Part shown: in pieces, positions 1 through 57,836 of the stretch
Position numbering within the stretch: the stretch's first letter is position 1
Layout: each line of letters starts with the position of its first letter
Origin: Porticoccaceae bacterium
GTDB taxonomy: Bacteria; Pseudomonadota; Gammaproteobacteria; Pseudomonadales; Porticoccaceae
NCBI GenBank assembly: GCA_051306415.1
Contig: JBPPNE010000074.1
Coordinates: 1-57,836 of the forward strand
Reading direction: 5' to 3'
DNA: 57,836 nucleotides
Position numbers and translations under genes: made by a program
Notes under the pieces: model-generated
Told to the model about the DNA's origin: nothing
The model's database searches: none
The model's input: the letters and a program-made list of their open reading frames with translations, nothing else

Positions 1-1
1 C

Positions 2-91
2 TACAACCGGCAGCGGCGACACTCGAGACTGGGCAACCTCTCACCGGCGGCGTTTACTCAACAGTTTTACCGGCAGCAGCAGGCGGCCTGA
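2..91 (+). mobile_element. 3' end of an IS3-family (rve/DDE) transposase ORF, cut by the window edge
   Basis: Frame 2 reads YNRQRRHSRLGNLSPAAFTQQFYRQQQAA with stop TGA at 89-91. This is the conserved C-terminal tail pattern of rve integrase-core transposases. GTGTCCAC at 106-113 and a ...CA end at 130-131 resemble an IS3-group terminal repeat (recalled, not searched). Confidence 0.6.
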
Positions 92-100
92 TACGGCGAC

Positions 101-361
101 TCATGGTGTCCACGGTTGACGACCTAGCTCAAGTTCCAGACTTGTTCTATCAATGTCGAAGCCGGTTCTTTGCGCCAATTCGAACAGGCTGGGCGGATTC
201 CAATACTCGGGCACAAACAGGGGCTCGGTAAGTCCGAATGGCGCCATAAGCAAGCTCGTCCACCACATTTGCCTTCGATGTTGATCGAACGCGAGGAACA
301 ACAGCAGCCATGGCACGAGAAAAGCGCTCGACCACACCAGCCAGACGTAGTGATAATTCAT
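101..361 (-). CDS. hypothetical membrane protein, 3' end probably replaced by the IS terminus
   Basis: 86-aa ORF with two hydrophobic helices (VWLVWSSAFLVPWLLLFLAF, WWTSLLMAPFGL). Its last ~10 codons lie inside the putative IS end (<=131). No family recognised. Confidence 0.3.
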   Translation of the reverse strand: MNYHYVWLVWSSAFLVPWLLLFLAFDQHRRQMWWTSLLMAPFGLTEPLFVPEYWNPPSLFELAQRTGFDIDRTSLELELGRQPWTP

Positions 362-440
362 GTTGCGGTTGGGTCACGCATTGCTGCCACGGCGGACGTC
401 CAAGGGAAAAGGTGCGATCTACGACATCCAGGCAACCTGT

Positions 441-1739
441 TCATAGCCAGCCTCCCGTGAAACCCGCTCGCCGCAAGCCGCTGACAATGTAGGGACAGTT
501 TCGCATCAGTCGCCACATCAGGCCGCTACGATAGTTTTCGATCATCAAAACGATCGGCCCTTGATTTATGCCGTAATGCCACGGCGATACCCAGCCGTAG
601 GGATTGCTGCGCTTGTCCGGGTAGGTCGGATTGAACGTTGCCTTGAAACCGCAGGTATTGCCCAATTCCAGGTCGACTTCATGTACCAGATAGTTGATTG
701 CCGGCAACACGATTTCCGGCGCGAACGGTAGCGACGCCACCACAACCCATGGCGCGACGGTGCCGTCGTCCGGTCCGTACGGTACTCCACGCCCCAGGTA
801 ATCGAAGAACTGCCGCTCGATGCCGTTCACTTTGATGGTGTCAGGGCCGGGGCCATCGCTCGCGGTGATCCCCCAGCAGTCTTTGCCATACCCTGCAAAC
901 TTGAGCGGATTGTCGATCGCGTATTGTTGCTGCACATAGGTCGCGCGGCGGGAGTTTTCGAAGTAGTCGATACCTTTTTCGCGCATGAACGCGTCTTGAA
1001 TGCCACGAAAATCGATCCAGAGATGCGAAATCTGATGCGTAAATAACGGTCCGGCGTAAAGATAATCGTATCCGCAGTTATTTTTCCACTCGTAAGTAGA
1101 AGCCCAGGCTGCGTAGCTGCTCTCCGGCAGCGGATGGGTGGGCGAGCCAAGCCCCAGGATATACAGCACAAGCGCCTCGTCGTAGCCTTCCCAACGGTAC
1201 GCGAGAAATCCGCTTTCGGGTTTCCAACCGTGTGTAACCGTCAGGCCACCGTTTTGAGCCCACGGCCAGTCGGCGCGGCGATAAAGGGCGTCAGCAACGT
1301 CACGTATTTCCATTTCCTCAGCCGTGTCCGCGTCAAAATACGCCCCGGCCGTCAACGCACCGGCGAGCAGAATGGCGCTATCCACGGTCGACAATTCGCA
1401 TTGCCACGCGCGCCGTCCGGTCTGCATGTCGAGAAAATGATAATAAAACCCATGGTGGCCGGTAGCGTCGGACTCGGGGCCTTGCGGGCTGTCCCGGAAA
1501 AAACGCAGTGTGGCGAGGATTGTCTTGATCGCCGCTGTGCGCGTGATGAGCCCGCGCTCGACCGCGACCGGATATGATGCCAGGGCGAGGCCAGTGGCGG
1601 CAATGCTGGCGGGCCAATCGGCCGCGGTCTTGTCGAGCACCAGTCCATTTTGCGGATTAGTCCAGAGCAGAAAGTATCTGAAGGTATCGCGCTGCAATGA
1701 TTCCAGTTCAGTATCGGCCGTGGGTTTGTCGGTGTTCAT
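441..1739 (-). CDS. GH144/DUF3131-like 'glucoamylase family' protein (putative endo-beta-1,2-glucanase), cytoplasmic
   Basis: 432-aa ORF with no signal peptide. Blocks WPASIAATGLALASYPV, GFYYHFLDMQTG, WEGYDEALVLYILGLGSP and YFENSRRATYVQQQYAIDNP match my recollection of this family. It is adjacent to a GH94-like gene and has a paralog at 45018-46319. Confidence 0.65.
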   Translation of the reverse strand: MNTDKPTADTELESLQRDTFRYFLLWTNPQNGLVLDKTAADWPASIAATGLALASYPVAVERGLITRTAAIKTILATLRFFRDSPQGPESDATGHHGFYYHFLDMQTGRRAWQCELSTVDSAILLAGALTAGAYFDADTAEEMEIRDVADALYRRADWPWAQNGGLTVTHGWKPESGFLAYRWEGYDEALVLYILGLGSPTHPLPESSYAAWASTYEWKNNCGYDYLYAGPLFTHQISHLWIDFRGIQDAFMREKGIDYFENSRRATYVQQQYAIDNPLKFAGYGKDCWGITASDGPGPDTIKVNGIERQFFDYLGRGVPYGPDDGTVAPWVVVASLPFAPEIVLPAINYLVHEVDLELGNTCGFKATFNPTYPDKRSNPYGWVSPWHYGINQGPIVLMIENYRSGLMWRLMRNCPYIVSGLRRAGFTGGWL

Positions 1740-1917
1740 GGTTTCACAGGGTCTGCGATTCGGACGTCAACTCAATCGTGACGGAAGCGACCGCATGCGG
1801 CGGTAGCGCGGCATCAAGCGAATTTTTTGGTCCGATCATCTTCTTTCCTCAAGAAATGGCCACTCAGCGGCACCCGTTCAACAGCACCGTTGACGATGGT
1901 CTGCGCCTCATCAAGGT

Positions 1918-4900
1918 CTAGCCGAGCACAACGCGCAGCGTATGGGTTTGGCCGTCATCCGCCAAGGCAATCGCGTCTGTGGCAGTGAGCGCTTTGGCGT
2001 CGAGTTCAACGCGAGTTATCCCGCGACAGACATGGCCTGGATTTTCGACCGTGATGACGTAACGGGTGATGGCGTGTTGCCGGCCGCGCCGCCGGTAGGT
2101 GAGTTGGAAGCCGGCCCAATGTTTCGGAATGCACGGATCGATGCGCAGTTGGTCGCCGCGCAACTGGAAGCCGAGCACGGCCTCGAGACCGGCGCGATAC
2201 AGCCACGCGGCGGAGCCGGTGTACCAGGTCCAGCCGCCGCGGCCGATGTGCGGCGCAACCGAATAGACGTCCGCGCTGACGACATAGGGTTCCACCTTGT
2301 AGCGTGCCACGGCGTCGGCACTGTCGCTGTGGTGGATCGGGTTGAGCAGGTCGAACAGCGCACCGGCGCGATCGCCGTCACCGAGCCTGGCCCACGCAAA
2401 GACCGACCAGATCGCACCGTGTGTGTATTGGCCACCGTTCTCGCGTATGCCAGGCGGGTAGGCCTTGATATAGCCGGGATTCTTCGTGCTGTTGTCAAAC
2501 GGCGGAGTGAACAGTCGCGCGATCTGGTGCTGATGATCGACCAGCAGGCGATCGACCGAGGCCATGGCCTGCGCCGCGTGATGCGGGTTCGCTGCGCCAG
2601 CCAGCACGCTCCACGATTGCGCGATGGTATCGATTTGGCATTCCCCGCTTTCGTGCGAGCCCAGTGGCGTGCCGTCGTCGTAGTAGCCCCGGCAGTACCA
2701 CTGGCCGTCCCACGCCTGTTCCAATGCAACGCGCATGTCGGCGGCATAGTCGCGCCAGCGTTTTACGCGCTCGGTTTCGCCGCGCTGCTCGGCATAGGGC
2801 GCGAACGCCGCGATGGTGGCCAGCAGAAACCAGCCGAGCCAGCTGCTTTCGCCACGGCCCTGTTCACCGACGCTGTTCATGCCATCGTTCCAGTCGCCGG
2901 TTTCGATCAGCGGCAGTCCGTGCGCGCCGCGGGTCAGGCTGGAGTCGAGCGCGCGGGCGCAGTGTTCGTACACGCTGACTTTCCGGTCGGACTCGGTCGG
3001 TTGAAAGAGCGTGGTGGTGGCATCGGCAGGAATGACTTGGCCGACCAGGTAGGGCAACACTTCGTCCAGCACCGCGGCATCGCCGGTCACGTCGACATAG
3101 TGTGTGGCGACGTAAGTGAGCCAGATGCGGTCGTCGCTGATCTTGGTGCGGATGCCCTGACCGCCCGGCGGCAACCACCAGTGTTGCACGTCGCCCTCGG
3201 CAAATTGGCGCCCGGCCGCTCGCAGCAGATGTTCGCGGGCGAGATCGGGCCGGCTCACGCACAGCGCCATCACATCCTGCAACTGATCGCGATAACCATA
3301 CGCGCCGCTGGCCTGATAGTAGGCGGTACGCGCCCACAAGCGGCAACTCAGCACCTGGTACAGCAGCCAATCGTTGAGCATGATGTCCATCGCCCGATCC
3401 GGCGTGCGTACCTGTACGGTGTCGAGCAGGTCGTTCCACTGGGCGGCAACTTCGCCGAGTACCTGCTCGATGTCGGTCGCGCGATATTTCTCGATCAATG
3501 TCCGTGCTTCTGTTTCGTCAGCGGCATCACCGAGCAGGAAGACGATGTCAATCTGTGTATTCGGCGGCAGTTCGATTCGCGTCTGTAGTGCGCCGCACGG
3601 ATCAAGACCTGCGCCAAGGCGACCCGACAGCGGCGTGTTGTCTTGCAGCGCGGCAGGTTGGTCGAGCGCGCCGAACGGGCCGAGAAACGCGCCGCGATCG
3701 CCGCTCATCGAACATTGCTGGCCAGCCAGATCGACGAACGCGACGTGTCCGTCAAAATCACTGCGCCACGGATTGCGCGCAAACAGCGCACCGGTTTGCG
3801 CATCGCGCGAGGTGATCACGAACGGCGCCGGTGTGGTGCCGTTTGCGCCCAACGCCCATTCGACATAGCCGGTGATCGACAAGCGCCGCGTGCGCGCCGA
3901 GCGGTTGCACAGACGCAGCCGCGACAGCTTGATGGAATCGGCCACCGGCACGCACATGGTCAACTCCAAATCGATGCCGTGCGCATCGTTGGTGAAGCGG
4001 CTGGTGCCCTTGCCATGCAGGATGTGGTATGTCGCACCTGAGACGCGAATCGGCAGCGCGGTGGCGCTCCACAATGCGCCGCTGTCTTCGTCGCGCAGAT
4101 ACAGCGCCTCATGCGGACTGTCGCTGACTGGATCGTTCGGCCACGGCGTGATCGGATTCTGCTGGCCGTTGAGCGACCACGCATAGCCGCCGCCCTCGGC
4201 CGACACGAGGAAGCCGAACGCAGGGTTCGCGATCACATTGACCCACGGTAGCAGTGTGCAGCGCTCGTCGTCGAGATGGATGCGATACGAACGACCGGTC
4301 TGGCTGAAACCGCCGCTGCCATTGGCGAATTCCAGTGGGCTGTCCGGCGCGCTGGCGGCTTGTGCCGGCGTGCTGGCGCGGATGGGCGCGCCAGTCATGC
4401 CTGGCGCCGGTGCGGCAAGATCCGTGGTGCGTAGGGGTTCGTTGGCGTCGATCAACACGCGCGCCGCCGTCAGTAGGCCGTTGCGCAAGTCGTCGCTGAT
4501 CGCGCTGTCACGCAATGCAATCAGTTCGACTTTGACCGCTGCGGTGTCTGTTTTCAGCTGCGCCTGCTGCGCACTCACCAGCGGCTCAAGCGCACGGTGC
4601 AGCGCATCGCCGGCGGCGCCGGCAGCCGTATTCAAAAGCACCACATCGACGGCTAACTGCTTGCTGCGCCAGTCGTTTTGCGCCCGCAGCAACTCCTGCA
4701 CGCGCGCCAGCTCGGCCATGTTGTCGAGGCGCAGCAGCACGATCGGGCGATCACCGGAAATGCCGGCCGCCCACAGCGTGGGCGGGCCGCCGCGACCGCG
4801 CGCCAACGCGTCAGCTGCAGCGCGTTGGCGCGGATCGCTGATTACCACCGCACTCAGCCAGTGCGCAGAACGGGCGGCTTGCGCCGCGTCGGTGCCGGGG

Positions 4901-5832
4901 GGCGCGTGTTCAGCCGCGGCGTGGCGCGCGGCGCTGGTGAACAACTTCCCGGCGGCGTTCGCGTTGTCCAGCTGTGCGGTCAATGCCAGCGCGCCCTCTC
5001 GCGAATCGGCCAGTCGCGTCCACAGCAACAGCCGCACGCTGGCGCCGGGCGCGAGCGTAACGCGTTGGCGCAGGCTGAAGATAGGATCGAGCACGTAGCC
5101 GGTGGTGTTCGACAAGCTGGCGCCCGGCTGCATCGCCTGCGCATTACGCAGCGTGCGGCAGCGGCCGAGAAAACGCGCGCGATCGGTTTCATATTCGAGC
5201 GCGCGGTCGGCCGGCTGGCCCTCGATCTGCAGTGCGTGCGCTGCCCAGATAGCCGGCTCACTGTCCGCGCGCCGCCGCCGCGTGGCCAGTAACACGCCAT
5301 GTCGCGCATCCCATTCGGTTTGCACGAACATCTTGGAGAACGCCGGATGCGCGTTGTCGGGGCCGGCCGGGCCGACCACCAACTCGGTGAAGGAGATCAG
5401 CGATAACGTGCGTGGTTTGTCGCCATGGTTGTTCAGGGTGAGGCGGCGCAGCTCGATATCGGCTTCGCTGGCCACGGCGATTTCCAACGTGCTGTCCAGC
5501 GTGCCATCGCGGCGGACAAACTCGGCGCGGCCGGCGCTGAAATTCACCACATAATCCTGCGCTGCCGCGCCCAAGGGTTGCCGCGTGGCCGACCACACCG
5601 CGCCGCTGTCCTCGTCGCGCAGCAGCAGATAACTACCCCAGTTATCGCGGGTGGCATCTTCGCGCCAGCGCGTGACCGACAGGTCGCGCCATCGGCTGAA
5701 ACCAGAACCGCTGTCGCTGAGCATGACGCTATACGTGCCGTTCGAGAGCAGGCACAGCCGGCGTGTGGCGATGGCGGGGGGAGACGTGAGAGAGGGCATG
5801 GGCGATCCTGTCCGGGGGCGATGAAACTTCAA
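1918..5832 (-). CDS. GH94-family glycoside phosphorylase-like protein (NdvB C-terminal-like; candidate beta-1,2-oligoglucan phosphorylase)
   Basis: 1304-aa ORF. It carries the GH94 catalytic-region motif [13 protein letters not shown] and an alpha/alpha-barrel-type C-terminal half. Its start overlaps the tkt stop by 4 nt. Confidence 0.7.
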
Positions 5833-7949
5833 CGTGCCGCAGCGTCAGTACGCACGGCGTCACGTGAGGCTTCCTGATGGGGCGGTGTCGGAGGGCCGGA
5901 GATAAAAGCCAGCAGCGCCCTGGCGCGCGCGACCACATTGTCGACCGTGAAGCCGTACTCGCGCAGAAGAACCTCGGCCGGGGCGGAAGCACCGAAGCGT
6001 TCGATGCCGAGCATATCGCCGCGGTCACCGACGTAGCGGTACCAACCCTGGGACACGCCCAGCTCCACGGCCAGTCGGGCAGGCACGCTCGGCGGCAGCA
6101 CGTCGTCGCGGTAGCTTTGCGGCTGTGCATCAAACAGTTCCCAGCTCGGCATCGACACGCAGCGCACGGCGACGCCTTCATTTTGCAGACGCTCGGCGGC
6201 GGTGAGGATCAGGCCGACTTCGGAGCCGCTGGCGATCAAGATCAGTGCGGGTTGGCGATCCTTCGCGTCGCTCAGCACATACGCGCCACGGCGCAGGCCG
6301 TCGGCGCTGGCATAGCGGCTGCGGTCGAGCGTGGGCAAGTCCTGCCGGCTCAGTACCAGCAGCACCGGGCGGCCGCAGGTTTCCACGGCCACCTTCCACG
6401 CCACCGCGGTTTCGTTGGCGTCGGCGGGTCGGATCACGGTGAGGTTGGGAATCGCGCGCAGGCTGGCCAACTGTTCTACCGGCTGGTGGGTGGGGCCGTC
6501 TTCGCCGAGCGCAATGCTGTCGTGGGTGAACACGTGCACCACGTGCACGCCCATCAACGCGGCGAGGCGGATCGCCGGTCGCATGTAGTCGGAGAAAATC
6601 AGGAAGGTGGCGCCGTACGGGATGAAGCCGCCATGCGCGGCCAGTCCGTTGACGATGGCGCCCATCGCGTGCTCGCGCACGCCGAAGTGCAGGTTGCGGC
6701 CGGCGTAACTCCAGCCGCCGCTGTCGGCGCCCTGGGTATCGTCATCCTGACCGGACTGCGGATTGAAATCGCCCAGCCCTTTCAGTGCAGTGTGGGTGGA
6801 CGGGTCCAGATCGGCCGAACCGCCTCCAAGCGCAGGCAGTTTCGGTGCGAACGCATTCATGACCTTGCCGCTGGCGACGCGGGTGGCCATGCCCTTGGCA
6901 TCGGCGGGAAAGACCGGGATGTCCGCATCCCAACCCGATGGCAGTTCACCGCGCAGGCGACCTTGTAGTTCTTTCGCCAACTCGGGAAATGCCTTGGCGT
7001 AGGCGTCCAGCCGTTCGTTCCAATCGGCCTCGACCTTCGCGCCACGACCCAGTGCCTCGCGAAAATGCGCCAGCGCGGGCTCGGGCACCAGAAACGGCGG
7101 ATCGACCGGCCAGCCAAGCTTTTCCTTGGTTCTTTTTACATCCTCAACGCCGAGCGGCGATCCGTGTGCCTTGTAGCTATCCTGCTCGGGCGAGCCAAAG
7201 CCAATATGGGTACGCACCAGAATCAGCGAGGGTCGCGTGATGTCGGCGTGGGCGGCGTCCAGCGCGGCGCTGATCGCGGCCACGTCGTTGCCCTCGGCCA
7301 CGCAGATAGTCTGCCAGCCATAGGCTTCGAAGCGTTTGGCGCGATCTTCAGAAAATGTGATGTCGGTGCCGGCCGATAGCGTGACGTAGTTGTCGTCGTA
7401 CAGGCAGACCAACTTGCCCAGCTTGAGGTGTCCGGCCAGTGAGGCGGCCTCGGAGGCGACTCCTTCCATCAGGTCGCCGTCGCTGACGATGGCCCAGGTA
7501 TGGTGGTCGATCAGCGTGTGGCCGTCTCGGTTGTAGCGTGCGGCCAGACTCGCTTCACCGATCGCCATGCCGACTGCGTTCGCCAACCCTTGCCCGAGTG
7601 GCCCGGTTGTGACTTCAACACCCGGCGTATGCCCGCGCTCGGGATGACCCGGCGCCTTGCTGCCCCACTGGCGGAACTGCTTGAGGTCGTCCAGGGAGAG
7701 ATCGTAACCGGTCAGGTGCAGCAGGCTATAGAGCAGCGCCGAGCCGTGTCCGGCGGAAAGCACGAAGCGGTCGCGATCGAACCAGTGCGGATTGCGCGGA
7801 TTGTGCTTGAGCCGGCGTGTCCACAGCACATAGGCCATCGCCGCCGCACCGAGCGGCATGCCTGGGTGCCCGCTGTTGGCCTGCTGCACGGCGTCTACCG
7901 ACAGAAACCGCATGGTGTTGATGCAAAGCTGATCGAGTGGGTCTGACAT
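5829..7949 (-). CDS. tkt: transketolase
   Basis: 706 aa. The N-terminus [33 protein letters not shown]...FVLSAGHGS is typical of transketolase across the full length. Confidence 0.95.
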
Positions 7950-7987
7950 GGCTATTCCCTATATATGTGCAAATAGTGCGGTGCGCG

Positions 7988-9634
7988 TCAATGCTCCGTC
8001 AGCGCGCGGTCGACGATGGCCTGCGCCTCGCTCAACAGGCTGCGCAGGTGGTCTTCGCCGCGAAAGCTCTCCGCGTAAATCTTGTAAATGTCCTCGGTGC
8101 CGGACGGCCGCGCAGCGAACCAGCCGCTGGCGGTGACCACCTTGATGCCGCCGATCGGCGCGTGGTTGCCCGGCGCGCGGTCGAGCACATGCTCGATCTG
8201 CTCGCCGCCCAGTTGCGTGATCCGCACCTGGTGTGGCGAGAGTTTCGCCAGCTTCTGCTTCTGCCCGGGCGTGGCCGGTGCCTCGACACGGTCAGCCACC
8301 GGCTCGCCGAGGTCGCGGGCAAGCTCGCGGTAGCGTTCGCCGGGATCGCGGCCCAGGCGTGCGGTAATCTCCGCCGATAGCAACGCCGCGACAATACCGT
8401 CTTTGTCTGTCGTCCAGACGCTGCCGTCCTGACGGATAAACGCTGCACCGGCACTCTCTTCCCCGCCAAAGCCGAGCGAGCCGTCGAGCAAGCCATCCAC
8501 AAACCACTTGAAACCGACCGGCACCTCAAAGAGCCCGCGGCCGAGTTTCGCCGCGACGCGATCAATCATCTGGCTGCTTACGACTGTCTTGCCGACCGCC
8601 GCATCCTTGCTCCACTTCGGTCGATGCTGGAACAGATAGTCGATGACCACCGCCAGATAATGATTCGGCGGTAGCAATCCGGCGCCGGGGGTCACGATGC
8701 CGTGGCGGTCGTGGTCGGTATCGCAGGCGAAGGCGATGTCGAAGCGATCCTTGAGGCTGATCAGGCTCTGCATGGCGTAGGACGAGGAGGGGTCCATGCG
8801 AATCTGACCGTCCCAATCGACCGTCATGAAGCGGAAGGACGGATCGACGACTTCATTCACCACCGTGAGATTCAAACCATAGCGCTCGGCGATCGCGACC
8901 CAGTAGTGGACACCGGCACCGCCGAGCGGATCGACGCCCATGCCGATGTTTGCGTTACGAATGGCCTCCATGTCGAGCACCTTGTCGAGATCGTTGACGT
9001 AAGCGTTGAGGTAGTCGTGTCGGTGCGTGGTGGCGGCGCGCAGCGCCTTCTCGAAAGGGATTCTTTTCACGCCCTGGAGGCCGTCTTTCAGAAACGCGTT
9101 GGCCTGTGCTTCGATCCATCCGGTGACGCCGGTATCCGCTGGCCCGCCGCTGGGCGGGTTGTACTTAAAGCCGCCGCTGTCGGGCGGATTGTGCGACGGC
9201 GTGATGACAATGCCGTCCGCCAGCCCGCTATCGCGGCCGCGGTTGTAAGCAAGTATGGCGTGCGACACCGCGGGGGTGGGCGTGTATTCGTCCTTATCCG
9301 CAAGCATGACGTCCACACCGTTGGCCGCCAGCACTTCGAGCGCGCTGGCAAACGCTGGCTCGGACAGCGCGTGCGTGTCGATACCCAGAAACAGCGGGCC
9401 ATCAATGCCCTGCTGTGTCCGGTACTGGCAAACGGCCTGAGTAATAGCGAGCACATGCCCTTCATTGAAACTGTTCTCGAACGCGGAACCGCGATGCCCC
9501 GAGGTGCCGAACGCGACCTGTTGCGCGGGCACCGAGAAGTCAGGTATGCCGGTATAGTAGGCCGTCACCAGTTTGGGGATATTGGCCAGCATCGCCGGCG
9601 GGGCGGGTTTCCCTGCCAAAGGATTTGCTTTCAT
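7988..9634 (-). CDS. pgm: phosphoglucomutase (alpha-D-glucose phosphate-specific type)
   Basis: 548 aa with the active-site loop [16 protein letters not shown]. The start overlaps the fba stop by 4 nt. Confidence 0.9.
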
Positions 9635-10656
9635 TCGTTCTCCATCACGGCTGTGTATTTGCCTTGCGCAGCCGCGCTATTTAATCGCGCTCGCTTGTAT
9701 AACCCTTGCTGCGCAATCGACTTGTTCGCGGCCTCGCCGCGCCAAGCCTGGAGCACGGATGCCTGCAACGCGCGCCCGTATGAAAAGCTCAAGACCCAAG
9801 GTTGCTTCTCGACAGCGGCGTTCAAGGCATGGAGGTTGGCAGTGGCCGTTGCCTCGCCCTGACCACCGGAAAGGAAGTTGATCCCGGGCACCGCTGCTGG
9901 CACCGTGCGCCGCAGGCAGATAAGCGTTGCTTGCGCCACCTGTTGCGGCGTAGCGGGCTCCGGGCATGCGCGACCAGGCTCGACCATATTGGGTTTCAAA
10001 ATCATGTGCTCCAGCGTAACGCGTTGCCGGTGCAGCGCGTGAAATACCGCATGCAGGACTTCCTCCGTGACGCGTGCGGAAGTCGCCAGCGTGTGATCGC
10101 CGTCCATTAATACCTCGGGCTCCACGATAGGCACCAACTCTTGTTCCTGGCAAATGGCCGCATAACGCGCCAGCGTATATGCATTGCTTGCAATCGCCTG
10201 CGGCGTCGGGATATCCGCACCGACATGAATGACCGCGCGCCATTTGGCGAAACGCGCGCCCAGTTGCTTATACTCGCTTAGCCGCTGCGCCAGACCATCC
10301 AAGCCTTGCGTCACTGTCTCTCCGGGAAAGTTAGGCATCGGCACCGTGCCTTTATCCACCTTGATGCCGGGCACTATGCCCTGCGCTTGCAGTAACTTTA
10401 CTAGCGGAACGCCTGCGACACTTTTCTGTATAAGGGTCTCCTCGAACAGGATGACGCCGCTAATAAAACCATCCAGGCCGGGCGTGGAAAATAACAGCTC
10501 ACGGTAATCACGCCGGGTTTCCTCGGAGCTTGCTACATTCACCGCCTTGAACCGCTTTTCAATGGTGCCCACGCTCTCATCGGCCGCCAGAATTCCTTTA
10601 CCCGGCGCCGTTAGCTCGGCTACCGTCTTTGCTAACGCTTGTATGGATATCGACAT
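9631..10656 (-). CDS. fba: class I fructose-bisphosphate aldolase
   Basis: Motif [18 protein letters not shown]. The ATG at 10656 is preceded by GAGGTAGG and lies downstream of the preceding gene's stop (10703), so the ORF-track start at 10755 is rejected. Confidence 0.85.
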
Positions 10657-10702
10657 AAAACCTACCTCAGTTATCAGCGATCCGATAGTTTGAGCCGCAG
10701 TG

Positions 10703-11299
10703 CTATGTGCGGCGTGTATCGTTGAGCAGATGGATGACTGGCTCGTCCAAGTCATGATCGTACCCCAGAATACTCACGGAGGCCGTCGCAAGGTACAGGC
10801 GACGCGCTTCGAACGCAGGCAGCGCGATCCAGCGCGCAATGAGGATGCGTAATATGTGACTGTGCGCGAAGATCAGCACATCGCTTTCCAGCGCACGGAT
10901 CCGAGCAATGACACGTTCCGCGCGCGTAGCCACCTCCGCCAATGTTTCCCCGCTCGGGCAACCGTCTTCGAACAGACGCCAGCCGGGGTGCTCGGCCTGA
11001 ATATCGACAGTACGCATACCCTCGTAATCACCGTAATCCCATTCCATCAGATCAGGATCGATCTCTGCCGAGTCACCGAAACCCGCCAACTCGCCAGTCC
11101 GTTGTGCCCGTCGTAGCGGGCTGGTGAATACGTTGGCAAAACTCAAACCTTGCAAGCGCGCTCTCAATTCCTGCGCGGCGTGCTCGCCCCGTTCGGTAAG
11201 CTCAATGTCGGTACGACCGGTGTGCTGTCCGCTGATCGACCAAGCGGTCTCACCATGCCGAACCAGATAGACTTTGGGTAATACGTTACTCTTGTGCAT
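10703..11299 (-). CDS. histidine phosphatase (PGAM-like) family protein
   Basis: 198 aa. The N-terminal VYLVRHGETAWSISGQHTGRTDIELTERGE contains the RHG catalytic motif. Start and atpG stop share one nt (TAATG). Confidence 0.8.
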   Translation of the reverse strand: MHKSNVLPKVYLVRHGETAWSISGQHTGRTDIELTERGEHAAQELRARLQGLSFANVFTSPLRRAQRTGELAGFGDSAEIDPDLMEWDYGDYEGMRTVDIQAEHPGWRLFEDGCPSGETLAEVATRAERVIARIRALESDVLIFAHSHILRILIARWIALPAFEARRLYLATASVSILGYDHDLDEPVIHLLNDTRRT

Positions 11300-12189
11300 T
11301 ATTTCTCCTCTACACTCAGTGCTTCGAAGCCGGAGACGACGTCGAATAATTCCTCGTCAATATCGCTCTGACGCAGGCGATGAAACGTTCGGTTCAGGGT
11401 TTCCAGCAATTCGTCGATGTTTTTTTCGGCACGTTGCATCGCAGCCAGGCGGCTGGCGTTTTCGCTTGCCAGGGATTCGGCACATGCCCTGAAAAGTGAA
11501 ACGAAAAGATATTCGCGAAGCAGGGCACGCAACGTCTGCACCCCGCTATTCATGACCTCGGGCAAATTCCGGGTCGGCCAGCGGATGGCAATCAGATCGC
11601 GCCGCCACATTTCATCCAGCGGCAACAATCGTTGGCTCACGGGAGTATAGATCGCGCCAGACTCGGGACGGTTATGAAAAAGGTAAACCTGCGTGATCGC
11701 GCCCTGTTCACGCTGGGCTTCCATCTCGATCAGAATCTGCCCAATCAGAGGGGTAATGGCGTTGATTGAGTTCGGCAGGACAAAGCCTTCCCCCAGTTGT
11801 AGATCGGACTCCGCCAGGCGCGATTGAATGCGTTCACCGACCGCCCAGACTGTTTTTTGACCTGGCAGATTGTCCAGCGTCTGCACCACAAAGTCCGCCA
11901 TGACCTCATTGAATTGCCCAACCAGCCCCTGGTCAGATCCAAACACGATGGCACCTATCGCCCCGGTTTCCTTTTGCGGCGCTGGCGTCAAGGCATTCGC
12001 GGTTTCCCCTTGCCAGAAACTCGCGGCCAGGCCCAGTTGCACGGTCCGATAATAATCATCCAGCGCGCGCACCGCGTTCTCGTATTGCCCGATGTTCGAC
12101 GCGGCCAAGGCCTTCATCGTGCGCACCACGGATTCGAGATCGCCGGCCGTGGCGATCTTGCGGCGCAGGCTGGCCGTGGTGTTGCTCAT
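11299..12189 (-). CDS. atpG: N-type (alternate) F1 ATPase gamma subunit
   Basis: 296 aa. The N-terminus LRRKIATAGDLESVVRTMKALAASNI and the C-terminal helix RLRQSDIDEELFDVVSGFEAL are gamma-like. It is the last gene of the atpDCQRBEFAG order. Confidence 0.8.
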   Translation of the reverse strand: MSNTTASLRRKIATAGDLESVVRTMKALAASNIGQYENAVRALDDYYRTVQLGLAASFWQGETANALTPAPQKETGAIGAIVFGSDQGLVGQFNEVMADFVVQTLDNLPGQKTVWAVGERIQSRLAESDLQLGEGFVLPNSINAITPLIGQILIEMEAQREQGAITQVYLFHNRPESGAIYTPVSQRLLPLDEMWRRDLIAIRWPTRNLPEVMNSGVQTLRALLREYLFVSLFRACAESLASENASRLAAMQRAEKNIDELLETLNRTFHRLRQSDIDEELFDVVSGFEALSVEEK

Positions 12190-12228
12190 GACTGCTCCGA
12201 GGGGTTTCGCCCAGTCGTCCGTCGCACT

Positions 12229-12540
12229 TTATCGTTCCGCGCGTTCCAGCGTGCTTTCGATCATTCGCGCCAATTTATCGGCTGCGCCGTCGACGGCCTG
12301 ATCCAAATTCGCCGTCGTGTGGGTAACCGCCATGGGCTGGCGGCCTTCGAGGCGGGCTTCCATCATGCAGCGCTTGTCGTGTTGGCCGCTCTTGTCGGCG
12401 TTCTCGTCGCTCAGGTGCAGCTCCACACGCGTGATGTGATCGCTGAATCGACTCAGGGCATGCTCCACTTTGTCGCGCAGTGGTGCCGCCATCGTCTCAT
12501 CGATTTTGATGTTGCGGTCGGTGTTGATCTGGATTTGCAT
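12229..12540 (-). CDS. HPF/RaiA-family ribosome-associated (hibernation) factor, short form
   Basis: 103 aa. MQIQINTDRNIKIDETMAAPLRDKVEHALSRFSDHITRVELHLSDEN shows the typical HPF/RaiA beta-alpha pattern. Confidence 0.7.
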   Translation of the reverse strand: MQIQINTDRNIKIDETMAAPLRDKVEHALSRFSDHITRVELHLSDENADKSGQHDKRCMMEARLEGRQPMAVTHTTANLDQAVDGAADKLARMIESTLERAER

Positions 12541-12577
12541 GGTTTGCTCCTTTGATTGAGTTGAATTGACGATCGGC

Positions 12578-13732
12578 TCAGAACCGGAAGTCCGCCGCTA
12601 CGCCGGTCTGCGTTGGCATGCGCTGAGATGGCATGACCACAACCCGGCCACCTGCCTTGGCGACCATCTCGCCCAGGTCGTCGAGCAGGTCATCGACTTC
12701 CGGGTGGCTCAGGCCAGCGAATTCGATCCGGCCTGTTGTGCTGTCCAACCGGCCGGCCAGTTGGCGGTCGGCCTCGATCAGCAGCGTTGCGACTCGTCCA
12801 TGGACTGCCGCTTCGGCCACCTGGGCCAGATCGTCGCTGCCCAGTTGCTTCGCCCTGGCTTGTTCGAATTCCTCGACCAGCGTGGTCAGTCGCGCCTGAT
12901 ACTCGGGTTCTATGGTCTGCCAGGCGAGCACCCGAAGCTCATCGAGCGGCAGCGCTGCAGTGTTGAGCGTGATGCCATCGGCCACCAGAAACGGGTTGTG
13001 GCTGACCGCGTGAAAGAGGTGATGATGCTCGGGCAAAGCGGCCAGGATCAGCGGCAAACCCGAGGGGTTGGAATGCTGTTCCAGCACCGCACGGTCGACG
13101 GCACGGAAGAATTTTTCGGCGTCCAGGTCTACTTCGTCCTTTTTACCGCCTGTGCTGTGATGCATGGGCTGGCGTCCCTGGCCGACGCCGCCATGGGAGC
13201 TTACTTTTTGCTGCGGCTCGGTCAACTCCCCGCCTAGGGCGTCCTCGATGGTGCGAGGCACGCCTGGCGCCAGTTCGATCTCGTCAAGCGCATCGCGGTT
13301 GCCCTCGAAAAGTCGAATGTGATGGCGGGACAATTCAAGAACCTGGTAGCGATCAGCCGATTGCAAAATACGCCGCAAGGGCTTGGTATGAAAGCTGTCG
13401 GCGACGACGACCAGTTCGTCGACCGGCCGTTGTAGCAGGAACACGCGCAACAGGCCCGATCCGCTCAGCACGGCAAGTCCATCCAGCGTATGTTCCCAGA
13501 AGGCTCGATCCCGAGCGAACGCTTCAAACGGTTCCAGAAGCGGTTGGGCCTCGGCGGGCGAATGCTTCTCCAGCAGCGATGCCGCCAACTGCTTTACCAG
13601 ATTGCCGAAGCGGATGGGATCCTGCTGGTTGTCCGGATGGTGTCGGTGCGTCGGCTGGTAGAGCGAGAGACAAGGCGGTTGTTGAGCCGATACCAATTCG
13701 GCCAGCGATTCGGGGGTGAGCAGATTCATCAT
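12578..13732 (-). CDS. eRF1-like 'baeRF' family protein (probably the baeRF3-type; recalled)
   Basis: 384 aa. The N-terminal signature [29 protein letters not shown]...[12 protein letters not shown]...[10 protein letters not shown]...[16 protein letters not shown] matches my memory of bacterial archaeo-eukaryotic release-factor-like proteins. The start overlaps the atpA stop (ATGATG/TGA at 13729-13732). Confidence 0.55.
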
Positions 13733-15381
13733 GACTTCCTCTTGGGTGTTGCGTCAGACTTGGGTTGAAGCTGATCTTCATCCGGTTCGACGTCGGGTTC
13801 GGGTTCGGCTGTCGTTTCAGCCTTCTGTTCAGGTGCGAGCTTGGGGGCAGCTTTGGACAGGAAGTCTTCGAGCGCAGCGCGGCCAATCTCGACGATGCTT
13901 GCGCGGTCTTCGTCGCTCAATTTGTCGGCGGTATCAAATCGCGCGGTCACCTCATCCGGGATGTCCACCGCCGCCTCGCGCACGGCATTTTCGGCATCGG
14001 TCATCTGGTCAAGCGGCACGCCGTCAAACAGCTCCGCTGTCAGCGCCAGCAGCACGGCAATTTGCGCGGGTACGGAAACTGGGGAAAATTCCGGCTGCTT
14101 GAGGCAGGCGCGGATGCGCCGCCCGTGTTCGATGATCTTGCGGGTGTCTTCGTCCAGCCGGGCGCCGAAGCGGGAAAAGGTTTCGAGTTCCTCAAACTGG
14201 GCGTAGGCGAGCTTGAGGTCGCCCGCCACGGCACGGTAGGCGGCGCGCTGCGCCTTGCCGCCGACGCGCGAGACGGATTTTCCGACATCGACCGCGGGCA
14301 GCACGCCCAGTTCGAACAGTGACGGCGACAGATAGATCTGCCCATCGGTGATGGAAATCAGGTTGGTCGGAATGTAGGCGGAAATATCCTGCGCCTCGGT
14401 TTCGATAATGGGCAGTGCCGTCAGCGATCCGCCGCCGAGTTCCGGGCGCAAGTGCGTTGCGCGCTCCAGCAGCCGCGAGTGGATGTAAAAAATGTCGCCG
14501 GGAAATGCTTCGCGACCGGGCGGACGCCGCAGCAGCAAGGACAACTCGCGGTAGGCACGCGCATGATGGGTGAGGTCGTCATACACAATCAGCACGTCAC
14601 GACCCTGCTCCATGAAATGCTCCGCGATGCTGGTCGCGGCGTAAGGCGCGATATAGGCGAGGCCGGGCGGATCGTTGCCTTCGGTGACGACCACGATGGT
14701 GTATTCCAACGCGCCATTTTCGCGCAGGGCGGCGATCACCTTGGCCACGCCGGAGGCGCGCTGGCCAATGGCGCAATACACGCACAGCACATTCTGGTCG
14801 CGTTGATTGAGTATCGTGTCGAGCGCGATCGCGGTCTTGCCGGTTTGTCGGTCGCCCAGAATCAACTCGCGCTGGCCGCGCCCAACGGGAATGAGCGCAT
14901 CGATGACCTTGATGCCGGTTTGCAGCGGTACGGCGACAGGAGCTCGGTCCATGATAGGCGGAGCGGGGCGCTCGACGGGCAGACGTGTGCTGGAAACCAC
15001 CGAACCCTTGCCGTCCAGTGGACGCCCCATGGGGTTGATGATTCGTCCGATCAACCCGTCACCCACCGGAACGTCCACCACGTGGCCCGTGCGGGCGACT
15101 TCATCGCCCGCATGCAAATGCCAGTAGTCGCCCAACAGAACGACGCCGATTTCGTCTTCGTCGACGTTGAATGCGATGCCATACATATCGCCGGGAAACT
15201 TCAGCACCTCCTCAAACCCCACGCCGGGGAGGCCGGAGACTTTTGCGATGCCGGTGGCAATGCTGGTGATCGTGCCGACTTCCCGTGGCCTCAGTTGCGG
15301 CGTGTATGCTTCCCGCACCTGGCCTATTCCGGCAATCGCGCTATCGAAAACATTCTGAAGGCTCTCGGGTTCCATGGTCAT
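13729..15381 (-). CDS. atpA: N-type F1 ATPase alpha subunit with a ~40-aa Pro/Glu/Lys-rich C-terminal tail
   Basis: 550 aa with the Walker A motif GDRQTGKT and alpha-type blocks. The tail [40 protein letters not shown] lies beyond the conserved core. Confidence 0.9.
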
Positions 15382-16475
15382 TGATTTTTTGTTACCGGCT
15401 TAACTTCGGCTTCTGGTTCGGGCTCTACTTCAGGTTTAGATTTAACTTCAGGTTTCGGCTCGACTTTGGATGCAGGTTTAGCTTCGTCTACAGATTCAGG
15501 ATCAGCTTTATCTTCTGACTTAGGCTTCACTGTGCTTTCAGATTCGGCTTTGATGGGTTTATGAGTCTTTTCCCGAATGTCGTGCTCTGCCTGCTCCCAA
15601 TCCTCGGCGGCATGGCCGGTCTTGCGGCCATGCTCCTCGTAGATCTCGTAGGCTCGTTTCCCGATCCGCTGTGTCAATTCTGACGGTTTCTTTGCCTGTG
15701 CCTGGGCTTCAACCTTCTCCTTCTCTTTCAGCAGTTCGGCTACGCCATTTTCCAGCGACGTCAGGTAATCCGCGATGCTCCACGCCACTTTTTGTCCATT
15801 CGCCGTGAGCTCAATGCCGCTGATCAGTTCCGGCGCGGTCTCGAAGCGTATCTTGATTTCAGCCGAAAAGGTTTGGTTGAGCGTCTGCTGTATCGCTGTG
15901 CGCTGCGCTTCGGGCAGGTCAAAGGCGCTACGCACCAGCGCGGGTTCCGATGCTGTCTTGAGCGACTCGCCGATGCTTTTTTTCTCCGGCTCGTCCATCT
16001 CGCTCAAGCGACGGGCGAACACATCGGCCAGGCGTTCTTCCAGGCTTGCCCCGGCGAGTTCCGTCAGCGCCTTGCGAGCGATGGCGAACACTTCCTGTTG
16101 GGCCCGGCGGCTGATGGCCTGATTCAGGTGATGGGCGTCGTTTCTCAGCGTTTCTTGCCGCTTGGCGCTCAAGGCATCGGCCGCCTGCCGTGCTTCGTCC
16201 AGGAGCCGCAGACGTTCGGCCTTCGCCTCATCCATCGCCTGACTCAAGAGGGTGGCGCGCTGCTGCTCGAATGCTTCGTTCTTGTGCTGGAATTCGTCGC
16301 GCTCCTGCTGGGCTTCGGCCTTTTTTGCGTCGGCGTCTGCGAGCTTCTTGGCGATCCGCTTCTCGCGCGCGTCGATGGCGTCGAGGATGGGCTTGTAAAG
16401 AAAGCGCTTCAGCAACCACACCAGGATGAGGAAGTTGATGACTTGCGCAGAAACGGTGAACCAATCGATCAGCAT
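15378..16475 (-). CDS. atpF: N-type Fo subunit b fused to a DUF2934-like segment and a Pro/Glu/Lys repeat tail
   Basis: 365 aa. The N-terminal TM segment plus coiled coil ([26 protein letters not shown]) is b-like. It is followed by [31 protein letters not shown] (DUF2934-like) and [20 protein letters not shown] repeats. Confidence 0.8.
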
Positions 16476-16477
16476 GG

Positions 16478-16759
16478 CTACTTACCGGCGACTTGGGCGA
16501 TAGCCTGATTCCAGAACGGATTGGCAAAAAGGAGAATCATCGAGACCACGAAACAGTAGATGGCCGTCGACTCGATCATCGCCAGGCCGACGAACAGGGT
16601 ACGGGTGATGGTGGCGGAAGCATCAGGCTGCTGGGCCAGCGAAGTCAACGCTGTCGCGACCGCCCTCCCTTCGCCCAGTGCCGGAGCCATGGTGCCGAAA
16701 CCGGTGGTGATGCCGGCAGTGACAATCGATGCCACCGCGATGATCGTCATGCTATCCAT
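16478..16759 (-). CDS. atpE: N-type Fo subunit c
   Basis: 93 aa helical hairpin with loop AQQPDA. Helix 2 carries IESTAIY (ESTxxY, Na-type signature). Helix 1 has GEG where Na-type F-ATPases have GQG. Confidence 0.85.
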   Translation of the reverse strand: MDSMTIIAVASIVTAGITTGFGTMAPALGEGRAVATALTSLAQQPDASATITRTLFVGLAMIESTAIYCFVVSMILLFANPFWNQAIAQVAGK

Positions 16760-16789
16760 AGTGTCTCCTTTGGTCGTTGCGTTGTGGGT

Positions 16790-17491
16790 TCATGGGTTGG
16801 GTTCTGCGACAGGCTCGGGTTCCGGCTTGCGGACGCGCGTGGCGGCCGCGATGTAGACAGTGGCCAGGATGAAGAAAATGTAGGCCTGCACCATGCCGGT
16901 GAGCAGGCCGAGCACCGTCATGACAATCGGAAAGATGAAGGGCGTGATGCTCATCAGGATGCCGATGATCATCGCCCCGCTCATCATGTTGCCAAACAGG
17001 CGGATGGCCAGGGCCAGCGTGCGCGAGATTTCGCTGATGATATTGAACGGCAGCATGATGAACGTCGGCTTCGTGTAGGAGGCGAGGTAAGCCCCCAGTC
17101 CCTTCTGTTCCATGCCGAACAGCGGCACGGCCACGAACACGCACAGGGCGAGTGCCGCCGTGGTCGAGAGCGATCCCGTCGGCGGCTGGTAGCCGGGAAT
17201 GACGGTGCAGAGGGCGGCCATGGCGACAAACAGGAAGAGCGTGCCCAGAAATCCGAGATATTTCCGCGGCTGACTCAGGCCGACCTCTTCGATTTGTTTC
17301 TCGATGGCGGTGACGACGATTTCCAGAAGGTTCTGCCAGCGGGAGCGTTCCAACTCCATGGAAAGTCTGTGGGTGATGAGCTTTGAACCGACCGCCAGCA
17401 CGAGCATCACCCCCCAGGTGAACACAATGGTGGCGTTGAGTTTAAGGAACCCGTATTCCCAGAAGATCATTTCGTCTGGACTAAGGCGCAT
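16790..17491 (-). CDS. atpB: N-type Fo subunit a
   Basis: 233 aa polytopic protein with the conserved Arg region ISRTLALAIRLFGNMMSG. Confidence 0.85.
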   Translation of the reverse strand: MRLSPDEMIFWEYGFLKLNATIVFTWGVMLVLAVGSKLITHRLSMELERSRWQNLLEIVVTAIEKQIEEVGLSQPRKYLGFLGTLFLFVAMAALCTVIPGYQPPTGSLSTTAALALCVFVAVPLFGMEQKGLGAYLASYTKPTFIMLPFNIISEISRTLALAIRLFGNMMSGAMIIGILMSITPFIFPIVMTVLGLLTGMVQAYIFFILATVYIAAATRVRKPEPEPVAEPNP

Positions 17492-17795
17492 GGCGGGTCT
17501 CCGATGCCTGGCGGATTGGGTGTTCTTCCGATGGCCGGGTCAGCCGCGTCACAATGAGGCGCGCGATGACAAAACCGAGCAGACCCGCGACGAGTCTCTG
17601 CCAATTGTCCCCCAGGACAAAATAGAACCCCAGCAGTACAACACTTGTTCGAAGCAGCATGCTGCTTAGAAACCAAAGTGCCGCCCGTTCAGACGCAACA
17701 CCCTTGCGCACCGTCCACCAAAGGCCGCCGAAAAAAATAGCGCCGAGCAGCAGGCCCGCCATCCATGCCAGCGCCAGCGTCAACCATTCATTCAT
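17481..17795 (-). CDS. atpR: N-ATPase AtpR subunit
   Basis: ATG at 17795 (MNEWLTLALAWMAGLLLGAIFFGGLWWTVRKG). It is a small 3-TM protein in the AtpR position of the operon. The ORF-track start at 17873 is rejected because it runs back through the atpQ coding region. Confidence 0.7.
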   Translation of the reverse strand: MNEWLTLALAWMAGLLLGAIFFGGLWWTVRKGVASERAALWFLSSMLLRTSVVLLGFYFVLGDNWQRLVAGLLGFVIARLIVTRLTRPSEEHPIRQASETRHAP

Positions 17796-18112
17796 GCTTA
17801 TCTTCCTGTTCGTCCCGCATGGCTTTGTCTTCCCGTGTAACCCAATGCCACGCATTGAAACAGCCGATGGCAAGCCCGGCCACCAGCAGCGCCAGTGTCC
17901 AGGACCGGCCGCCCGGATAACGCTGGTCCAGCCAGATCCCGAGCGCCGCGCCGAGCAGCGTCGGAATCGCCACCGACCAGCCGATAATCCCCATCATGCC
18001 CAGGCCAAACCAGACGCCCGGCGCGGCGTTGCGCCGTGCCTTGAGCTTGCGCGCGGCCTTCGCACCGACCTCCTGACTGAGCGACGGCTTCGAGGGCTTA
18101 CTCTGGCTTTCG

Positions 18113-18120
<8 letters not shown>
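17788..18120 (-). CDS. atpQ: AtpZ/AtpI-like N-ATPase AtpQ subunit
   Basis: 110 aa, two TM helices (GVWFGLGMMGIIGWSVAIPTLLGAALGIWLD), in the position after atpC. Confidence 0.7.
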
Positions 18121-21490
<3,370 letters not shown>

Positions 21491-21498
21491 TTCCAGTT

Positions 21499-21738
21499 TC
21501 AAATCTCCGGCAGATCCTCGCCATGCACACCGATATACTTCCGGTGCTCAAGGAGTTTGTTGCGGAAGACTTGTTTCACGTACGCAGCGCGGTTGGTGCG
21601 GCCGGGCAAGCGATCAATCACGTCCGCGATGAGATGAAAACGATCCAGGCCGTACTTCGCCACCATATCGAACGGTGTCGCGTTCGTGCCTTCTTCCTTG
21701 AGACTGCACACAATGACCTTGATGCCGAACTCGAACAA
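21499..21738 (-). pseudogene. 3'-terminal remnant of a phosphoketolase gene
   Basis: KEEGTNATPFDMVAKYGLDRFHLIADVIDRLPGRTNRAAYVKQVFRNKLLEHRKYIGVHGEDLPEI aligns with the last ~70 aa of the intact Xfp ([66 protein letters not shown]). No upstream phosphoketolase sequence is present. Confidence 0.8.
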
Positions 21739-22348
21739 TTCGGATTTTTAGGAGGGCCGTGGTGGCCTTCGCTTCTTCGGCTTTCTGCGGAGCGGCGGAA
21801 TGACCGGTGCGCGCTTGATGGGAGTCTTCTTCTTCCTGACCTTAGTCGTTGCCATTCTCACTTCTCCTCGAGAATGCCGCGCCGAGCAATAGGCCGACAC
21901 GGACGCCTTGGTTCGCAACCGCTGCCGTCTTCGGCTGGCGTCTGCGCTTCGCTTTCTTTGGGACTGTCTTCGGCCCGGGTTCCTTCACGGGCGGCCCCTT
22001 CCTGCCTTTCGCTTTCTTCGTCATTGCGCGTCCTTTCCGCTGCCGAACAACCGGCCGAGGATCTCCACCTCATGCAACGATGCCGTCAGTCGCGCGCGCA
22101 TCACATAGCCGTTCAGACCGTTCTTGCTGCGCAACATGTGTTCTTTACCGGTGATAGCGTAGAACAACGAGCATTGGGCGAGTAGCAGAATACGACTTTC
22201 GCTGGACAAACGACCCGGACAACAGGGGTCACGGCGACATTCCTGTCTGCAGGATGCGCTTGGCGCTCATCGGGCGTCTGTACGCTGGCGAACACAGTCG
22301 GCATGCGCAGCATTGAATGCAGATAGCGGGATAATCTGGCTGGCGCAT

Positions 22349-23725
22349 TCACGCTGAGGCCGACTCAGCCTGCCGCGGCGTCGTGAGCAGGACGATAATA
22401 CCGACGGTGGCGGCCAGCAACGACGCGAACAGAATGCCCAGCTTGGCCTCGCTCTCCAGGTCAGAGCCCGGGAAAGCCAAGCCACTGATGAAGAGCGCCA
22501 TGGTAAACCCGATGCCGGCCAGGAACGCCGTGCCGACCACATGCCGCCACGACACTCCCTCGGGCAGCGTGGCCAGCCCCGCCTTAACGGCGAGCCAGCT
22601 CGCCACACCGATGCCCAACGGCTTGCCGATGACGAGCCCGGCGATGATGCCCAGCGGCACTGCAGAGGCCAGCGTTTGCAGTGCTGACGCGTCGATCTCG
22701 ACCCCCGCGTTGAATAGTGCGAACACCGGCAGGATCGCGTAGGCCACCCAGGGTTGCACCCCGTGCTCAAAACGCTGGAGGGGTGAGGTGGCGGCATCGA
22801 GCGTGCGGCGCAGCAGGTCGATGAGCGCGATGCGCTCGGGGTCCATCGCATCGGGCTGCTCGTCGCTGGTCTGGGCATCGATGCCGGCCGCGCTGCGGCG
22901 GATCACCTGCGTCAGGGCCGCGGGCACGATCTTCACCCGCGCAGGAACGAACATGGCCGTCAGCACGCCGGCCAGCGTGGCATGCACGCCCGAGATGAGC
23001 AGGCCGGACCACACACCGACCGCCAGCACCAGGTATATCGCGCCGCTGCGGGCGCCCGCGCGGTTCGCGCCGAAGAGCGCGGCCACGAACAGGGAAGCCA
23101 GTGCGATGCCGCTCCATTCGATCGACGCGGTGTAGAAGATTGCAATGATCAGCAGCGCACCGAGATCGTCGACGATCGCCAGCGCGACAAGGAACACCTT
23201 CAGCCCTTCCGGAATGCGCGCACCCAGTACCGCGAGCGCCCCGAGCGCAAAGGCGATGTCGGTCGCCATCGGGATGCCCCATCCATGGGCACCTTCACCA
23301 CCGGTATTGAACGCAACGTAGATCAGGGCCGGTGCGATCATTCCGCCGACAGCGGCGGCGATCGGCAACATCGCCTCGCGACGCTCAGCCAGTTCGCCGA
23401 TGAGAAATTCGCGCTTGATCTCAAGACCGACGGTGAAGAAGAAGATCGCCATCAGGCCGTCGTTGATTACGTGTTGCAGATCGAAGCGCAGAGGGTAATC
23501 GCCGATCGAGACACCGAGCGGCATATGCAGCATCCGTTCGTAGGCGCTCGCCCACGGCGAGTTGGCCCAGCCCAGCGCCACGGCGGCAAACAGCAGTAAC
23601 AACAGACCGCCGGAAACCTGCCATCTGGCAAACTGCTGGAACGGGAGCAGCAGCAGATCACCGGCGCGCTCGGCCTGCGTGCGAGCGAGCATTTCATTCT
23701 TGCGAACCAGCTTGCGGATCTTCAT
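22349..23725 (-). CDS. nhaA: Na+/H+ antiporter NhaA
   Basis: The ATG at 23725 overlaps the upstream stop as ATGA. Blocks WINDGLMAIFFF-like (VINDGLMAIFFFTVGLEIKRE), ATDIAFALG and PVFALFNAGV are NhaA signatures. Confidence 0.85.
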   Translation of the reverse strand: MKIRKLVRKNEMLARTQAERAGDLLLLPFQQFARWQVSGGLLLLLFAAVALGWANSPWASAYERMLHMPLGVSIGDYPLRFDLQHVINDGLMAIFFFTVGLEIKREFLIGELAERREAMLPIAAAVGGMIAPALIYVAFNTGGEGAHGWGIPMATDIAFALGALAVLGARIPEGLKVFLVALAIVDDLGALLIIAIFYTASIEWSGIALASLFVAALFGANRAGARSGAIYLVLAVGVWSGLLISGVHATLAGVLTAMFVPARVKIVPAALTQVIRRSAAGIDAQTSDEQPDAMDPERIALIDLLRRTLDAATSPLQRFEHGVQPWVAYAILPVFALFNAGVEIDASALQTLASAVPLGIIAGLVIGKPLGIGVASWLAVKAGLATLPEGVSWRHVVGTAFLAGIGFTMALFISGLAFPGSDLESEAKLGILFASLLAATVGIIVLLTTPRQAESASA

Positions 23726-24045
23726 GTCGCACCAAGACGCTCGAGGCTGTGATGGCTCGGAACGACCGATTCGTGCAGCGCCCGGTTCGCCGCCGGGTAC
23801 CGGTCTTCCGCCTCTCGGCGGCCCTCCTCTTCCGGCAACCCCTCGCGAGCGCACCGGATGTCCCGCTGTGCCAGGCGACTCAGCGCGGAACCCAATCGGT
23901 CCACGCACACGACCGCCGTGAACGGCTCGTTGATGCTGGGCGAGAGCGCACGCATCGCGATCTCGACGAGTTGGTGGACGGCAAACTCCATGTCTTGAGC
24001 AGCGGCCCGCTGATTTCCCAATGCAAAGGATGTGGTGTCGCTCAT
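23722..24045 (-). pseudogene. DUF2254 C-terminal-domain fragment
   Basis: FAVHQLVEIAMRALSPSINEPFTAVVCVDRLGSALSRLA aligns with [39 protein letters not shown] of the full-length copy (28210-29556). Only ~45 aa are homologous. Confidence 0.55.
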
Positions 24046-24051
24046 GTTTTT

Positions 24052-25788
24052 TTATGGATTAGGTTCTTTCGTCTGTTTCGCGGCGACGGTTGCGGAAGCG
24101 CCCGGCAAGAGATTCTCCCCTTCCTTCAGCGGTTGTGCCTGCCGTGCCTGTTCCTCGATGACGTTGGCCTCGCTGTATAAACCGGCTTCCGCTTTCGTGG
24201 ACACCACATTGAGTTCTTCATGCCGCGCTTCAGCGGAGAACCGTTTCCCCTTTTCAGCAGCGTGCGCCTCTGCCGGTTTCCCCTCGAGCATGGTGATGGG
24301 GATACCTTGCGGGAAGACAACCTCCCTGGCCTCGTCGGGCATCGAGATGCCATGTTCCTGAAAGGCACGTTTCACCAGCCGGATCACCGAAGAACGCACC
24401 TTCAACCAACTGTGTTCGCGGCCGTTGATCCAAAAGTAGACGCGCAGGTTGACGGTAGACGCCCCCAGATTGTCCGCCAACACTGCGGGTTCGGGATCGT
24501 TCAGAACGGCCGGGTGGTCTGCCAAGACCCCTCGTGCAATCTCCTGTGCCTCGTTGATCGCATCATCGTAGCCGATGCCGACGACAAAGTTCTCGCGCCG
24601 GTTGGCATTGGTAGTGAAGTTGCTGAGGGTGCTCTTGTAAACGCTGGCGTTCGGGATCTGCACGAGATTTCCATCGAGGGTCATCAAGATCGTGGTGCGC
24701 ATGTTCAACTGCTGCACGTAGCCGGTCACGCCGGAAATTTCGACCAAGTCGCCGGTCTCAAACGGTGGCTGCATGCTGAGGAAGATGCTCGCCAGAAAAT
24801 TCTCGGTGATGTCCCGGAATGCGATACCAATGATCAGGCCGACCAGACCGGTGCCGCCGACCAGCGTCAAAGCCAGTTGCGTCAGGCCGGAGACTCTCAG
24901 AATGAGATAGACGCCACAGATGAGAACGAGTCCGCCCGCCGTACGCGCGATCACATTTTGCAGGAGTTTGGTCCGAATCCGTAGGCGCAGCAGCGCTTGG
25001 ACGCCGCGAATGGTCAGCAGGGCACTGCCCACCGACAGAGCCAGAATGAGCAGTGCAAAAACAAGGAAAGGCAGCGCGCGATTGAAATCGCGCCATAACA
25101 GCATTACGCCACTCCACGCCTGGCGGAAATCCCATACCGACTGCTGGTCCACCTGCAAGCGGTTGACCACGGCGACAACGTCCTGCGTGTTGTGCGCCAA
25201 ATCGCCAGCCCATTTCTTCAGCTCATCGGACTCCACCTTGCCATTGAGAAAGACGATGCCTTCCTCGACCCGGACTTGTGGGTCGGTAAACCAGTCGGTG
25301 GCATCCAGAACACGCTGGAGTCGTTTGCGGATCTCTTCATCGTGCGCTACGGGTTTTACGTCCACCTTTGCGGGTGCCAAGGAGAGTTCTTGTTTGACGG
25401 GTGCGGTTAGCTTCTGCGCTTCGCCGGCCTTGCCGACGGGTTCCTTCGCCAAGACCGTCCATGTCAGCATGCAGCACACAAAACCGAGCAACACTGCCCT
25501 CAGAAACAGGTTATGACAACTGCGAGGCAATCGTTGCGCGGGAACACGCTCGCTCGGAACCGCAGGATCGCGGTTCCTGCTTCGGTACTTGCCGACTAAA
25601 ATATCGATGTAAGCACCGAGCTCGAACCGCATCGCAGACAATCGCTGACCGGTAAATTCCGCCGCGCCACAAAAAATCTGCGCCTTCCCACCTTGCACTG
25701 TAACGACTACGCCGAAATTCGCTGAACGGGTTTTGCTTGCCATATCGCGGTCTGGTTTCATAAAACTATGCCTTCGCTTCCTCAACAC
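24052..25788 (-). CDS. BON-domain mechanosensitive channel (MscS family)
   Basis: The BON-like segment (EEIRKRLQRVLDATDWFTDPQVRVEEGIVFLNGKVESDELKKWAGDLAHNTQDVVAVVNRLQV) is followed by TM helices and the MscS beta-domain (TGDLVEISGVTGYVQQLNMRTTILMTLDGNLVQIPNASVY). The start is uncertain (alternatives at 25761, 25743 and 25632). Confidence 0.75.
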   Translation of the reverse strand: MLRKRRHSFMKPDRDMASKTRSANFGVVVTVQGGKAQIFCGAAEFTGQRLSAMRFELGAYIDILVGKYRSRNRDPAVPSERVPAQRLPRSCHNLFLRAVLLGFVCCMLTWTVLAKEPVGKAGEAQKLTAPVKQELSLAPAKVDVKPVAHDEEIRKRLQRVLDATDWFTDPQVRVEEGIVFLNGKVESDELKKWAGDLAHNTQDVVAVVNRLQVDQQSVWDFRQAWSGVMLLWRDFNRALPFLVFALLILALSVGSALLTIRGVQALLRLRIRTKLLQNVIARTAGGLVLICGVYLILRVSGLTQLALTLVGGTGLVGLIIGIAFRDITENFLASIFLSMQPPFETGDLVEISGVTGYVQQLNMRTTILMTLDGNLVQIPNASVYKSTLSNFTTNANRRENFVVGIGYDDAINEAQEIARGVLADHPAVLNDPEPAVLADNLGASTVNLRVYFWINGREHSWLKVRSSVIRLVKRAFQEHGISMPDEAREVVFPQGIPITMLEGKPAEAHAAEKGKRFSAEARHEELNVVSTKAEAGLYSEANVIEEQARQAQPLKEGENLLPGASATVAAKQTKEPNP

Positions 25789-26383
25789 TCACAGCGGGCT
25801 CGGCTTCAAGTGTTTTGCGCACCTCCATCAGCCGCTTTGCAATCCGCGCGCGATCCTGGGCGGCTTCGGTGCTGCGGCCCGCCAATTCAGCAAGCCACTG
25901 CACTTGTTCGTGCAGTGCCCGCCGGCGGCGCGGGTTGGTCGTGAAATCGGCGAGGGTCTCGAAGGCACCGAGCATGCGCGCCATGATGCCGATATTGCCT
26001 TCAGCGCTCTCCCTGATCTGGTCGAACGCCTCGGCCAGCAGTCCTTCAAAGGTCGTGGCGATGGCGATCACACGCAGTTCGTCTCCCTCGTAGCGCAGCG
26101 ATGCGGGAAATTTCCGCGAAGCCAGCTGTGCCAGAATCGCCGTCAGGTAATCCACGCACATCACGGCCGTCGAGGTGTCATTGATACCGGGCGAAAGTGC
26201 CTTCAAGGCCATATCCACGAGCTGGCGGATACCGAAAGCGGGGTCCTGTTCCACCGTGCGATGGCGGTCGATGCTGTAAGCAGCATTCAGGGACTCGATC
26301 GTCTCTTGATCCGGAGGATCTTCCAGGGCGAGCGACGCCAATGCGGTATTTTGCACAACAAACGCGCCGACGCCGCGCTCCAT
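25766..26383 (-). CDS. DUF2254 C-terminal (soluble) half only, N-terminal membrane part missing
   Basis: The 205-aa ORF begins [20 protein letters not shown], matching [20 protein letters not shown] in the middle of the intact 448-aa paralog. It is collinear with that paralog to the end. Confidence 0.6.
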   Translation of the reverse strand: MERGVGAFVVQNTALASLALEDPPDQETIESLNAAYSIDRHRTVEQDPAFGIRQLVDMALKALSPGINDTSTAVMCVDYLTAILAQLASRKFPASLRYEGDELRVIAIATTFEGLLAEAFDQIRESAEGNIGIMARMLGAFETLADFTTNPRRRRALHEQVQWLAELAGRSTEAAQDRARIAKRLMEVRKTLEAEPAVSVEEAKA

Positions 26384-26462
26384 AAGTTTTTGTTCGTTGT
26401 CTTCCGCCTAGTCAAAAGCGGCACGTCGTGGCCAAGCCTATTTTCGGGGATCGAACCGACCA

Positions 26463-27140
26463 CTATTCCCGGTCGAAGCGCACGACTTTGCCGCTCTTGA
26501 AACGCAGCACCAACTGGTCACTTTCAAAGGAAAACTTCGCCTTTTTTCCATCCCGAATCGCCGCCGACCGAATCGTATCGCCATGCACTGAAAATGAGCC
26601 TTTGAGATCTCGGACTTGGCCGGCAAACGGAATATCGGACCACGCCAGGAGAGTTGCTTTTCCTTCTCGGCGGAAGGTGAGCCGGATCCTGACCTCGCCC
26701 ATTTTCGCGTCCACGTCTTTGGCCGTCCAAGTACCGTAAAGTTGCTCGGGTGGCCGAGAGGGCTTCTCGCCTTTCCCGATTTCAGCCGCAACAACGCTCG
26801 GTTTCATCTTCTCAACCGGCGTTCCATGAGCAAATGCTCCGCCCCATACAGCGGCTGCGGTGAAGAGGGCAATGATGCCTTTAATAAAGGGGGTACCGTC
26901 TTTACTTCTGTTGCGGTGGCGGATCGTCTCGTCGTAGAGAATCTCGCCGCTGATGCACTCACCGAGACCGGGCGTGGTCACGATCAATTCCCGCCAAGTA
27001 CGCCTTGCTGCCTCGGTTTGGGAAATCCCCAAGCAGGCAAAGCGTTTGTTGTAGGTAGGATTGCTTTCATCCATCGCCAGCAGGCCCTTATCAGCGGCGA
27101 CCAGCGCACTCGCGGTATCCATAATCTTAGTTGCATTCAT
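26463..27140 (-). pseudogene. chimeric ORF: first ~88 aa of a class I aldolase joined to a signal-peptide-like segment plus an unknown ~120-aa beta-rich domain
   Basis: From the ATG at 27140 (GGAG RBS), DKGLLAMDESNPTYNKRF...WRELIVTTPGLGECISGEILYDET parallels the N-terminus of the intact Fba. Homology stops at ...TPFIKGI and continues as IALFTAAAVWGGAFAHG.... Confidence 0.55.
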
Positions 27141-27168
27141 TTTGCATTGCTCCATTTCCGCTGGCGCA

Positions 27169-28044
27169 CTACTTCGCCAGCTGCTTGCGGATGGATTCCA
27201 ACTCTTTCCGGCGCTTCGCAGTGGTCTTGGGGTAGGCCATGTCGAGTTCATTGAACGCATCCAGGATGGCTTGCAACACGATCAAACGTGCATTCTTTTT
27301 GTCATCGGCAGGAACGATGTACCAGGGGGCGTGATCGGTGCTTGTCGCGTTCAAGCAATCCTCATAGGCGGCCATGTAATGCGCCCAGTATTTCCGCTCG
27401 TGAAGATCTGCGTCGCCGAACTTCCAGTTCTTGTCCGGCTCATCGAGGCGATCAAGGAATCGCTTTCTCTGCTCTTCCTTCGACAAGTGAAGAAAGAACT
27501 TTATGATCCGCGTTCCGTTGCGGTAGAGATGGTTTTCCATATCCACGATGGAGCGATAGCGCTCCTTCCAGACGGTGTCCTCGTCGAGCAGTGCGTCCGG
27601 CAGTCCCTGCGTGCGCAGGATCTGCGGATGCACGCGGACGATCAGCACTTCCTCGTAATAGGAGCGGTTGAAGATGCCGATGCGGCCGCGTTCCGGCAGG
27701 GAGCGGGTGGTGCGCCACAGAAAGTCGTGCTCCAGCTCGGTAGCACTCGGGTGTTTGAAGCTGAACACCTGGCAGCCTTGCGGGTTGACGCCGGACATGA
27801 CGTGCCGGATGGCGCCGTCCTTGCCGGCAGCGTCCATCGCCTGAAAGATCAGCAGCAACGAATAGCGGTTGGAGGCGTAGTGAAGGCGCTGCAGTTCGCT
27901 TAGCTCCTCGACATTTCGTCGCAGGAATTTTTTGTATTTTTTCTTCGATTTGTACACCGGTTCGACCTGCGTCGGCCACTTTGCGAGATTGACCTTGTCG
28001 CCTTCCTGTACCCGGAAATCCTTTGAGTTGATTTTCATCATCAT
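27169..28044 (-). CDS. ppk2: polyphosphate kinase 2 family (polyP:nucleotide phosphotransferase)
   Basis: 291 aa. [38 protein letters not shown]...[15 protein letters not shown] is the typical single-domain PPK2 pattern. Confidence 0.85.
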
Positions 28045-28205
28045 CCTTTCGTCTGCGCCTCGGCCTGACTGAGGCCGTCTGGCGACTCTAGGGCGGGCAC
28101 TCGGTTGATGACGTCGGCGATAAAATGAAAGCCATCCAGATCATTCATCACTGCCGTGTCGAACGGAGTCGAGGTCGCGCCTGCCATTTCCGGGTTCGGT
28201 TTCAT
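28041..28205 (-). pseudogene. second 3'-terminal phosphoketolase remnant
   Basis: [27 protein letters not shown] aligns with [27 protein letters not shown] of Xfp. The rest has diverged. Its stop overlaps the ppk2 start by 4 nt. Confidence 0.6.
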
Positions 28206-28209
28206 AACC

Positions 28210-29556
28210 CTATGCCCTCTCTTCCTCTGCGCACAAAGCAGGCTCGGGTTCGAGCGCTTCGCGCACTTCCAACAACCGCTTTGCGATCCGCTCGCGATCA
28301 TGGGTGGCTTCGATGGTGCGGCCTGCCAATTCGGCCAGCCACTGCACCTGTTCGTGAAGTGCCTGCCGGCGGCGCGGACTGGTCGTGAGTTCGGCGAGGA
28401 CCGCGAAGGCGCTGAGCATGCGCGCCATGATGGCGACATTGCCTGCGGCGCTGCCCCGAATCTGATCGAACGCCTCGGCCAACAGTCCTTCAAAGGTCGG
28501 AACGATGGCAATCACACGCAGTGTTTCTCCCTCGTAACGGTGCGATAACGGGAATTGCCGACAGGCCAGCCGAGTCAGAATCGCCGTCAGATAATCCACG
28601 CACATCACGGCCGTCGAGGTGTCATTAACACCGGGCGAAAGCGCCTTCAATGCCATATCCACGATCTGTCTGATACCGAAAGAAGGATCCTGTTCCACCG
28701 TGCGATGGCGGCTGATGCTGTAAGCCTTATTCAGGGCAGCAATCATCTCCTGATCCGGCGGGTAAGTCAGGGCGAGCGACGCCAACGCAGCATCTTGCAC
28801 AACGAACGCGCCGACGCCGTGCTCCATCTGCACGATGGTCTTCCTGTCCCGCGCCAAGCCCAGGAGGGCATCATTATCCACGCTCTGTATGTAGCCGCTC
28901 GCGGCTGCCGGCACTGCGTACCAGGTCCTCTCATCCAGAGACCGAAGCACCTGGTCCTGGCCCTCATCTTCATCGGGTCCGTGTCCCAGTTTTTCCGGAA
29001 ATAGCCGGTCAATGGCCGCGATGGCTTCACGAGCAACCGAGGCGATGATGTTGGAAGCCTGGATCGACGAGGCGATGTGATGAATGAAATAAATAAGGAC
29101 GCCAACGCCGCAGAGCGCCAGGATAAATGCAAAGAAAACCGCCATGCTTGGCACGAATTCGGTTTCACCGCCGCGAATGGTGCGCAACACGATCAGGCAA
29201 TAGACAAAAGTTCCGCCGAAGATACCGAGTGTGACCTGCGTGACGCGGCTGCGCATGAAGTTCCGCAAGATGCGCGAGGTGTACTGACCCGAAGCCAGAG
29301 TCATTGCCAGCAGAGTCATGGAAAACGTGATACCCATAACGGATATCATCGAACCGGCAAGCGTCGCCAACATCTGGCGCGCCCCTTCCGTCCCGGTCCC
29401 AAACAGGCGTGGCCACTGGTTCATCCATTGGGCACTCCCGGCGGAGTCTACTTCGATCAACGCTGCCGCTAAGACAATACTGACCGCGACCATCAGCAAA
29501 GGCATAAACCAGAAGCTTGCCCGCAGATCGCCCCAAATTTGTCTCAATTTATTCAT
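28210..29556 (-). CDS. DUF2254 domain membrane protein (full length)
   Basis: 448 aa with 4-5 N-terminal TM helices followed by a soluble domain. The family is recalled from the FGIRQ..D.A.KALSPG.ND..TA pattern. The start overlaps the xfp stop by 8 nt. Confidence 0.65.
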
Positions 29557-31921
29557 GGATTGGTTTCCATTTCCAATCCCGAATCTCTGGCATATCCTGG
29601 CCGTGCTGTCGTATGTATTGCGTGTGTTCGATGAGTTTATCGCGGATGACTTGGGTTAAGTGCGCGGCACGAGACCCCAAACCCGGCACCCGATCAATCA
29701 CGTCTTGGGCCAAGTGGAAGCGATCCATATCATTCAACACCACCATGTCGAACGGCGTGGTGGTTGTGCCTTCTTCCTTGTAGCCGCGCACGTGCAGATT
29801 AGCGTGGTTGGCGCGCCGATACGTCAGTTGATGGATCAGCGAGGGATAACCATGGTAGGCGAAGACAATGGGTTTATCTGTGGTGAATAAAACATCGAAA
29901 TCCTTGTCGCTAAAACCATGGGGATGCTCACTCTGGGGCTGCAGCGCCATCAAGTCCACCACGTTGATGACGCGTATTTTGAGTTCCGGCAGATGCTGTC
30001 TAAGCAGGTCCACCGCCGCCAGCGTCTCCAGCGTCGGCACGTCGCCGCAGCAGGCCATGACCACATCGGGATCTCCCCCTTCGTCGTTGCTGGCCCATTC
30101 CCAGATGCCAAGCCCGGCGGTGCAGTGTTTGATCGCCGCATCCATGTCCAGCCATTGCAGTTCAGGCTGCTTGCCGGCCACAATCACATTGACGTAATGG
30201 CGGCTGCGCAGGCAATGGTCGGTCACCGACAGCAGGGTGTTGGCATCGGGCGGCAGATAGATACGGATGACTTCAGCCTTCTTGTTTGCCACCAGGTCGA
30301 TAAACCCCGGGTCCTGATGGCTGAAGCCATTGTGGTCCTGCCGCCACACGTGCGAAGACAGCAAATAGTTCAGCGAGGCAATAGGCCGACGCCACGCAAT
30401 GTCGCGTGTCACGTCGAGCCACTTGGCATGCTGGTTGAACATCGAATCGACTATGTGGATGAAGGCTTCATAGCAGGAGAAAAAGCCATGTCGCCCGGTC
30501 AGCAGATAACCTTCGAGCCAGCCCTGACACTGATGCTCACTCAACATCTCCATCACCCTGCCATCGGGCGCGACATGCTCGTCGCCGGGAAGAATCTCTG
30601 CCGTCGAACAGCGGTTCGTCACTTCGAACAGCGCATTCCAGCGATTCGACGCGGTTTCGTCCGGGCTGAAAATACGGAAGTTGCGTGCCTCGGCGTTGAG
30701 CTTCATCACGTCGCGCATGAACGCACCCTGCGCGCGCGTCGCTTCGGCTACCACCTCGCCGGGCTTCGGCACCTTGACCGCATAGTCGCGGAAGTCCGGC
30801 ATTTTCAGATCGCGCAGCAGCATGCCGCCATTGGCGTGCGGGTTGGCGCCCATGCGCCGCTCGCCTGTCGGCGCCAGTTCGGCCAGTTCCGCTATCAGCC
30901 TGCCCTGGGCATCGAATAATTCTTCCGGACGGTAACTTTTCATCCACTGCTCGAGTATCTTCAAGTGCTTGGGTTTTGTCGCAAGCTCTGCAACCGGCAC
31001 CTGGTGCGCGCGAAAGGTCCCTTCGATCTGTTTGCCATCCACTGTTTCAGGTCCGGTCCAGCCTTTCGGCGAGCGCAGGATGATCATGGGCCAGCGTGGG
31101 CGCTCGCCAAACCCATTGGCGCGCGCGTCGCGCTGGATGCGCTGGATCTCGGCAACCACGATGTCGAGGGTGGCCGCCATTAACTGATGCATCTGCTCGG
31201 GGTCGTCGTCCTCGACGAAATACGGCGTGTAGCCATAGCCGCGGAACAGCGCCTCCAACTCGTCGCGGGAAATGCGCGCCAGCACGGTGGGGCCGGCGAT
31301 CTTGTAGCCGTTCAGGTGCAGAATGGGTAGCACGGCACCGTCGTGAACCGGATTGAGAAATTTGTTCGAGTGCCAACTGGTGGCCATCGGGCCGGTTTCT
31401 GCCTCGCCATCGCCCACCACGCAGGCCACCAGCAGATCGGGGTTGTCGAACGCTGCACCATAGGCATGTGAAAGCGCATAGCCGAGTTCGCCGCCTTCGT
31501 TGATGGAGCCCGGGGTTTCCGGTGCAACGTGGCTGGGGATGCCGCCGGGAAAGGAAAACTGGGTGAACAATTTCTTCATCCCCGCTTCATCCTGGGAAAT
31601 ATTTGGATACACCTCGCTGTAAGTCCCCTCCAGATAGGTGTTGGCCACCAACCCCGGCCCGCCATGCCCGGGGCCGGTGACATTGATGATGCTCAGGTCG
31701 TATTGCTGGATGATCCGGTTGAGGTGGACATATACAAAATTTAGTCCCGGCGTGGTCCCCCAATGCCCCAGCAATCTGGGCTTGATGTGTTCCAACTTCA
31801 AAGGTTGTTTGAGTAGCGGATTATCGTAAAGATAAATCTGGCCGACCGACAGATAGTTGGCGGCGCGCCAGTAGGCATCCATCTTGTCGCGCAGTTGCGG
31901 GGAAAGCGTTTTTGTCTTCAT
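29549..31921 (-). CDS. xfp: phosphoketolase (xylulose-5-P/fructose-6-P)
   Basis: 790 aa. [29 protein letters not shown] and GDGEAETGP (ThDP region) are typical Xfp motifs. Confidence 0.95.
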
Positions 31922-32820
31922 GGTTCAGTTCCTTTTGTATTGTGCGCCGGAATTGTGTCTGCCGGCGCTGAATGCGTTTCGTCCTGAGCGGCGGACAGGC
32001 AGGCGCCGAATATGAAAATGCTCCCGGAAAGGTAAATCCACAGCAGCAATGCCATGATCCCGCCGAACGTCCCATAGACCGCGTTTAATGTGGAAAAATT
32101 CTTGAGGTAGATCACGAATAGACTTTCGGCCGCCAGCAAGAGCGCCGTGGCGCACAGGGCGGCGACCCAGACTTCGGAAAAGCGCGTAGGCCGGCGCGGA
32201 GCCAGCCGGTAAAACAGGCTCAGACCAAAGAACAGCGCCAGCAAGGGGATGAAAAAGCTCCCCAGGGTATAGACCCAGGAACGGAAATCATTCATGGGGA
32301 ACAGCCAGTCCCTCGCCATTTGCGCCGGCATTGGCGCGCCTATGCTCAAAAGCACCACACCCGCCGTGATTCCGAGCAGCACCAGGCTTTTGAGCGGCAG
32401 CCGCCACCAACTGTACCCCTCTGTGCCCCAAGCGTGGTTGGTCGCGCTGATGAGGGTGGTGAAGCATTGCAGGGTGACCCAGACCAGGATGAGAAACGCG
32501 ATCGCCCCCGCCTGCCCACGCGCTTTGATCACGCCAGCGACGGTGTCAAAAATGTAAGCTTGCTTGTCACCACTTAGCGGGACGAAGGTTTCAACATAGG
32601 CAATGACCTCCGTTGCGGCCCGGTCCCGATCAATAAAGGCCGAGGAGATCGTGACGAGCAGGACCATCAAGGGAAACAGTGAGAAGAACGCGTTGAAGGC
32701 AAACGCTCCCGCCCACTTTGTCCCGTCGATCCGGAGAAACTTTCTGGCCGCGAGACGAAATATCGCCCATGCCTGGCGTGCTCCCTGGTTAAGCCGGTTT
32801 TGCCCATGCATCTTGCGCAC
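31918..32820 (-). CDS. YihY/BrkB family inner-membrane protein
   Basis: 300 aa polytopic protein. The N-terminus [31 protein letters not shown] is the YihY signature. It has a 4-nt overlap with the xfp start. Confidence 0.75.
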
Positions 32821-32883
32821 TCTTTCTTTGCCGACGGAGCCAGGCCTTGCTTCCTGGCCGAGCGACGATAGAGGCGGGCGGGA

Positions 32884-34128
32884 TCATTCGGCGGCGCCTA
32901 CAATCGACAGCCCGGCACTTGGCGGAACCTCGTTCTCGAGTGTTGTTTTCACTATGTTCCACACCGAGCGTGCAATCATCAGTTCTTCGTCCGTGCGCAT
33001 GACGCGGACTGCAACCCGGCTGGCCGCTGCGGAAATCACGCCGTCCTTTGCAGTATTGTGCTGCTCGTCGAGTTCGATGCCAAGAAATTCCAGGCCGACG
33101 CAAATCCGCGCGCGGACGAGAGGCGCGTTCTCTCCGATGCCGCCTGCGAACACCAGCGTATCCAATCCGCCCAGGGCCGCGGCGTAGGCGCCAATCCATT
33201 TCTTGGCCTGGTAGCAAAACAGCGCGATCGCCTCCGCCGCGCGCACGTCCTGGGTTTCACGTTCGAGCAGGTCGCGCATGTCGGAACTGGTCTCCGATAC
33301 GCCGAGCAGCCCGGACGCTTGGTTCACCATATCCTGAAATTGTGTGGCACTCATATTCTCGGTACGCGCCAGGTACGAGACCAGTCCCGGATCCAGATCT
33401 CCCGAACGACTGCTCATCACCAACCCTGATGTCGGAGTGAAGCCCATGCTGGTGTCGATGCTCTTTCCGTCGCGCACGGCGGCCAGGCTCGCACCGTTAC
33501 CGAGGTGGGCCAGGATCACACGGCCCGTGGTTGCCGCCGGGTCGCCGAGGCGGACGAGTTCTTCCATAAGGTATTCATAAGACAAGCCATGGAATCCGTA
33601 ACGGCGTACACCCGCCGCCTCGTAGCGGCGCGGAATCGGCAACAGACTGGCAACCCGCGGCATGCCGCGGTGAAACGCGGTGTCAAAACACGCCACTTGC
33701 GGCAATGATGGGTGGCGCTGGCGGATTGCCTCGATCAGTTCGATCTCCAATGGCAAATGCTCCGGGTCATACGGCGTGATGCGGTGCAGTGCGTCGAGCA
33801 ACGCTGGCGTAACCCGCTCTGGCTCGCTATGCGTCATGCCGTGCACCACCCGATGTCCCACGGCTTTAACCGAGGCAAAATCCTGCTGCGTTTCGAGCCA
33901 ATCCAGCAGAAAGGCAATCGCCGAAGCGCGATCATTGGTGTCGAGGGTGTGGCTGTCCTGTAATTTCCCGGTAGCGTCCGTGAAACTCAAATTCGTGCCG
34001 CTCAGGCCAATACGATCAAGCTTCCCATGAAGCCCTCGTTGCAGCGATTCGCCTGTACGAAACAACGCGAACTTGATGCTCGACGAACCGCCGTTGATCG
34101 TCAGAATGTACGAGTCGGTGGATTTCAT
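32884..34128 (-). CDS. ackA: acetate kinase
   Basis: 414 aa. ILTINGGSSSIKFALF, HRVVHG and GFHGLSYEY are present. Confidence 0.9.
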   Translation of the reverse strand: MKSTDSYILTINGGSSSIKFALFRTGESLQRGLHGKLDRIGLSGTNLSFTDATGKLQDSHTLDTNDRASAIAFLLDWLETQQDFASVKAVGHRVVHGMTHSEPERVTPALLDALHRITPYDPEHLPLEIELIEAIRQRHPSLPQVACFDTAFHRGMPRVASLLPIPRRYEAAGVRRYGFHGLSYEYLMEELVRLGDPAATTGRVILAHLGNGASLAAVRDGKSIDTSMGFTPTSGLVMSSRSGDLDPGLVSYLARTENMSATQFQDMVNQASGLLGVSETSSDMRDLLERETQDVRAAEAIALFCYQAKKWIGAYAAALGGLDTLVFAGGIGENAPLVRARICVGLEFLGIELDEQHNTAKDGVISAAASRVAVRVMRTDEELMIARSVWNIVKTTLENEVPPSAGLSIVGAAE

Positions 34129-34230
34129 GGAAGACTCCTTCGTCGTTCTGAAAACCGAACGAATCCAGTTTCGTGCACATCCAGGACCACGCGGGCAATG
34201 GCTGTCACTAGCCCTGGTGTCTCGCGTCCC

Positions 34231-34259
34231 TTATTACTGCGCGCCAGCGGGCGGTCCAA
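34231..34259 (-). promoter_or_regulatory. candidate sigma70-type promoter upstream of ackA
   Basis: The minus strand reads TTGGAC (34259-34254), a 17-nt spacer, then TAATAA (34236-34231), ~100 nt upstream of the ackA ATG. This is a sequence match only. Confidence 0.3.
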
Positions 34260-34262
34260 ATG

Positions 34263-34652
34263 TTACGCCTTGAGGCTCGTGCAGACCCGCTGCAGCAGTG
34301 CCCGTACTTCCCTGCCAAGGGCATGCACATCCGGTTTGTCGACCAACTGTAACACGGCCTCGGGATCCATGAAGGCAACCGTTATGGTTTTATCGGCTTC
34401 TTCGCGCACAACCACGTTGCACGGCAACAGCAATCCAATGTCGGGGTCGGCCTCAAGCGCGCGGTGCGCGAGCGGGGGATTGCACGCACCGAGAATACGA
34501 TAGCGCCGCTGCTCGATATTGAGCTTGGCTTTCAGCGTGGCCTTGACGTCTATATCGGTGAGCACACCGAAGCCCTCCTTTTTCAGGGCCTCGATGACTC
34601 GTGCGACGGCAGTATCAAAAGGTAACGTTAGCTGGACGCTAAATCCGTACAT
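34263..34652 (-). CDS. DUF302 domain protein
   Basis: 129 aa. [26 protein letters not shown]...YRILGACNP...LPCNVVV is the typical DUF302 pattern. Confidence 0.75.
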
Positions 34653-34768
34653 GGGATGGTTCCTTCAGAATTGGTACTGCGAGTGAATAATGCGTTTCAT
34701 TTCAGCTGCCACTGGAATGAGCGTGGCGCGTCGCCTCCGGCACGCGCAATTTTCAGCTCAATTCACTG

Positions 34769-35212
34769 TCATTTGGCAGGCATGGTCTCTGTCATCTGGT
34801 CATGCTGCATCATTTGCTCCATCATCATCTGCATCATGTCCATGCGATTTGCCATCATTTCCTGGCGCTGTGCCATGTCGCCACCTGTCATGTTTTTGTT
34901 GCCGCCCATTGCCATGCCACCGGACTGGCTGCTGTCCAGCATCATCGGACCGCCCATGCTGCGCATCGACTTCATGTTTTCCTGCATGGCCTGCATGTGC
35001 TCCTGCATCAGCTTCTGACGTTCCTTCGGGTCGTTTGTTGCCCGGACCTTCTCCATCTGCTGCTGCATTTTTTTCATATCCCCCTGCATCTGAGACATTT
35101 GCTTGTCCATACGCATTCCCGGCGCGGCGGGCGCGGTTTCTTCCTTCGCCGATACGATAGATGCGGACAGGAAGCTGGCAACGATTGTGGCAACTAGTAT
35201 TGAGGTTTTCAT
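34769..35212 (-). CDS. exported methionine-rich protein (putative periplasmic Cu(I)-binding)
   Basis: ATG at 35212 after AAGGAA. The signal peptide is MKTSILVATIVASFLSASIVSA. By hand count there are ~31 Met in the ~120-aa mature part (MQMMMEQMMQHDQM and similar). Confidence 0.6.
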   Translation of the reverse strand: MKTSILVATIVASFLSASIVSAKEETAPAAPGMRMDKQMSQMQGDMKKMQQQMEKVRATNDPKERQKLMQEHMQAMQENMKSMRSMGGPMMLDSSQSGGMAMGGNKNMTGGDMAQRQEMMANRMDMMQMMMEQMMQHDQMTETMPAK

Positions 35213-35341
35213 TGTAGGTTTTCCTTCAGGGTTGAATAGATCAATGTTTCCGTTACTGGCGACTGCTGGTCGTGAAGGCTTGGCGTGAACACAACGCAAC
35301 ACGTCCACGTCAGGCAAGTCGTGTTTCTGACAGCTATACGT

Positions 35342-35575
35342 TCACTTCTTCTTTTGCGTGACGAGCCATGCCACGAAGCCGACCAACGCGATGACAACCA
35401 GGATCGGCAACCATATCCCGCCGTATCCACCCATCCAGCCGAAGCCATAGCCATCCATCATGCCGCCCATGCCGTATCCGCCTTGCGACGGTTGAGCCAG
35501 TGCTGTTGTTGTAACAATCGTTGCACCTATCAGTGCGGCAGCGCTCAAAGTCTTGCGAAGGTTCATGCGTTTCAT
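35342..35575 (-). CDS. small exported Gly/Met/Tyr-rich protein with C-terminal TM anchor
   Basis: ATG at 35575 after GGAG. The product is MKRMNLRKTLSAAALIGATIVTTTALA / QPSQGGYGMGGMMDGYGFGWMGGYGG / IWLPILVVIALVGFVAWLV / TQKKK. Confidence 0.5.
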   Translation of the reverse strand: MKRMNLRKTLSAAALIGATIVTTTALAQPSQGGYGMGGMMDGYGFGWMGGYGGIWLPILVVIALVGFVAWLVTQKKK

Positions 35576-35679
35576 AGCTAAACTCCATTCAGAGATTATT
35601 GCGGGATAGTTTCTTATAGACGCAGACTTTTTCACCGTCTGTACGCCGCCGCACATAATGCCTTTATGCCCTGTTATTG

Positions 35680-37614
35680 CTATTTTTCCAGTCTCAGCAA
35701 TCGCGCGTTGATGGCCACAATCACTGTACTTGCGGCCATCAACGCTGCACCCACTGCCGGGGTGAGCACCATGCCCCACGCGTAAAGCGCGCCGGCCGCT
35801 AACGGAATCGCGACGACATTGTAGCCGGTGGCCCAGGCCAGATTCTGTATCATTTTCCGATACGTGGCCCGGGAAAGCTGCACGATGGCCACAACGTCCA
35901 GCGGGTTGCTGCGTACCAGAATCACGTCGGCGGTTTCCACCGCCACATCGGAACCGGCACCGATGGCGATACCCACGTCGGCCTGCGCCAGCGCCGGAGC
36001 ATCGTTCACGCCGTCACCGGTCATGGCCACCCTCACCCCGCGTGATTGCACTTCTTTCACTTTGGCGGCCTTGTCCTGAGGCAGAACTTCGGCGAAATAT
36101 TCATCCAGCCCGATCTGATCCGAAACCCACTGCGCCGTCGCTTTGTTATCGCCGGTGAGCATCATGCAGCGGATGTTCATCGCCTTGAGGGCAGCTATGG
36201 CTTGCTTCGCCTCGGGCCGGACGATGTCGGCCAGTGCGATCGCGCCTTTCAACTGACCGTCCACGAGCACAAACACGACCGTTTTGCCCTGGGCTTGCAG
36301 CGGCTCGACGCTTTTGTCGTCAAACGCGATGTTCTGTTCGCGCAAGAAGCCTGGACTGACCACTTTGATGTCTTTGCCATCGACCCTGCCTTCTGCGCCT
36401 TTGCCGGTGATGCTTTTGAAGCCTTCAACCGGTAGCTTCTGCTCGTAAGCATCAGCGATAGCTTTGGCGATGGGATGCTCGGAATTCGCGTCCACCGAGG
36501 CCGCGTATTTGCGCAGCGTGTCTTCGTCGATGTCCTGCGCCAGCAGCAGCGTGTCGGTCACGCCAAAGCGGCCCTCGGTCAGCGTGCCGGTCTTGTCAAA
36601 GATGATGGCTTGCAATTTCCGCGCACCCTCGAAAGCGCCGCGATTGCGAATCAGCAGGCCGTTGCTCGCGGCCAGTGCCGTGGAGACGGCTACTACCAAC
36701 GGCACCGCCAGACCGAGCGCATGCGGGCAGGTGATCACCATCACAGTCACGGCGCGCTCGATGGCAAACGCGAATTCCTTGTTCATGAAATACAGCCAGA
36801 TGAATAAGGTAATGACTCCGGAACTCAGCCCAATGATGGTGAGCCACATCGCGGCGGTATCGGCGAGGTTTTGCGTCTTCGATTTGCTTTCCTGCGCCTG
36901 CTTCACCAGGTTGATGACCTGCGACAAAAACGAATCCTTGCCAGTACCTTTGACTTCGATAGTCAGCGAGCCTTCGCCGTTGATGGCGCCGCCGATGACT
37001 TTGCCGCCGCTCTTCTTGCTGACCGGGGTCGATTCCCCGGTGAGCATCGCCTCATTGACCGAACTCTCGCCGTCGACGATCACACCGTCCGCAGGGATTT
37101 TTTCACCCGGCTTGATCAGCACCCTGTCATCAACTGTCAGTTCGCCCAGCGGCACGTCTTTCACGCTGCCGTCGGGCATGAGTTTGTGTGCATCGGAAGG
37201 CATCAGTTTCGCCAATGCCTCCAGCGCCTTGGATGCGCCCATCACCGACTTCATTTCGATCCAGTGCCCGAGCAGCATGATGTCTACCAGCGTGGCCAAT
37301 TCCCAGAAGAACATCTTGCCGATCAGGCCGAACACCACGGCGCTGCTGTATGCATAAGCGGTGGTGATCGCGACGGCGACCAGCGTCATCATCCCAGGCT
37401 TGCGGGCCTTAAGCTCATCGAACAAGCCCTTGAGGAACGGCCAGCCGCCATACCAGAATACCGCCGAGGCAAAGCCGAACAGGACGTAGGTGTCGCCCGA
37501 GAAACTGATGGCTTCGCGCAAGCCCACCAGTTTTTGCAGCAGCGGCGAGAGAACGAGTATCGGCAACGTCAGGGCCAGCGAGATCCAGAAGCGTTTCCTA
37601 AAATCTGCCGCCAT
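35680..37614 (-). CDS. copB: P1B-type heavy-metal ATPase, CPH (CopB-like, P1B-3) class; N-terminal domain apparently split off by a frame change
   Basis: 644 aa with TCPHALGLAVP (CPH), [10 protein letters not shown] and MTGDGVNDAPAL. In the same frame, 13 codons upstream of the ATG still encode ...PPAGHDHHAH (a His-rich CopB-type remnant) after a TGA at 37654-37656. Confidence 0.85.
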   Translation of the reverse strand: MAADFRKRFWISLALTLPILVLSPLLQKLVGLREAISFSGDTYVLFGFASAVFWYGGWPFLKGLFDELKARKPGMMTLVAVAITTAYAYSSAVVFGLIGKMFFWELATLVDIMLLGHWIEMKSVMGASKALEALAKLMPSDAHKLMPDGSVKDVPLGELTVDDRVLIKPGEKIPADGVIVDGESSVNEAMLTGESTPVSKKSGGKVIGGAINGEGSLTIEVKGTGKDSFLSQVINLVKQAQESKSKTQNLADTAAMWLTIIGLSSGVITLFIWLYFMNKEFAFAIERAVTVMVITCPHALGLAVPLVVAVSTALAASNGLLIRNRGAFEGARKLQAIIFDKTGTLTEGRFGVTDTLLLAQDIDEDTLRKYAASVDANSEHPIAKAIADAYEQKLPVEGFKSITGKGAEGRVDGKDIKVVSPGFLREQNIAFDDKSVEPLQAQGKTVVFVLVDGQLKGAIALADIVRPEAKQAIAALKAMNIRCMMLTGDNKATAQWVSDQIGLDEYFAEVLPQDKAAKVKEVQSRGVRVAMTGDGVNDAPALAQADVGIAIGAGSDVAVETADVILVRSNPLDVVAIVQLSRATYRKMIQNLAWATGYNVVAIPLAAGALYAWGMVLTPAVGAALMAASTVIVAINARLLRLEK

Positions 37615-38357
37615 GTGGGCATGATGGTCGTGTCCGGCGGGGGGGCTTTCGACTCAGCGTCCACGGGTGTTGAGGGCTGTGTGCCCGACGCCGCGTGACC
37701 CTTGTGGCCGCCAGCTGCGGGAGTGGCCGGCGCGGGTTCTGGCTCAGCGGCGGACGCGCCTGGGGCAGCTTTCGGCGCATCGGCTGCGGGCGTTGAAGTC
37801 TGCGCGCCCGGTTCCACCTTGCCCTTGTCTTCGCCGGCAAAGGTATCCCTTACCCAAGCGGTAACCTTGCCAAGTGCCCCCGACTCCTCATGGTCCCTGT
37901 GTTCGTCGGCTGGAGAAGCGGCAGGCGTGGATGCCGGAGTGGCGGCGGAAGCGCCCGTAGGAGGTTTCGGCTCAGCGACAACGAATGTTGACGGCGGCGT
38001 ACTCGGCGGCGCTTGGTCGCTTTTCCCGCCACCTGCTGAAGCGGCAGGCGTGGGGGCGTCAACAGGCGCGTCCTGGGATGGTTTCGGCTCGGCGGCTGCG
38101 GCTGCGGACGGTGGCGCGTCCGGCACCACTTTGTCCTGTGGTCCGTCGCCTGCGGGCTGCTTCCCGCGTTGGTGCACGAGTACCTTGATATCGGCGACGT
38201 TGAGCAGGGTTTCGTCGTAGCGCACCGTGGCGTTTCCCGCAGCGTAATTCACTGTCGCGCTTTCGATACCCGGCACCTCGCCAAACCGCTTTTCCACTTC
38301 GTCCACGGTCAACACCGACAGCATGTCGTGCACTTCAATAACGCTCGTTTTCATCAC
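37569..38357 (-). CDS. Cys-less HMA-like domain protein 1 with a long Ala/Pro-rich tail (possibly the N-terminal part of CopB)
   Basis: The product is MMKTSVIEVHDMLSVLTVDEVEKRFGEVPGIESATVNYAAGNATVRYDETLLNVADIKVLVHQRG plus a ~190-aa low-complexity tail containing GGHKGHAASG. The 3' end overlaps copB out of frame. Confidence 0.7.
   Translation of the reverse strand: MMKTSVIEVHDMLSVLTVDEVEKRFGEVPGIESATVNYAAGNATVRYDETLLNVADIKVLVHQRGKQPAGDGPQDKVVPDAPPSAAAAAEPKPSQDAPVDAPTPAASAGGGKSDQAPPSTPPSTFVVAEPKPPTGASAATPASTPAASPADEHRDHEESGALGKVTAWVRDTFAGEDKGKVEPGAQTSTPAADAPKAAPGASAAEPEPAPATPAAGGHKGHAASGTQPSTPVDAESKAPPPDTTIMPTWRQILGNASGSRWP
37639..37645 (-). other. C7 homopolymer (C CCC CCG in the upstream frame): candidate -1 frameshift or indel site joining ORF 37569-38357 to copB
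   Basis: The plus strand has GGGGGGG at 37639-37645. A -1 shift, or one extra C, turns ...AESKAPP into ...AESKAPPAGHDHHAHMAADFRKRFW (the copB frame). Confidence 0.5.
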
Positions 38358-38797
38358 TCCTCCTTTGCGGCTACGGATGTTGATGGCGGCGCAGCCGGCG
38401 CCGCTTTGTCCTGTTGCCCGTCGCCTGCAGGAACAGCCGGCTTGGGCGCAGCGGCAGGCGCGACCGGGGCAGCTTTCAGCATAGCGGGTTCGGACGGTGA
38501 AGCGGCGGCCGGCGCCGCTTCCAGCGTTGGTTCTACAGCATGCTTATGTGCTGGCTTGTCTTCGCTCTCATCCTTGGCTTTGGATTCGCCTGCGGGCCGC
38601 TTCCCGTGTTGGTGCACGAGCACCTTGATACCGGCGACATCGAGCCGGGTTTCGTCGTAGCGCACCGTGGCGTTTCCCGCAGCGTAATTGACCGTCGCGC
38701 TTTCGACACCCGGCACCTCGCAAATCCGCTTTTCCACTTCGTCCACAGTCAGTACAGACAGCATGTCGTGTACTTCAATAACGCTCGTTTTCATCAC
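38354..38797 (-). CDS. Cys-less HMA-like domain protein 2
   Basis: 147 aa with the same N-terminal 65-aa domain. The tail contains DKPAHKHAVEPT. ATGA overlaps occur at both ends. Confidence 0.7.
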   Translation of the reverse strand: MMKTSVIEVHDMLSVLTVDEVEKRICEVPGVESATVNYAAGNATVRYDETRLDVAGIKVLVHQHGKRPAGESKAKDESEDKPAHKHAVEPTLEAAPAAASPSEPAMLKAAPVAPAAAPKPAVPAGDGQQDKAAPAAPPSTSVAAKEE

Positions 38798-39234
38798 TCA
38801 TCCTTAGCGGCTGCGGGTGTTGACGGCGGCGCAGCCGGCGCCTCATTGTCCTGTTGCCCGTCGCTTGCAGGAGCTGCCGGCTTGGGCGCGGTGGCAGGCG
38901 CGACCGGGGCAGCTTTCGGCACAGCGGGTTCGGGCGGTGAAGCGGAGGCCGGCGCCGCTTCCTGCGTTGGTTCTACAGCATGCATATGTGCGGGCTTGTC
39001 TTCGCTCTCATCCTTGGGTTGGGATTCGCCTGCGGACTGCTGCCCGCGTTGGTGTATGAGTACCTTGATATCGGCGACTTCGAGCAGGGTTTCGTCGTAG
39101 CGCACCGTGGCGTTTCCCACAGCGTAATTGACCGTAGCGCTTGCTACACCCGGCACCTCGCCAATTCGCTTTTCCACTTCGTCCACGGTCAATACCGACA
39201 GCATGTCGGTTACTTCAATAATGCTGGTTTTCAT
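38794..39234 (-). CDS. Cys-less HMA-like domain protein 3
   Basis: 146 aa: MKTSIIEVTDMLSVLTVDEVEKRIGEVPGVASATVNYAVGNATVRYDE.... The tail contains DKPAHMHAVEPT. Confidence 0.7.
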   Translation of the reverse strand: MKTSIIEVTDMLSVLTVDEVEKRIGEVPGVASATVNYAVGNATVRYDETLLEVADIKVLIHQRGQQSAGESQPKDESEDKPAHMHAVEPTQEAAPASASPPEPAVPKAAPVAPATAPKPAAPASDGQQDNEAPAAPPSTPAAAKDE

Positions 39235-39284
39235 ATCGCCTCCTTAATGGTCTTCATATTTGAAATGTTTTGTTACATCTCCGA

Positions 39285-42200
39285 TCATTTCGCGAGCTGG
39301 CCGTTTTGTGCGCGCGCCTGCATAACTTGCGTAAAAGTGTGACTCACCAATTTGCGCAGTTCGCTGACCCACAGCACCACGCTGGCCATCGCCATGCACA
39401 GCAGCCACTGGTCGAACGCCAGCGGCACCGTACCGAAGGCAAGGTTGAGGAAGGCGAGGTTGACGACTGCCACCTGCAACAGCGCCGACAGTGCAACCGC
39501 GCCCCACAGCCACGGGTTGACGAACAGGTGCCTGAACGCACTCGTCGTGTCCGAGCGCGCGTTGAAGCAGGTGAATAAGCTGGTGAAGACGAGTACCGTA
39601 AAACCTGCGGTGCGGGCAGTTTTGAGGTCGTATGCGCCCTCGATCAGCCCACCAGGCAGGTAGATGTCGATCGTCAGCAGCGTCACCACGGCTATCACCA
39701 CGCCGGTTTGGATCACATTCGCCCACATGCGGACGTCAATCAACCGCTCGCTTAAGTGCCGCGGCTTGCGGGCCATGAGGTCGTCAGTGGGCGGGTCGAC
39801 GCCCATCGCGAGCGCAGGCCCGGAGTCGGTGATCAGGTTGATCCACAGGATCTGCGTGGCGAGCAGCGGCAGCACTACTGCGCCGCCAGCGCCTTTGAGC
39901 CCAATCACGCCGGCCCCTACCACGCCCAGGAAGACCGTCAGCACCTCGCCCATGTTCGAGGACAGCAGGTAGCGCAGGAACTTGCGGATGTTGTCGACAA
40001 TGTCGCGCCCTTCGCGCACAGCCTCGACGATCGTGGCGAAGTTGTCGTCGGCGAGGATCATCTTGGCCGCTTCCTTCGTCACCTCGGTCCCGGTCACACC
40101 CATCGCGACGCCGATGTCAGCCGACTTCAGCGCGGGTGCATCGTTGACGCCGTCGCCGGTCATCGCGACGATGTTTCCGTCGGCCTGCAGTGCGTCGACG
40201 ATGCGCAGCTTGTGCGCGGGCGACACCCGTGCGTAGACGGACGTCTTGCGCACTGCGTCGGCGAAGCCCGCGCCGTCCAGCGCGTCGAGCTCCGCCCCCG
40301 TCAGCGCCGGGGCACCGGCCTCCACGATCCCAAGGTCGGCGGCGATGCGTGCGGCGGTGCGCGGGTGGTCGCCGGTAATCATGATCACCCGGATGCCAGC
40401 CCGATGGGCCTCGCGAATGGCAACCGCCGCCTCCTCGCGCGGCGGGTCGATGATGCCCACGGTGCCCACGAACACGAGGTCACGTTCGAGCGATTCCGTG
40501 ACTTGCGGGTCCTCACCGGGGCCGAGGGGGCGGTAGGCCACGGCCAGGGTGCGCAGCGCCGCGTCTGAAAGCGTGTCGACGTCAGCCAGGAGCCGCGCCC
40601 GCCGCGCGTCATCGAGGTCGACGAGTTCCATCCCCACCCGCGCCCGGGTGCACCGTTCGAGTAGGACATCCGGGGCACCCTTGGTGATCACCACAACCTC
40701 GTCGTTGTGTTCGTGGTCCAGTTCGATCGTCGACATCATCTTGCGCTCGGACGTGAACGGGATTTCGCCGATGCGCTCGAAACGCCGCTCGCGCTGCTCG
40801 GTGACGCCGAGTTTGCGCTCGGCCACCAGGAATGCCGCTTCGGTGGGGTCGCCGTGAATCTCCCACTCGCCCCCCGCCCCCTGGCGCAGGTCGGCGTTGC
40901 CGGCCAGGCTGCCGCCGCTGAGCACCGCGATTTGCTCGTCATGCAGCGGTCCGGCAGTTAGCTCAGCGCCTTCGTGCTCCACCCGCCCCTGAGGCGCGTA
41001 CCCCACCCCGGTGACATGGGTGCCGCCCGAGGCGGTCATCACCCGTACGATGGTCATTTCCCCACGGGTCAGGGTGCCGGTCTTGTCCGAGGCGATGACC
41101 GATGCGGAGCCCAGCGTCTCCACCGACGACAACTTTTTGACGATCGCGTTGTGCTTCGCCATCCGCTGCACCCCCAGGGCGAGCACCACCGACAGGATCG
41201 CCGGCAGCCCCTCGGGCACAGCCGCCACCGCCAGGGCCACGCCGAGCAGCAAGACGTGAATGACATCGGCGGCGCTGCGGATATCGGAGATCAGCAGGAT
41301 GGTTCCCACCACCACCACGGCAATGATGACGATCGCTATGCCGAGCATGCGCCCGATGCGTCCGACTTCCTTCTCCAACGGTGTCGGCTCGTCCGCGGTG
41401 GCCTCAAGCATTGCGGCAATCGAACCCATCTCGGTGTCCATCCCGGTCGCCGTGATCACGGCCCGGCCCGCGCCCTGCGCCACAGCCGTGCCCTTGAAGA
41501 CCATGTCGAACCGGTCGCCGAGCGCCGCCGCCTCGCGCAGCGTGGCCGCATCCTTGAGCACGGCTTCACTCTCGCCGGTCAGAGAGGCTTCCTGCACGCG
41601 CAGTGAGGTGGCCTCGATCAGGCGCGCATCCGCCCCGATGGCGTCACCTTCACCGAGCGCGAGCAAGTCCCCGAGCACCAGTTCCGCGCTGGGCACACGC
41701 AGCAACTGTCCGTCACGCATGACCGCCGAGGTTACGGCGGTCATCCGTGCCAGTGCGGCGACGGCGTTCTGTGCCTTGGCTTCCTGCATAAAGCCCAGCA
41801 CCCCATTGAACAAGACAACGATCGTGATAACAATCGCATCCACCGGCCAGCCCTTCGTGCCCTCAATGATCCAGGCGACGAGGGCGATGGCGATGGCGAC
41901 GAGCAGCAGATAAACCAGGGGATCATGGAAGTGCGACAGGAAGCGAAGCCACGCTGGCCGCCGCGGAGCAGAGCGGAGTTCGTTGCGGCCGTTTTCCGAA
42001 AGACGGCGCGACGCCTCCTGTGAAGTGAGTCCGTTTTCGAGGTCTGCGCCAAAAGCTCTCGCTACTTCGTCAGCATTTTTGACGGAAGGATCATCGAGAC
42101 TGCCTGCCTTCTCCATGGTGGATGCGGGAGTCATAGCGGGTGCGGGGGATGGAGGCGGCGCACCCGGCGCCGTGTGGCTCGCGTGGCCGTCGACTGCGGG

Positions 42201-42530
42201 AGCGGTCGGCGCAGGCACAGCAGCTATGGGCGTTGAAACGGAGGCCGGAGCCGCTTCCGGCGTTGGTGCTACAGCATGCTTTTGTGCGGGCTCGTGTTTG
42301 CTCACATGCTTGGGTAGGCGTTCGTCTGCGGACTGATGCCCGCGTTGGTGCACAATCACCTTGATATCGGCTACTTCGAGTAGGGTTTCGTCGTAACGTA
42401 CCGTGGCGTTTCCCGCGGCGTAATTCACTGTCGCGCTTTCGACACCCGGCACCTCGCCAATCCGCCTTTCCACTTCTTCCACACTCAATACCGACAGCAT
42501 GGCGCGCACTTCAATAACGCTCGTTTTCAT
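39285..42530 (-). CDS. P2A-type (SERCA/Ca-ATPase-like) cation pump with an N-terminal Cys-less HMA-like domain (copy 4)
   Basis: ATG at 42530 after AAGGAG: MKTSVIEVRAMLSVLSVEEVERRIGEVPGVESATVNYAAGNATVRYDE, then an Ala/Pro linker, then Cation_ATPase_N-like LTSQEASRRLSENGRNEL. DKTGTLT, PEGLPA, YLLSSNMGEV, NLITDSGPALA and TGDGVNDAPALK are all present. Confidence 0.85.
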   Translation of the reverse strand: MKTSVIEVRAMLSVLSVEEVERRIGEVPGVESATVNYAAGNATVRYDETLLEVADIKVIVHQRGHQSADERLPKHVSKHEPAQKHAVAPTPEAAPASVSTPIAAVPAPTAPAVDGHASHTAPGAPPPSPAPAMTPASTMEKAGSLDDPSVKNADEVARAFGADLENGLTSQEASRRLSENGRNELRSAPRRPAWLRFLSHFHDPLVYLLLVAIAIALVAWIIEGTKGWPVDAIVITIVVLFNGVLGFMQEAKAQNAVAALARMTAVTSAVMRDGQLLRVPSAELVLGDLLALGEGDAIGADARLIEATSLRVQEASLTGESEAVLKDAATLREAAALGDRFDMVFKGTAVAQGAGRAVITATGMDTEMGSIAAMLEATADEPTPLEKEVGRIGRMLGIAIVIIAVVVVGTILLISDIRSAADVIHVLLLGVALAVAAVPEGLPAILSVVLALGVQRMAKHNAIVKKLSSVETLGSASVIASDKTGTLTRGEMTIVRVMTASGGTHVTGVGYAPQGRVEHEGAELTAGPLHDEQIAVLSGGSLAGNADLRQGAGGEWEIHGDPTEAAFLVAERKLGVTEQRERRFERIGEIPFTSERKMMSTIELDHEHNDEVVVITKGAPDVLLERCTRARVGMELVDLDDARRARLLADVDTLSDAALRTLAVAYRPLGPGEDPQVTESLERDLVFVGTVGIIDPPREEAAVAIREAHRAGIRVIMITGDHPRTAARIAADLGIVEAGAPALTGAELDALDGAGFADAVRKTSVYARVSPAHKLRIVDALQADGNIVAMTGDGVNDAPALKSADIGVAMGVTGTEVTKEAAKMILADDNFATIVEAVREGRDIVDNIRKFLRYLLSSNMGEVLTVFLGVVGAGVIGLKGAGGAVVLPLLATQILWINLITDSGPALAMGVDPPTDDLMARKPRHLSERLIDVRMWANVIQTGVVIAVVTLLTIDIYLPGGLIEGAYDLKTARTAGFTVLVFTSLFTCFNARSDTTSAFRHLFVNPWLWGAVALSALLQVAVVNLAFLNLAFGTVPLAFDQWLLCMAMASVVLWVSELRKLVSHTFTQVMQARAQNGQLAK

Positions 42531-42598
42531 CGCAGCTCCTTGGTCGGCTTCATCTTGTGAATGCTTTGTTACATCGCCAATCTCTTCGCAAGCTGACC

Positions 42599-42652
42599 GT
42601 TTTCGAGGTGGCGCCAACCTCGTTATGGCAACTGTGCAACACGCGTGTCGGC
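42599..42652 (-). repeat. 54-nt conserved element immediately 3' of HMA-like gene 5 (copy A)
   Basis: 46/54 identical to 43694-43747 by hand alignment. It contains a hairpin CGAGGT-N7-ACCTCG (42604-42622). The stem is conserved between copies while two loop positions differ. Confidence 0.6.
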
Positions 42653-43138
42653 CTAGCTTTTGTTCGGCGCCGCTTTGTCTTGTTGTTTGTCGCCTGCAGG
42701 AGCAGCAGGCTTCGGCGCAGTGATCGCGGGAGCGGCGGCCGGCGCGGCCGGGGACGATTTCGGTGTTGTTGACGGCGCCGCTTTGTTTTGTTTCGCGGTG
42801 CCTGCGGAAGCAGTGTCCGCTGTGACAGGTGCGTCCGGGGGAGTTTTCGGCGCAGCGGGTGCGGGGGCTGCGGGCGGCGCGCCCGGCGCGGTGTGGCCTT
42901 CGTGACCGTCGCCCGCCGAAGCGGTGGCAGGCGCGGCGGACTCATACCCGCGTTGGCGCACGGCCGACTTGATATCGGCGACCTCGAGTCGGGTTTCGTC
43001 GTAGCGCACTGTGGCGCTTCCCGCAGCGAAATTCACCGTGGCGCTTTCGACACCCGGCACCTCGCCAAGCCGCTTTTCCACTTCGTCTACGGTCAGTACC
43101 GACAGCATGTCGCGCACTTCAATAACGCTCGTTTTCAT
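42653..43138 (-). CDS. Cys-less HMA-like domain protein 5
   Basis: 161 aa, RBS AAGGAGG: MKTSVIEVRDMLSVLTVDEVEKRLGEVPGVESATVNFAAGSATVRYDE.... The tail contains GDGHEGHTAPG. Confidence 0.7.
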   Translation of the reverse strand: MKTSVIEVRDMLSVLTVDEVEKRLGEVPGVESATVNFAAGSATVRYDETRLEVADIKSAVRQRGYESAAPATASAGDGHEGHTAPGAPPAAPAPAAPKTPPDAPVTADTASAGTAKQNKAAPSTTPKSSPAAPAAAPAITAPKPAAPAGDKQQDKAAPNKS

Positions 43139-43241
43139 CGTGCCTCCTTACTTAGTCGGCTTCATCTTCTGCGGGTCCGGCCGGATCAGCCGCTTATCCT
43201 TGCCGGTGTAGTGAAGCCGCCCGAGAAGATGAAGCACCACA

Positions 43242-43628
43242 CTAGTTTCCTTTTGGCTTATGTTTCTCGTAGCGCTCCGTATCGCCAGGTCCTTCTTCCC
43301 GAACCATTTCGCACACTGCCAAGGGTGTCGGTGCACCGGCACGCCAAAACCATCCCACGGGGAGAAAGCGATCGGTCTGGTTTGCGATTTCGCGCGTTGG
43401 CTGGAAGGACACTTCCAAACCAGATTCCACCTGCATAACTTCATCGGGAAGCGGCTGGAATTCACCAGTTTGTTCGTCGTGCATGTGCGGCATGAAAATG
43501 CCGAGTCTGTATTCAGACAGTCTGCGAAGCATCTCCTGGACTTCTGGAAGGTGGATTGCCTCCTGAGCAGTTCTCAACGCTTGTGGCAAACCACTGGCGT
43601 TTCCTTGTGAAACATTCGCTATCGTCAT
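43242..43628 (-). CDS. hypothetical 128-aa protein nested in the HMA-like array
   Basis: ATG at 43628 after AGGAG: MTIANVSQGNASGLPQALRTAQEAIHLPEVQEMLRRLSEYRLGIFMPHMHDEQTGEFQPLP.... No family recognised. Confidence 0.45.
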   Translation of the reverse strand: MTIANVSQGNASGLPQALRTAQEAIHLPEVQEMLRRLSEYRLGIFMPHMHDEQTGEFQPLPDEVMQVESGLEVSFQPTREIANQTDRFLPVGWFWRAGAPTPLAVCEMVREEGPGDTERYEKHKPKGN

Positions 43629-43693
43629 GATTCGCTCCTGCTTAGACGTTGTTGACCCATTCGAATTGGCCAGGTCAAGTGCCGAGTGCCCTT

Positions 43694-43747
43694 GTTTTCG
43701 AGGTAGCACCAACCTCGTTGTAGCAACTGCGCAAGACACGTGTCGTC
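43694..43747 (-). repeat. 54-nt conserved element immediately 3' of HMA-like gene 6 (copy B)
   Basis: See 42599-42652. The hairpin here is CGAGGT-agcacca-ACCTCG. Confidence 0.6.
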
Positions 43748-44215
43748 CTAACTTTTGTCCGGGGCTGATTTGGGTGCGGCGGACGTGGGCGCGGGTGCGG
43801 CGGCCGGCGCGGCCGGGGAAGGTTTCGGTGTTGTTGACGGCGCCGCGTCCGGCGCCGCTTTGTTTTGTTGTGCGGGGCCTGCGGAAGCGGCGCCCGCGGT
43901 GGCAGGTGCGGCCGGGGCAGTTTTCGGCGCAGCGGGTGCGGGGGCTGCAGCCGGCGCCCCCGGTGTTGCGTGGCCTTCGTGATCGTCGTCTGCGGAAGCG
44001 GCGGCGGGTGCGGCGGACTCGTACCCGCGTTGGCGCACGGCCGACTTGATATCGGCGACGTCGAGTCGGGTTTCGTCGTAGCGCACAGTGGCGCTTCCCG
44101 CAGCGAAATTCACCGTGACGCTTTCGACACCCGGCACTTCGCCAATCCGCTTTTCCACTTCGTCTACGGTCAGTACCGACAGCAGGTCGCGCACTTCAAT
44201 AACGCTCGTTTTCAT
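43748..44215 (-). CDS. Cys-less HMA-like domain protein 6
   Basis: ATG at 44215 after GGAGG: MKTSVIEVRDLLSVLTVDEVEKRIGEVPGVESVTVNFAAGSATVRYDE.... The tail contains DDDHEGHATPG. Confidence 0.7.
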   Translation of the reverse strand: MKTSVIEVRDLLSVLTVDEVEKRIGEVPGVESVTVNFAAGSATVRYDETRLDVADIKSAVRQRGYESAAPAAASADDDHEGHATPGAPAAAPAPAAPKTAPAAPATAGAASAGPAQQNKAAPDAAPSTTPKPSPAAPAAAPAPTSAAPKSAPDKS

Positions 44216-44301
44216 CGTGCCTCCGTGCTCGTCCTCGACGTCAGTGTGGTAAGACGTGGCTTGGTTTACGTATCCGATTCCTTGCTTCACTGATTGGCGA
44301 C

Positions 44302-44556
44302 TTAGCCGCAGCAGCCGCCCTTGCCTTGCGGTTTTTTCGCGGCAGTGGTGGCATCCACGCCATAGCCCGCGCTCTTCACGGCGGTTTTGAGTTGATTGGG
44401 CGAGGTCAGCCGCTCGTCGTATTGCACCGTGGCTTCGCCGGCCGAGAGCGAGACTTTTACATCACTGATTCCGGGAATCGCCTTCAGTGCGTGCGCTACC
44501 TTGCTGGTGCAACCGCCGCAAGTCATACCGGTTACTTTTAAAATTTCAGTTTGCAT
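44302..44556 (-). CDS. copZ: canonical CopZ-type HMA metallochaperone with a C-terminal GGCCG tail
   Basis: ATG at 44556 after AAGGAA: MQTEILKVTGMTCGGCTSKVAHALKAIPGISDVKVSLSAGEATVQYDE...KPQGKGGCCG. The classic MTCxxC motif is present. Confidence 0.85.
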   Translation of the reverse strand: MQTEILKVTGMTCGGCTSKVAHALKAIPGISDVKVSLSAGEATVQYDERLTSPNQLKTAVKSAGYGVDATTAAKKPQGKGGCCG

Positions 44557-44742
44557 GATGATGTTCCTTTTCAAAGCGTTGAATAAAAACCACGAAGCAA
44601 TACGCGTCAGCCACGGTTCCGTGCGAGTGCCATGCCCACATGACGCACTTTCTCAGCAGAGCGTCCAAGCTTATACACGGAATGCGCAACTCGATCAGTC
44701 GGGTAACGCACATACGGCAAACATTCGCGGGCGCCCCCGGAC

Positions 44743-45027
44743 TCATAGAGCCATTCCATTGATGGCGCTTTTTCGCTGAAGAAAGCGTGGCGATGAGGGG
44801 CAGGAACACGATAAGAGTGACGCGGTGTAGACCGCAGTCAGTAGCCCCGTGTGCCGGGAAACTTGCGTCGCCTCCACTCCCGCACCCAAGAGCCGCTCGA
44901 TCAGACGGGGCGGGCGCGCAAGCACGACGCCATAGCCGACCGACACCGTGAACACGGCGATCATGAGCACGGCCATACTAAATGCAAGCCCACTGGCCGT
45001 ACGTTCGGTATTGACCCTCACAACCAA
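44743..45027 (-). pseudogene. N-terminal remnant of an MFS transporter
   Basis: LAFSMAVLMIAVFTVSVGYGVVLA...LIERLLGAGVEATQVSRHTGLLTAVYT resembles the first two TM helices of MFS efflux proteins (recalled). The frame then degenerates and stops. Confidence 0.35.
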
Positions 45028-46319
45028 CCTCCATCAAATCCCGCTCGCCGCAATCCGCCCGCGATATACCGGCATTTTCGCGTCAGTTCCCACAACAAAC
45101 CGGTCCGGTAATTTTCGATCATCAGGATGATTGGTCCCTGATTGAGGCCAAAATGCCACGGCGAGACCCACCAACCATAAGGATTGCCGGACTTTCCCGG
45201 ATGGGAGGGATTGAAGGAGGCTTTGAAGCCGTAGGAGTTGAACTCGGTCAACTTTTTCTGATGAATGCAATGGTGGAGCGCGAACAGAACGATTTCGGGT
45301 GCGAACGGCAGCGACGCCACCACGGCCCACGGTGCAAGGGTACCGTCGTCGGGTCCGTACGGCACGCCGCGCCCCACGTAATCGAAAAACTGCCGATCGA
45401 TGCCGTTTATTTTGATGGTGTCGGGGCCGGGGCCCTCGCTTGCGGTAATTCCCCAGCAACAGGAGGCATAGTCCTTGAACTTAAGTGGGTTGTCGATCGC
45501 ATACTGTTGTTGCACATAAGTTGCGCGGCGGCTGTTCTCGAAATAGTCAATGCCTTTATCACGCATGAAGGCGTCCTGAATACCACGAAAGTCGATCCAG
45601 ACATGCGAGAGCTGATGGATAAATAGCGGCCCGCCGTACAGATACTCCTGTCCGTAACAGTGCTCCCACTTGTAAGTGGAAGTCCACGCTGCGTAGCTCT
45701 CCTCGGGTAGCGGATAAGTCGGCGAGCCCAGCCCCAGCATATACAACAGCAGCGCCTCGTCGTAGCCTTCCCACCGGTAGTTGAGGAAGCCGCTTTCCGG
45801 CTTCCAGCCGTGCGTCACCGTTGCACCTTGGTTTTGCGCCCATTGCCAATCGGCGCGGCGATAGAGCGCGTCGCCAAGGGTGCGGATTTCAGTCTCGTCG
45901 GCTGTACTGGCGTCGAAATAAATCCCCGCCGTCAACGCGCCGGCCAGCAAAAAAGCGCTGTCCACTGTCGACAGCTCGCATTGCCAGACGCGACGGCCGG
46001 TCTGCATGTCGAGAAAATGATAGTAAAACCCCTTGTAGCCGGTTGCGTCGGGTTCGGGGCCTTGCGGGCTGTTCCAGAAAAAACGCAGCGTCGCAAGCGT
46101 TCGCTCCACCGCCGCGGCCCGCGACATGAATCCGCGTTCGACACCCACCGGGTAGCACGCTAACGCCAGGCCGGTAGCGGCAATGCTGGACGGCCAATCC
46201 GGCGCTGTCTTGTCGACCACCAGCCCGTTGGCGGGATTCGTCTCGTGCAAAAAATAACCGAATGTTTCGCGCTGCAGCTTTTCCAGTTCGGCATCGACGG
46301 TTAGTGTCCTCTGGCTCAT
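45018..46319 (-). CDS. second GH144/DUF3131-like protein (paralog of 441-1739)
   Basis: 433 aa, collinear with copy 1 over the full length. Roughly three quarters of positions are identical by eye. It has no signal peptide and no GH94 partner nearby. Confidence 0.65.
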   Translation of the reverse strand: MSQRTLTVDAELEKLQRETFGYFLHETNPANGLVVDKTAPDWPSSIAATGLALACYPVGVERGFMSRAAAVERTLATLRFFWNSPQGPEPDATGYKGFYYHFLDMQTGRRVWQCELSTVDSAFLLAGALTAGIYFDASTADETEIRTLGDALYRRADWQWAQNQGATVTHGWKPESGFLNYRWEGYDEALLLYMLGLGSPTYPLPEESYAAWTSTYKWEHCYGQEYLYGGPLFIHQLSHVWIDFRGIQDAFMRDKGIDYFENSRRATYVQQQYAIDNPLKFKDYASCCWGITASEGPGPDTIKINGIDRQFFDYVGRGVPYGPDDGTLAPWAVVASLPFAPEIVLFALHHCIHQKKLTEFNSYGFKASFNPSHPGKSGNPYGWWVSPWHFGLNQGPIILMIENYRTGLLWELTRKCRYIAGGLRRAGFDGGWL

Positions 46320-46395
46320 AGTGTCACCTGGCCTGCGACTCTCGGATAAAGTCGCCTCGTGATTCCAACGTTCTTCGGCTCAATCATGGCTTTGC

Positions 46396-46656
46396 TCACC
46401 CGTTGCCCGGCGAGTCCTCGGACGCGCACATATGCTTCGGCAGCATTTCGCCGGTGCAATGGTAGCCGCACTCGTGCACCCTGGCCTTGATGGTCTTCAG
46501 ATCGGTGACGGTTTCGTCGAAGACTACCGTCGCGCTGCCGGCGACGTAATTGACCCCGGCCCGGTGCACGCCCGGGAGCTTGGCGAGCTGCTTCTCCACA
46601 CCACGGGCGCTCAGCGTCGACAGCATGCCACTTACCTCGATCGTAACGGTCTTCAT
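46396..46656 (-). CDS. divergent Cys-less-site HMA-like protein 7 with a Cys/His-rich C-terminus
   Basis: ATG at 46656: MKTVTIEVSGMLSTLSARGVEKQLAKLPGVHRAGVNYVAGSATVVFDE...ARVHECGYHCTGEMLPKHMCASED. The start overlaps the TPM gene stop by 4 nt. Confidence 0.6.
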   Translation of the reverse strand: MKTVTIEVSGMLSTLSARGVEKQLAKLPGVHRAGVNYVAGSATVVFDETVTDLKTIKARVHECGYHCTGEMLPKHMCASEDSPGNG

Positions 46657-47111
46657 GTCGGTCTGTCCTGAAATGCGTGAAGCGTGATCTCTTGGCGCTG
46701 TTTCCCGAAGCCGTACAGGGTTCTGCTCGACGGCCTGATAATGCGCCCCGGCGCCTTGCGGCCAGCTGTGGCGGTCGGAAAGGCGTCCCATTCCTGCGCT
46801 CCCACTTTGGCGTCGATGCCGCGGTCGGCGACGATTTCCACGTCCCGGTCGGCAAGCAATGGATAGATCAGCACGCCGTTGTTGTGTTCGGTATCCAACA
46901 CCCGTAGTTGCGAAAACACCCCGATCGCGCGTTCTCTCGCGGACTGGCCCTTGAACAGCGGCGGGCCGTCCAGCGCACCCTCCACCGCGAAACGGATTTC
47001 GCCAACGTGCGCGTTCTCGCTTGCCTTGATCGCTTGCTCGATCGCGATCAAGGTTTCGCCGGGAAATGCCTGCTCGACCTGCCAGAGGGTCATGCGCATT
47101 CGAGTTTTCAT
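46653..47111 (-). CDS. TPM (TLP18.3/Psb32/MOLO-1)-type phosphatase domain protein
   Basis: ATG at 47111 after AGGTGG. GEIRFAVEGALD...RERAIGVFSQLRVLDTEHNNGVLIYPLLADRDVEIVADRGI is the typical TPM pattern. The last ~45 aa do not look like the family as I recall it. Confidence 0.55.
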   Translation of the reverse strand: MKTRMRMTLWQVEQAFPGETLIAIEQAIKASENAHVGEIRFAVEGALDGPPLFKGQSARERAIGVFSQLRVLDTEHNNGVLIYPLLADRDVEIVADRGIDAKVGAQEWDAFPTATAGRKAPGRIIRPSSRTLYGFGKQRQEITLHAFQDRPT

Positions 47112-47254
47112 TAGCGCCACCTGTGACGACCCGAGTAGGGCCGTTTTCGAGATACGAAACATCCCATGCCAGGCCGATCCCTTATCCGGGCGGATTAGAG
47201 CATCGTCGCGGCTAATCCCTGAACCAGGCCGGGGAAGAACGCCAATGGTTGAAA

Positions 47255-47473
47255 TCAGCCGCCTTCCAGGGTGCAGTCGATGTCCGCCTCGGCTTGCAGC
47301 CAATCCTCCAGATCGTAGCCAGGTCCAAAACCGCGCGCCTGCGCCCGATAGTAAGCCGCATCGGCGATCATCTGCTGTCGATCTTGCATGGACACGCCGA
47401 CGGGTTCCGGCACCTCGCGCTGCGCACCATCCGCCCCGGAGTCGTTTGAAACCATTTTTTTGCCCTCGTTCAT
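47255..47473 (-). CDS. DUF2934 small protein
   Basis: ATG at 47473 after GGAGGA. IADAAYYRAQARGFGPGYDLEDWLQAEADI is DUF2934-like. A paralog lies at 54565-54792. Confidence 0.65.
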   Translation of the reverse strand: MNEGKKMVSNDSGADGAQREVPEPVGVSMQDRQQMIADAAYYRAQARGFGPGYDLEDWLQAEADIDCTLEGG

Positions 47474-47562
47474 AGTCACCGTCCTCCGTTTGAAAACTCC
47501 GCCGACACTGCTGCCGGCACCATTTGTCACCGATCAACGCTTTCATTCATCCAGTTGCTCTT

Positions 47563-48865
47563 GGGCACTTCTATAAATCACGTTTGAACACTGCCGTTTC
47601 TTGGCCAAACTTCATTTTTTGAAATTCCTGGATTGAGCGAGGTTTTTGGCTGCACTCTGCTGCTTTTCTTGCCCAATGGGGCTGTTTTGGGTGAGCATCC
47701 ACCCGCTTTCATGCGGTTGTCCGCGCGATAGGCGCACCGATCCTGTAAAAGTCAAACACCTTCAGACGAATCAGCGTCTCAATGCGCTTGAGGTTGTACG
47801 TCAGATTCATCAATCCCACCCCTGCCTTGGCGCGCGCCACACCGATGCTGCGCAGAAAAATGCCGCCCATGTCGTTTTCCATCGCACCAAAGACATGCTC
47901 GACCCGCGCACGTACCCGTGATTTCTCCGTGTTGCCGAGCTTCTGTTCTTCAGTCAACGGCTTGTTGCGGTAAGCCCGCTCGTGTATCCGGCTCCCGTGT
48001 TGACTGCCTTTGAGGCAGTGCTCTTGCGCGTCCGAGCGGTAGGCGCTGTCAGCCCACACTTCTTTGCCGCCCTCACTGGTCCGGCGCAGTAGGGTGTCGA
48101 GTGCCTGGCTGTCATGCACGCTGGCATCCGTGCAGAGCGCGGCGGTAATGAGTTTGGTGTCACGGTCAATGTTGATGTGGTTCTTGTAGCCGTAGTGATT
48201 CTGTCCGCCTTTCTTCGTCCAGCGGGCATCAATGTCTTTGTGTGCCAGCCTGGCCGGGGTCTTGCCCCACTCGACGGGAACCGCATCGGACTTGATGAGC
48301 GCATTGTGCTCGCGTCCGTTGCGCTGGATGGGCACGGGAACAAAGGTGGCGTCGATGATCTGTCCGCTCTTGAGTTCAACACCCAGATCGGCCAGCGCCT
48401 GGTTCAAACGCGCAAACAGCGGGTCAATCAGTTGATGTTCCTTGAGGGCTTCGCGGAATGCCCACACGGTGCGGGCGTCAGGCACGCTGCCGGAAAGTTC
48501 GAGTCCAAGAAAGCGCATGAATGAAAGCCGGTCGCTGACCTGGTACTGGAGACGTTCATCCGACAGGTTGTGCAGACGCTGGAGTATCAGCAGCTTGAAC
48601 ATGAGCACGCGGCAGAGCGTCTTGCGTCCGGCGGCGCTCTTGCGCTCTTTGCTGTCGATGCGTTCGAGGATGGGTCGGAATATCTCCCAATCGATGGCGG
48701 CGTCAAGGCGTTCCAACGGATCGCCCGCTTCGGAAAGACTGGCGTAACGATTGGCAAGATCAAAGAAGCTGCTTTGCATGGGAGAATCAGGTTGCTCCGG
48801 GTTGGACTACGATTCCGACATTATCCGGCTTCGCACGCTTGGGATGGGGATTTATAGAAGTGCCC
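47563..48865 (-). mobile_element. intact IS5-family insertion sequence (1303 bp) with 17-bp perfect terminal inverted repeats and a 4-bp target-site duplication
   Basis: The inverted repeat GGGCACTTCTATAAATC lies at 47563-47579 and its reverse complement at 48849-48865. Direct repeats TCTT flank it at 47559-47562 and 48866-48869. Confidence 0.9.
47709..48779 (-). CDS. IS5-family DDE transposase
   Basis: 356 aa. DATFVPVP...YGYKNHINIDRDTKLI...DSAYRS...RVRARVEHVFGAMEN are typical IS5/DDE_Tnp_1 motifs. Confidence 0.9.
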   Translation of the reverse strand: MQSSFFDLANRYASLSEAGDPLERLDAAIDWEIFRPILERIDSKERKSAAGRKTLCRVLMFKLLILQRLHNLSDERLQYQVSDRLSFMRFLGLELSGSVPDARTVWAFREALKEHQLIDPLFARLNQALADLGVELKSGQIIDATFVPVPIQRNGREHNALIKSDAVPVEWGKTPARLAHKDIDARWTKKGGQNHYGYKNHINIDRDTKLITAALCTDASVHDSQALDTLLRRTSEGGKEVWADSAYRSDAQEHCLKGSQHGSRIHERAYRNKPLTEEQKLGNTEKSRVRARVEHVFGAMENDMGGIFLRSIGVARAKAGVGLMNLTYNLKRIETLIRLKVFDFYRIGAPIARTTA

Positions 48866-50211
48866 TCTTGTTGCACGGTCGGGTGATAGACATCCCGCCG
48901 GGTGAGGGGAATTGGATAACGACCCATGGCGCGTCTGGAAGCAAGAATCTGGTAGACGCCGATGCCACCTTCCTCGAAAGACAGGGCACTGGCCGCCATA
49001 TACAAACGCCAGACCCGGTAAGTCGCCTCGGAAACGTGTTGCAATGCCTCGTCCCGACGCGCTTCCAGACGCTGCACCCAATGCCGCAGGGTCAGGGCGT
49101 AATGCGGCCGCAACGCCTCCACATCCAGAATCTCGAAGTTGCCCCGCTCCATGGCGCGCTGCACATTGCTCACCAGGTCCAATTCGCCATCGGGAAAGAC
49201 ATAGCGGTTGATGAATGCCGTCGAAGGGCTCTTTCTGTCCCAACCTTCGGTCTCCAGGGTGATGCCGTGGTTCAGGAACAGCCCGCCCGGTTTCAGCAGG
49301 CGCCGGACCGTGCCGAAATACGTGGGCAGATTGCTCACACCGACGTGTTCGAACATGCCGACGCTGGCGATCTTGTCGAACACGGCATCACCCCGCAGGT
49401 CGCGGTAATCGACGAGTTCCACACGGACCCGGTCCTGCAATCCTTCGGCGGCGATCTGTTGCTGGCAGTGTTCGTACTGGCCGCGGCTAAGGGTGATGCC
49501 GTGGGCCGATACGCCGTAATGCGTGGCCGCCCAGCGGATCAAAGCGCCCCAGCCGCAGCCGATGTCCAGCAGCCGTTCGCCGGGTTTGAGCCGTAGTTTT
49601 CGGCAAATATGATCGAGCTTGTTACGCTGGGCCTGGTCCAGGCTGTCACCCGCAGCCTCGAAATAAGCACATGAATAAACCATCTGCTCATCCAGCCACA
49701 GCCGATAAAAGTCATTGGATACGTCATAGTGAAAAGCAATGGCTTGCCGGTTCACAGCGCGCGAGTGGCGTAGCGAAAGCCGTGCGCGTATCGGCCTTGA
49801 TCCCGCCGGTTCTCGGAAGTCCGGATTACTGCGGGACACACCACTCATGAGCGCGGCCCTGGCGAGAAACGCGGCCCGTTCGGCGACCGTCAAACGTACC
49901 GCCTGCAAGTGATCCTTCAGAGCCAGCGCCGAGTAAAGATCGCCGTCCAAATCAACGTTGCCGCGTATATAGGCTTCGGCCAGGCGCAGCGGATCGCGAA
50001 ACAGAACCAGGTCACGAAAAACCTGCGGGTGCCGAAAGGTTAACGTGAATCCCGGCGCATTGGCGCCTAGTTCCAGCGTATTGCCATCCCACAGGTGCAC
50101 CGCCACGCTGCCTGGATAATCCCGGAACACACGCCGCAGCAGATGCGCGGGCCAGCGCTGCCGCGCACGGGGCGCGGCCGTCAGTACCTTGCTCTTGGTA
50201 CTCATATCCAT
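48787..50211 (-). CDS. cfa: cyclopropane-fatty-acyl-phospholipid synthase family SAM methyltransferase, native C-terminus replaced by IS-encoded residues
   Basis: ATG at 50211 after GAGGAGGGGG. LLDIGCGWGAL (SAM motif I), HYDVSNDFYRLWLD and SVGMFEHVG are present. The last 23 codons read through the IS5 end. Confidence 0.8.
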   Translation of the reverse strand: MDMSTKSKVLTAAPRARQRWPAHLLRRVFRDYPGSVAVHLWDGNTLELGANAPGFTLTFRHPQVFRDLVLFRDPLRLAEAYIRGNVDLDGDLYSALALKDHLQAVRLTVAERAAFLARAALMSGVSRSNPDFREPAGSRPIRARLSLRHSRAVNRQAIAFHYDVSNDFYRLWLDEQMVYSCAYFEAAGDSLDQAQRNKLDHICRKLRLKPGERLLDIGCGWGALIRWAATHYGVSAHGITLSRGQYEHCQQQIAAEGLQDRVRVELVDYRDLRGDAVFDKIASVGMFEHVGVSNLPTYFGTVRRLLKPGGLFLNHGITLETEGWDRKSPSTAFINRYVFPDGELDLVSNVQRAMERGNFEILDVEALRPHYALTLRHWVQRLEARRDEALQHVSEATYRVWRLYMAASALSFEEGGIGVYQILASRRAMGRYPIPLTRRDVYHPTVQQEGTSINPHPKRAKPDNVGIVVQPGAT

Positions 50212-50248
50212 CGCTACCCCCTCCTCGCTCTGTCTTTTGTCCACACCG

Positions 50249-50476
50249 TCACCGGACCGGCGCGGCGTCGCGTTCGAGCTTGGTCTTGCGCTCCTCATAT
50301 TCGGCGGACGTGATCTGACCCGCGGCATAACGACGCTGCAGCAGTTCGAGCGGCGTGTCGCGCCGCCGGCCGCGCGGCACCGGCGTGAACAGCGAAAACA
50401 GGGCCACGATCATCGTGATCCAGAACAGCCACCAAAAAAGGTGCATCCCCCAAAAAGCCCAGCTGTCGTGCAGCAT
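50249..50476 (-). CDS. SHOCT-domain small membrane protein
   Basis: 75 aa: a TM helix (HLFWWLFWITMIVALFSLF) followed by LELLQRRYAAGQITSAEYEERKTKL (SHOCT pattern). Confidence 0.65.
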   Translation of the reverse strand: MLHDSWAFWGMHLFWWLFWITMIVALFSLFTPVPRGRRRDTPLELLQRRYAAGQITSAEYEERKTKLERDAAPVR

Positions 50477-50562
50477 GTCTCATCTCCGTATTGGCCAGAA
50501 AATTCCGAGAATGGGGGCGGACCTCGAACTTGCGGGGTATCTTGTTCATGGGCGACCCTGGA

Positions 50563-51225
50563 TTAGCTAAGTCGCCCGATCCCTTTAGCCGCCCGCCACC
50601 GGGGGAAAAAAGCCGGTGTCCGGGCAGCATAACGCCGGTATTCATCACCGAATCTTGCCTCCATCCAGGTCTCCTCGGTCCTCGCCAGGCGAAAGTACAT
50701 GAACAGCAGGATCGGAAACATGATCAGCGTCACCAGCGTTGGCCACTGCAGCAGAAAACCGAACATGATCAGCACGAAGCCGTCGTATTGCGGGTGGCGT
50801 ACATAACGATAGGCACCCGTGGTGGCCAGCCGATCGGTGCGCTGGGCTTCGAACAGCACTTTCCATGCTGATGCCAAAACCCAGAACCCGCCGACCAGAA
50901 AGGCGCTGCTCAGGAGGTGAAAGGGGCCGAAATGCGGATTGCCGCTCCAACCGAACAGGGTCTCCAGCAAGTGACCGGCGTCGTGTGACAGCCAGTCGAT
51001 GCCGGGGAACTGGGTGGTCAACCATCCGGACAGCAGGTAAATGGTCAGCGGAAAGCCGTACATTTCCGTGAACAATGCGACCAGGAATCCGGAAAACGCC
51101 CCGAAAGACCGCCAGTCCCGCTGGCTCTGCGGCTTGGCAAAACTGAAGGCGAAGATGATGAAGATGAACGAGTTGATGATTACCAGTGACCACAACCCAT
51201 AGGCGGGCGGGGATGTGGAGTCCAT
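50563..51225 (-). CDS. ICMT/PEMT-type membrane methyltransferase
   Basis: ATG at 51225 after AAGGAG. LATTGAYRYVRHPQYDGFVLIMFGFLLQWP...EETWMEARFGDEYRRY is the isoprenylcysteine carboxyl methyltransferase family pattern. The ORF-track start at 51456 is rejected. Confidence 0.7.
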   Translation of the reverse strand: MDSTSPPAYGLWSLVIINSFIFIIFAFSFAKPQSQRDWRSFGAFSGFLVALFTEMYGFPLTIYLLSGWLTTQFPGIDWLSHDAGHLLETLFGWSGNPHFGPFHLLSSAFLVGGFWVLASAWKVLFEAQRTDRLATTGAYRYVRHPQYDGFVLIMFGFLLQWPTLVTLIMFPILLFMYFRLARTEETWMEARFGDEYRRYAARTPAFFPRWRAAKGIGRLS

Positions 51226-51509
51226 TACGATTCTCCTTGGGTCGTATGACTTTGCTGGTCGGTTGGTTTGTCTTTCCGCTGGTCGCCGGTGGCGTCTTGT
51301 TGGCCGCCGCCGTGCCCACCGTGGCCGCCGTGGTGGAATAAATGCATCAGCGGACAGGCGAGAAAAATGAGAAAGGGCAAGTAGCTGAACAGGTGCGCCC
51401 GGTGCTCGGTGATCAAAAAATAACCGGCGATTGCCAGGAAGCCGATGAACACCCATTTGCTTCTGCGATTGTGCCGGCGGTTGTCATTCGCATCGTGGTC
51501 ATGGGCCAT
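51225..51509 (-). CDS. DUF2933 family small membrane protein with a His/Gly-rich tail
   Basis: 94 aa: WVFIGFLAIAGYFLITEHRAHLFSYLPFLIFLACPLMHLFHHGGHGGHGG. The stop shares one nt with the next start (TAATG). Confidence 0.6.
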   Translation of the reverse strand: MAHDHDANDNRRHNRRSKWVFIGFLAIAGYFLITEHRAHLFSYLPFLIFLACPLMHLFHHGGHGGHGGGQQDATGDQRKDKPTDQQSHTTQGES

Positions 51510-51612
51510 GATGTGCTCCTTCAGAAAACAGATAGAGGACAGCCGATGCTGGCGGCGATGCCCGGGATGAGGATATCCGGACCCACAGGTCTATTTTTCC
51601 TGTCCAACCACT

Positions 51613-51720
51613 TCATGCGACCGCCAGTTTCTTGCGCTTCAGCAGCGCTGAATTCACGATCACGGACAAGGAACTCAGCGCCATCGCCGCGGCGGCGATG
51701 ATCGGGTTCAGGAAGACCCC
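51613..51720 (-). pseudogene. 3'-terminal remnant of another P1B-type ATPase
   Basis: [35 protein letters not shown] aligns with the last TM helix of the adjacent intact pump ([32 protein letters not shown]). An in-frame TGA lies just upstream. Confidence 0.65.
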
Positions 51721-51858
51721 GACTTCCCTTCTTGGTCTTCACTGACGAGCGGGCGATGCCCGAGGCCAGACCCGCGCGTGATCGGTTCGGCATGCCCCAG
51801 CGCCGGCGAACCAAAACAGTGCCGGAGCCACACCGAGCTGACCACACCTCACCGCGAG

Positions 51859-54219
51859 TCACAGCCGCACCCGATTCAGGCGCAGCGCGTTGCCGACCAC
51901 GGACACCGAGCTGAACGACATCGCCGCCGCCGCGATGATGGGCGACAACAGGATGCCAAAGAACGGATACAGCACCCCGGCGGCGACCGGCACACCAATA
52001 CTGTTGTAGATGAAGGCGAAGAACAGGTTCTGCTTGATGTTGCTCATGGTCGCCCGGCTAAGTTTGCGCGCGCGCACAATGCCACGCAGATCGCCCTTTA
52101 CCAGCGTCACGCCGGCGCTCTGCATGGCCACGTCGGTGCCGGTGCCCATGGCGATGCCGACCTGCGCCTGCGCCAGCGCCGGGGCGTCATTGATGCCATC
52201 GCCGGCCATGGCGACGAAGCGGCCCTCGGCCTGCAGCGCCTTGACCTTCTGCGCCTTCTGCTCCGGCAACACCTCGGCCAGCACCTCGTCGATGCCGAGT
52301 TTGCCGGCCACCGCCTGCGCCGTGGTGCGGCTGTCGCCGGTGATCATGACGATGCGGATGCCTTCCTCATGCAGGGCGCGGATCGCCTCCAGCGTGGTTG
52401 CCTTGATCGGATCGGCAACGGCGACCAGCCCGGCCAGCTTGCCGTCGACCGCAATGAACATCGCCGTCTTGCCTTCAGAACGCAGGGCCTCGGCGCTCTC
52501 GGCCAAGGTCTCGACGCTGACGCCGAGAGCATCCATCAGCGCCCGGTTGCCGAGCGCCACCGCCTGCTCGCCGATGCGCCCCTGCACGCCCTTGCCGGTG
52601 ACCGACTCGAAGTCGGTGTACTGACTGAGCTGTACGCCACGCTCATCGGCACCCTGGACAATCGCCGCCGCCAGCGGATGCTCGCTGCCGCGCTCCAGGG
52701 TGGCCGCCAGGCCCAGCACCTGCCCTTCTTCAAAGCCTTCCACGGCAACCACGTCCTGCAAGCGCGGCCGCCCCTCGGTGAGGGTGCCGGTCTTGTCGAC
52801 GATCAGCGTGTCCACCTGGCGCAGCGTCTGGATGGCCTCGGCGCTCTTGAACAGCACGCCCATGGACGCCCCCTTGCCGCTGGCGACCATGATGGACATG
52901 GGCGTCGCCAGCCCCAGCGCGCACGGACAGGCGATGATTAGCACTGCCACCGCGTTGATCAGCGCATAGGCCATGGCCGGCTGCGGCCCCCACTGGCTCC
53001 AGACCACAAAGGTGACGACGGCGATCCCCACCACGACCGGCACGAACCAGGTGGCGACCACGTCCACCAGGTTCTGGATCGGCGCGCGGCTGCGGCTCGC
53101 CTCGGCCACCATCTGCACGATCTGCGCGAGCAACGTGTCACTGCCCACCCGCTGCGCCTCGATAACCAGCGAGCCGGTACCGTTGACCGTGGCGCCGATG
53201 ACCTTGTCACCCGCCCCCTTCTCCACCGGAATGGGCTCGCCGGTGATCATGGACTCGTCCACTGCGGAGTGTCCCTCGACCACCACGCCGTCCACCGGCA
53301 GCTTCTCGCCCGGCCGCACGCGCAGGCGATCACCGATCTGCACCTGCTCCAGCGGTACGTCCACCTCGCTGCCGTCAGCCGCCAGCCGGCGAGCCGTCTT
53401 GGGGGCGAGGCCGAGCAGCGCCTTGATGGCGGCGTTGGTCGAGCTGCGCGCACGCAGCTCCATGACCTGCCCGAGCAGCACCAGGGTGACGATGACCGCC
53501 GCGGCCTCGAAGTAAACAGCGACCTGTCCTGCCTGGCCCCGGAACGAGTCCGGGAAAATGCCCGGGAATAGCGTGGCGACCAGGCTGTACAGGTAGGCCA
53601 CGCCGACGCCCAGCCCGATCAGCGTGAACATATTCAGCTTCCAGGTGACCAGCGAGCGCCAGCCGCGCACGAAAAACGGCCAGCCGCCCCACAGCACCAC
53701 CGGCGTGGCCAGGGCAAGTTCCAGCCACATGCCCAGCGCGTGCGGCACCAGCGCCTCCATCGATACACCGGGAATGAGTCCACCCATCGCCAGAAAGACC
53801 GCGGGAATGGTGAGCACGACGCCGACCCAGAAACGCCGGGTCATGTCCTTGAGTTCGGGGTTCTCCTCCTCTGCTGCGGTGATCTGGAGCGGCTCTAGCG
53901 CCATGCCGCAGATCGGACAGTTGCCAGGATGGTCCTGGCGTACCTCGGGGTGCATGGGGCAGGTGTAGATCGTGCCGCCGGCGGCAGGCAGCGTATCCGG
54001 CGCGGATTTCCGCTGCGCGCCCTGGTGGTCGTGGCCGGCAGCGCCCAGGACATGCCCATCTGGCAAGGTGCGCGTGCCGACAAAGGTCGCGGGATCGGCC
54101 ACAAAACCGTCCCGGCAGCGCGTGGAGCAAAAATAATAGGTATGCCCGGCGTGGTCGGCGGTGCCCGCGGCTCGCGCCGGCTCCACCTGCATGCCGCATA
54201 CGGGATCTGTTGCCATCAT
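51859..54219 (-). CDS. copA: P1B-1 (Cu+/Ag+) ATPase with N-terminal YHS/TRASH-like and YTCPMHP metal-binding modules
   Basis: ATG at 54219 ([12 protein letters not shown]...[12 protein letters not shown]; [26 protein letters not shown]). [38 protein letters not shown] and MSFSSVSVV are present. The ORF-track start at 54564 is rejected. Confidence 0.9.
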
Positions 54220-54539
54220 GTGCCTTGACTCCTTGCCGGCGACACCCGGTCCGCTGCGAACCGGCGACCGCCGAGCCCGTTGTAAATCCAGGCGAACACT
54301 GCGCCCACCCCGAAGGTGGCAACGACGAGTCCCGCCAGCGCGCAGAAAAAGCCACTCCAGCCGAACCGCAATCCCGCCGCGGGCAATAAAGGCTTCAGAT
54401 CGAGCCCGTGTGTCAAGACACTGAACGAGGCCAGCGTACCAGCGGGCCACGCCACAACCGCAAACGTGCAGATTCCGTAAAACACCGCAGCGGTGATCGC
54501 CAGCGCCCCGCCGGTCTGCCAGGGATTCAGTCGGTGCAT
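54216..54539 (-). CDS. small 3-TM membrane protein (DUF5676-like, recalled)
   Basis: 107 aa: [23 protein letters not shown]...[27 protein letters not shown]. The stop overlaps the copA ATG (ATGA). Confidence 0.45.
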
Positions 54540-54564
54540 CGCCTATTCCTCCCGGCGCTGGCAT

Positions 54565-54792
54565 TCACGCGGAGTCGTCCTCGTTCCGCGCGGGGTCCAC
54601 TTCGGCCTCCGCTGCGAGCCAGTCGTCGAGTTCGCATCCGGGCGCGAACCCGCGCGCCTGTGCCCGGTAGTAAGCCGCCTCAGCGATCATCTGCTGGCAA
54701 TCCTGCGTAGATGCAGTTGCAGGTTTCCATGCCTTATGTTGCGCACCCTGCGCCACGGAATCGTTCGAAAGAATTTCCTCGTTCTGTTGCAT
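54565..54792 (-). CDS. DUF2934 small protein (paralog of 47255-47473)
   Basis: ATG at 54792 after GAGGGCAAGG. IAEAAYYRAQARGFAPGCELDDWLAAEAEV is DUF2934-like. Confidence 0.6.
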   Translation of the reverse strand: MQQNEEILSNDSVAQGAQHKAWKPATASTQDCQQMIAEAAYYRAQARGFAPGCELDDWLAAEAEVDPARNEDDSA

Positions 54793-54849
54793 TTGCCTTG
54801 CCCTCGTTTCGAAAACCGCGTCAACAAAATCAACCATCTCGCCAGCCCG

Positions 54850-55308
54850 CTAATGCCGTGCGTACACAGCGGTATTGCCGGCATTATCAAAACTCAACAC
54901 CTCATACCTTTCCGTTTGGGAGCCCTGCTCCATGCCGGGTGAGCCGGGCGGCATGCCAGGAACGGCGAGGCCGAGCACCTTTGGGGGCTCCTTGAGCAGT
55001 CGGCGAACATCGCTGGCGGGAACGTGGCCTTCAATGACATAGCCGCCCACCGTGGCCGTGTGGCAGGCGCCAAGCGCGGACGGAACCCGGTTGGCTTTCT
55101 TATGAGGCACGATATCGGCTACATTCAGCGCCTCGACGACAAATCCGTTGATCCGCATGTGTTCAACCCATTTATTGCAGCAGTCGCAAGTCGGGCGCTT
55201 GTACACCGTGACCTCGGTCGCGAACGTGGGCAGGGTGAATCCGGTAAGAAAAACCGAGAACACAATAAAAAATCGAATGCGCTTCGCCAGCGCAAAATCC
55301 AATGTCAC
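54850..55308 (-). CDS. DUF411 (CopG-like) periplasmic metal-binding protein
   Basis: 152 aa with a signal peptide. VYKRPTCDCCNKWVEHM...CHTATVGGYVIEGHVPA...GMPPGSPGME is the DUF411 pattern with its CxCC motif. Confidence 0.75.
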   Translation of the reverse strand: MTLDFALAKRIRFFIVFSVFLTGFTLPTFATEVTVYKRPTCDCCNKWVEHMRINGFVVEALNVADIVPHKKANRVPSALGACHTATVGGYVIEGHVPASDVRRLLKEPPKVLGLAVPGMPPGSPGMEQGSQTERYEVLSFDNAGNTAVYARH

Positions 55309-55355
55309 CGGCCTTCTCCTTGCTTGCTCATACGCTTCATCCCACCTACTAGGGC

Positions 55356-55760
55356 CTAGTCATCGACCGACTCGATCAGGTGACAAATGGTGTCGCCGTT
55401 GGGCAGCCGATCGGGCATGTGTTGCCACTGCGCCAAGGCCCGTTGCATGGTGCTACGCAGCGCAACGAGCGCCTGCAACTCATGCTCACTGTCGACGACG
55501 CGGCGCTCGATAATGTCACGCACCAGCGGGCACGGCGTCTGCCCGCGCGTACTGGTGCTGATGATTTCGGCGATCTCCGCCAGCGTGAAACCCAGGCGCT
55601 GAGCACGACGGATAAAAAGCAATCGCCGGACATCCGCCTCGCTGAACTCCCGGTAGCCGTTTTCGCCGCGGCGCTCGGGCGTCAGCAGTCCGATCCGGAC
55701 GTAATAGCGGACCACGTGAGGCGTTACACCGACTCGCGTTGCCAGCTCACGCACTTTCAT
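55356..55760 (-). CDS. MerR-family (heavy-metal-responsive type) transcriptional regulator
   Basis: 134 aa. The HTH is MKVRELATRVGVTPHVVRYYVRIGLL, followed by a coiled coil. Candidate ligand residues are Cys (TPCPLVRD) and C-terminal DTICH. Confidence 0.8.
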   Translation of the reverse strand: MKVRELATRVGVTPHVVRYYVRIGLLTPERRGENGYREFSEADVRRLLFIRRAQRLGFTLAEIAEIISTSTRGQTPCPLVRDIIERRVVDSEHELQALVALRSTMQRALAQWQHMPDRLPNGDTICHLIESVDD

Positions 55761-55824
55761 CGCAGCTACTCCTCACCCTCAAACTTCCACGCCTGTTTGG
55801 CGAAATCACTTTCGAGATAGACTC

Positions 55825-55856
55825 ATCTTAAAACCTGCGTGTCGGGCACAGGTCAA
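55825..55856 (-). promoter_or_regulatory. MerR-type promoter: -35 TTGACC, 20-bp spacer carrying a 7-7-7 dyad, -10 TAAGAT
   Basis: The minus strand reads TTGACC(55856-55851)-tgtgcccgacacgcaggttt-TAAGAT(55830-55825). The dyad ACCTGCG-N7-CACAGGT spans the spacer. It lies ~65 nt upstream of the merR-family ATG and reads toward it. Confidence 0.5.
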
Positions 55857-55975
55857 GCGGCTGCAGCGCCCCGCATGCGGGTCTATCGCGTCGCTACCCG
55901 GAATAGACCAGCGCGGGAACAACAGCCGTAGAACGCCCGGGCCGAGGAATACCCCGGCCCGGGTTGGCCGCCGGC

Positions 55976-56380
55976 CTACTGCGCCGGGTGGTGCGCAGAA
56001 TGGTCGTCCGTAGGCTTATCCATCCCGCCAGCCTTGTCACCCTTCATATCCATCCCGCCACCCATCATGCCCATGCCGCCGCCCATCATCCCCATGCCAC
56101 CTATCATGTCCATACACTCTTTCATGCGTGCGTGCATTTTTTGACGTTCGCTGGCGTCGATGATTCCGTCCTTGTTGGCGTCCATGCGGGCAAAACGCTC
56201 CTCGGCATGCTTGAGGAACTGTTCCTTGGTGACCTTGGTGTCTTCATCCATCCCCATCATGCCCGTGCCCTTGGCCGGCATGGCGGTGTCTTTTCCGCCG
56301 TATTAGGCGGCATGCGCCGAAAAAGCCGTGGCGAGCGCCACCAAAGCGATGCCAAAAACGAAACTTCTGCCAATAATCAT
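55976..56380 (-). pseudogene. exported EF-hand / Met-Gly-rich protein interrupted by an in-frame TAA directly after the signal peptide
   Basis: ATG at 56380 after AGGAGA: MIIGRSFVFGIALVALATAFSAHAA, then TAA (56305-56303), then in the same frame YGGKDTAMPAKGTG...DANKDGIIDASE (canonical EF loop)...GGMGMMGGGMGMMGGGMDMKGD. Confidence 0.6.
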
Positions 56381-56677
56381 GACAATCTCCTGAATTGCAC
56401 CCTGACTTGATAGGCGTCCTGTGTTGAAAAAAGTGAGCTAGAGCTGAGATGCTCTTCATGAGTCTATACGAATAAGCAGACGGCGGTGGTTGCGGCCATA
56501 GCCCAACTCCCGCGCCATGAGCTGCTGCATCCGGGCGTCCTGATTGTGCAGCGACTCCCCGCATCAGGCTAGATGACACCAGCAAGTCGAAACAAAATTG
56601 CTCGGATAAGCCGGGCAGCGCATTGGCATGGTCGCGGACGGGTCGAGACTTCCTACGCAAAAGTGGACACCCATTGG

Positions 56678-57487
56678 TTATGCGCATTGGGCTTCAAACT
56701 CGATGGGAGATCGGTAGCCGAGTGCTGAGTGTAGGCGCTGCTGGTTGTAGAAATCGATGTAGCTTTTGATGGAGGCATGAAGCTGCTTCTCGCAGCTGAA
56801 GCGCTGGCGGTGGTACATGTCCGATTTCATCGACTTGTTCCAGGATTCCATGTGCGCGTTGTCAGTCATGCGGCGTGGACGATTCACGCTCGGCACCAGA
56901 CCCGCCCGCGCGAGTATTTTCCTGAAGTCCGTGGCCAGAAATTCCACACCGCGGTCGCTGTGAAACAGGGTGCCGGGTTGTGGCCGACGATGCCGGATGG
57001 CTGCTGCCAAGGCGCGGCGGATGAGACGGGCGGTCTTCTCCGGCCCCAGAGCCCAGCCGAGCAGTCGGCGCGAGTAGCGATCCATGATGGTCGCCAGATA
57101 GCGCCAGGTGCCAGAGACTTTCAGATACGTCACGTCGCCGACCCAGACCTGATCGAGCCGCTCAATCACCCGGTCGTGAATCTTGTTGTCGCCACTGGCG
57201 AAGAAGCGTCCGGTGCCAGGGCTGTGGCGGTAGAGATCGGCCGAGCAGCCGCGCACGGCGTGTTCCTGCATCAAACGCTCGATCCGCCGGCGACCCACCG
57301 ACTCCCCTGCCTGCGTCAGCACGGCATGCACGCGCGGGCTGCCGTAGGTCTGGCGGCTGTCCTGATGGGCCTGCCGCACGTGGGTCAGCAGACGCTCATC
57401 CTCTCTGGCCCGGGCACTCGGTGGCCGATCACGCCCGGCGTAGTAGCCGCTGGCGCTGACGCCGTAGACGCGGCACATCCGCCTCAC
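56678..57487 (-). CDS. IS3-family transposase OrfB (rve integrase core)
   Basis: [10 protein letters not shown]...[14 protein letters not shown]...[10 protein letters not shown]...[13 protein letters not shown]...[15 protein letters not shown]. The frame stays open upstream to the A7 site, encoding ...[23 protein letters not shown]. Confidence 0.9.
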
Positions 57488-57836
57488 GGGGTGCTCCGCC
57501 TGCTGCTGCTCGATGAAGGCAAAGATTTCGCTCTTCGAGCAGAAGTGAAGGCGATCGCTTTTTTTAAAAGGGCATGTTCGAGCTGAAGCTGCTCGTAAGC
57601 CTTCTTCACGCGACGCAGCTCCTTGAGCTCCGCCGCCACGTCCTTATCCACTGCCACCCCTTTGGTCACGATCAGTCCCTCGCGCGCTTGCTTGCGCCAA
57701 CGAGACAGCATGAAAGGGTGGATGGCAAGCGAAGCGGCGACATCTTGAATCGCCACGCCCGGCAACCCGCTCAATCGAACCGCTGTTGCCTTGAATTCAC
57801 TGCTGTATCGATACGTCGTTCTGGGGCCAGGCGTCG
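57484..57836 (-). CDS. IS3-family transposase OrfA (HTH), 5' end outside the window
   Basis: The frame is open to the window edge: ...[44 protein letters not shown]...[11 protein letters not shown]. Confidence 0.85.

Follow-up and report, generated by a model that had tools for sequence, protein, structure and literature searches.

Putative ribosome hibernation genes of the Balon and RaiA types at the atpA/atpG junction of an N-ATPase operon in a Porticoccaceae bacterium

The window analyzed here, i.e., the whole stretch of 57,836 nucleotides from a Porticoccaceae bacterium (contig JBPPNE010000074.1 of assembly GCA_051306415.1), carries the operon of an N-type rotary ATPase in which two genes of another kind lie between atpA and atpG. 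The features that concern us are the following.

22349..34652, reverse strand: upstream island genes for NhaA, MscS+BON, PPK2, DUF2254, Xfp phosphoketolase, BrkB/YihY, acetate kinase and DUF302 (Pfam)
1918..21502, reverse strand: packed array of pyk, the N-ATPase operon with the Balon and RaiA genes, His_Phos_1, class I FBA, PGM, TKT and GH94 glucan phosphorylase
15378..20045, reverse strand: atpD, atpC, atpQ, atpR, atpB, atpE and atpF, the genes of the N-ATPase operon that precede atpA (Pfam, TIGRFAM models, overlapping junctions)
13729..15381, reverse strand: atpA for the N-ATPase alpha subunit, whose C-terminal tail is of low complexity (TIGR03324, 932 bits, cut-off 750.5)
12190..13866, reverse strand: insert relative to the closest uninterrupted N-ATPase operon, that of locus L081 (blastn)
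12578..13732, reverse strand: Balon-type (baeRF family 3, eRF1-fold) putative ribosome hibernation factor, 384 aa (PF18845)
12229..12540, reverse strand: short HPF/RaiA-type putative ribosome hibernation factor, 103 aa (PF02482)
11299..12189, reverse strand: atpG, N-ATPase gamma subunit (TIGR03323, 452 bits against a cut-off of 282)

Re-reading the sequence reproduced exactly the ORFs, coordinates, overlap and gap lengths given by the initial annotation. The TGA of atpA overlaps the ATG of the 384-aa ORF in an ATGA junction, the 103-aa ORF is preceded by a gap of 37 nt that holds an AAAGGAG Shine-Dalgarno sequence, and the start of atpG by one of 39 nt with GGAG. The ATGA overlap hints at the stoichiometric expression with the pump that had been proposed. 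No promoter-like or terminator-like site was found between atpA and atpG by scans for sigma-70 promoters and intrinsic terminators, and over the region from 5.5 to 24.5 kb the counts of both were at or below the shuffled expectation. The FNR/Anr box (TTGAT-N4-ATCAA, at most one mismatch) gave two matches against 0.97 expected, which is near chance and includes no site upstream of the operon, so that Anr-type hypoxic control finds no support. The sigma-54 promoter scan gave four matches against 6.7 expected, and neither of these two scans found a shared regulatory motif.

Apart from the two additional genes, the nine genes of the operon are in the canonical order, atpDCQRBEFA-[2 genes]-G. The upstream genes match the Pfam families AtpR, ATPase_gene1 and ATP-synt_B plus OSCP and the models TIGR03321, TIGR03165 and TIGR02230, and the presence of AtpR (PF12966, 102.2 bits; TIGR03165, 100.6 bits) together with AtpQ identifies the operon as that of an N-ATPase. 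There is no delta subunit; the long AtpF, whose end resembles OSCP, matches both ATP-synt_B and OSCP and, like the alpha and gamma subunits, exceeds the cut-off of its alternate-subunit model (TIGR03321, 341.6 bits against 224.7). The c subunit (16478..16759) carries the two features used as a criterion for this class (Dibrova et al., 2010; PMC2881411), a Glu replacing the Gln of helix 1 (ALGEGRA) and the ESTxxY motif (MIESTAIYC). N-ATPase operons are laterally mobile, and their products have been argued to be ATP-driven pumps rather than synthases (PMC2881411); that of Burkholderia pseudomallei has a c17 ring (Schulz et al., 2017; PMC5376962). In the window, atpD probably starts at the ATG at 20045, the products of the upstream ATPase genes share 66–99% amino acid identity with those of other N-ATPase operons, and the alpha, beta and b subunits end in low-complexity C-terminal tails. 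Extrusion of Na+ under salt and pumping of protons under acid conditions are among the roles that have been proposed for these pumps, and in Methanosarcina the deletion of the N-ATPase reportedly left growth and ATP synthesis visibly unchanged.

That the segment between atpA and atpG is an insertion, as had been claimed from the gene order, is shown by the comparison at the DNA level with L081, in which the operon is uninterrupted and whose atpA and atpG are 90.7 and 85.8% identical at the nucleotide level to those of the window. Homology between the two, as detected by blastn, extends only over 15379..13867 and 12189..11317, i.e., it ends at 13867 and restarts exactly at the ATG of atpG at 12189. 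The insert is therefore a clean one of 1.68 kb and comprises about 46 additional C-terminal codons of atpA, the Balon gene, the RaiA gene and both spacers. The extended AtpA tail is common to the window and to loci L001, L003 and L083. Nor is the insertion a decaying peculiarity of one strain, since both genes are under purifying selection (dN/dS of 0.13–0.22 for the 384-aa gene and 0.18–0.40 for the 103-aa gene) and the arrangement recurs in other lineages.

Profile searches gave matches above cut-off for both of the identities that had been assigned by eye, eRF1-like/baeRF and HPF/RaiA. The 384-aa protein matches baeRF_family3 (PF18845) with 170.8 bits (E 4e-50, cut-off 31.5). Its NCBIfam matches are restricted to two families, both of ribosome hibernation factors, of which NF052287 (AOC03_06830-family ribosome hibernation factor) aligns over the full length, residues 11–384 against positions 2–361 of 361, with 176.9 bits (E 8e-52); this score does not reach the equivalog cut-off of 330, so that by the NCBI threshold the protein is a homologue and not an equivalog. 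Among the proteins of the PDB the best sequence match is Balon itself (8rd8_B, E 6.8e-18, full length). The AlphaFold model is mediocre (pLDDT 63.5), and a Foldseek search with it against the PDB placed three Balon chains on top (8rdw_B, 8rd8_B and 8rdv_B, E of about 4e-18, TM of about 0.42–0.45), followed by mycobacterial Balon, aRF1, eRF1 and Pelota. The structural comparison that the initial annotation had called for thus returned an eRF1-type fold with Balon as the best match, and the model has the three-domain aeRF1-like architecture.

A string search of the translation found neither the GGQ nor the NIKS motif. Where eRF1 has GGQ there is a conserved GGKKD loop (GGK at 195–197), and without GGQ the protein lacks the catalytic glutamine. 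The N-domain block THRxHPxNxQDPI is conserved with Balon; it is the most conserved block of the protein (from T28 to residue 40) and aligns with THREHPANDQDPI of the Psychrobacter urativorans protein. It contains H32-P33, of which P33 is invariant in 43 homologues, and these residues are likely to correspond to the HP motif of Balon, which is described without residue numbers in the text of the Balon paper. In the C-terminal domain the model places two short strands (326–329 and 336–338) between the core strand 314–320 and the helix 349–359, in a region with a pLDDT of about 76–89; they may correspond to the beta-hairpin insertion by which Balon contacts EF-Tu. The protein belongs to a sub-clade in which identity stays at 68% or more over the best 120 database clusters; records from proteobacteria, planctomycetes and Chloroflexota are among these.

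The 103-aa protein matches Ribosomal_S30AE (PF02482) with 39.3 bits (cut-off 23.7) over residues 7–100, which correspond to positions 4–86 of the 88 in the profile. It remains below the cut-off of the yfiA equivalog model TIGR00741 (32.3 bits against 40.9), and as judged from its sequence it represents a divergent subfamily of HPF/RaiA. Among solved structures it is closest to the 'ribosomal subunit interface protein' of Acinetobacter baumannii (7m4z_v), which was seen on the ribosome; this match covers residues 1–102 with an E of 1.4e-21, and that to the RaiA of P. urativorans (8rd8_D) has an E of 0.0096. The protein ends right after the S30AE domain and lacks the C-terminal dimerization domain of long HPF, which makes it of the short RaiA/HPF type. 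By analogy with their characterized homologues, both proteins would bind the ribosome.

The neighborhood census suggested by the initial annotation covered 80 genomic loci that belong to the Balon clade. RaiA adjoins Balon in 38 of them, and N-ATPase genes or their remnants do so in seven (L001, L002, L003, L010, L011, L020 and L046), most loci having no ATPase nearby. Linked loci come, for example, from Rhodocyclaceae, Chromatiaceae and Desulfobulbaceae (L001–L003, L010 and L020) and from Luteolibacter (L046); L003 stems from a MAG, and in Thiocapsa imhoffii DSM 21303 the arrangement is found in decayed form only. The position between atpA and atpG is occupied in the window and in L003, L010, L087, L161, L162/163, L167 and L172, that between atpR and atpB in L020 (Rhodocyclaceae SMB388), where Balon stands without RaiA, and that between atpD and atpC in L046, where PRC-barrel and BON genes accompany Balon, while in L100 Balon lies in a divergent operon upstream of atpD. 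This adds up to four different positions in or beside N-ATPase operons, and in a neighbor-joining tree the linked Balons fall into at least four groups. Among nine sampled contigs of the closest relatives (70–87% identity), four have the gene in an N-ATPase operon and one next to an atpA fragment. When the ORFs flanking the 80 loci were clustered all against all, RaiA came first and the next real gene families, N-ATPase genes, P-type ATPase and DUF2254 among them, were found at three to five loci each, a result that we used qualitatively, as antisense ORFs in GC-rich loci spoil longest-ORF calling.

Seen from the ATPase, the linkage is facultative and most N-ATPase operons are without the pair. 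As the initial annotation had stated, atpA directly precedes atpG in described operons; this is the usual order in the literature (Dibrova et al., 2010; PMC2881411), and the two genes adjoin in 24 of the 27 sampled N-ATPase operons that covered the junction. RaiA, with or without Balon, occupies the junction in the other three, and one more operon has Balon next door. Balon has been lost in L083, where only 11 codons are left, RaiA in L163, and the ATPase genes in L001, L002 and L165; from these separate losses it follows that neither partner needs the other. Unrelated genes are found in such operons as well, namely a cation:proton antiporter in plasmid pREB4 of Acaryochloris marina and a 251-aa ORF between atpC and atpQ in L142. 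The latter was considered as a stand-alone baeRF domain and discarded, having no Pfam match and a probability of 7.8% in hhalign against the Balon alignment. In the plasmid collection no close relative of this Balon was found (best match at most 31% identity), and the two plasmid Balon contexts inspected contained stress genes (cytochrome bd, USP, PRC-barrel, Dps) and no N-ATPase. Conversely, no hibernation genes were found in the plasmid N-ATPase operons of Legionella and Acaryochloris.

The operon is itself part of a larger array (1918..21502) whose junctions are mostly ATGA or TAATG overlaps or gaps of 50 nt or less. Upstream, pyk overlaps atpD in an ATGA junction, and downstream of the operon come genes of sugar catabolism; FBA, PGM and TKT were assigned from ORF translations and the other members by Pfam. 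Families of the upstream island also surround Balon relatives in L010, L161, L162, L173 and L174. Xfp, AckA, DUF2254, PPK2, FBA-I, Na+/H+ exchangers, P-type ATPase and pentose-phosphate enzymes recur around Balon relatives whether or not an ATPase is present. The island is a mosaic produced by recombination, and fragments of xfp and DUF2254 precede each of its modules. The low-oxygen lxa locus of Burkholderia cenocepacia was considered as a known equivalent and set aside, the paper describing it containing no N-ATPase, phosphoketolase or ribosome factor.

Our preferred reading, to which we give a probability of roughly 0.6, is that the Balon and RaiA genes are co-regulated members of a mobile island for energy limitation or dormancy. 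On this reading, the operon for a rotary ATPase, ATP-driven and probably Na+-pumping, has taken up at its atpA/atpG junction a two-gene hibernation cassette, which codes for an A-site factor (Balon) and a short decoding-site factor (RaiA). It would be read as part of this operon, with the translation of Balon coupled to that of atpA through the ATGA overlap and with RaiA and atpG translated from their own Shine-Dalgarno sequences. Enzymes of the island may draw ATP at the substrate level from glucan reserves (phosphoketolase, acetate kinase, pyruvate kinase), and other products of it may serve the use of polyphosphate (PPK2) and the balance of ions (NhaA, MscS, P-type ATPases). When respiration fails, the little ATP obtained by fermentation or from polyphosphate would be spent on the N-ATPase so that the ion gradient is kept, and at the same time the ribosomes would be silenced and protected by Balon, sitting in the A site together with EF-Tu-GDP, and by RaiA in the decoding region of the 30S subunit. 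The identities of the genes, the insertion, the tight packing, the recurrence of the linkage and the purifying selection are observations, while co-transcription, the inducing condition and the logic of energy triage are proposed from the genomic context. The dormancy module put forward by the initial annotation thus agrees with the gene context and with its recurrence elsewhere, and the programme itself is what we infer.

Another account would see in the pair a passenger, i.e., a mobile stress cassette that has landed in a permissive junction of an often transferred operon and borrows its promoter, with no relation to ion pumping. We regard it as rather unlikely, although several observations speak for it: the pair is found in many unrelated contexts, in our loci as in the literature (PMC10901736), N-ATPase operons are mobile (PMC2881411) and accept other insertions (those of L142 and A. 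marina), the island is a mosaic with repeated xfp and DUF2254 fragments, and losses of either partner are common. However, chance landing accounts poorly for four positions of association in separate Balon lineages, for the linkage of about half of the sampled closest relatives to N-ATPase genes, for the place of these genes among the most recurrent neighbors after RaiA, and for the same catabolic and ion-homeostasis families around Balon relatives even where there is no ATPase.

The two remaining accounts concern the function of the proteins. Ribosome rescue, the other possibility raised by the initial annotation, would have the eRF1-like protein act on stalled ribosomes, either as Dom34/Pelota does or in the role of an alternative release factor; such a role has been considered for some baeRF families (PMC6514570), and the eRF1/Pelota fold and the conserved GGKKD loop at the place of GGQ would be in keeping with it. 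We consider it improbable, given that GGQ with its catalytic glutamine and NIKS are both missing, that the best matches in sequence and structure are to Balon on hibernating ribosomes, that NCBIfam returns only hibernation factor families and that RaiA/HPF is its partner gene, an arrangement shared with P. urativorans. Recruitment of both proteins to the pump itself, as assembly factors, inhibitors or subunits (e.g., replacing a regulation of the delta/epsilon type), is suggested by the location between two F1 subunit genes and by the extended AtpA tail that travels with the cassette. It appears very improbable, as each of the two belongs, at full length and well conserved, to a ribosome-binding family, the same proteins (50–79% identity) occur without any ATPase, most N-ATPase operons do without them, and the pair persists where ATPase genes decay.

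The preferred reading of a co-regulated dormancy island can be extended, tentatively and with the odds rather against it, to N-ATPases in general: they might be dormancy pumps whose operons have captured hibernation genes at least four times, pump and factors riding together on a mobile energy-triage island with Xfp, AckA, pyruvate kinase, PPK2 and Na+/H+ exchangers. If this were true, the role of the N-ATPase would be to hold ion gradients in energy-starved, non-growing cells with translation turned off. The recurrent operon link provides a testable hypothesis for pump and Balon, their joint induction under energy limitation, and it shows a large and highly conserved Balon sub-clade that spreads laterally inside or beside N-ATPase operons. 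Should the link be mere hitch-hiking, what is left is a gene pair already known, in a genomic context that is new.

The pair itself has been known for some time. The linkage of baeRF and HPF genes was published in 2019 (Burroughs and Aravind, 2019; PMC6514570), with the baeRF-1 clade predicted to be a non-catalytic A-site binder that is operonic with HPF/YfiA. Balon was first characterized in 2024 (Helena-Bueno et al., 2024; PMC10901736) as AOC03_06830 of P. urativorans and Msmeg1130/Rv2629 of mycobacteria (PDB 8RD8/8RDV/8RDW and 8V9J-L); under stress it occupies the A site of the ribosome together with EF-Tu(GDP) and without requiring mRNA, and it was seen together with RaiA on one ribosome, the two being also most frequent gene neighbors. 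The view of the initial annotation that the arrangement was undescribed therefore fails for the pair and stands for its place in an N-ATPase operon, which we did not find described in searchable papers: the literature searched contains no paper joining N-ATPase with hibernation or with phosphoketolase, and ATP synthase is never mentioned in the Balon paper and its supplements, in the baeRF paper or in a 2025 preprint on the evolution of hibernation factors. Insertions of one and two genes have been mentioned for cyanobacterial N-ATPase operons only, the two-gene case being that of Cyanothece (PMC2881411).

Compared with these systems, the 384-aa protein resembles the Balon of P. urativorans in its predicted three-domain aeRF1-like fold, in the lack of GGQ and NIKS and in the adjoining RaiA/HPF gene, but the identity is only about 21%, and the GGKKD loop conserved in its sub-clade is absent from the Psychrobacter protein. 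The Balon paper (PMC10901736) mentions no ATPase-operon context, whereas the gene of the window sits inside such an operon; likewise, the linkage of baeRF_family3 with HPF (PMC6514570) is the same as that of the window pair, while the context of an ATP synthase or ATPase operon does not figure in its text. The 103-aa protein is, like short HPF/RaiA (YfiA, pY; PF02482), a single S30AE domain of about 100 aa, and its sequence fits either RaiA, the 70S stabilizer, or short HPF, which forms 100S with RMF. The host operon shares with the N-ATPase operons of Dibrova et al. (PMC2881411) the gene order, AtpR, AtpQ and the features of the c subunit, and differs from them by the low-complexity tails of its alpha, beta and b subunits, by the overlapping pyk, by the genes of sugar catabolism downstream and by the two non-ATPase genes at the atpA/atpG junction.

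The window carries on its minus strand a complete N-ATPase operon, as delimited by ORF calls, with two additional genes placed between atpA and atpG:

18492-20045, minus, atpD (the start is a probable ATG)
18113-18517, minus, atpC
17788-18120, minus, atpQ
17481-17873, minus, atpR
16790-17491, minus, atpB
16478-16759, minus, atpE
15378-16475, minus, atpF
13729-15381, minus, atpA
12578-13732, minus, 384-aa ORF
12229-12540, minus, 103-aa ORF
11299-12189, minus, atpG

Pfam matched AtpR, ATPase_gene1 and an AtpF bearing an OSCP-like end, and the NCBIfam alternate-ATPase models for the alpha, gamma and b subunits all scored above cut-off. N-ATPases are viewed as pumps and not as synthases, on the grounds given by Dibrova et al. 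(2010) and of the c17 ring (Schulz et al., 2017). The c subunit (16478-16759) has Glu replacing the Gln of helix 1 (ALGEGRA) together with an ESTAIY motif (the ESTxxY signature), a combination used as predictor of Na+ binding (Dibrova et al., 2010). The alpha, b and beta subunits end in low-complexity extensions rich in K, E and P:

13729-13866, minus, AtpA tail
15378-15730, minus, AtpF tail, with DUF2934
18492-18650, minus, AtpD tail

The initial annotation had proposed that the two inserted genes code for an eRF1-like and an HPF/RaiA protein, and both identities were confirmed. The 384-aa protein matched baeRF_family3 (Pfam, E 4e-50) and aligned over its full length with NF052287 (E 8e-52), the NCBIfam model of the AOC03_06830-family ribosome hibernation factor, i.e., the Balon family, with a score (176.9 bits) below the equivalog cut-off of 330 bits. 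Its sole significant sequence match in the PDB was Balon of Psychrobacter urativorans (8rd8_B, E 6.8e-18, residues 12-379). The AlphaFold model, built from 43 homologues, was of moderate confidence (pLDDT 63.5); Foldseek placed three P. urativorans Balon chains at the top (E about 4e-18), followed by mycobacterial Balon (Msmeg1130, Rv2629), archaeal aRF1, eukaryotic eRF1 and Pelota/Dom34. A block of 13 residues in the N domain, near-invariant across the homologues, aligns with THREHPANDQDPI of Balon. Neither GGQ nor NIKS was found in the sequence. At residues 195-199 (window 13138-13152), in the loop before the long helix of the middle domain and roughly at the position of GGQ in eRF1, there is a GGKKD motif in which G195 and D199 do not vary across the 43 homologues and each of G196, K197 and K198 is at least 90% conserved, unlike P. 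urativorans Balon, whose aligned loop has no motif of this type. The 103-aa protein consists of one Ribosomal_S30AE domain (Pfam, 39.3 bits over a cut-off of 23.7), i.e., a short HPF/RaiA that lacks the C-terminal domain of long HPF. Among solved structures it comes closest to the "ribosomal subunit interface protein" of A. baumannii, which was seen bound to the ribosome (7m4z_v, E 1.4e-21), and RaiA of P. urativorans was a weak match in the same PDB sequence search. Judged from their sequences, both proteins would bind ribosomes. The dN/dS values against the three closest relatives, 0.13-0.22 for the Balon gene and 0.18-0.40 for raiA, indicate purifying selection.

Direct reading of the junctions bore out the layout initially described. 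The TGA of atpA overlaps the ATG of the Balon gene (ATGA), and spacers of 37 nt (with AAAGGAG) and 39 nt (with GGAG) precede raiA and atpG; no terminator-like or promoter-like site was found in the atpA-atpG interval. As a reference we used L081, the closest uninterrupted N-ATPase operon recovered (96% amino acid identity in AtpB; 90.7% and 85.8% nucleotide identity in atpA and atpG). Since L081 aligns only to positions 15379..13867 and 12189..11317, the window has 1,677 extra nucleotides (13866-12190), ending exactly at the atpG start codon and containing ca. 46 additional C-terminal codons of atpA, the two genes and the spacers. The AtpA tail, absent from L081, accompanies the cassette also in L001, L003 and L083. 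In the sub-clade with a Balon of 387 aa, L087 has a duplicated 5' end of atpG (8660-8764, the first ca. 35 codons) between atpA and Balon, and L167 a 41-aa ORF in the same place (7811-7936) that may be a similar copy, what looks like an insertion scar at a former atpA/atpG overlap.

To what extent the association recurs was seen in three samples. Among 80 genomic loci of the Balon clade, RaiA adjoined Balon in 38, and N-ATPase genes or remnants flanked Balon in seven. The arrangement of L003 (Chromatiaceae) is identical to that of the window. In L010 (Desulfobulbaceae) the atpA/atpG gap holds Balon with a CMAS-type methyltransferase and an AI-2E transporter, in L020 (Rhodocyclaceae) Balon is alone between atpR and atpB, and in L046 (Luteolibacter) the atpD/atpC gap contains PRC-barrel, BON, Balon, a 162-aa ORF of no named family and RaiA. 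In L001, L002 (Thiocapsa imhoffii) and L011 both genes persist beside mere fragments of atpA, atpQ, atpG or atpR. Conversely, 27 of 80 metagenomic N-ATPase operons spanned the atpA-atpG junction, which was uninterrupted in 24 (in one of them, L100, Balon belongs to a divergent operon that lies 1.2 kb upstream of atpD), held Balon and RaiA in L087, and RaiA only in L083 and L108. L083 lost Balon secondarily, because its first 11 codons (MTNLLAPESLA) remain, followed by TAA (13680-13772), a clear scar of the deletion. Finally, of nine contigs sampled among the closest relatives (70-87% identity), four have Balon embedded at atpA/atpG (L161, L162/163, L167, L172), one an atpA fragment ahead of Balon-RaiA (L165, which like L001 and L002 keeps the pair beside ATPase gene fragments) and four no ATPase (L164, L166, L173, L174). 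L163 keeps Balon with a degraded RaiA. A neighbour-joining tree splits the ATPase-linked Balons into four or more distinct groups, which match the different positions. We conclude that the association has been gained several times and lost several times.

The operon lies in a co-directional, tightly packed array, most junctions overlapping, with the order pyruvate kinase, N-ATPase with the two inserted genes, His_Phos_1 phosphatase, class I FBA, PGM, transketolase and GH94 glucan phosphorylase. This packing of ca. 20 genes (1918-21502, minus; neighbors overlap by ATGA/TAATG or are no more than 50 nt apart), including the overlap of the pyk stop with the atpD start (ATGA), indicates that the N-ATPase operon is probably not an independent transcription unit, and from it we infer co-transcription. 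Scans of the window for FNR and sigma-54 motifs were negative. Upstream on the same strand are NhaA (a Na+/H+ antiporter, 2 kb from the array), MscS+BON, PPK2, DUF2254, Xfp phosphoketolase, BrkB/YihY, acetate kinase and DUF302. Similar neighbors were found elsewhere: DUF2254 and PPK2 upstream of atpD in L010, Xfp adjoining the operon in L161 and L020, PGI upstream in L167 and, in L173, without any N-ATPase, AckA, Xfp, DUF2254, FBA-I, a Na+/H+ exchanger, a P-type ATPase and PPK2 around Balon-RaiA. Intact xfp and DUF2254 genes lie within 28210-31921, and remnants of them (xfp 3' fragments at 21487-21699 and 28083-28181; DUF2254 fragments at 25820-26383 and 23863-24030) stand before pyk, PPK2, MscS and NhaA. 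Because these fragments precede several modules, the island looks like a mosaic assembled by repeated recombination at both genes. Elsewhere in the window, two paralogous putative glucoamylase genes (PF10091; 441-1739 and 45018-46319) share 76% amino acid identity at 43 kb from each other. Between ca. 38100 and 46700 there are 8-9 copies of a unit of ca. 70 aa (47-92% identical, one near 31%), in the form of small ORFs and of the N-terminal part of a 1110-aa protein; they look like candidate heavy-metal-associated (HMA) domains and adjoin putative P-type ATPase genes (35680-37614, 39285-42617, 51859-54564). At the window end (56678-57774), ORFs of 96 and 269 aa look like the two frames of a candidate IS3-type transposase.

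The data fit best with shared regulation of these genes inside a laterally mobile island for energy limitation or dormancy. In it, stored glucan and polyphosphate would supply substrate-level ATP, the ATP-driven N-type pump and antiporters would hold ion gradients, and Balon and RaiA would keep the ribosomes silent and protected. As the main rival, a mobile stress cassette may simply have hitch-hiked in an operon that is permissive and mobile. In favor of this rival, the linkage is facultative and other genes have also been inserted in N-ATPase operons: in A. marina pREB4 (L170, 4874-6103) a cation:proton antiporter separates atpQ from atpR, and between atpC and atpQ of L142 (8520-9275) there is a 251-aa ORF for which neither a Pfam match nor baeRF similarity was detected. 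The A. marina case is the one examined here among the insertions of one or two genes, left unnamed, that are known from cyanobacterial operons, the two-gene one in Cyanothece (Dibrova et al., 2010).

Two further roles appear unlikely. The initial annotation had left room for ribosome rescue, and a rescue or release activity of the 384-aa protein is improbable because the glutamine of GGQ is missing; a direct action of both proteins at the pump is hardly expected either, since the same proteins are widespread without any ATPase.

The arrangement had also been taken as undescribed, what seems to hold for the operon context and does not for the pair. No paper in the searched literature joins N-ATPase with hibernation or with phosphoketolase, and neither the Balon and baeRF papers nor a 2025 preprint on hibernation-factor evolution mention ATP synthase. 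The finding would be of greater interest should the pump and the hibernation factors turn out to belong to a single physiological programme. The pair itself is a known module, with which the 38 of 80 loci with adjacent RaiA agree: baeRF-1 families have been described as persistently linked in operons with HPF/YfiA, with non-catalytic A-site blockers predicted (Burroughs and Aravind, 2019, PMC6514570), the structure of Balon has been solved on hibernating ribosomes that also carry RaiA and EF-Tu(GDP), and the RaiA gene is the commonest neighbor of Balon genes (Helena-Bueno et al., 2024, PMC10901736). What we rate as new is the recurrent N-ATPase operon context of this already known hibernation pair.

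Follow-up and report, generated by a model that had tools for sequence, protein, structure and literature searches.

Is the overlap of two open reading frames at a copper-pump locus of a Porticoccaceae bacterium a device for ribosomal recoding, or the trace of a lost nucleotide? In a 57,836-nucleotide stretch of contig JBPPNE010000074.1, referred to here as the window, the upstream frame (ORF262) runs out of frame over the start of a CopB-like pump, and the two frames meet in a run of seven C residues that forms a perfect −1 slippery heptamer. A sequence-only reading of the locus had left four options: an assembly error, a recent inactivating indel, a phase-variable switch and programmed −1 frameshifting. 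We find that the split most probably reflects a recent mutation of an ordinary kind, or else a slip in sequencing, rather than a programmed signal for recoding; a recent indel and an assembly error fit all of the findings, whereas the switch and the programmed frameshift lack what they would require.

The split locus and its products

The pump is of the CopB (CPH) type, as had been proposed. The whole protein matches the model for copper-translocating P1B ATPases (TIGR01511) at 630.2 bits (cut-off of 397), and also matches TIGR01525 (604 bits; cut-off of 346) and the Pfam families E1-E2_ATPase and Hydrolase. Its 644-amino-acid translation contains the DKTGT phosphorylation motif (IFDKTGTLT) and, in transmembrane helix 4, the Cys-Pro-His motif (VITCPHALGLAVP), and residues 4–640 align with residues 80–731 of Legionella CopA (3RFU). 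Nothing is missing from the pump between helix MA and the C terminus, and its sequence starts just before helix MA of the solved CopA. With the CopB (P1B-3) copper ATPases that have a His-rich N terminus (PMC10233261) it shares the CPH and DKTGT motifs, a core of eight helices and, ahead of helix MA, a His-rich stretch (GHKGH ... HDHHAH). In this sub-lineage, however, the His-rich stretch is short and follows a cysteine-less HMA-like domain and a long Pro/Ala linker, and in this window the N-terminal part is out of frame. In the window the pump thus lacks the attached His-rich N-terminal extension that all relatives have; close relatives carry DUF2934 in place of the HMA-like domain and linker.

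ORF262 does encode the anticipated HMA-like domain and linker. The ferredoxin-like HMA fold is recognized by Pfam HMA (35–37 bits; cut-off of 24.8), and the domain aligns with the metal-binding domains of Bacillus subtilis CopA and ATP7B. The GMxCxxC metal-binding loop is absent—the window has DMLSVLTV, and Cys occurs there in 0 of 147 related copies—and NCBIfam CopZ models give about 25 bits against cut-offs of 91–95.

The geometry of the junction is as first described (Table 1). The likely start of ORF262 is the ATG at 38354, which is preceded by a Shine–Dalgarno sequence (AAGGAGG) located in the last codons of the adjacent stand-alone HMA-like gene. The C-terminal end of ORF262 reads ...AESKAPPPDTTIMPTWRQILGNASGSRWP before its stop codon, and its overlap with the pump ORF, which lies in the −1 frame relative to it, is 46 nt. 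The 13 open pump-frame codons ahead of the pump ATG are directly preceded by a TGA (37654–37656) and include no ATG, GTG or TTG, and the conserved His-rich tail that they encode is separated in the window from any start codon. HDHHAH is encoded at 37615–37632 in the pump frame and GHKGH in the other frame. We found no Shine–Dalgarno sequence before the pump ATG at 37614 and, on the minus strand between the two genes, no promoter-like or terminator-like site. Adding one C, as the earlier reading had predicted, yields a continuous 891-amino-acid protein (...AESKAPPAGHDHHAHMAADFRKRFW...) that runs from the HMA-like domain through the linker and His-rich stretch into the pump. The fusion and the zero-frame tail would be distinguished by the peptides (K)APPAGHDHHAHMAADFR and (K)APPPDTTIMPTWR, respectively.

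Table 1 Features of the split pump locus and of other parts of the window
Feature	Position	Strand	Description
Pump ORF	35680..37614	minus	644 aa, N terminus MAADFRKRFW; CPH-type copper-translocating P1B ATPase
Pump-frame codons 5′ of the pump ATG	37615–37653	minus	13 open codons, VESPPAGHDHHAH; conserved His-rich (D/N)HHAH tail
ORF262	37569..38357	minus	262 aa: cysteine-less HMA-like domain, ~170-aa Pro/Ala-rich linker, out-of-frame tail
Out-of-frame tail of ORF262	37572–37637	minus	22 residues, then TGA 37569–37571
C_CCC_CCG heptamer	37638..37644	minus	In-frame X_XXY_YYZ, in phase with ORF262
C7 run (plus-strand G7)	37639..37645	minus	Meeting point of both frames; one-base length difference from the intact homologue (CCCCACCC)
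HMA-like domain of ORF262	about 38163–38339	minus	Pfam HMA 1.1e-08, residues 7–65
Stand-alone HMA-like gene	38354..38797	minus	146/147 aa; stop overlaps ORF262 start (GTGATGA)
Stand-alone HMA-like gene, first of tandem pair	38794..39234	minus	146 aa
P2-type (SERCA/PMR1-like) ATPase	39285..42617	minus	Same cysteine-less HMA-like domain and linker at N terminus, in frame
Second CopA-type pump	51859..54564		Within the window
MerR-family regulator gene	55356..55760		Near the second CopA-type pump
IS3 orfA/orfB frameshift site A_AAA_AAA	57559–57565		Real −1 example in the window

The C run in related loci

Nowhere else in the 57.8-kb window does G or C repeat seven or more times in a row. The ORF262 codons across it are GCC CCC CCG CCG, and a −1 slip on the heptamer would give ...KAPPAGHDHHAHM.... 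The heptamer by itself is no more than chance; the intact genes of the window, 15,951 codons in all, contain 37 in-frame X_XXY_YYZ heptamers, A_AAA_AAG, C_CCA_AAG and G_GGA_AAG among them. That the frame break falls exactly on the C run is not chance. Runs of five C residues are frequent in Pro/Ala linkers.

In the closest relative (L085; 89% nucleotide identity) the same protein is encoded by a single ORF of 891 codons. Alignment of that locus to window positions 38354–35680 covers 2,676 nt, of which 89.4% are identical, and the sole gap is the A of GCCCCACCCGCC, at window position 37641, where L085 has CCCCACCC and the window CCCCCCC. The repaired window protein and L085 share the junction KAPPAGHDHHAHMAADF exactly. 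The HMA-like domain and P1B pump occupy one open frame in 22 of 22 other loci that have this domain ahead of such a pump, the window being the only exception, and fused homologues with full lengths of 870–912 amino acids cover 100% of the repaired protein. Across about 80 species-level genomes, the pump ORF has 9–333 codons 5′ of MAADF and the extension ends in HHAH; in every relative the HHAH–MAADF motif lies inside the ORF, and no ORF in these genomes starts at the pump Met. Because a single frame encodes this protein in the relatives, we take the heptamer to mark a one-base deletion and not a conserved signal. The comparison of tract length that the earlier reading had suggested shows that C7 is not conserved: a comparable sequence occurs in one relative only, interrupted by A, and the others have no tract, with two of them (L004 and L086) reading GCACCCGCCGCC at that position. 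The deletion may have created the run, with L085 reading CCCCACCC, instead of the run having caused the split as first supposed.

We also searched for further examples of the split state. No second split copy was found among the relatives; a 644-amino-acid relative (P0037) was considered as a second short pump and rejected, as it has a DUF2934 N terminus in frame and ATA where relatives have ATG. The last 113 amino acids of ORF262, out-of-frame tail included, had no match in the protein database at E ≤ 10, a negative that is weaker for the absence of the window's own ORF262 from the matches of that search, which indicates that gene calling had probably passed over the ORF. A 140-amino-acid junction query matched only sequences of ≤243 amino acids at ≤88% identity, none of them from this population.

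These comparisons make it highly improbable that the run is a phase-variable switch, in which slipped-strand mispairing would toggle the gene between a fused (C8 or C5) and a split (C7) state. A tract change of +1 or −2 would restore the frame, the locus is accessory and mobile, and seven residues is the lower edge of tract lengths known to vary. As in contingency loci (Neisseria, Haemophilus and Campylobacter, and the C run of Bordetella bvgS), the length of a coding poly-C/G tract decides the frame. However, the tract of the window is short, relatives either have no such tract or have it interrupted, and each of the 22 related loci is fused, which would be the ON state. Variants in tract length, to be expected of a contingency locus, were not seen between relatives; the run is most simply the product of the deletion itself.

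Deletion, artefact and recoding

The one-nucleotide loss is probably a real, recent mutation in this population and not a recoding device. An ancestral single gene of about 891 codons, encoding the cysteine-less HMA-like domain, the Pro/Ala linker, a short His-rich tail and the CPH-type pump, would have lost one nucleotide at the linker–tail junction, either by deletion of the A of CCCCACCC or by a CCA to CCC change followed by contraction of C8 to C7. The pump core has no further lesion and a dN/dS of 0.08 relative to L085, which suggests that the event is recent. Ribosomes that start at the ATG at 38354 would read 22 nonsense codons, stop at the TGA and release a free HMA–linker protein similar to the two natural stand-alone paralogues upstream. 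As neither a start codon nor a Shine–Dalgarno sequence precedes Met-1 of the pump, its synthesis would depend on weak initiation or re-initiation at the ATG at 37614, about 40 nt upstream of the ORF262 stop, and the pump is predicted to be strongly down-expressed or silent. Its loss would probably be tolerated owing to the second CopA-type pump in the same window. The C7 run, a by-product of the deletion, would ease reversion by +1 slippage compared with an ordinary site.

In every material respect the locus resembles frameshift-disrupted genes and homopolymer consensus errors, with a one-base change relative to intact orthologues, a homopolymer-like site, no other damage and a single affected sequence; what sets it apart is only that its run forms a mildly shifty heptamer, from which reversion is easier. 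Broken copies of the pump with premature stops occur in 3 of 75 related loci. The lack of a second lesion suits a very recent mutation and an artefact equally.

It is possible, although unlikely, that the organism has CCCCACCC or C8 and a single 891-amino-acid gene, and that one base was dropped from the consensus during sequencing or assembly. Such an artefact would agree with a gap in the only G/C run of at least 7 nt in the window, with a single indel across 2.7 kb that is otherwise undamaged, and with an out-of-frame product found nowhere else. Premature pump stops are present in three related loci from metagenome-assembled genomes, and the contig names of L038 and L070, as names only, suggest long-read assemblies. 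However, window positions 31848–36178, a T7 run included, are matched with no mismatches and no gaps by eight Logan contigs from as many different SRA runs. This base-for-base identity of the adjacent 4.3 kb in eight independent run assemblies, which end at about 36175, 1.46 kb before the junction, favours a real mutation. The other large genes (about 37) are full length, and at least nine other homopolymers of 6–7 nt lie within intact ORFs. The contig ends beside an IS3 element, as is usual for short-read assemblies, which points to short-read data; short-read consensus indels at 7-nt runs are uncommon. Look-ups of the DUF302 gene and a 77-amino-acid ORF led to Logan contigs from SRR22508337–SRR22508411, and no independent assembly was found by exact look-up of the pump, of ORF262 or of either stand-alone HMA-like gene. 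Truncated DUF2254, XFP and aldolase remnants in the region are genuine scars.

To programmed −1 frameshifting on C_CCC_CCG, which would set how much free HMA-like protein (zero frame) is made per full-length pump (−1 frame), we give hardly any credence. The heptamer is in phase with ORF262 and −1 is the direction needed. In E. coli, C_CC.C_CC.G is among the heptamers that shift at more than 0.10% without stimulators (PMC4066793), so trace read-through is plausible, and spontaneous −1 slippage may by this analogy add a trace of pump on the order of 0.1–0.5%. The zero frame also encodes an APPPD polyproline stretch, and such stretches are known, in general terms, to stall ribosomes (PMC8129111). 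On the other side, a heterogeneous A-site codon such as CCG makes a poorer shifter (PMC4066793), and neither the heptamer nor the two-frame arrangement is conserved, the relatives being single-frame without it. The downstream RNA structure that the earlier reading had proposed to look for was not found, as four stretches fold no better than their shuffles (z = +0.31 to +1.62). There is no GGAGG-like sequence 5–20 nt 5′ of the heptamer and no Rfam family match at the junction; with no stimulator, the expected −1 yield is well below 1%. The slippage described for CCC-C is in the +1 direction (PMC8129111), which here enters the frame of an 80-amino-acid ORF (37598..37840) and meets a stop after 13 codons, and would therefore not rescue the pump.

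Copper pumps offer a precedent, as E. coli copA undergoes a programmed −1 frameshift that yields CopA(Z), according to PMC7558416 and PMC10187127, which cite Meydan 2017 and Drees 2017. Both loci are P1B copper ATPase genes with an N-terminal HMA domain, a −1 change between that domain and the pump, and a free HMA product. In copA, however, the full pump is read in the zero frame and a short product results from the shift, whereas in the window the zero frame ends and a shift is needed for the long product; the window also has no structure, relatives that are simply in frame and an HMA domain without CxxC. The copA site is reportedly C_CCA_AAG, conserved and followed by a downstream structure. 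The −1 sites of the IS3 family and dnaX share the in-phase X_XXY_YYZ motif and the long product in the −1 frame, but have a stimulator and family-wide conservation, neither of which is found at the copB site. Were C7 real and kept, pausing at Ala-Pro-Pro-Pro-Asp might raise the −1 slip to several percent and fix a small amount of full-length HMA–linker–pump beside abundant free HMA-like protein, perhaps in dependence on EF-P or prolyl-tRNA supply. This scenario, which we regard as just as remote, would be the reverse of E. coli CopA/CopA(Z), arisen de novo from a single-base deletion.

Neighbouring HMA-like genes and the meaning of the split

The pump belongs to a gene string headed by the P2-type ATPase (probable true start, ATG 42530), an arrangement that is also found on the L004 contig, where the gene order is the same and the pump gene is fused (877 amino acids). 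L004, L085 and L086 each have one stand-alone HMA-like gene before the fused pump. Tandem copZ genes upstream of Haemophilus influenzae copA similarly place several near-identical small HMA genes before a copper pump (PMC10187127). Those copies have CxxC and bind copper, whereas the window copies have MLSVL(S/T)V and long Pro/Ala tails, and a chaperone role for them is therefore only putative.

Stand-alone HMA-like genes are normal in this system, which lends some appeal to adaptive gene fission, in which a real and selected deletion would free a third such protein together with an N-terminally bare, possibly de-regulated pump from Met-1. The pump core is intact, the 644-amino-acid product begins just before helix MA, and pumps with just a 9-residue N-terminal tail exist in nature (L063 and L064). 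We nevertheless judge fission very unlikely. The natural stand-alone copies end cleanly, with a Shine–Dalgarno sequence and an ATGA overlap; at the split, by contrast, ORF262 carries a nonsense tail of 22 residues and overlaps the pump ORF by 46 nt, with no Shine–Dalgarno sequence. No relative starts at the pump Met, all of them keep at least the HDHHAH tail, and the split is present in one contig only.

The two ORFs should be annotated as a single gene with a frameshift, encoding HMA-like domain, linker, His tail and CopB-type pump, and not as a chaperone and a short pump, and the perfect slippery heptamer should not be recorded as a recoding candidate. More generally, a deletion in a GC-rich Pro/Ala linker can create a homopolymer that mimics a frameshift signal, and one close relative suffices to expose such mimicry. 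If the allele is real, it would represent a naturally occurring knock-out of the N-terminal part of a widely transferred copper pump, and could be used to probe the role of the cysteine-less HMA-like domain.

Structure and setting of the split pump gene

ORF262, which encodes an HMA-like domain and a linker, and the copB-like pump ORF overlap by 46 nt in different frames, and re-reading the sequence bore out the sequence-only reading in all details: a two-ORF split with a C7 run as the meeting point, a C_CCC_CCG heptamer in phase with the ORF262 frame (codons GCC CCC CCG), and a pump in the −1 frame. ORF262 ends in ...AESKAPPPDTTIMPTWRQILGNASGSRWP*. Above the pump ATG, 13 codons are open in the pump frame (VESPPAGHDHHAH), with a TGA before them at 37654–37656; there is no start codon among these 13 and no Shine–Dalgarno sequence before the ATG. 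The run is the only G/C homopolymer of at least 7 nt in the window, and adding one C to it gives an uninterrupted 891-amino-acid protein (hereafter, the repaired protein). The 644-amino-acid pump is a copper-translocating P1B ATPase (TIGR01511, 630 bits against a cut-off of 397) with DKTGT and CPH motifs, and its alignment with Legionella CopA (3RFU) begins just before helix MA and runs to the end.

The split pair ends a co-oriented gene string made up of a P2-type ATPase, two stand-alone HMA-like genes, ORF262 and the pump. The stand-alone proteins end in ...AAKEE or AAKDE, an AAGGAGG Shine–Dalgarno sequence lies within the last codons of each gene, and each overlaps the next gene through an ATGA stop/start. 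No minus-strand promoter-like or terminator-like site was found in 35300–39500. Elsewhere, the window carries an N-type ATP synthase operon, phosphoketolase, acetate kinase, glycolytic genes, a second CopA-type pump, a MerR regulator, a DUF411 protein and two transposases. At 15378–16475 and 12578–13732, the N-type ATPase operon includes a b/delta-like subunit with a DUF2934 domain, the domain that forms the N terminus of most close CopB relatives, and a baeRF (release-factor-like) gene.

Features of the window that bear on the split pump
Feature	Position	Strand	Remarks
ORF262	37569..38357	minus	HMA-fold domain (Pfam HMA, residues 7–65), then a Pro/Ala-rich linker of ~170 residues
Pump ORF	35680..37614	minus	644 aa, N terminus MAADFRKRFW; Pfam E1-E2_ATPase and Hydrolase
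C7 run	37639–37645	minus (coding)	Plus-strand G7
P2-type (SERCA/PMR1-like) ATPase	39285..42617	minus	N-terminal HMA-like domain and linker as in ORF262
Stand-alone HMA-like gene	38794..39234	minus	
Stand-alone HMA-like gene	38354..38797	minus	
Second CopA-type pump	51859..54564		YHS and HMBD domains
IS3-family transposase	56678–57774	minus	Contig end; orfB (rve domain) in the −1 frame of orfA
Gene remnants	21487–21699, 23863–24030, 25769–26383, 26880–27242, 28083–28181		Phosphoketolase C terminus (two), DUF2254 (two), class-I aldolase N terminus; all also intact in the window
Cysteine-less HMA copies	38163–38339, 38794–39234, 38354–38797, 42653–43138, 43748–44290, N terminus of 39285–42617		Also in loci L004 and L085–L164

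At the canonical GMTCxxC site, each of the 147 HMA-like copies from the fetched loci has (D/G/A)MLSVL(S/T)V, with no cysteine in any of them. To judge by their sequences, these domains form a conserved subfamily incapable of canonical Cu(I) binding. Pro/Ala-rich linkers join them to at least three classes of P1B pump (84–94%, 51–63% and 34–39% identity to the window pump) and to the P2-type SERCA/PMR1-like ATPase; they also occur as tandem stand-alone genes.

One fused gene in relatives, and the origin of the run

In the closest relative, L085 (VFSW01015990.1), the gene is a single ORF of 891 codons counted from its ATG. This ORF (2,676 nt) and window 38354–35680 (2,675 nt) are 89.4% identical in a global alignment whose only gap falls at window position 37641, where L085 has GAGTCGAAAGCCCCACCCGCCGGACAC and the window has GAGTCGAAAGCCCC-CCCGCCGGACAC; the window is thus one nucleotide short relative to L085. 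The in-frame product of L085 at this point is therefore ESKAPPAGHDHHAHM, the same fusion that had been predicted from the window. Between the two, dN/dS is 0.08 in the pump, as against 0.35 in the HMA domain and 0.65 in the linker; relative to L085, purifying selection on the pump core is strong, and the core is intact. Synonymous divergence (window 35680–38354 against L085 547–3222) is 0.45 in the pump but 0.12–0.17 across HMA domain, linker and junction, a difference suggestive of a recombination breakpoint close to the junction and of separate histories for the N-terminal module and the pump.

A search with the repaired protein returned homologues that cover 100% of its length (P0001, 877 amino acids and 78% identity; P0002, P0004, P0015 and P0024, 870–912 amino acids), all of which read ...AAG(G)H(N/K)(D)HHAHMAADF... 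in a single frame. The contig of P0001 (L004) has the gene order of the window: a P2 ATPase with an HMA-like domain, one stand-alone HMA gene, the fused pump and acetate kinase. In each of the 22 other metagenome-contig loci where a cysteine-less HMA-like domain directly precedes a P1B pump, the two share one open frame, the window being the sole exception. In ~80 species-level genomes that span many phyla, the pump ORF without exception reaches 9–333 codons above MAADF, with an extension that ends in (D/N/G)HHAH and usually consists of a DUF2934 domain and a His-rich stretch; in none does it start at the MAADF methionine. The 94%-identical pump P0037 (L001 5785–6003, also L002 and L003) is called as 644 amino acids because its DUF2934 domain, otherwise open and in frame, opens with ATA rather than ATG behind a well-placed TAAGGAG; the ATA is either an initiation codon or a start-codon mutation. 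In L007–L084, the N-terminal core of the pump protein is 80–97% identical among MAGs assigned to Betaproteobacteria, Gammaproteobacteria, Verrucomicrobiota, Acidobacteriota, Planctomycetota, Chloroflexia, Bacteroidota, Nitrospira and others; by this measure, copB of the window's type has evidently spread widely through horizontal transfer.

The C7 run could have arisen by two routes. The A may have been lost directly, in which case the deletion would have created the run; alternatively, a synonymous CCA-to-CCC change may have come first, followed by contraction of C8 to C7, making the deletion a result of the run. On either route the relatives lack a C7 run: L004 and L086 read GCA CCC GCC GCC GGA there, and a similar tract is absent from every other fetched locus.

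Recoding and phase variation

Programmed −1 frameshifting, one of the options raised from the sequence alone, is made unlikely by the relatives, which are in one frame, and by the lack of stimulatory elements: four stretches 3′ of the run show no more stable folding than shuffled controls (z = +0.31 to +1.62), there is no Shine–Dalgarno-like element upstream of the heptamer, and an Rfam search of the window gave no match. The C_CCC_CCG heptamer alone carries little weight as evidence for recoding; X_XXY_YYZ heptamers occur in phase 37 times among the 15,951 codons of intact window genes, and A_AAA_AAG, C_CCA_AAG and G_GGA_AAG, all far stronger, are among them. In a systematic study in E. coli, Sharma et al. 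placed C_CC.C_CC.G among 18 heptamers whose shifting exceeds 0.10% in the absence of a stimulator (background 0.055%); all motifs tested in this way gave 2–10 times background, and CCN and heterogeneous A-site codons such as CCG were the poorer shifters (PMC4066793). On the basis of these rates, trace −1 read-through of a few tenths of a percent would be expected. We consider it very improbable that polyproline-assisted −1 slippage keeps a set ratio of products. The direction reported for CCC-C slippage is +1 (PMC8129111); such a shift would not rescue the pump, as it enters the third frame and reaches a stop after 13 codons.

A genuine −1 site does occur in the window, in contrast to the copB heptamer: the IS3 orfA/orfB junction reads TTA AAA AAA G (A7 at 57559–57565), and A_AAA_AAA is the canonical programmed frameshift site of the IS3 family. 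The nearest interesting analogue is E. coli copA, in which a programmed −1 frameshift yields the CopA(Z) chaperone (as cited in PMC7558416 and PMC10187127). Gene type and shift direction are common to both, although the logic is reversed, as the shift in the window is required for the long product. A phase-variable switch, also suggested earlier, fares no better, as the site is not conserved in the manner of a contingency locus.

Real deletion or consensus error, and the consequences

In all respects, the site looks as a gene disrupted by a frameshift, or a miscalled homopolymer, would look. We favour a real, recent deletion as the probable explanation; phase variation, programmed frameshifting and adaptive fission jointly take up what probability a deletion and a consensus artefact leave. 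An artefact is the less likely reading, although the C7 site is the most error-prone single spot in the window and a second lesion is absent. Against it, eight Logan contigs, one per SRA run (SRR22508337–SRR22508407; among loci L165–L176), match window 31848–36178 with no mismatches and no gaps, including a T7 run; an identical 77-amino-acid ORF just downstream of the pump is also on contigs from a ninth run, SRR22508411. These contigs all end near 36175, inside the conserved pump core and short of the junction; given this identity, the runs SRR22508337–SRR22508411 hold reads for checking the C7 run. Around 37 large window genes have full-length family matches and at least nine other homopolymers of 6–7 nt lie in intact ORFs, so the window consensus is not indel-prone.

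The region also bears genuine scars, shortened copies of DUF2254, the phosphoketolase C terminus and aldolase, which point to repeated duplication and recombination. Damaged copies of the pump exist elsewhere: the pump core is interrupted by a premature stop in 3 of 75 related loci (L012, L038 and L070), and L012 has a further in-frame stop inside its N-terminal DUF2934 domain. Damage to this mobile pump, or else indel error in MAGs, is not rare. Overall, the indirect evidence leans towards a real mutation.

If the deletion is real, translation from the HMA-like ATG would give a 261-amino-acid protein with a 22-residue nonsense tail, and the pump core would be made only through weak initiation or re-initiation at the ATG at 37614, or through rare −1 slippage. 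The 644-amino-acid product would keep the whole membrane and catalytic core. Some activity is conceivable, because pumps with N-terminal tails of just 9–29 residues occur naturally (L063, L064, L042 and L013); no relative entirely lacks the HDHHAH tail. Loss of the split pump may be tolerable because of the second CopA-type pump in the window.

Follow-up and report, generated by a model that had tools for sequence, protein, structure and literature searches.

Gene content of the locus

The window, that is, the entire 57,836-nucleotide stretch of DNA that was analysed, carries seven HMA-encoding segments (copies 1–7) without cysteines in the metal loop, all of which were confirmed, on the minus strand. 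A canonical CopZ gene is located among them, and the genes around the array are of copper type (CopZ, CPH and CPC pumps, DUF411). The features are as follows:

35680–37614, minus strand: core of a P1B-3 (CopB-type, transmembrane motif CPH) copper ATPase; Pfam E1-E2_ATPase and Hydrolase
37569–38354, minus strand: copy 1, Cys-less HMA (DMLSVLTV) with Pro/Ala-rich linker; Pfam HMA 35.8 bits
37639–37645, no strand assigned: G7/C7 homopolymer, from the sequence read and three-frame translation
38354–38794, minus strand: copy 2, free Cys-less HMA, 146 aa from ATG; Pfam HMA 36.5 bits
38794–39234, minus strand: copy 3, free Cys-less HMA, 146 aa, SD and ATG; Pfam HMA 34.9 bits
39285–42530, minus strand: copy 4 (AMLSVLSV), joined via a Pro/Ala/His linker to a P2-type (PMR1/SERCA-like) cation ATPase
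42653–43138, minus strand: copy 5, free Cys-less HMA, 161 aa; Pfam HMA 47.5 bits
43242–43628, minus strand: U, conserved protein of about 128–129 aa, start MTIANV, between copies 6 and 5
43748–44215, minus strand: copy 6, free Cys-less HMA, 155 aa (DLLSVLTV); Pfam HMA 46.7 bits
44302–44556, minus strand: canonical CopZ (GMTCGGCT) with C-terminal GGCCG motif; Pfam HMA 65.7 bits
46396–46656, minus strand: copy 7, diverged Cys-less HMA (GMLSTLSA); Pfam HMA 57.2 bits

Two copies are pump-attached (copy 4, fused to the P2 pump, and copy 1, split from the CPH pump), four are free, and one is diverged with a Cys/His-rich C-terminus (HECGYHCTGEMLPKHMC). The pattern H.CGY(H/R)C.G..(L/P/V)P(K/R)H.C is common to copy 7 and five orthologues (six members). 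CopZ orthologues with the same C-terminus are present in L002, L012, L033, and L046. The ORF of copy 4 matched the Pfam families HMA, Cation_ATPase_N/C, E1-E2_ATPase, and Hydrolase, and the core of the CPH pump scored 630 bits against NCBIfam TIGR01511, which is above the cut-off.

Motif and fold of the Cys-less copies

All seven copies exceeded the gathering score of Pfam PF00403 (24.8) with 34.9–57.2 bits, and alignment with the CopZ at 44302–44556 bore out that both CxxC ligand cysteines are replaced by Ser and Thr/Ser in each of them. The loop aligned to GMTCGGCT reads D/A-M-L-S-V-L-T/S in copies 1–6 and GMLSTLSA in copy 7. None of the copies has the GMxCxxC metal-binding loop of HMA domains, and with no loop cysteine at all they would not be expected to hold Cu(I) on two cysteines as CopZ does. 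Against the NCBIfam CopZ models NF033794, NF033795, and TIGR00003 they reached 19–40 bits, below the cut-offs of 62–95 bits, which are "exception" cut-offs that the canonical CopZ of the window also falls under with 45–66 bits.

The HMA fold anticipated for the block was supported by the Pfam matches, by the AF2 model of the domain (pLDDT ~89), and by Foldseek, which gave CopZ (2qif), ATP7B MBD, and MerP as best matches at probability 1.00, along with the Cys-less YAM domain of YajR. In the AF2 model of copy 5, residues 1–67 are folded and 68–161 disordered, and the predicted elements (E2-7, H17-26, E30-36, E41-46, H53-67) follow the beta-alpha-beta-beta-alpha-beta order of the ferredoxin-like fold, with the last beta-strand absent from the model.

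Over 65 codons, the domain DNA of the six close copies is 84–96% identical, which exceeds chance resemblance, dS among the window copies is 0.06–0.43, and dN/dS is lower than 0.6 in every pair. As the low dS shows, the copies owe much of their likeness to recent duplication or gene conversion, and this weakens the earlier statement that the domain is invariant while the tails drift. As for the tails, drift was seen between copies 2 and 3 (dN/dS 1.27, few substitutions) but not between copies 5 and 6, which have 96% nucleotide identity in the domain and a tail dN/dS of 0.30.

Reading frames and tails of the copies

Six ORFs were originally described as headed by the block. These ORFs exist; however, copy 1 is not a free gene, as the reading frames identify it (37569–38354) as the N-terminal part of the CPH pump at 35680–37614, split by a 1-nt deficit. 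The deficit sits in or beside the G7 run, and the interval of the missing base, ~20 nt including this run, is bounded by a TGA of the pump frame at 37654–37656. Frame +2 over the copy 1 DNA gives ...GHDHHAHMAADFRKRFW, and the pump frame upstream of its ATG gives GHDHHAHMAADF (sequence read, three-frame translation). The pump ORF as read begins at an internal ATG (MAADFRKRFW), which is immediately preceded by the His stretch GHDHHAHM. In the closest homologues, L023 (87%), L004, and L017, a single continuous ORF runs across the junction, and one added base in or beside the G7 run would rejoin copy 1 to the pump. If the frameshift is allowed for, copy 1 lies N-terminal to a CPH pump and a His-rich stretch precedes the first membrane helix, as in a P1B-3 N-terminal domain; the other copies are free or on the P2 pump.

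Copies 1–3 were described as chained by ATGA overlaps, which is not literally the case: the junctions 3 > 2 > 1 read AAGGAGGAG-TGATG-AAA, the upstream ORF containing the Shine-Dalgarno sequence and the stop codon sharing one nucleotide with the ATG, and only if read from a GTG start is there a GTGA overlap. Every copy is preceded by a strong SD sequence, which in copy 2 is AAGGAGG ahead of the ATG. Copies 2 and 3 are tandem duplicates of a 441-nt unit with 90% nucleotide identity and no indel, and they stop where homologues of 264–300 aa run on into a two-helix membrane anchor. They have the appearance of tandem duplicates truncated from a longer form with a membrane anchor, and their own tails evolve neutrally, so part of the array may be a by-product of recombination rather than a set of working genes. 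Extended to all free copies, and especially to copies 2 and 3, this would make them truncated duplicates of pump 5′ cassettes, generated by unequal crossing-over between repeats that are almost identical and having little or no function of their own. The nucleotide identity and dS of the copies, the 441-nt unit with its neutral tail and missing anchor, the frameshifted pump N-terminus in copy 1, and the duplication of leader sequences together with the cassettes are consistent with such an origin. Nevertheless, we regard it as unlikely. The domain is below a dN/dS of 0.6 in all pairs, purifying selection acts on the copy 5 and copy 6 tails, and all copies kept the strong SD. Most related loci, from many phyla, encode free copies of ~130–190 aa whose place in the module is fixed and whose tail motifs and C-terminus are conserved.

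Two tail types were distinguished, type A in copy 5 (GDGHEGHTAPGAPP ... AGDKQQDKAAPNKS, with motifs common to homologues) and in copy 6, where it terminates in SAPDKS, and type B in copy 2 (KPAHKH...GDGQQDKAAP). At least 25 of the 63 free tails end in ...QQDKAAPDKS. The suggestion that the free proteins are carriers using tail His motifs gained some support from the HxxH-type motif found in 36 of these 63 tails, but the motif is absent from the other 27. The His motifs of the tails are short.

Conservation and spread of the Cys-less domain

A pattern scan covering one genome per species returned 379 matching stretches from more than 10 phyla with 80–92% identity. Among the 177 HMA domains tallied from 82 related loci and the window, 131 have an S/S loop, 10 S/T, and 24 the canonical C/C, hence S-x-x-S is the norm of the family and the Thr of the window copies is a minority variant. 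The loop consensus of the clade is D/A-M-L-S-V-[LFW]-S. For 144 homologous domains, the median nucleotide identity was 85% with dN 0.08, dS 0.53, and dN/dS 0.18, and dS was as low as ~0.14–0.16 to copies binned to Verrucomicrobiota, Gemmatimonadota, Bacteroidota, Phycisphaerae, Thiobacillus, and Lysobacter. The median dN/dS and the low dS together point to purifying selection plus recent horizontal transfer, and sequence comparison shows the window array to be an enlarged form of a module that horizontal transfer has carried into more than 10 phyla.

By the same comparison, the Cys-less block forms a clade of its own, with strong conservation, in the HMA (ferredoxin-like, CopZ-type) fold; it stays within HMA and is no new fold. 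Nor is it a new family, as thousands of members are already deposited in public databases under generic names ("heavy-metal-associated domain-containing protein", "cation-translocating P-type ATPase"). The accompanying remark that no characterised family with this signature was known agreed with our searches, which turned up neither a characterised family nor a curated model, and neither a solved structure nor a paper on the Cys-less domain. The view that the copies are not decayed chaperones is likewise supported, by the median dN/dS, the nearly invariant Ser13, and the SD on every copy; M-L-S of the loop is among the most conserved positions, so the relaxation expected of a dead site is not seen. 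Thus, from the original interpretation, the fold, the loss of cysteines, the two pump classes, and the absence of decay were retained, while the first sighting of a family, the six genes, and the phospho-switch were not.

In the phospho-switch proposal, phosphorylation of the Ser/Thr that took the place of Cys would govern how the domain docks on the pump. Two features would suit such a switch, the nearly invariant Ser13 and the surface exposure of the HMA loop in canonical CopZ/Atx1 structures. However, the second ligand position (16) varies (S, T, G, A, N, R), and Ser is the customary isosteric substitute for Cys and preserves the loop geometry, so that a special function is unnecessary as explanation. 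Furthermore, the Pfam scan of most longer window ORFs and the called genes of L002, L083, L084, and L085 revealed no domain of a Ser/Thr kinase or phosphatase (the other related loci were compared with the window proteins by BLAST only). The proposal is therefore left without support, and we consider it highly improbable.

Position 10 is Asp in 59 of the 63 free copies and Ala in 26 of the 64 pump-fused copies. The conserved former metal loop (Asp10, Ser13) could just as well mark a newly acquired binding site, with a hard cation or small molecule as its ligand.

Association with P-type ATPases and protein U

The placement next to, or fusion with, pumps of two classes proved to be real, the classes being P1B-3 and P2. 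In the 82 related loci and the window, the domain is fused to 37 P1B-CPD, 8 CPH, 4 CPC, and 7 P2 pumps and is free in 90 cases. These arrangements identify the Cys-less HMA as a portable, N-terminal and cytoplasmic module of P-type ATPases, tethered to the pump by a long disordered Pro/Ala-rich linker, and free proteins of ~150 aa are encoded beside the pumps that carry the tethered domain. The gene order free-HMA, U, HMA-pump was found in 20 cases in the 82 loci, and free-HMA directly followed by HMA-pump nine times with P1B and four times with P2 pumps. Protein U, present in 43 of the 82 loci, has the signature PHxH…C, with PHxH, E68, and W93 invariant and Cys106 conserved in at least 90%; its 1637 close homologues form 272 clusters at 50% identity, and it matched no entry in Pfam, NCBIfam, or PDB.

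Among the best 120 relatives of the P2 pump, ~65 have the domain fused as in copy 4 and ~55 lack it, the latter being 81–91% identical to the query pump. The domain may contribute little, given that pumps with a nearly identical core function in its absence.

The P2 pumps carrying the domain have PMR1/SERCA-type Ca pumps as best NCBIfam matches, and the CPD pumps have Asp in place of His at the transmembrane site. Both facts, as well as the loop being the most conserved part of the domain with its Asp10 in free copies, would fit a re-tooled loop in which Asp10, Ser13, and Ser/Thr16 (with backbone or Glu) hold Ca2+, Mn2+, Mg2+, or another small ligand, the proteins then being true carriers or sensors of the P2 and CPD pump substrate. 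On the other hand, Ser/Thr hydroxyls are poor metal ligands, Ala is frequent at position 10 in fused copies, G, A, N, and R are tolerated at position 16, and the neighbouring genes are of copper type. Moreover, one domain serves pumps with differing transmembrane motifs (CPD, CPH, CPC, P2), which argues against substrate-specific binding; a hard-cation or small-ligand site is thus quite unlikely.

Possible function

With both metal-binding cysteines lost, the role cannot be ordinary thiol-based copper carriage. The anatomy of the proteins suggests a thiolate-independent docking or regulatory module, with metal binding, if any, shifted to tail His motifs, and to this reading we give an even chance. 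The domain would no longer carry Cu(I) on thiolates and would act by protein–protein contact, after the manner of CopZ pairing with the CopA metal-binding domain: free copies may engage the pump-tethered copy or cytoplasmic domains of the pump and thereby modulate turnover. Metal sensing or hand-over, if any, might proceed via short His motifs beside the fold (GHEGH, PKHxSxH, and HHDHHAH, the last directly ahead of the first membrane helix), via the Cys/His tail of the copy-7 type, or via the co-conserved small protein U. The near-identical cassettes probably double as recombination sites that shift the module between pump classes.

A broader and more doubtful possibility is that the domain, its free paralogues, and U together make up a new accessory system not tied to one class of pump. 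This common regulator/chaperone set would serve P1B (CPD, CPH, CPC) and P2 pumps, and the signal to which it responds would not be thiophilic Cu(I). Candidate signals would be His-bound Cu(II) or Zn, or a low-oxygen/low-energy state. If true, it would be the first instance of a single soluble partner family shared between P-type ATPase classes. The island around the array suggests a low-oxygen/low-energy state.

Comparison with known systems

In the literature on P1B-3 and CPD pumps accessible to us, the N-terminal region of P1B-3 pumps is described solely as His-rich stretches of 30–100 aa, and the folded Cys-less HMA domain, its free paralogues, and protein U are not mentioned. The likeness of the window CPH pump to these P1B-3 (CopB, CPH) pumps is its GHDHHAHM ahead of MAADFRKRFW. 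Most relatives of the Cys-less domain stand at the N-terminus of CPD pumps whose TM7/8 motifs are P1B-3-like; these pumps recall the predicted "P1B-3a" CPD subtype, whose pumps are longer and have few His (Cubillas et al., 2017, PMC5552934).

Fold and Pfam family are common to the Cys-less clade, CopZ/Atx1, and the N-terminal HMA domains of CopA-type P1B-1 pumps. The position at the pump N-terminus is also the same, as is the logic of a free copy encoded beside a pump bearing a tethered one. Unlike those proteins, the members of the clade lack both Cu(I)-binding cysteines, score far under the NCBIfam CopZ cut-offs, have long Pro/Ala-rich tails with His motifs, and occur on P2-type pumps as well.

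The YAM domain of the E. coli MFS transporter YajR (PDB 4q2l, 4q2m, 2ru9, 3wdo) is another Cys-less ferredoxin/HMA-like domain on a membrane transporter, with a target-normalised TM-score of 0.68–0.83 and ~23% identity to the Cys-less HMA model in the Foldseek alignment. Assignment to a YAM-like regulatory domain of YajR-type transporters was rejected in spite of the similar fold, as YAM is C-terminal on an MFS transporter while the clade is N-terminal on P-type ATPases. YAM is not known to have free paralogues.

Plant HIPP/HPP and NLR-integrated HMA domains, to which the Foldseek matches 9rsv and 8r7a (HMA–effector complexes) lead, use the HMA fold for protein–protein contact and not for metal transfer (see also PMC11611257). 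They differ from the Cys-less clade in being eukaryotic, in their unrelated context with no pump link, and in that many of them keep CxxC.

HMA fold and loss of the ligand cysteines

All reading frames of the original prediction were present on the minus strand in the ORF listing of the window, where they form the following array together with the gene of a small conserved protein, here called U.

35680-37614, minus strand: P1B-type pump with the transmembrane motif CPH
37569-38354, minus strand: copy 1 of the Cys-less domain, overlapping the start of the CPH pump
38354-38794, minus strand: copy 2
38794-39234, minus strand: copy 3
39285-42530, minus strand: P2 pump (Ca-type P-type ATPase) headed by copy 4
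42653-43138, minus strand: copy 5
43242-43628, minus strand: U, conserved protein of 128 aa (~129 aa in the family) without family assignment
43748-44215, minus strand: copy 6
46396-46656, minus strand: copy 7, diverged

The seven heads scored 34.9-57.2 bits with the Pfam HMA model (PF00403, gathering score 24.8). The CopZ loop G-M-T-C-G-G-C aligned with D/A-M-L-S-V-L-T/S in copies 1-6 and with G-M-L-S-T-L-S in copy 7, thus both ligand cysteines are absent in 7/7 copies, as had been claimed. The six close copies share 84-96% DNA identity over 65 codons, which excludes chance. The AlphaFold2 model of copy 5 contained a beta-alpha-beta-beta-alpha domain in residues 1-67 (pLDDT about 89) followed by a disordered tail (68-161), and a Foldseek search of the PDB with this model returned CopZ, the ATP7B metal-binding domains, MerP and the Cys-less YAM domain of YajR. 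The anticipated fold was thereby found, and the block lies within the HMA fold family, yet without its defining metal motif. The canonical CopZ (44302-44556, minus strand; 65.7 bits with Pfam HMA) adjoins the Cys-less copies and ends in GGCCG, an extra C-terminal Cys pair that is conserved in the orthologues of several related loci.

Pfam assigned the Cys-less domain to the generic HMA family only, all CopZ/MerP matches in NCBIfam were below the threshold of the curated models, HMA matches in the PDB were canonical CxxC domains with no solved structure of the Cys-less clade, and no description of Cys-less HMA domains on bacterial pumps was found in the accessible full-text literature. The supposition that no characterised family has this signature held for curated families, structures and publications, but members are already abundant in the databases under generic names. 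The clade is real, and its numerous members are uncharacterised.

Distribution and selection

A search with the 69-aa domain returned at least 443 proteins, the best matches (78-91% identical) coming from Vicinamibacterales, Gemmatimonadaceae, Thermomonas, Deltaproteobacteria and Phycisphaerae; their only names were "heavy-metal-associated domain-containing protein", "cation transporter", "copper chaperone CopZ" and "Cu2+-exporting ATPase". The genome-wide signature search proposed earlier was run with one genome per species and gave 379 matching stretches, of which the 80 best loci belonged to Bacteroidota, Planctomycetota, Beta-, Gamma- and Alphaproteobacteria, Myxococcota, Coriobacteriia, Nitrospirota, Acidobacteriota, Gemmatimonadota and Verrucomicrobiota, and included Stutzerimonas stutzeri CLN100 and Polaromonas glacialis R3-9, both of them cultured. 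The domain is 80-90% identical across more than 10 phyla. Compared with copy 5, 144 homologous domains had a median nucleotide identity of 85%, dN of 0.08, dS of 0.53 and dN/dS of 0.18, while dS was just 0.14-0.16 between copy 5 and copies binned to distant phyla; these values indicate purifying selection with recent horizontal spread. Exact-sequence look-up gave no sequence identical to copy 5, and in a megablast of 11.3 kb against plasmids the matches were confined to the P2 pump core (up to 77% identity) and to the glucoamylase-family gene, without an HMA array.

At the former Cys positions, S/S was the norm in the related loci and the window (n=131), S/T, the window type, was a minority (n=10), and canonical C/C (n=24) belonged to the accompanying CopZ. 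A phospho-switch on these Ser/Thr residues seems very improbable.

Free and pump-fused domains

The context of the Cys-less domains was tallied in 82 related loci and the window.

Context of the Cys-less HMA domains in 82 related loci and the window
Free domain: 90
Fused to a P1B pump with the transmembrane motif CPD: 37
Fused to a CPH pump: 8
Fused to a CPC pump: 4
Fused to a P2 pump: 7

At the transmembrane metal site, most of the domain-carrying pumps have CPD and not CPH/CPC (e.g., 10835-13441 of the related locus L002), and the CPD pumps of the related loci contain P1B-3-like GYN...P and MSGST motifs. In the accessible literature, P1B-3 N-termini are described only as His-rich, and CPD pumps are noted only as a predicted subtype (Cubillas 2017, PMC5552934). 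When the 120 nearest relatives of the P2 pump were compared, about 65 had an HMA domain and about 55, 81-91% identical to the query pump, had none, thus the domain is an optional add-on with frequent gain or loss. Free domains can hardly be told from fused ones. Position 10 of the loop was the sole difference (Asp in 59/63 free domains; Asp in 35/64 and Ala in 26/64 fused ones), and specialisation of the two forms was rejected on this ground.

The order free HMA, U, HMA-pump recurred 20 times, with the variants U then HMA (5) and a lone HMA 5′ of a P1B pump (9) or of a P2 pump (4). The gene of U is nearly always placed between that of a free Cys-less HMA protein and that of an HMA-pump. The window, with the order copy 6, U, copy 5, copy 4-P2 pump, copy 3, copy 2, copy 1(-CPH pump), is an expanded form of this plan.

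U itself had no match in Pfam, NCBIfam or the PDB. It has 1637 close homologues, and its family comprises 272 clusters at 50% identity. PHxH, Glu68 and Trp93 are invariant and Cys106 occurs in at least 90%; most of the distant members have one more Cys and an HxxxH at the C-terminus. The conserved His/Cys residues look like a metal site, and U is probably a metal-binding partner. Its AlphaFold2 model (pLDDT 46) was unreliable and too poor for a fold search.

Copy 1 had been taken for a separate ORF, but the comparison with related pumps did not confirm this. In the pump frame, the region 5′ of the pump ATG reads ...GHDHHAHMAADFRKRFW, a CopB-type His stretch; a TGA at 37654-37656 terminates this frame, and a G7/C7 run (37639-37645) separates it from the His stretch. 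In the closest CPH-pump homologues (loci L023, 87%; L004, 84%; L017, 84%), a single ORF runs from the Cys-less HMA domain through a linker and the His stretch into the pump, and one extra base in the interval with the G7 run (G on the plus strand) would restore the HMA-pump fusion in the window. Copy 1 is consequently the N-terminus of the CPH pump in a shifted frame. The split could be a sequencing or assembly error, a real frameshift (pseudogene) or a site of slippage.

Duplication within the array

The copies 1-3 had been described as chained by ATGA overlaps. Stop and start codons do overlap, but the copy 3 > 2 > 1 junctions are AAGGAGGAG-TGATG-AAA, in which the stop and the ATG have one base in common, with a Shine-Dalgarno sequence within the upstream ORF. 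On the basis of such sequences, the dN/dS values and the conserved loop, the view that the Cys-less copies are decayed chaperones was rejected, in agreement with the original prediction.

Copies 2 and 3 constitute a 441-nt tandem unit without indels. Drift of the tails, also proposed earlier, applied to this pair (tail dN/dS 1.27) but not to copies 5 and 6 (0.30). Where copies 2 and 3 stop, homologues of 264-300 aa run on into a two-helix membrane anchor. These consist of the Cys-less HMA domain, a long Pro/Ala linker and the C-terminal anchor, and lie directly upstream of HMA-P2 pumps (7035-7937 in L085, the cultured Methylobacter svalbardensis; L034, L045 and L052). Since copies 2 and 3 end where the anchored homologues continue, they may be truncated duplicates. 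That free copies are by-products of recombination is plausible for these two only, and is unlikely as an account of the free copies altogether.

Two occurrences of a 21-nt sequence, GGTTGGYGCYACCTCGAAAAC, lie in the window (42599-42619, 5′ of the P2-pump gene, and 43694-43714, 5′ of gene U; both minus strand) and one in the 82 related loci; the sequence was rejected as a general operator and regarded as duplicated leader DNA. Together with ~70 nt of leader common to copies 3 and 4, it is a sign of cassette duplication. Promoter and terminator scans gave no more sites than shuffled sequence.

Tails and possible function

The free tails are rich in Ala (27%) and Pro (19%). An HxxH-type motif near the fold, typically GDGHEGHTAPGAPP, was present in 36/63 of them and the C-terminal ...AGD-QQDKAAPDKS in at least 25/63, while a second tail type (copies 2-4) begins with ...E..PKH.S.H.PA.KH. 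The related tail of the copy-7 type contains Cys in a conserved motif (H.CGYHC.GE.LPKH.C). This sub-family (loop GMLSALSA) has six members, the window copy and five orthologues (L002, 10542-10802; L006, L009, L011 and L032). In the copy-7 lineage the Cys/His tail places potential metal ligands beside the fold and outside the loop, and could be a relocated metal site.

For N-terminal HMA domains of copper pumps, the usual explanation is Cu(I) binding on their two cysteines. The Cys-less domain has the HMA fold, is selected and mobile, stands N-terminally on several pump classes and is paired with free copies and U. Carriage of Cu(I) on thiolates would be impossible for it. As its free-plus-tethered pairing copies that of CopZ and the CopA metal-binding domains, a docking or regulatory role is favoured, in which any metal contact would be made through the His (or Cys) motifs of the tails or through U; we give this reading about even chances. 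The conserved loop might instead form a new hard-cation or ligand site, which we consider rather improbable. With both cysteines lost, yet conserved and selected as free and tethered copies, on copper-type pumps and also on calcium-type P2 pumps, the domain offers a natural experiment in which the pump role of the HMA fold is separated from metal carriage, candidate roles being docking, autoinhibition and partner recruitment. Two uncharacterised players are also highlighted, the CPD-type P1B pumps and the ~129-aa PHxH…C protein travelling with them. Because cultured carriers exist (S. stutzeri CLN100, P. glacialis R3-9 and M. svalbardensis), these questions are directly testable.

Genetic surroundings

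The array is located in an island with the following features in the window.

441-34128: carbohydrate/energy/ion-stress island
441-1739 and 45018-46319: two glucoamylase-family genes, 76% identical
9631-10755 and 26463-27260: class-I aldolase genes, one of the two truncated
11299-20195, minus strand: extra F-type ATPase operon (gamma, alpha, b/delta, a, beta)
12578-13732: baeRF-family-3 gene inserted in the F-type ATPase operon
from 23722, from 25766 and 28210-29556: DUF2254 fragments and a full copy side by side
34769-35317: Met-rich, secreted-looking protein
47709-48779 and 56678-57487: IS5-family and IS3-family transposases flanking the region
51859-54564: another copper pump (CPC) that carries YHS and HMBD domains
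54850-55308: DUF411 protein

The island encodes GH94 phosphorylase, transketolase, phosphoglucomutase, class-I aldolase, pyruvate kinase, PPK2, phosphoketolase and acetate kinase, besides NhaA, MscS-BON, DUF2254 and BrkB; a CFA synthase and a PEMT-like methyltransferase are also found in the surroundings. The repeated glucoamylase-family, DUF2254 and aldolase genes are duplications internal to the window. In Bradyrhizobium diazoefficiens, the phosphoketolase, universal stress and host-attachment/baeRF protein classes are induced by microoxia (PMC6515984), thus the island mixes copper-type genes with low-oxygen/energy-stress genes.

Follow-up and report, generated by a model that had tools for sequence, protein, structure and literature searches.

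Why does a SERCA-like cation pump carry an HMA domain at its N-terminus, and what could the domain do there? HMA domains are treated as a signature of P1B pumps, also in Pfam-based classifications (PMC7911474). The question is raised by a 57,836-nt stretch of contig JBPPNE010000074.1 from a Porticoccaceae bacterium (hereafter the window), in which an earlier note had seen a Cys-less HMA-like head on a pump of the P2A class.

One gene and a P2A-type core

The pump ORF lies on the minus strand of the window (39285..42530) and encodes 1081 aa without interruption. Read directly from the sequence, a Shine-Dalgarno AGGAG (42536..42540, minus strand) stands 5 nt before the ATG at 42530; the reading frame stays open further 5' as far as a TTG at 42617. 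The same reading found no comparable ribosome-binding site in front of Met139, which is internal, and the frame runs from the HMA head into the pump core without a stop, so that the two do share one gene, as had been claimed. HMA head, linker and P2A pump are one real gene for a tripartite protein. A promoter and terminator scan of the minus strand of the window gave nothing above shuffle expectation, and an Rfam search of the whole window returned no matches.

The core, delimited by Pfam, NCBIfam and the match to Listeria monocytogenes LMCA1, covers aa 139-1081 plus the stop codon (39285..42116, minus strand) and starts at the same point as HMA-less orthologs (MEKAGSLDDPS). Pfam finds Cation_ATPase_N (152-215), E1-E2_ATPase (263-460), Cation_ATPase (545-629), Hydrolase and Cation_ATPase_C (887-1062). 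The topology is type II (PF00690, 72.5 bits; PF00689, 171.5 bits), with a TM7-10 block at the C-terminus, and the full-length AF2 model has ten long helices, at low confidence. All the catalytic motifs are present and align to LMCA1: TGES at 318, DKTGT at 482, KGAP at 617, MITGD at 717 and TGDGVNDAP at 791. The phosphorylation motif DKTGTLT occupies aa 482-488 (41067..41087, minus strand) with D482 as its Asp, and TGDGVNDAPALK spans aa 791-802.

The P2A class of the pump was assigned from the ranking of profile and PDB scores. The NCBIfam IIA models rank best (IIA2, 622.8 bits; IIA1, 608.8; IIB, 463.5; IB, 210.7), although the pump stays below both IIA equivalog cut-offs (798.3 and 703.4); the IB score also falls short of the 346.25 cut-off of TIGR01525 (ATPase-IB_hvy). 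In the PDB, LMCA1 (557 bits) precedes SPCA1 (502) and SERCA (490), and the next classes reach about 382 bits at most (a non-SERCA Ca2+-ATPase at 382, Na,K-ATPases at ~375). The helix equivalent to TM4 reads VPEGLPA and contains no CPx, SPC or PCP motif; in the whole 1081-aa protein Cys is confined to 627, 988 and 1045, and none falls within aa 1-150. The earlier placing of the pump as P2A-like rather than P1B, and without a CPx motif, is thereby borne out. By its sequence the core is a P2A-type (SERCA/LMCA1/PMR1-like) cation pump.

The motifs quoted earlier (PEGLPA, DKTGTLT, TGDGVNDAPALK, YLLSSNMGEV and NLITDSGPALA) are all found in this pump. PEGLPA of TM4 (aa 439-444; 41199..41216, minus strand) contains E440, which we take to be the equivalent of SERCA E309 from the shared PEGLP motif. 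The other ligands were placed by alignment to SERCA1a in the PDB: within YLLSSNMGEV of TM5 (aa 854-863; 39942..39971, minus strand), N859 and E862 align with N768 and E771, and within NLITDSGPALA of TM6 (aa 898-908; 39807..39839, minus strand), N898, T901 and D902 align with N796, T799 and D800. Six of the seven SERCA Ca-site residues are therefore present. The claim that the pump has the SERCA Ca-site positions stands for TM4 to TM6, but at site I the alignment puts Ser984, in FTVLVFTSLF of TM8 (39573..39602, minus strand), at the position of Glu908. Across the aligned relatives the TM5 and TM6 ligand columns do not vary, whether or not the pump is fused.

LMCA1 (PDB 6zhf) is the best solved relative, matching over aa 164-1067. 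Like the window pump it is of type II with 10 TM helices and has both DKTGT and TGDGVNDAP; it has neither the N-terminal HMA domain nor the linker of the window pump. In TM5 LMCA1 has an Ala where the window pump keeps the equivalent of SERCA Glu771, and in TM8 it has an Arg where the window pump has Ser984; over the TM5-6 segment the window pump scores 49.9 bits with SERCA and 35 bits with LMCA1. SERCA1a and SPCA1, the eukaryotic P2A Ca2+ and Ca2+/Mn2+ pumps, come second by profile. The window pump differs from them in being bacterial, in its Cys-less HMA head, in an 11-aa insertion in the TM5-6 loop and in scoring below the equivalog cut-offs for their class. Judged by ligand identity alone, the core is probably a cytoplasmic Ca2+ (possibly Ca2+/Mn2+) exporter.

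The Cys-less head and its linker

The head (aa 1-66; 42333..42530, minus strand) was defined by Pfam, AF2, Foldseek and dN/dS. It matches Pfam HMA (PF00403) at aa 6-62 with 37.0 bits, above the gathering cut-off of 24.8. Modelled alone by AF2 (pLDDT 81), the module has the order b1-a1-b2-b3-a2, the last strand not being modelled, and Foldseek aligns this model to a metal-binding domain of ATP7B (TM 0.73, rmsd 2.0) and to CopZ (TM 0.64-0.67); on these two results we count it as a ferredoxin-like HMA fold (b-a-b-b-a-b). The metal-binding loop GMxCxxC is absent: AMLSVLSV stands in place of GMTCxxC, with SxxS instead of CxxC. Across the module family the loop reads A/D-M-L-S-V-L-S/T, with Ser at the two Cys positions in 134 and 112 of 146 representatives, and Cys exceeds 5% in none of the columns, which excludes a Cu(I)-thiolate site. 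The earlier proposal that the module is not a Cu(I) binder is upheld to that extent. The module-family alignment also gave no His-rich site in the head. On fused pumps the head is under purifying selection (dN/dS 0.16-0.54 among fused orthologs; its dS rises to ~1.0 and for the most part resembles the dS of the core).

In P1B copper pumps (CopA, ATP7B, CopB/P1B-3, and the CPD-type P1B-3a of Cubillas et al. 2017, PMC5552934) an HMA-fold domain is likewise tethered at the N-terminus; there, N-terminal HMA domains are regulatory and contact the pump's cytosolic domains. The window pump differs from these pumps in lacking CPx, in having Cation_ATPase_N and Cation_ATPase_C domains, and in a head without CxxC. 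The YAM domain of the Escherichia coli transporter YajR (PDB 2ru9, 4q2m; TM 0.68-0.70, rmsd 1.6-1.7 to the head) sets a precedent: it too has a Cys-less ferredoxin/HMA-like fold and belongs to a transporter other than a heavy-metal pump, although it lies at the C-terminus of an MFS protein and its sequence has no detectable relationship to that of the head. The function of the YAM domain is itself uncertain.

Between head and core lies a disordered, Ala/Pro-rich linker (aa 67-138; 42117..42332, minus strand), recognized by composition (A 25%, P 21%, H 7%) and low pLDDT (~25-30 in the full-length AF2 model). An Ala/Pro/His linker had been noted at ~110 aa; it is present, but measures ~72 aa. 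Across orthologs its length runs from 36 to 111 aa and its dN/dS from 0.34 to 1.09. The window linker contains a non-conserved DGHASH; DGHxGH was considered as a real metal site and rejected, since of 50 fused orthologs only 13 keep the His pair. Judged by this His pair, head and linker show no evident set of conserved ligands; the module also has conserved Asp/Glu. The suggestion that the head delivers substrate finds no evidence here, whereas a regulatory role is plausible. The full-length AF2 model (mean pLDDT 44.6) is too poor to judge docking of the head on the core.

Module copies, recurrence and context

The window holds six near-identical Cys-less copies of the module, a divergent seventh and one canonical CopZ. 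The pump's copy scores 150 bits against a profile of the six, its own included. In DNA the six are 83-96% identical, and the repeat reaches 73 nt 5' of the start codon, so that the unit takes in the leader and the ribosome-binding site. Directly upstream of the pump is a free-standing paralog of 161 aa, a Cys-less HMA with an Ala/Pro tail (42653..43138, minus strand), and an upstream free paralog of this kind is found in 6/8 contexts of fused pumps. Directly downstream are three further tandem copies (37569..39234, minus strand), among them a free paralog at 38794..39234, the last copy being joined via a frameshift to a CopB-like P1B pump with a CPH motif at aa 296 (35680..37614, minus strand; TIGR01511, 630 bits). 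Intact relatives of the CPH pump bear the same module N-terminally (P0241 is an intact fusion), as do CPD-type copper pumps of related loci. Since the module heads CPH and CPD pumps as well, its place on a P2A pump says little about the metal it handles, if any.

Among the ~120 closest protein clusters (90%-identity clusters, 74-90% identical to the window pump), 66 share the full fusion, which thus recurs within a clade of mostly betaproteobacterial sequences; Methylobacter svalbardensis is a cultivated carrier. The orthologs with the fusion that the earlier observation would lead one to expect thus exist, and together with the profile score of the module they show that the observation is not due to chance. 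The JGI label on one ortholog reads 'magnesium-transporting ATPase/copper chaperone CopZ'. Among the 80 best GTDB loci the module is on L001 and L002 only, and within the pump family the fusion is thus of narrow distribution; a Mycolicibacterium homolog of the pump is 61% identical. Other searches bear on the module itself. A word-index protein search with its 70 aa returned only proteins of at most 123 aa and carries no information on architecture; an exhaustive search of representatives returned mostly free-standing proteins of 85-400 aa. Fused pumps were absent from the 50%-identity representatives, where they are probably clustered with unfused ones. The literature searched, the coverage of which was incomplete, describes no P2 pump with an HMA domain, and the Cys-less HMA head on a P2A pump is apparently an undescribed as well as an unusual combination.

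An HMA-less ortholog, 91% identical, adjoins genes for acetate kinase, phosphoketolase, a histidine phosphatase and PGM, and so does the window pump; we infer that a low-oxygen/stress island holding acetate kinase and phosphoketolase is the native setting of the core. BCAM0318 and CtpF are P2-type pumps likewise found among acetate kinase and other stress or fermentation genes, the likeness being one of class and context, and CtpF belongs to the DosR regulon of Mycobacterium tuberculosis. Unlike the window pump, neither of the two is described with an HMA head in the literature searched. BCAM0318 is in the Burkholderia lxa locus, a low-oxygen locus that includes a cation-transporting ATPase (PMC3721108).

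Origin and possible role of the head

The explanation we consider the best, with a little better than even confidence, is a Ca2+-type efflux pump of a low-oxygen/stress island that has received a portable, thiolate-independent N-terminal module by recombination from the adjacent copper-pump cluster. The cassette, head plus linker with leader and ribosome-binding site, would have been gained in this exchange, an origin suggested by the similarity of the six DNA copies, by the 73 nt that the repeat extends beyond the start codon and by the same head on CPH and CPD pumps. The head would bind no Cu(I) through thiolates and would most likely serve, while tethered to the pump, in regulation or docking. 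Its contacts could be with the pump's own cytosolic domains, as in P1B pumps, or with the free-standing paralogs, and in either case the head would tune pump activity and not carry substrate. Against this reading stand Ser984 at site I and the scores below both IIA equivalog cut-offs.

Alternatively, the fusion may be a near-neutral by-product of a recombination-prone repeat that lands before any neighbouring gene and has no role in the P2A pump; we regard this as rather unlikely. A tree of the cores of 121 close relatives mixes fused with unfused pumps and implies at least 16 gains or losses, and the Ca-site residues do not differ between pumps that have the head and pumps that lack it. Among orthologs with cores 80-85% identical to the window pump, the head is truncated in P0069 and P0095, and P0056 and P0077 keep the linker alone. 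The variable length and high upper dN/dS of the linker, and a repeat unit that carries its own translation signals, fit the same idea. From the repeated losses, truncations or regains it follows that the pump can do without the head, whose spread could be neutral in part. Set against this, the low dN/dS of the head at mostly core-like dS indicates that it was kept intact throughout the divergence of the clade, module positions are >90% conserved across 144 50%-identity representatives, and free upstream paralogs recur in 6/8 contexts.

It is less probable still that the pump has come to serve the homeostasis of copper or another transition metal, exporting for example Cu2+, Zn2+ or Mn2+, or being switched on by non-thiol metal binding in head or linker, together with the adjacent P1B pump. 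Copper genes lie near the fused pump in 3/8 contexts (the window, L082/83 and L084/85), where HMA-headed P1B pumps, a multicopper oxidase, CusCBA, a MerR-type regulator and Csp genes adjoin; this leaves room for a transition-metal link, as does the DGHASH of the window linker. However, the other 5/8 show no P1B pump over the 8-10 kb around the fused pump, or as far as the contig reaches. The TM4-6 ligands are O-donors, the same in SERCA and in unfused orthologs outside copper islands, the head has neither Cys nor a His-rich site, and only a minority of fused orthologs share the linker His pair.

Two separate genes, with the pump starting at Met139, or an assembly artefact at the junction is scarcely credible: Met139 does coincide with the start of HMA-less orthologs, and the homopolymer frameshift that cuts the nearby CPH pump off from its head marks the region as prone to error or change, but this is opposed by the stop-free frame, by the lack of a ribosome-binding site before Met139 and by a continuous fused ORF in the 66 independent clusters, which come from NCBI, JGI, ENA and Logan assemblies.

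Under the preferred reading of a recombined module on a Ca2+-type pump, the locus documents cassette-like shuffling of an N-terminal domain and its ribosome-binding site between adjacent transporter genes: the same module is found on a SERCA-like pump, on two copper-pump lineages and alone. Automated annotation could mislabel such pumps as copper ATPases. Close pumps with a full, truncated or missing head are a natural experiment on a tethered HMA fold free of a metal site, one that touches an old debate, over the part that N-terminal metal-binding domains play in regulation. A bolder proposal, which we think rather improbable, is that head and Ala/Pro tail form a portable, metal-independent interaction module, present on pumps and on soluble paralogs alike, whose head-to-head contacts couple Ca2+-type pumps with copper pumps, or regulate them jointly, within a single membrane assembly. 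If true, a bacterial HMA fold would have been repurposed for protein-protein signalling and not metal transfer, and the module would be the first regulatory N-terminal domain common to several P-type ATPase classes (P2A, CPH-P1B and CPD-P1B).

Architecture and recurrence of the fusion

The gene at 39285..42530 (−) is a single ORF of 1081 codons. Pfam places an HMA domain at aa 6–62 (37.0 bits; gathering score 24.8), then Cation_ATPase_N (aa 152–215), E1-E2_ATPase (aa 263–460), Cation_ATPase (aa 545–629) and Cation_ATPase_C (aa 887–1062), with a HAD/Hydrolase domain also present. Every motif cited in an earlier, sequence-only note was found in the ORF, namely PEGLPA (aa 439–444), DKTGTLT (aa 482–488), TGDGVNDAPALK (aa 791–802), YLLSSNMGEV (aa 854–863) and NLITDSGPALA (aa 898–908), and no CPx motif occurs anywhere in the 1081-aa protein. 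The linker, put at ~110 aa in that note, measures 72 aa (aa 67–138; Ala 25%, Pro 21%, His 7%) from the end of the HMA fold to the start of HMA-less orthologs.

To define the recurrence of the fusion, we took the 120 best matches in a 5.8-billion-protein collection plus the window protein. A full head is carried on the same pump by 65 of the 120 (74–90% overall identity), or 66/121 with the window protein. In two orthologs the head has an internal deletion (P0069, P0095), several start within the linker (P0056/57, P0077, P0097, P0105), and the rest begin at a MAKAGRLDDPS-type N-terminus. Fused sequences are already public, from sources including Methylobacter svalbardensis and Rhodoferax sp., with only the generic annotation "cation-translocating P-type ATPase". 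A Pfam-based survey treats HMA as the domain setting P1B pumps apart (PMC7911474), and no P2 pump with an HMA domain turned up in full-text literature searches. Among the 80 best GTDB-representative loci (one genome per species), the module is present at two (L001, Rhodoferax; L002, Betaproteobacteria). The pump family reaches Alphaproteobacteria, Actinobacteria (55–69% identity) and Polaromonas and Sinorhizobium plasmids, all without the head.

In codon analysis, six fused genes showed dN/dS values of 0.16–0.54 for the head, 0.14–0.19 for the pump core and 0.34–1.09 for the linker. Head and core dS were mostly alike (window versus L084, 0.97 and 0.92), except between L001 and L081, where head dS was much lower (0.14 versus 0.52). 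Fused and unfused forms were intermixed when the 121 cores were placed on a neighbour-joining tree, with at least 16 changes by parsimony, although these sequences are closely related and some "unfused" calls may stem from gene-calling. A neutral by-product of recombination would fit the intermixing but is unlikely given the dN/dS of the head. Together, the codon analysis and tree indicate a head that is held by selection where present, yet repeatedly lost or exchanged.

Ion ligands of the pump and fold of the head

Against NCBIfam subfamily profiles, the window pump scored best with IIA2 (PMR1-type, 622.8 bits) and IIA1 (SERCA-type, 608.8 bits), followed by IIB (463.5), IID (458.7), IIC (439.2), IIIB (397.8), IIIA (394.8) and IB heavy-metal (210.7; cut-off 346.25). 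It scores under the strict equivalog cut-offs of both IIA models (798 and 703), and is therefore P2A-like by rank rather than a curated equivalog. The top solved structures were LMCA1 (the Listeria Ca2+-ATPase; 557 bits), SPCA1 (502) and SERCA1/2 (about 485–490); remaining classes reached at most about 382 bits (a non-SERCA Ca2+-ATPase, 382; Na,K-ATPases, about 375). No measure applied placed the pump in P1B, the class being read from profile and PDB score ranking, and the P2A assignment of the earlier note held.

For the TM5–TM6 segment alone, SERCA was the best match (49.9 bits versus 35 for LMCA1). N859/E862 align with SERCA N768/E771 in TM5, and N898/T901/D902 with N796/T799/D800 in TM6; the loop joining the two helices carries an insertion of 11 residues relative to SERCA. 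E440 in the PEGLP motif presumably corresponds to SERCA E309. In TM8, Ser984 aligns with SERCA Glu908 and with an LMCA1 Arg that we take to be Arg795, occupying site I. By this alignment site II is intact and site I is one carboxylate short. These ligands are all oxygen donors, (nearly) invariant over 56 fused and unfused relatives. We infer that the pump exports Ca2+, possibly Ca2+/Mn2+.

Structure prediction for aa 1–75 (79 homologs) reached a mean pLDDT of 81, with elements ordered b1-a1-b2-b3-a2. A Foldseek search of the PDB matched it to HMA domains throughout: an ATP7B metal-binding domain (TM 0.73, rmsd 2.0), MerP (TM 0.72), YAM, a Cys-less domain of the MFS transporter YajR of E. coli (TM 0.68–0.70, rmsd 1.6–1.7), and CopZ (TM 0.64–0.67). 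In the full-length model, pLDDT was 72–83 for the head and about 25–30 for the linker; the remainder was unreliable. The protein has three Cys (627, 988, 1045), none within the first 150 residues. An exhaustive module search of 1.84 billion representatives gave 224 clusters at E ≤ 1e-10. Across an alignment of 146 copies, the first Cys of GMxCxxC is Ser in 134 and the second Ser/Thr in 131, and Cys is ≤5% in every column, while most positions are 80–99% conserved. These alignments rule out a Cu(I)-thiolate site across the entire module family, in line with the earlier view that the head is not a Cu(I) binder. Substrate delivery by the head, also proposed there, found no support, since no conserved ligand set is evident when the module's conserved Asp/Glu are left out; the linker His pair is kept in only 13 of 50 fused orthologs. 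The analogy with metal-binding domains of P1B pumps, and with YAM of YajR, makes a tethered regulatory or docking domain the probable role of the head. Recruitment of the pump into transition-metal handling might be suggested by its copper-pump neighbours; with oxygen donors at the ligand positions and no thiolates in the head, we consider it improbable.

Module copies and the copper-pump cluster

The ORF frame is open upstream as far as a TTG at 42617, and AGGAG lies 5 nt ahead of the ATG at 42530. Although HMA-less orthologs begin at Met139, no comparable ribosome-binding site was read ahead of that ATG, and it is scarcely credible that head and pump are two separate genes. Six module copies in the window, all (−) and 83–96% identical in DNA, start at 38354, 38794, 39234, 42530, 43138 and 44215. 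The repeat match (38918..39307 with 42214..42603) extends beyond the start codons into 73 nt of leader, taking in the ribosome-binding site. The leader copy at 39235..39307 overlaps the final codons of the P2A pump, so insertion may have reshaped its C-terminal tail. In six of eight distinct contexts (window, L001, L081, L084/85, L089, L091), the gene immediately upstream of the fused pump is a free-standing paralog.

The window also encodes a canonical CopZ with MTCGGC (44302..44574) and a divergent seventh Cys-less HMA-like module (46432..46656 (−), in ORF 46316..46855; 71 bits to the module profile) that ends in HECGYHC. The end of a TPM-domain ORF (46653..47546) overlaps its gene, which is closely followed by a glucoamylase gene. 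At contig L084, an unannotated 180-aa ORF holds the corresponding place relative to glucoamylase. The glucoamylase gene is itself duplicated (441..1739 versus 45018..46319; 76.5% identical over 1.3 kb).

A CopB-like P1B pump with a CPH motif (35680..37614 (−)) is parted from a Cys-less-HMA/linker ORF (37569..38357 (−)) solely by a frame change at a C7 run (37639..37645 (−)), where one added C would restore ...ESKAPPAGHDHHAHMAADFRKRFW... across both. The fusion is intact in the homolog P0241; the frame change may reflect a sequencing error, gene decay or phase-variable switching. On other contigs an 854–886 aa P1B pump follows the fused P2A pump and shares its head (L082, 13225..15789; L084, 14145..16805), with a CPD motif (VIACPDALGLATP) in place of CPC or CPH. 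Such pumps match the "P1B-3a" subtype described by Cubillas et al. (PMC5552934), which has been little studied. In 3/8 distinct contexts the fused P2A pump has a headed P1B pump nearby, and L082–L085 contain copper genes (multicopper oxidase, CusCBA, MerR-type regulator, Csp).

A small conserved protein between HMA-like genes (43242..43739 (−)) has no Pfam or NCBIfam match. Its counterparts (L084/L085, 13646..14029; L086, 278..685; 63–70% identity) adjoin HMA-headed P1B pumps at two other loci, including Polaromonas plasmid pPNAP02, and the protein may belong, so far unrecognised, to the copper-pump cluster. A third P-type ATPase (51859..54564 (−)) is a CPC-motif P1B pump with N-terminal YHS and HMBD domains, not HMA; it adjoins a DUF411 protein (54850..55308 (−)), and IS elements flank the region (47709..48779 and 56678..57487).

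Probable native context of the core and proposed origin of the fusion

The unfused ortholog P0053 (91% identity) directly precedes acetate kinase, phosphoketolase, histidine phosphatase and phosphoglucomutase genes, and in the window these four recur downstream of the CopB/HMA block and beyond. Nearby are PPK2, an MscS-BON channel, NhaA (22349..23908) and an F-type ATPase operon. In the Burkholderia lxa locus, acetate kinase accompanies a cation-transporting ATPase likened to a DosR-regulon pump (PMC3721108); the pump neighbourhood in the window and P0053 resembles such low-oxygen islands.

The F-type operon (11299..16475 (−); gamma, alpha and a b/delta fusion with DUF2934) is broken by a bacterial eRF1-like gene (baeRF family 3; 12578..13732), and may be an N-ATPase-type alternative ATPase of the stress island. 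A 650-bp duplication (83% identical; 25735..26383 versus 28179..28827) lies in the MscS-BON and DUF2254 gene regions. Probably a gene remnant, an ORF at 26463..27260 (−) overlaps PPK2 (27169..28044) and aligns with class-I fructose-bisphosphate aldolase over no more than its first ~80 of 349 positions; a full-length aldolase lies at 9631..10755.

The simplest history of the fusion combines a stress-island pump with a neighbouring cluster's cassette: the P2A pump would have ended up beside the copper-pump cluster and then received that cluster's N-terminal cassette. Narrow in distribution and labile in its history, the fused pump is, on sequence evidence, a clean, testable example of domain shuffling across pump subfamilies.
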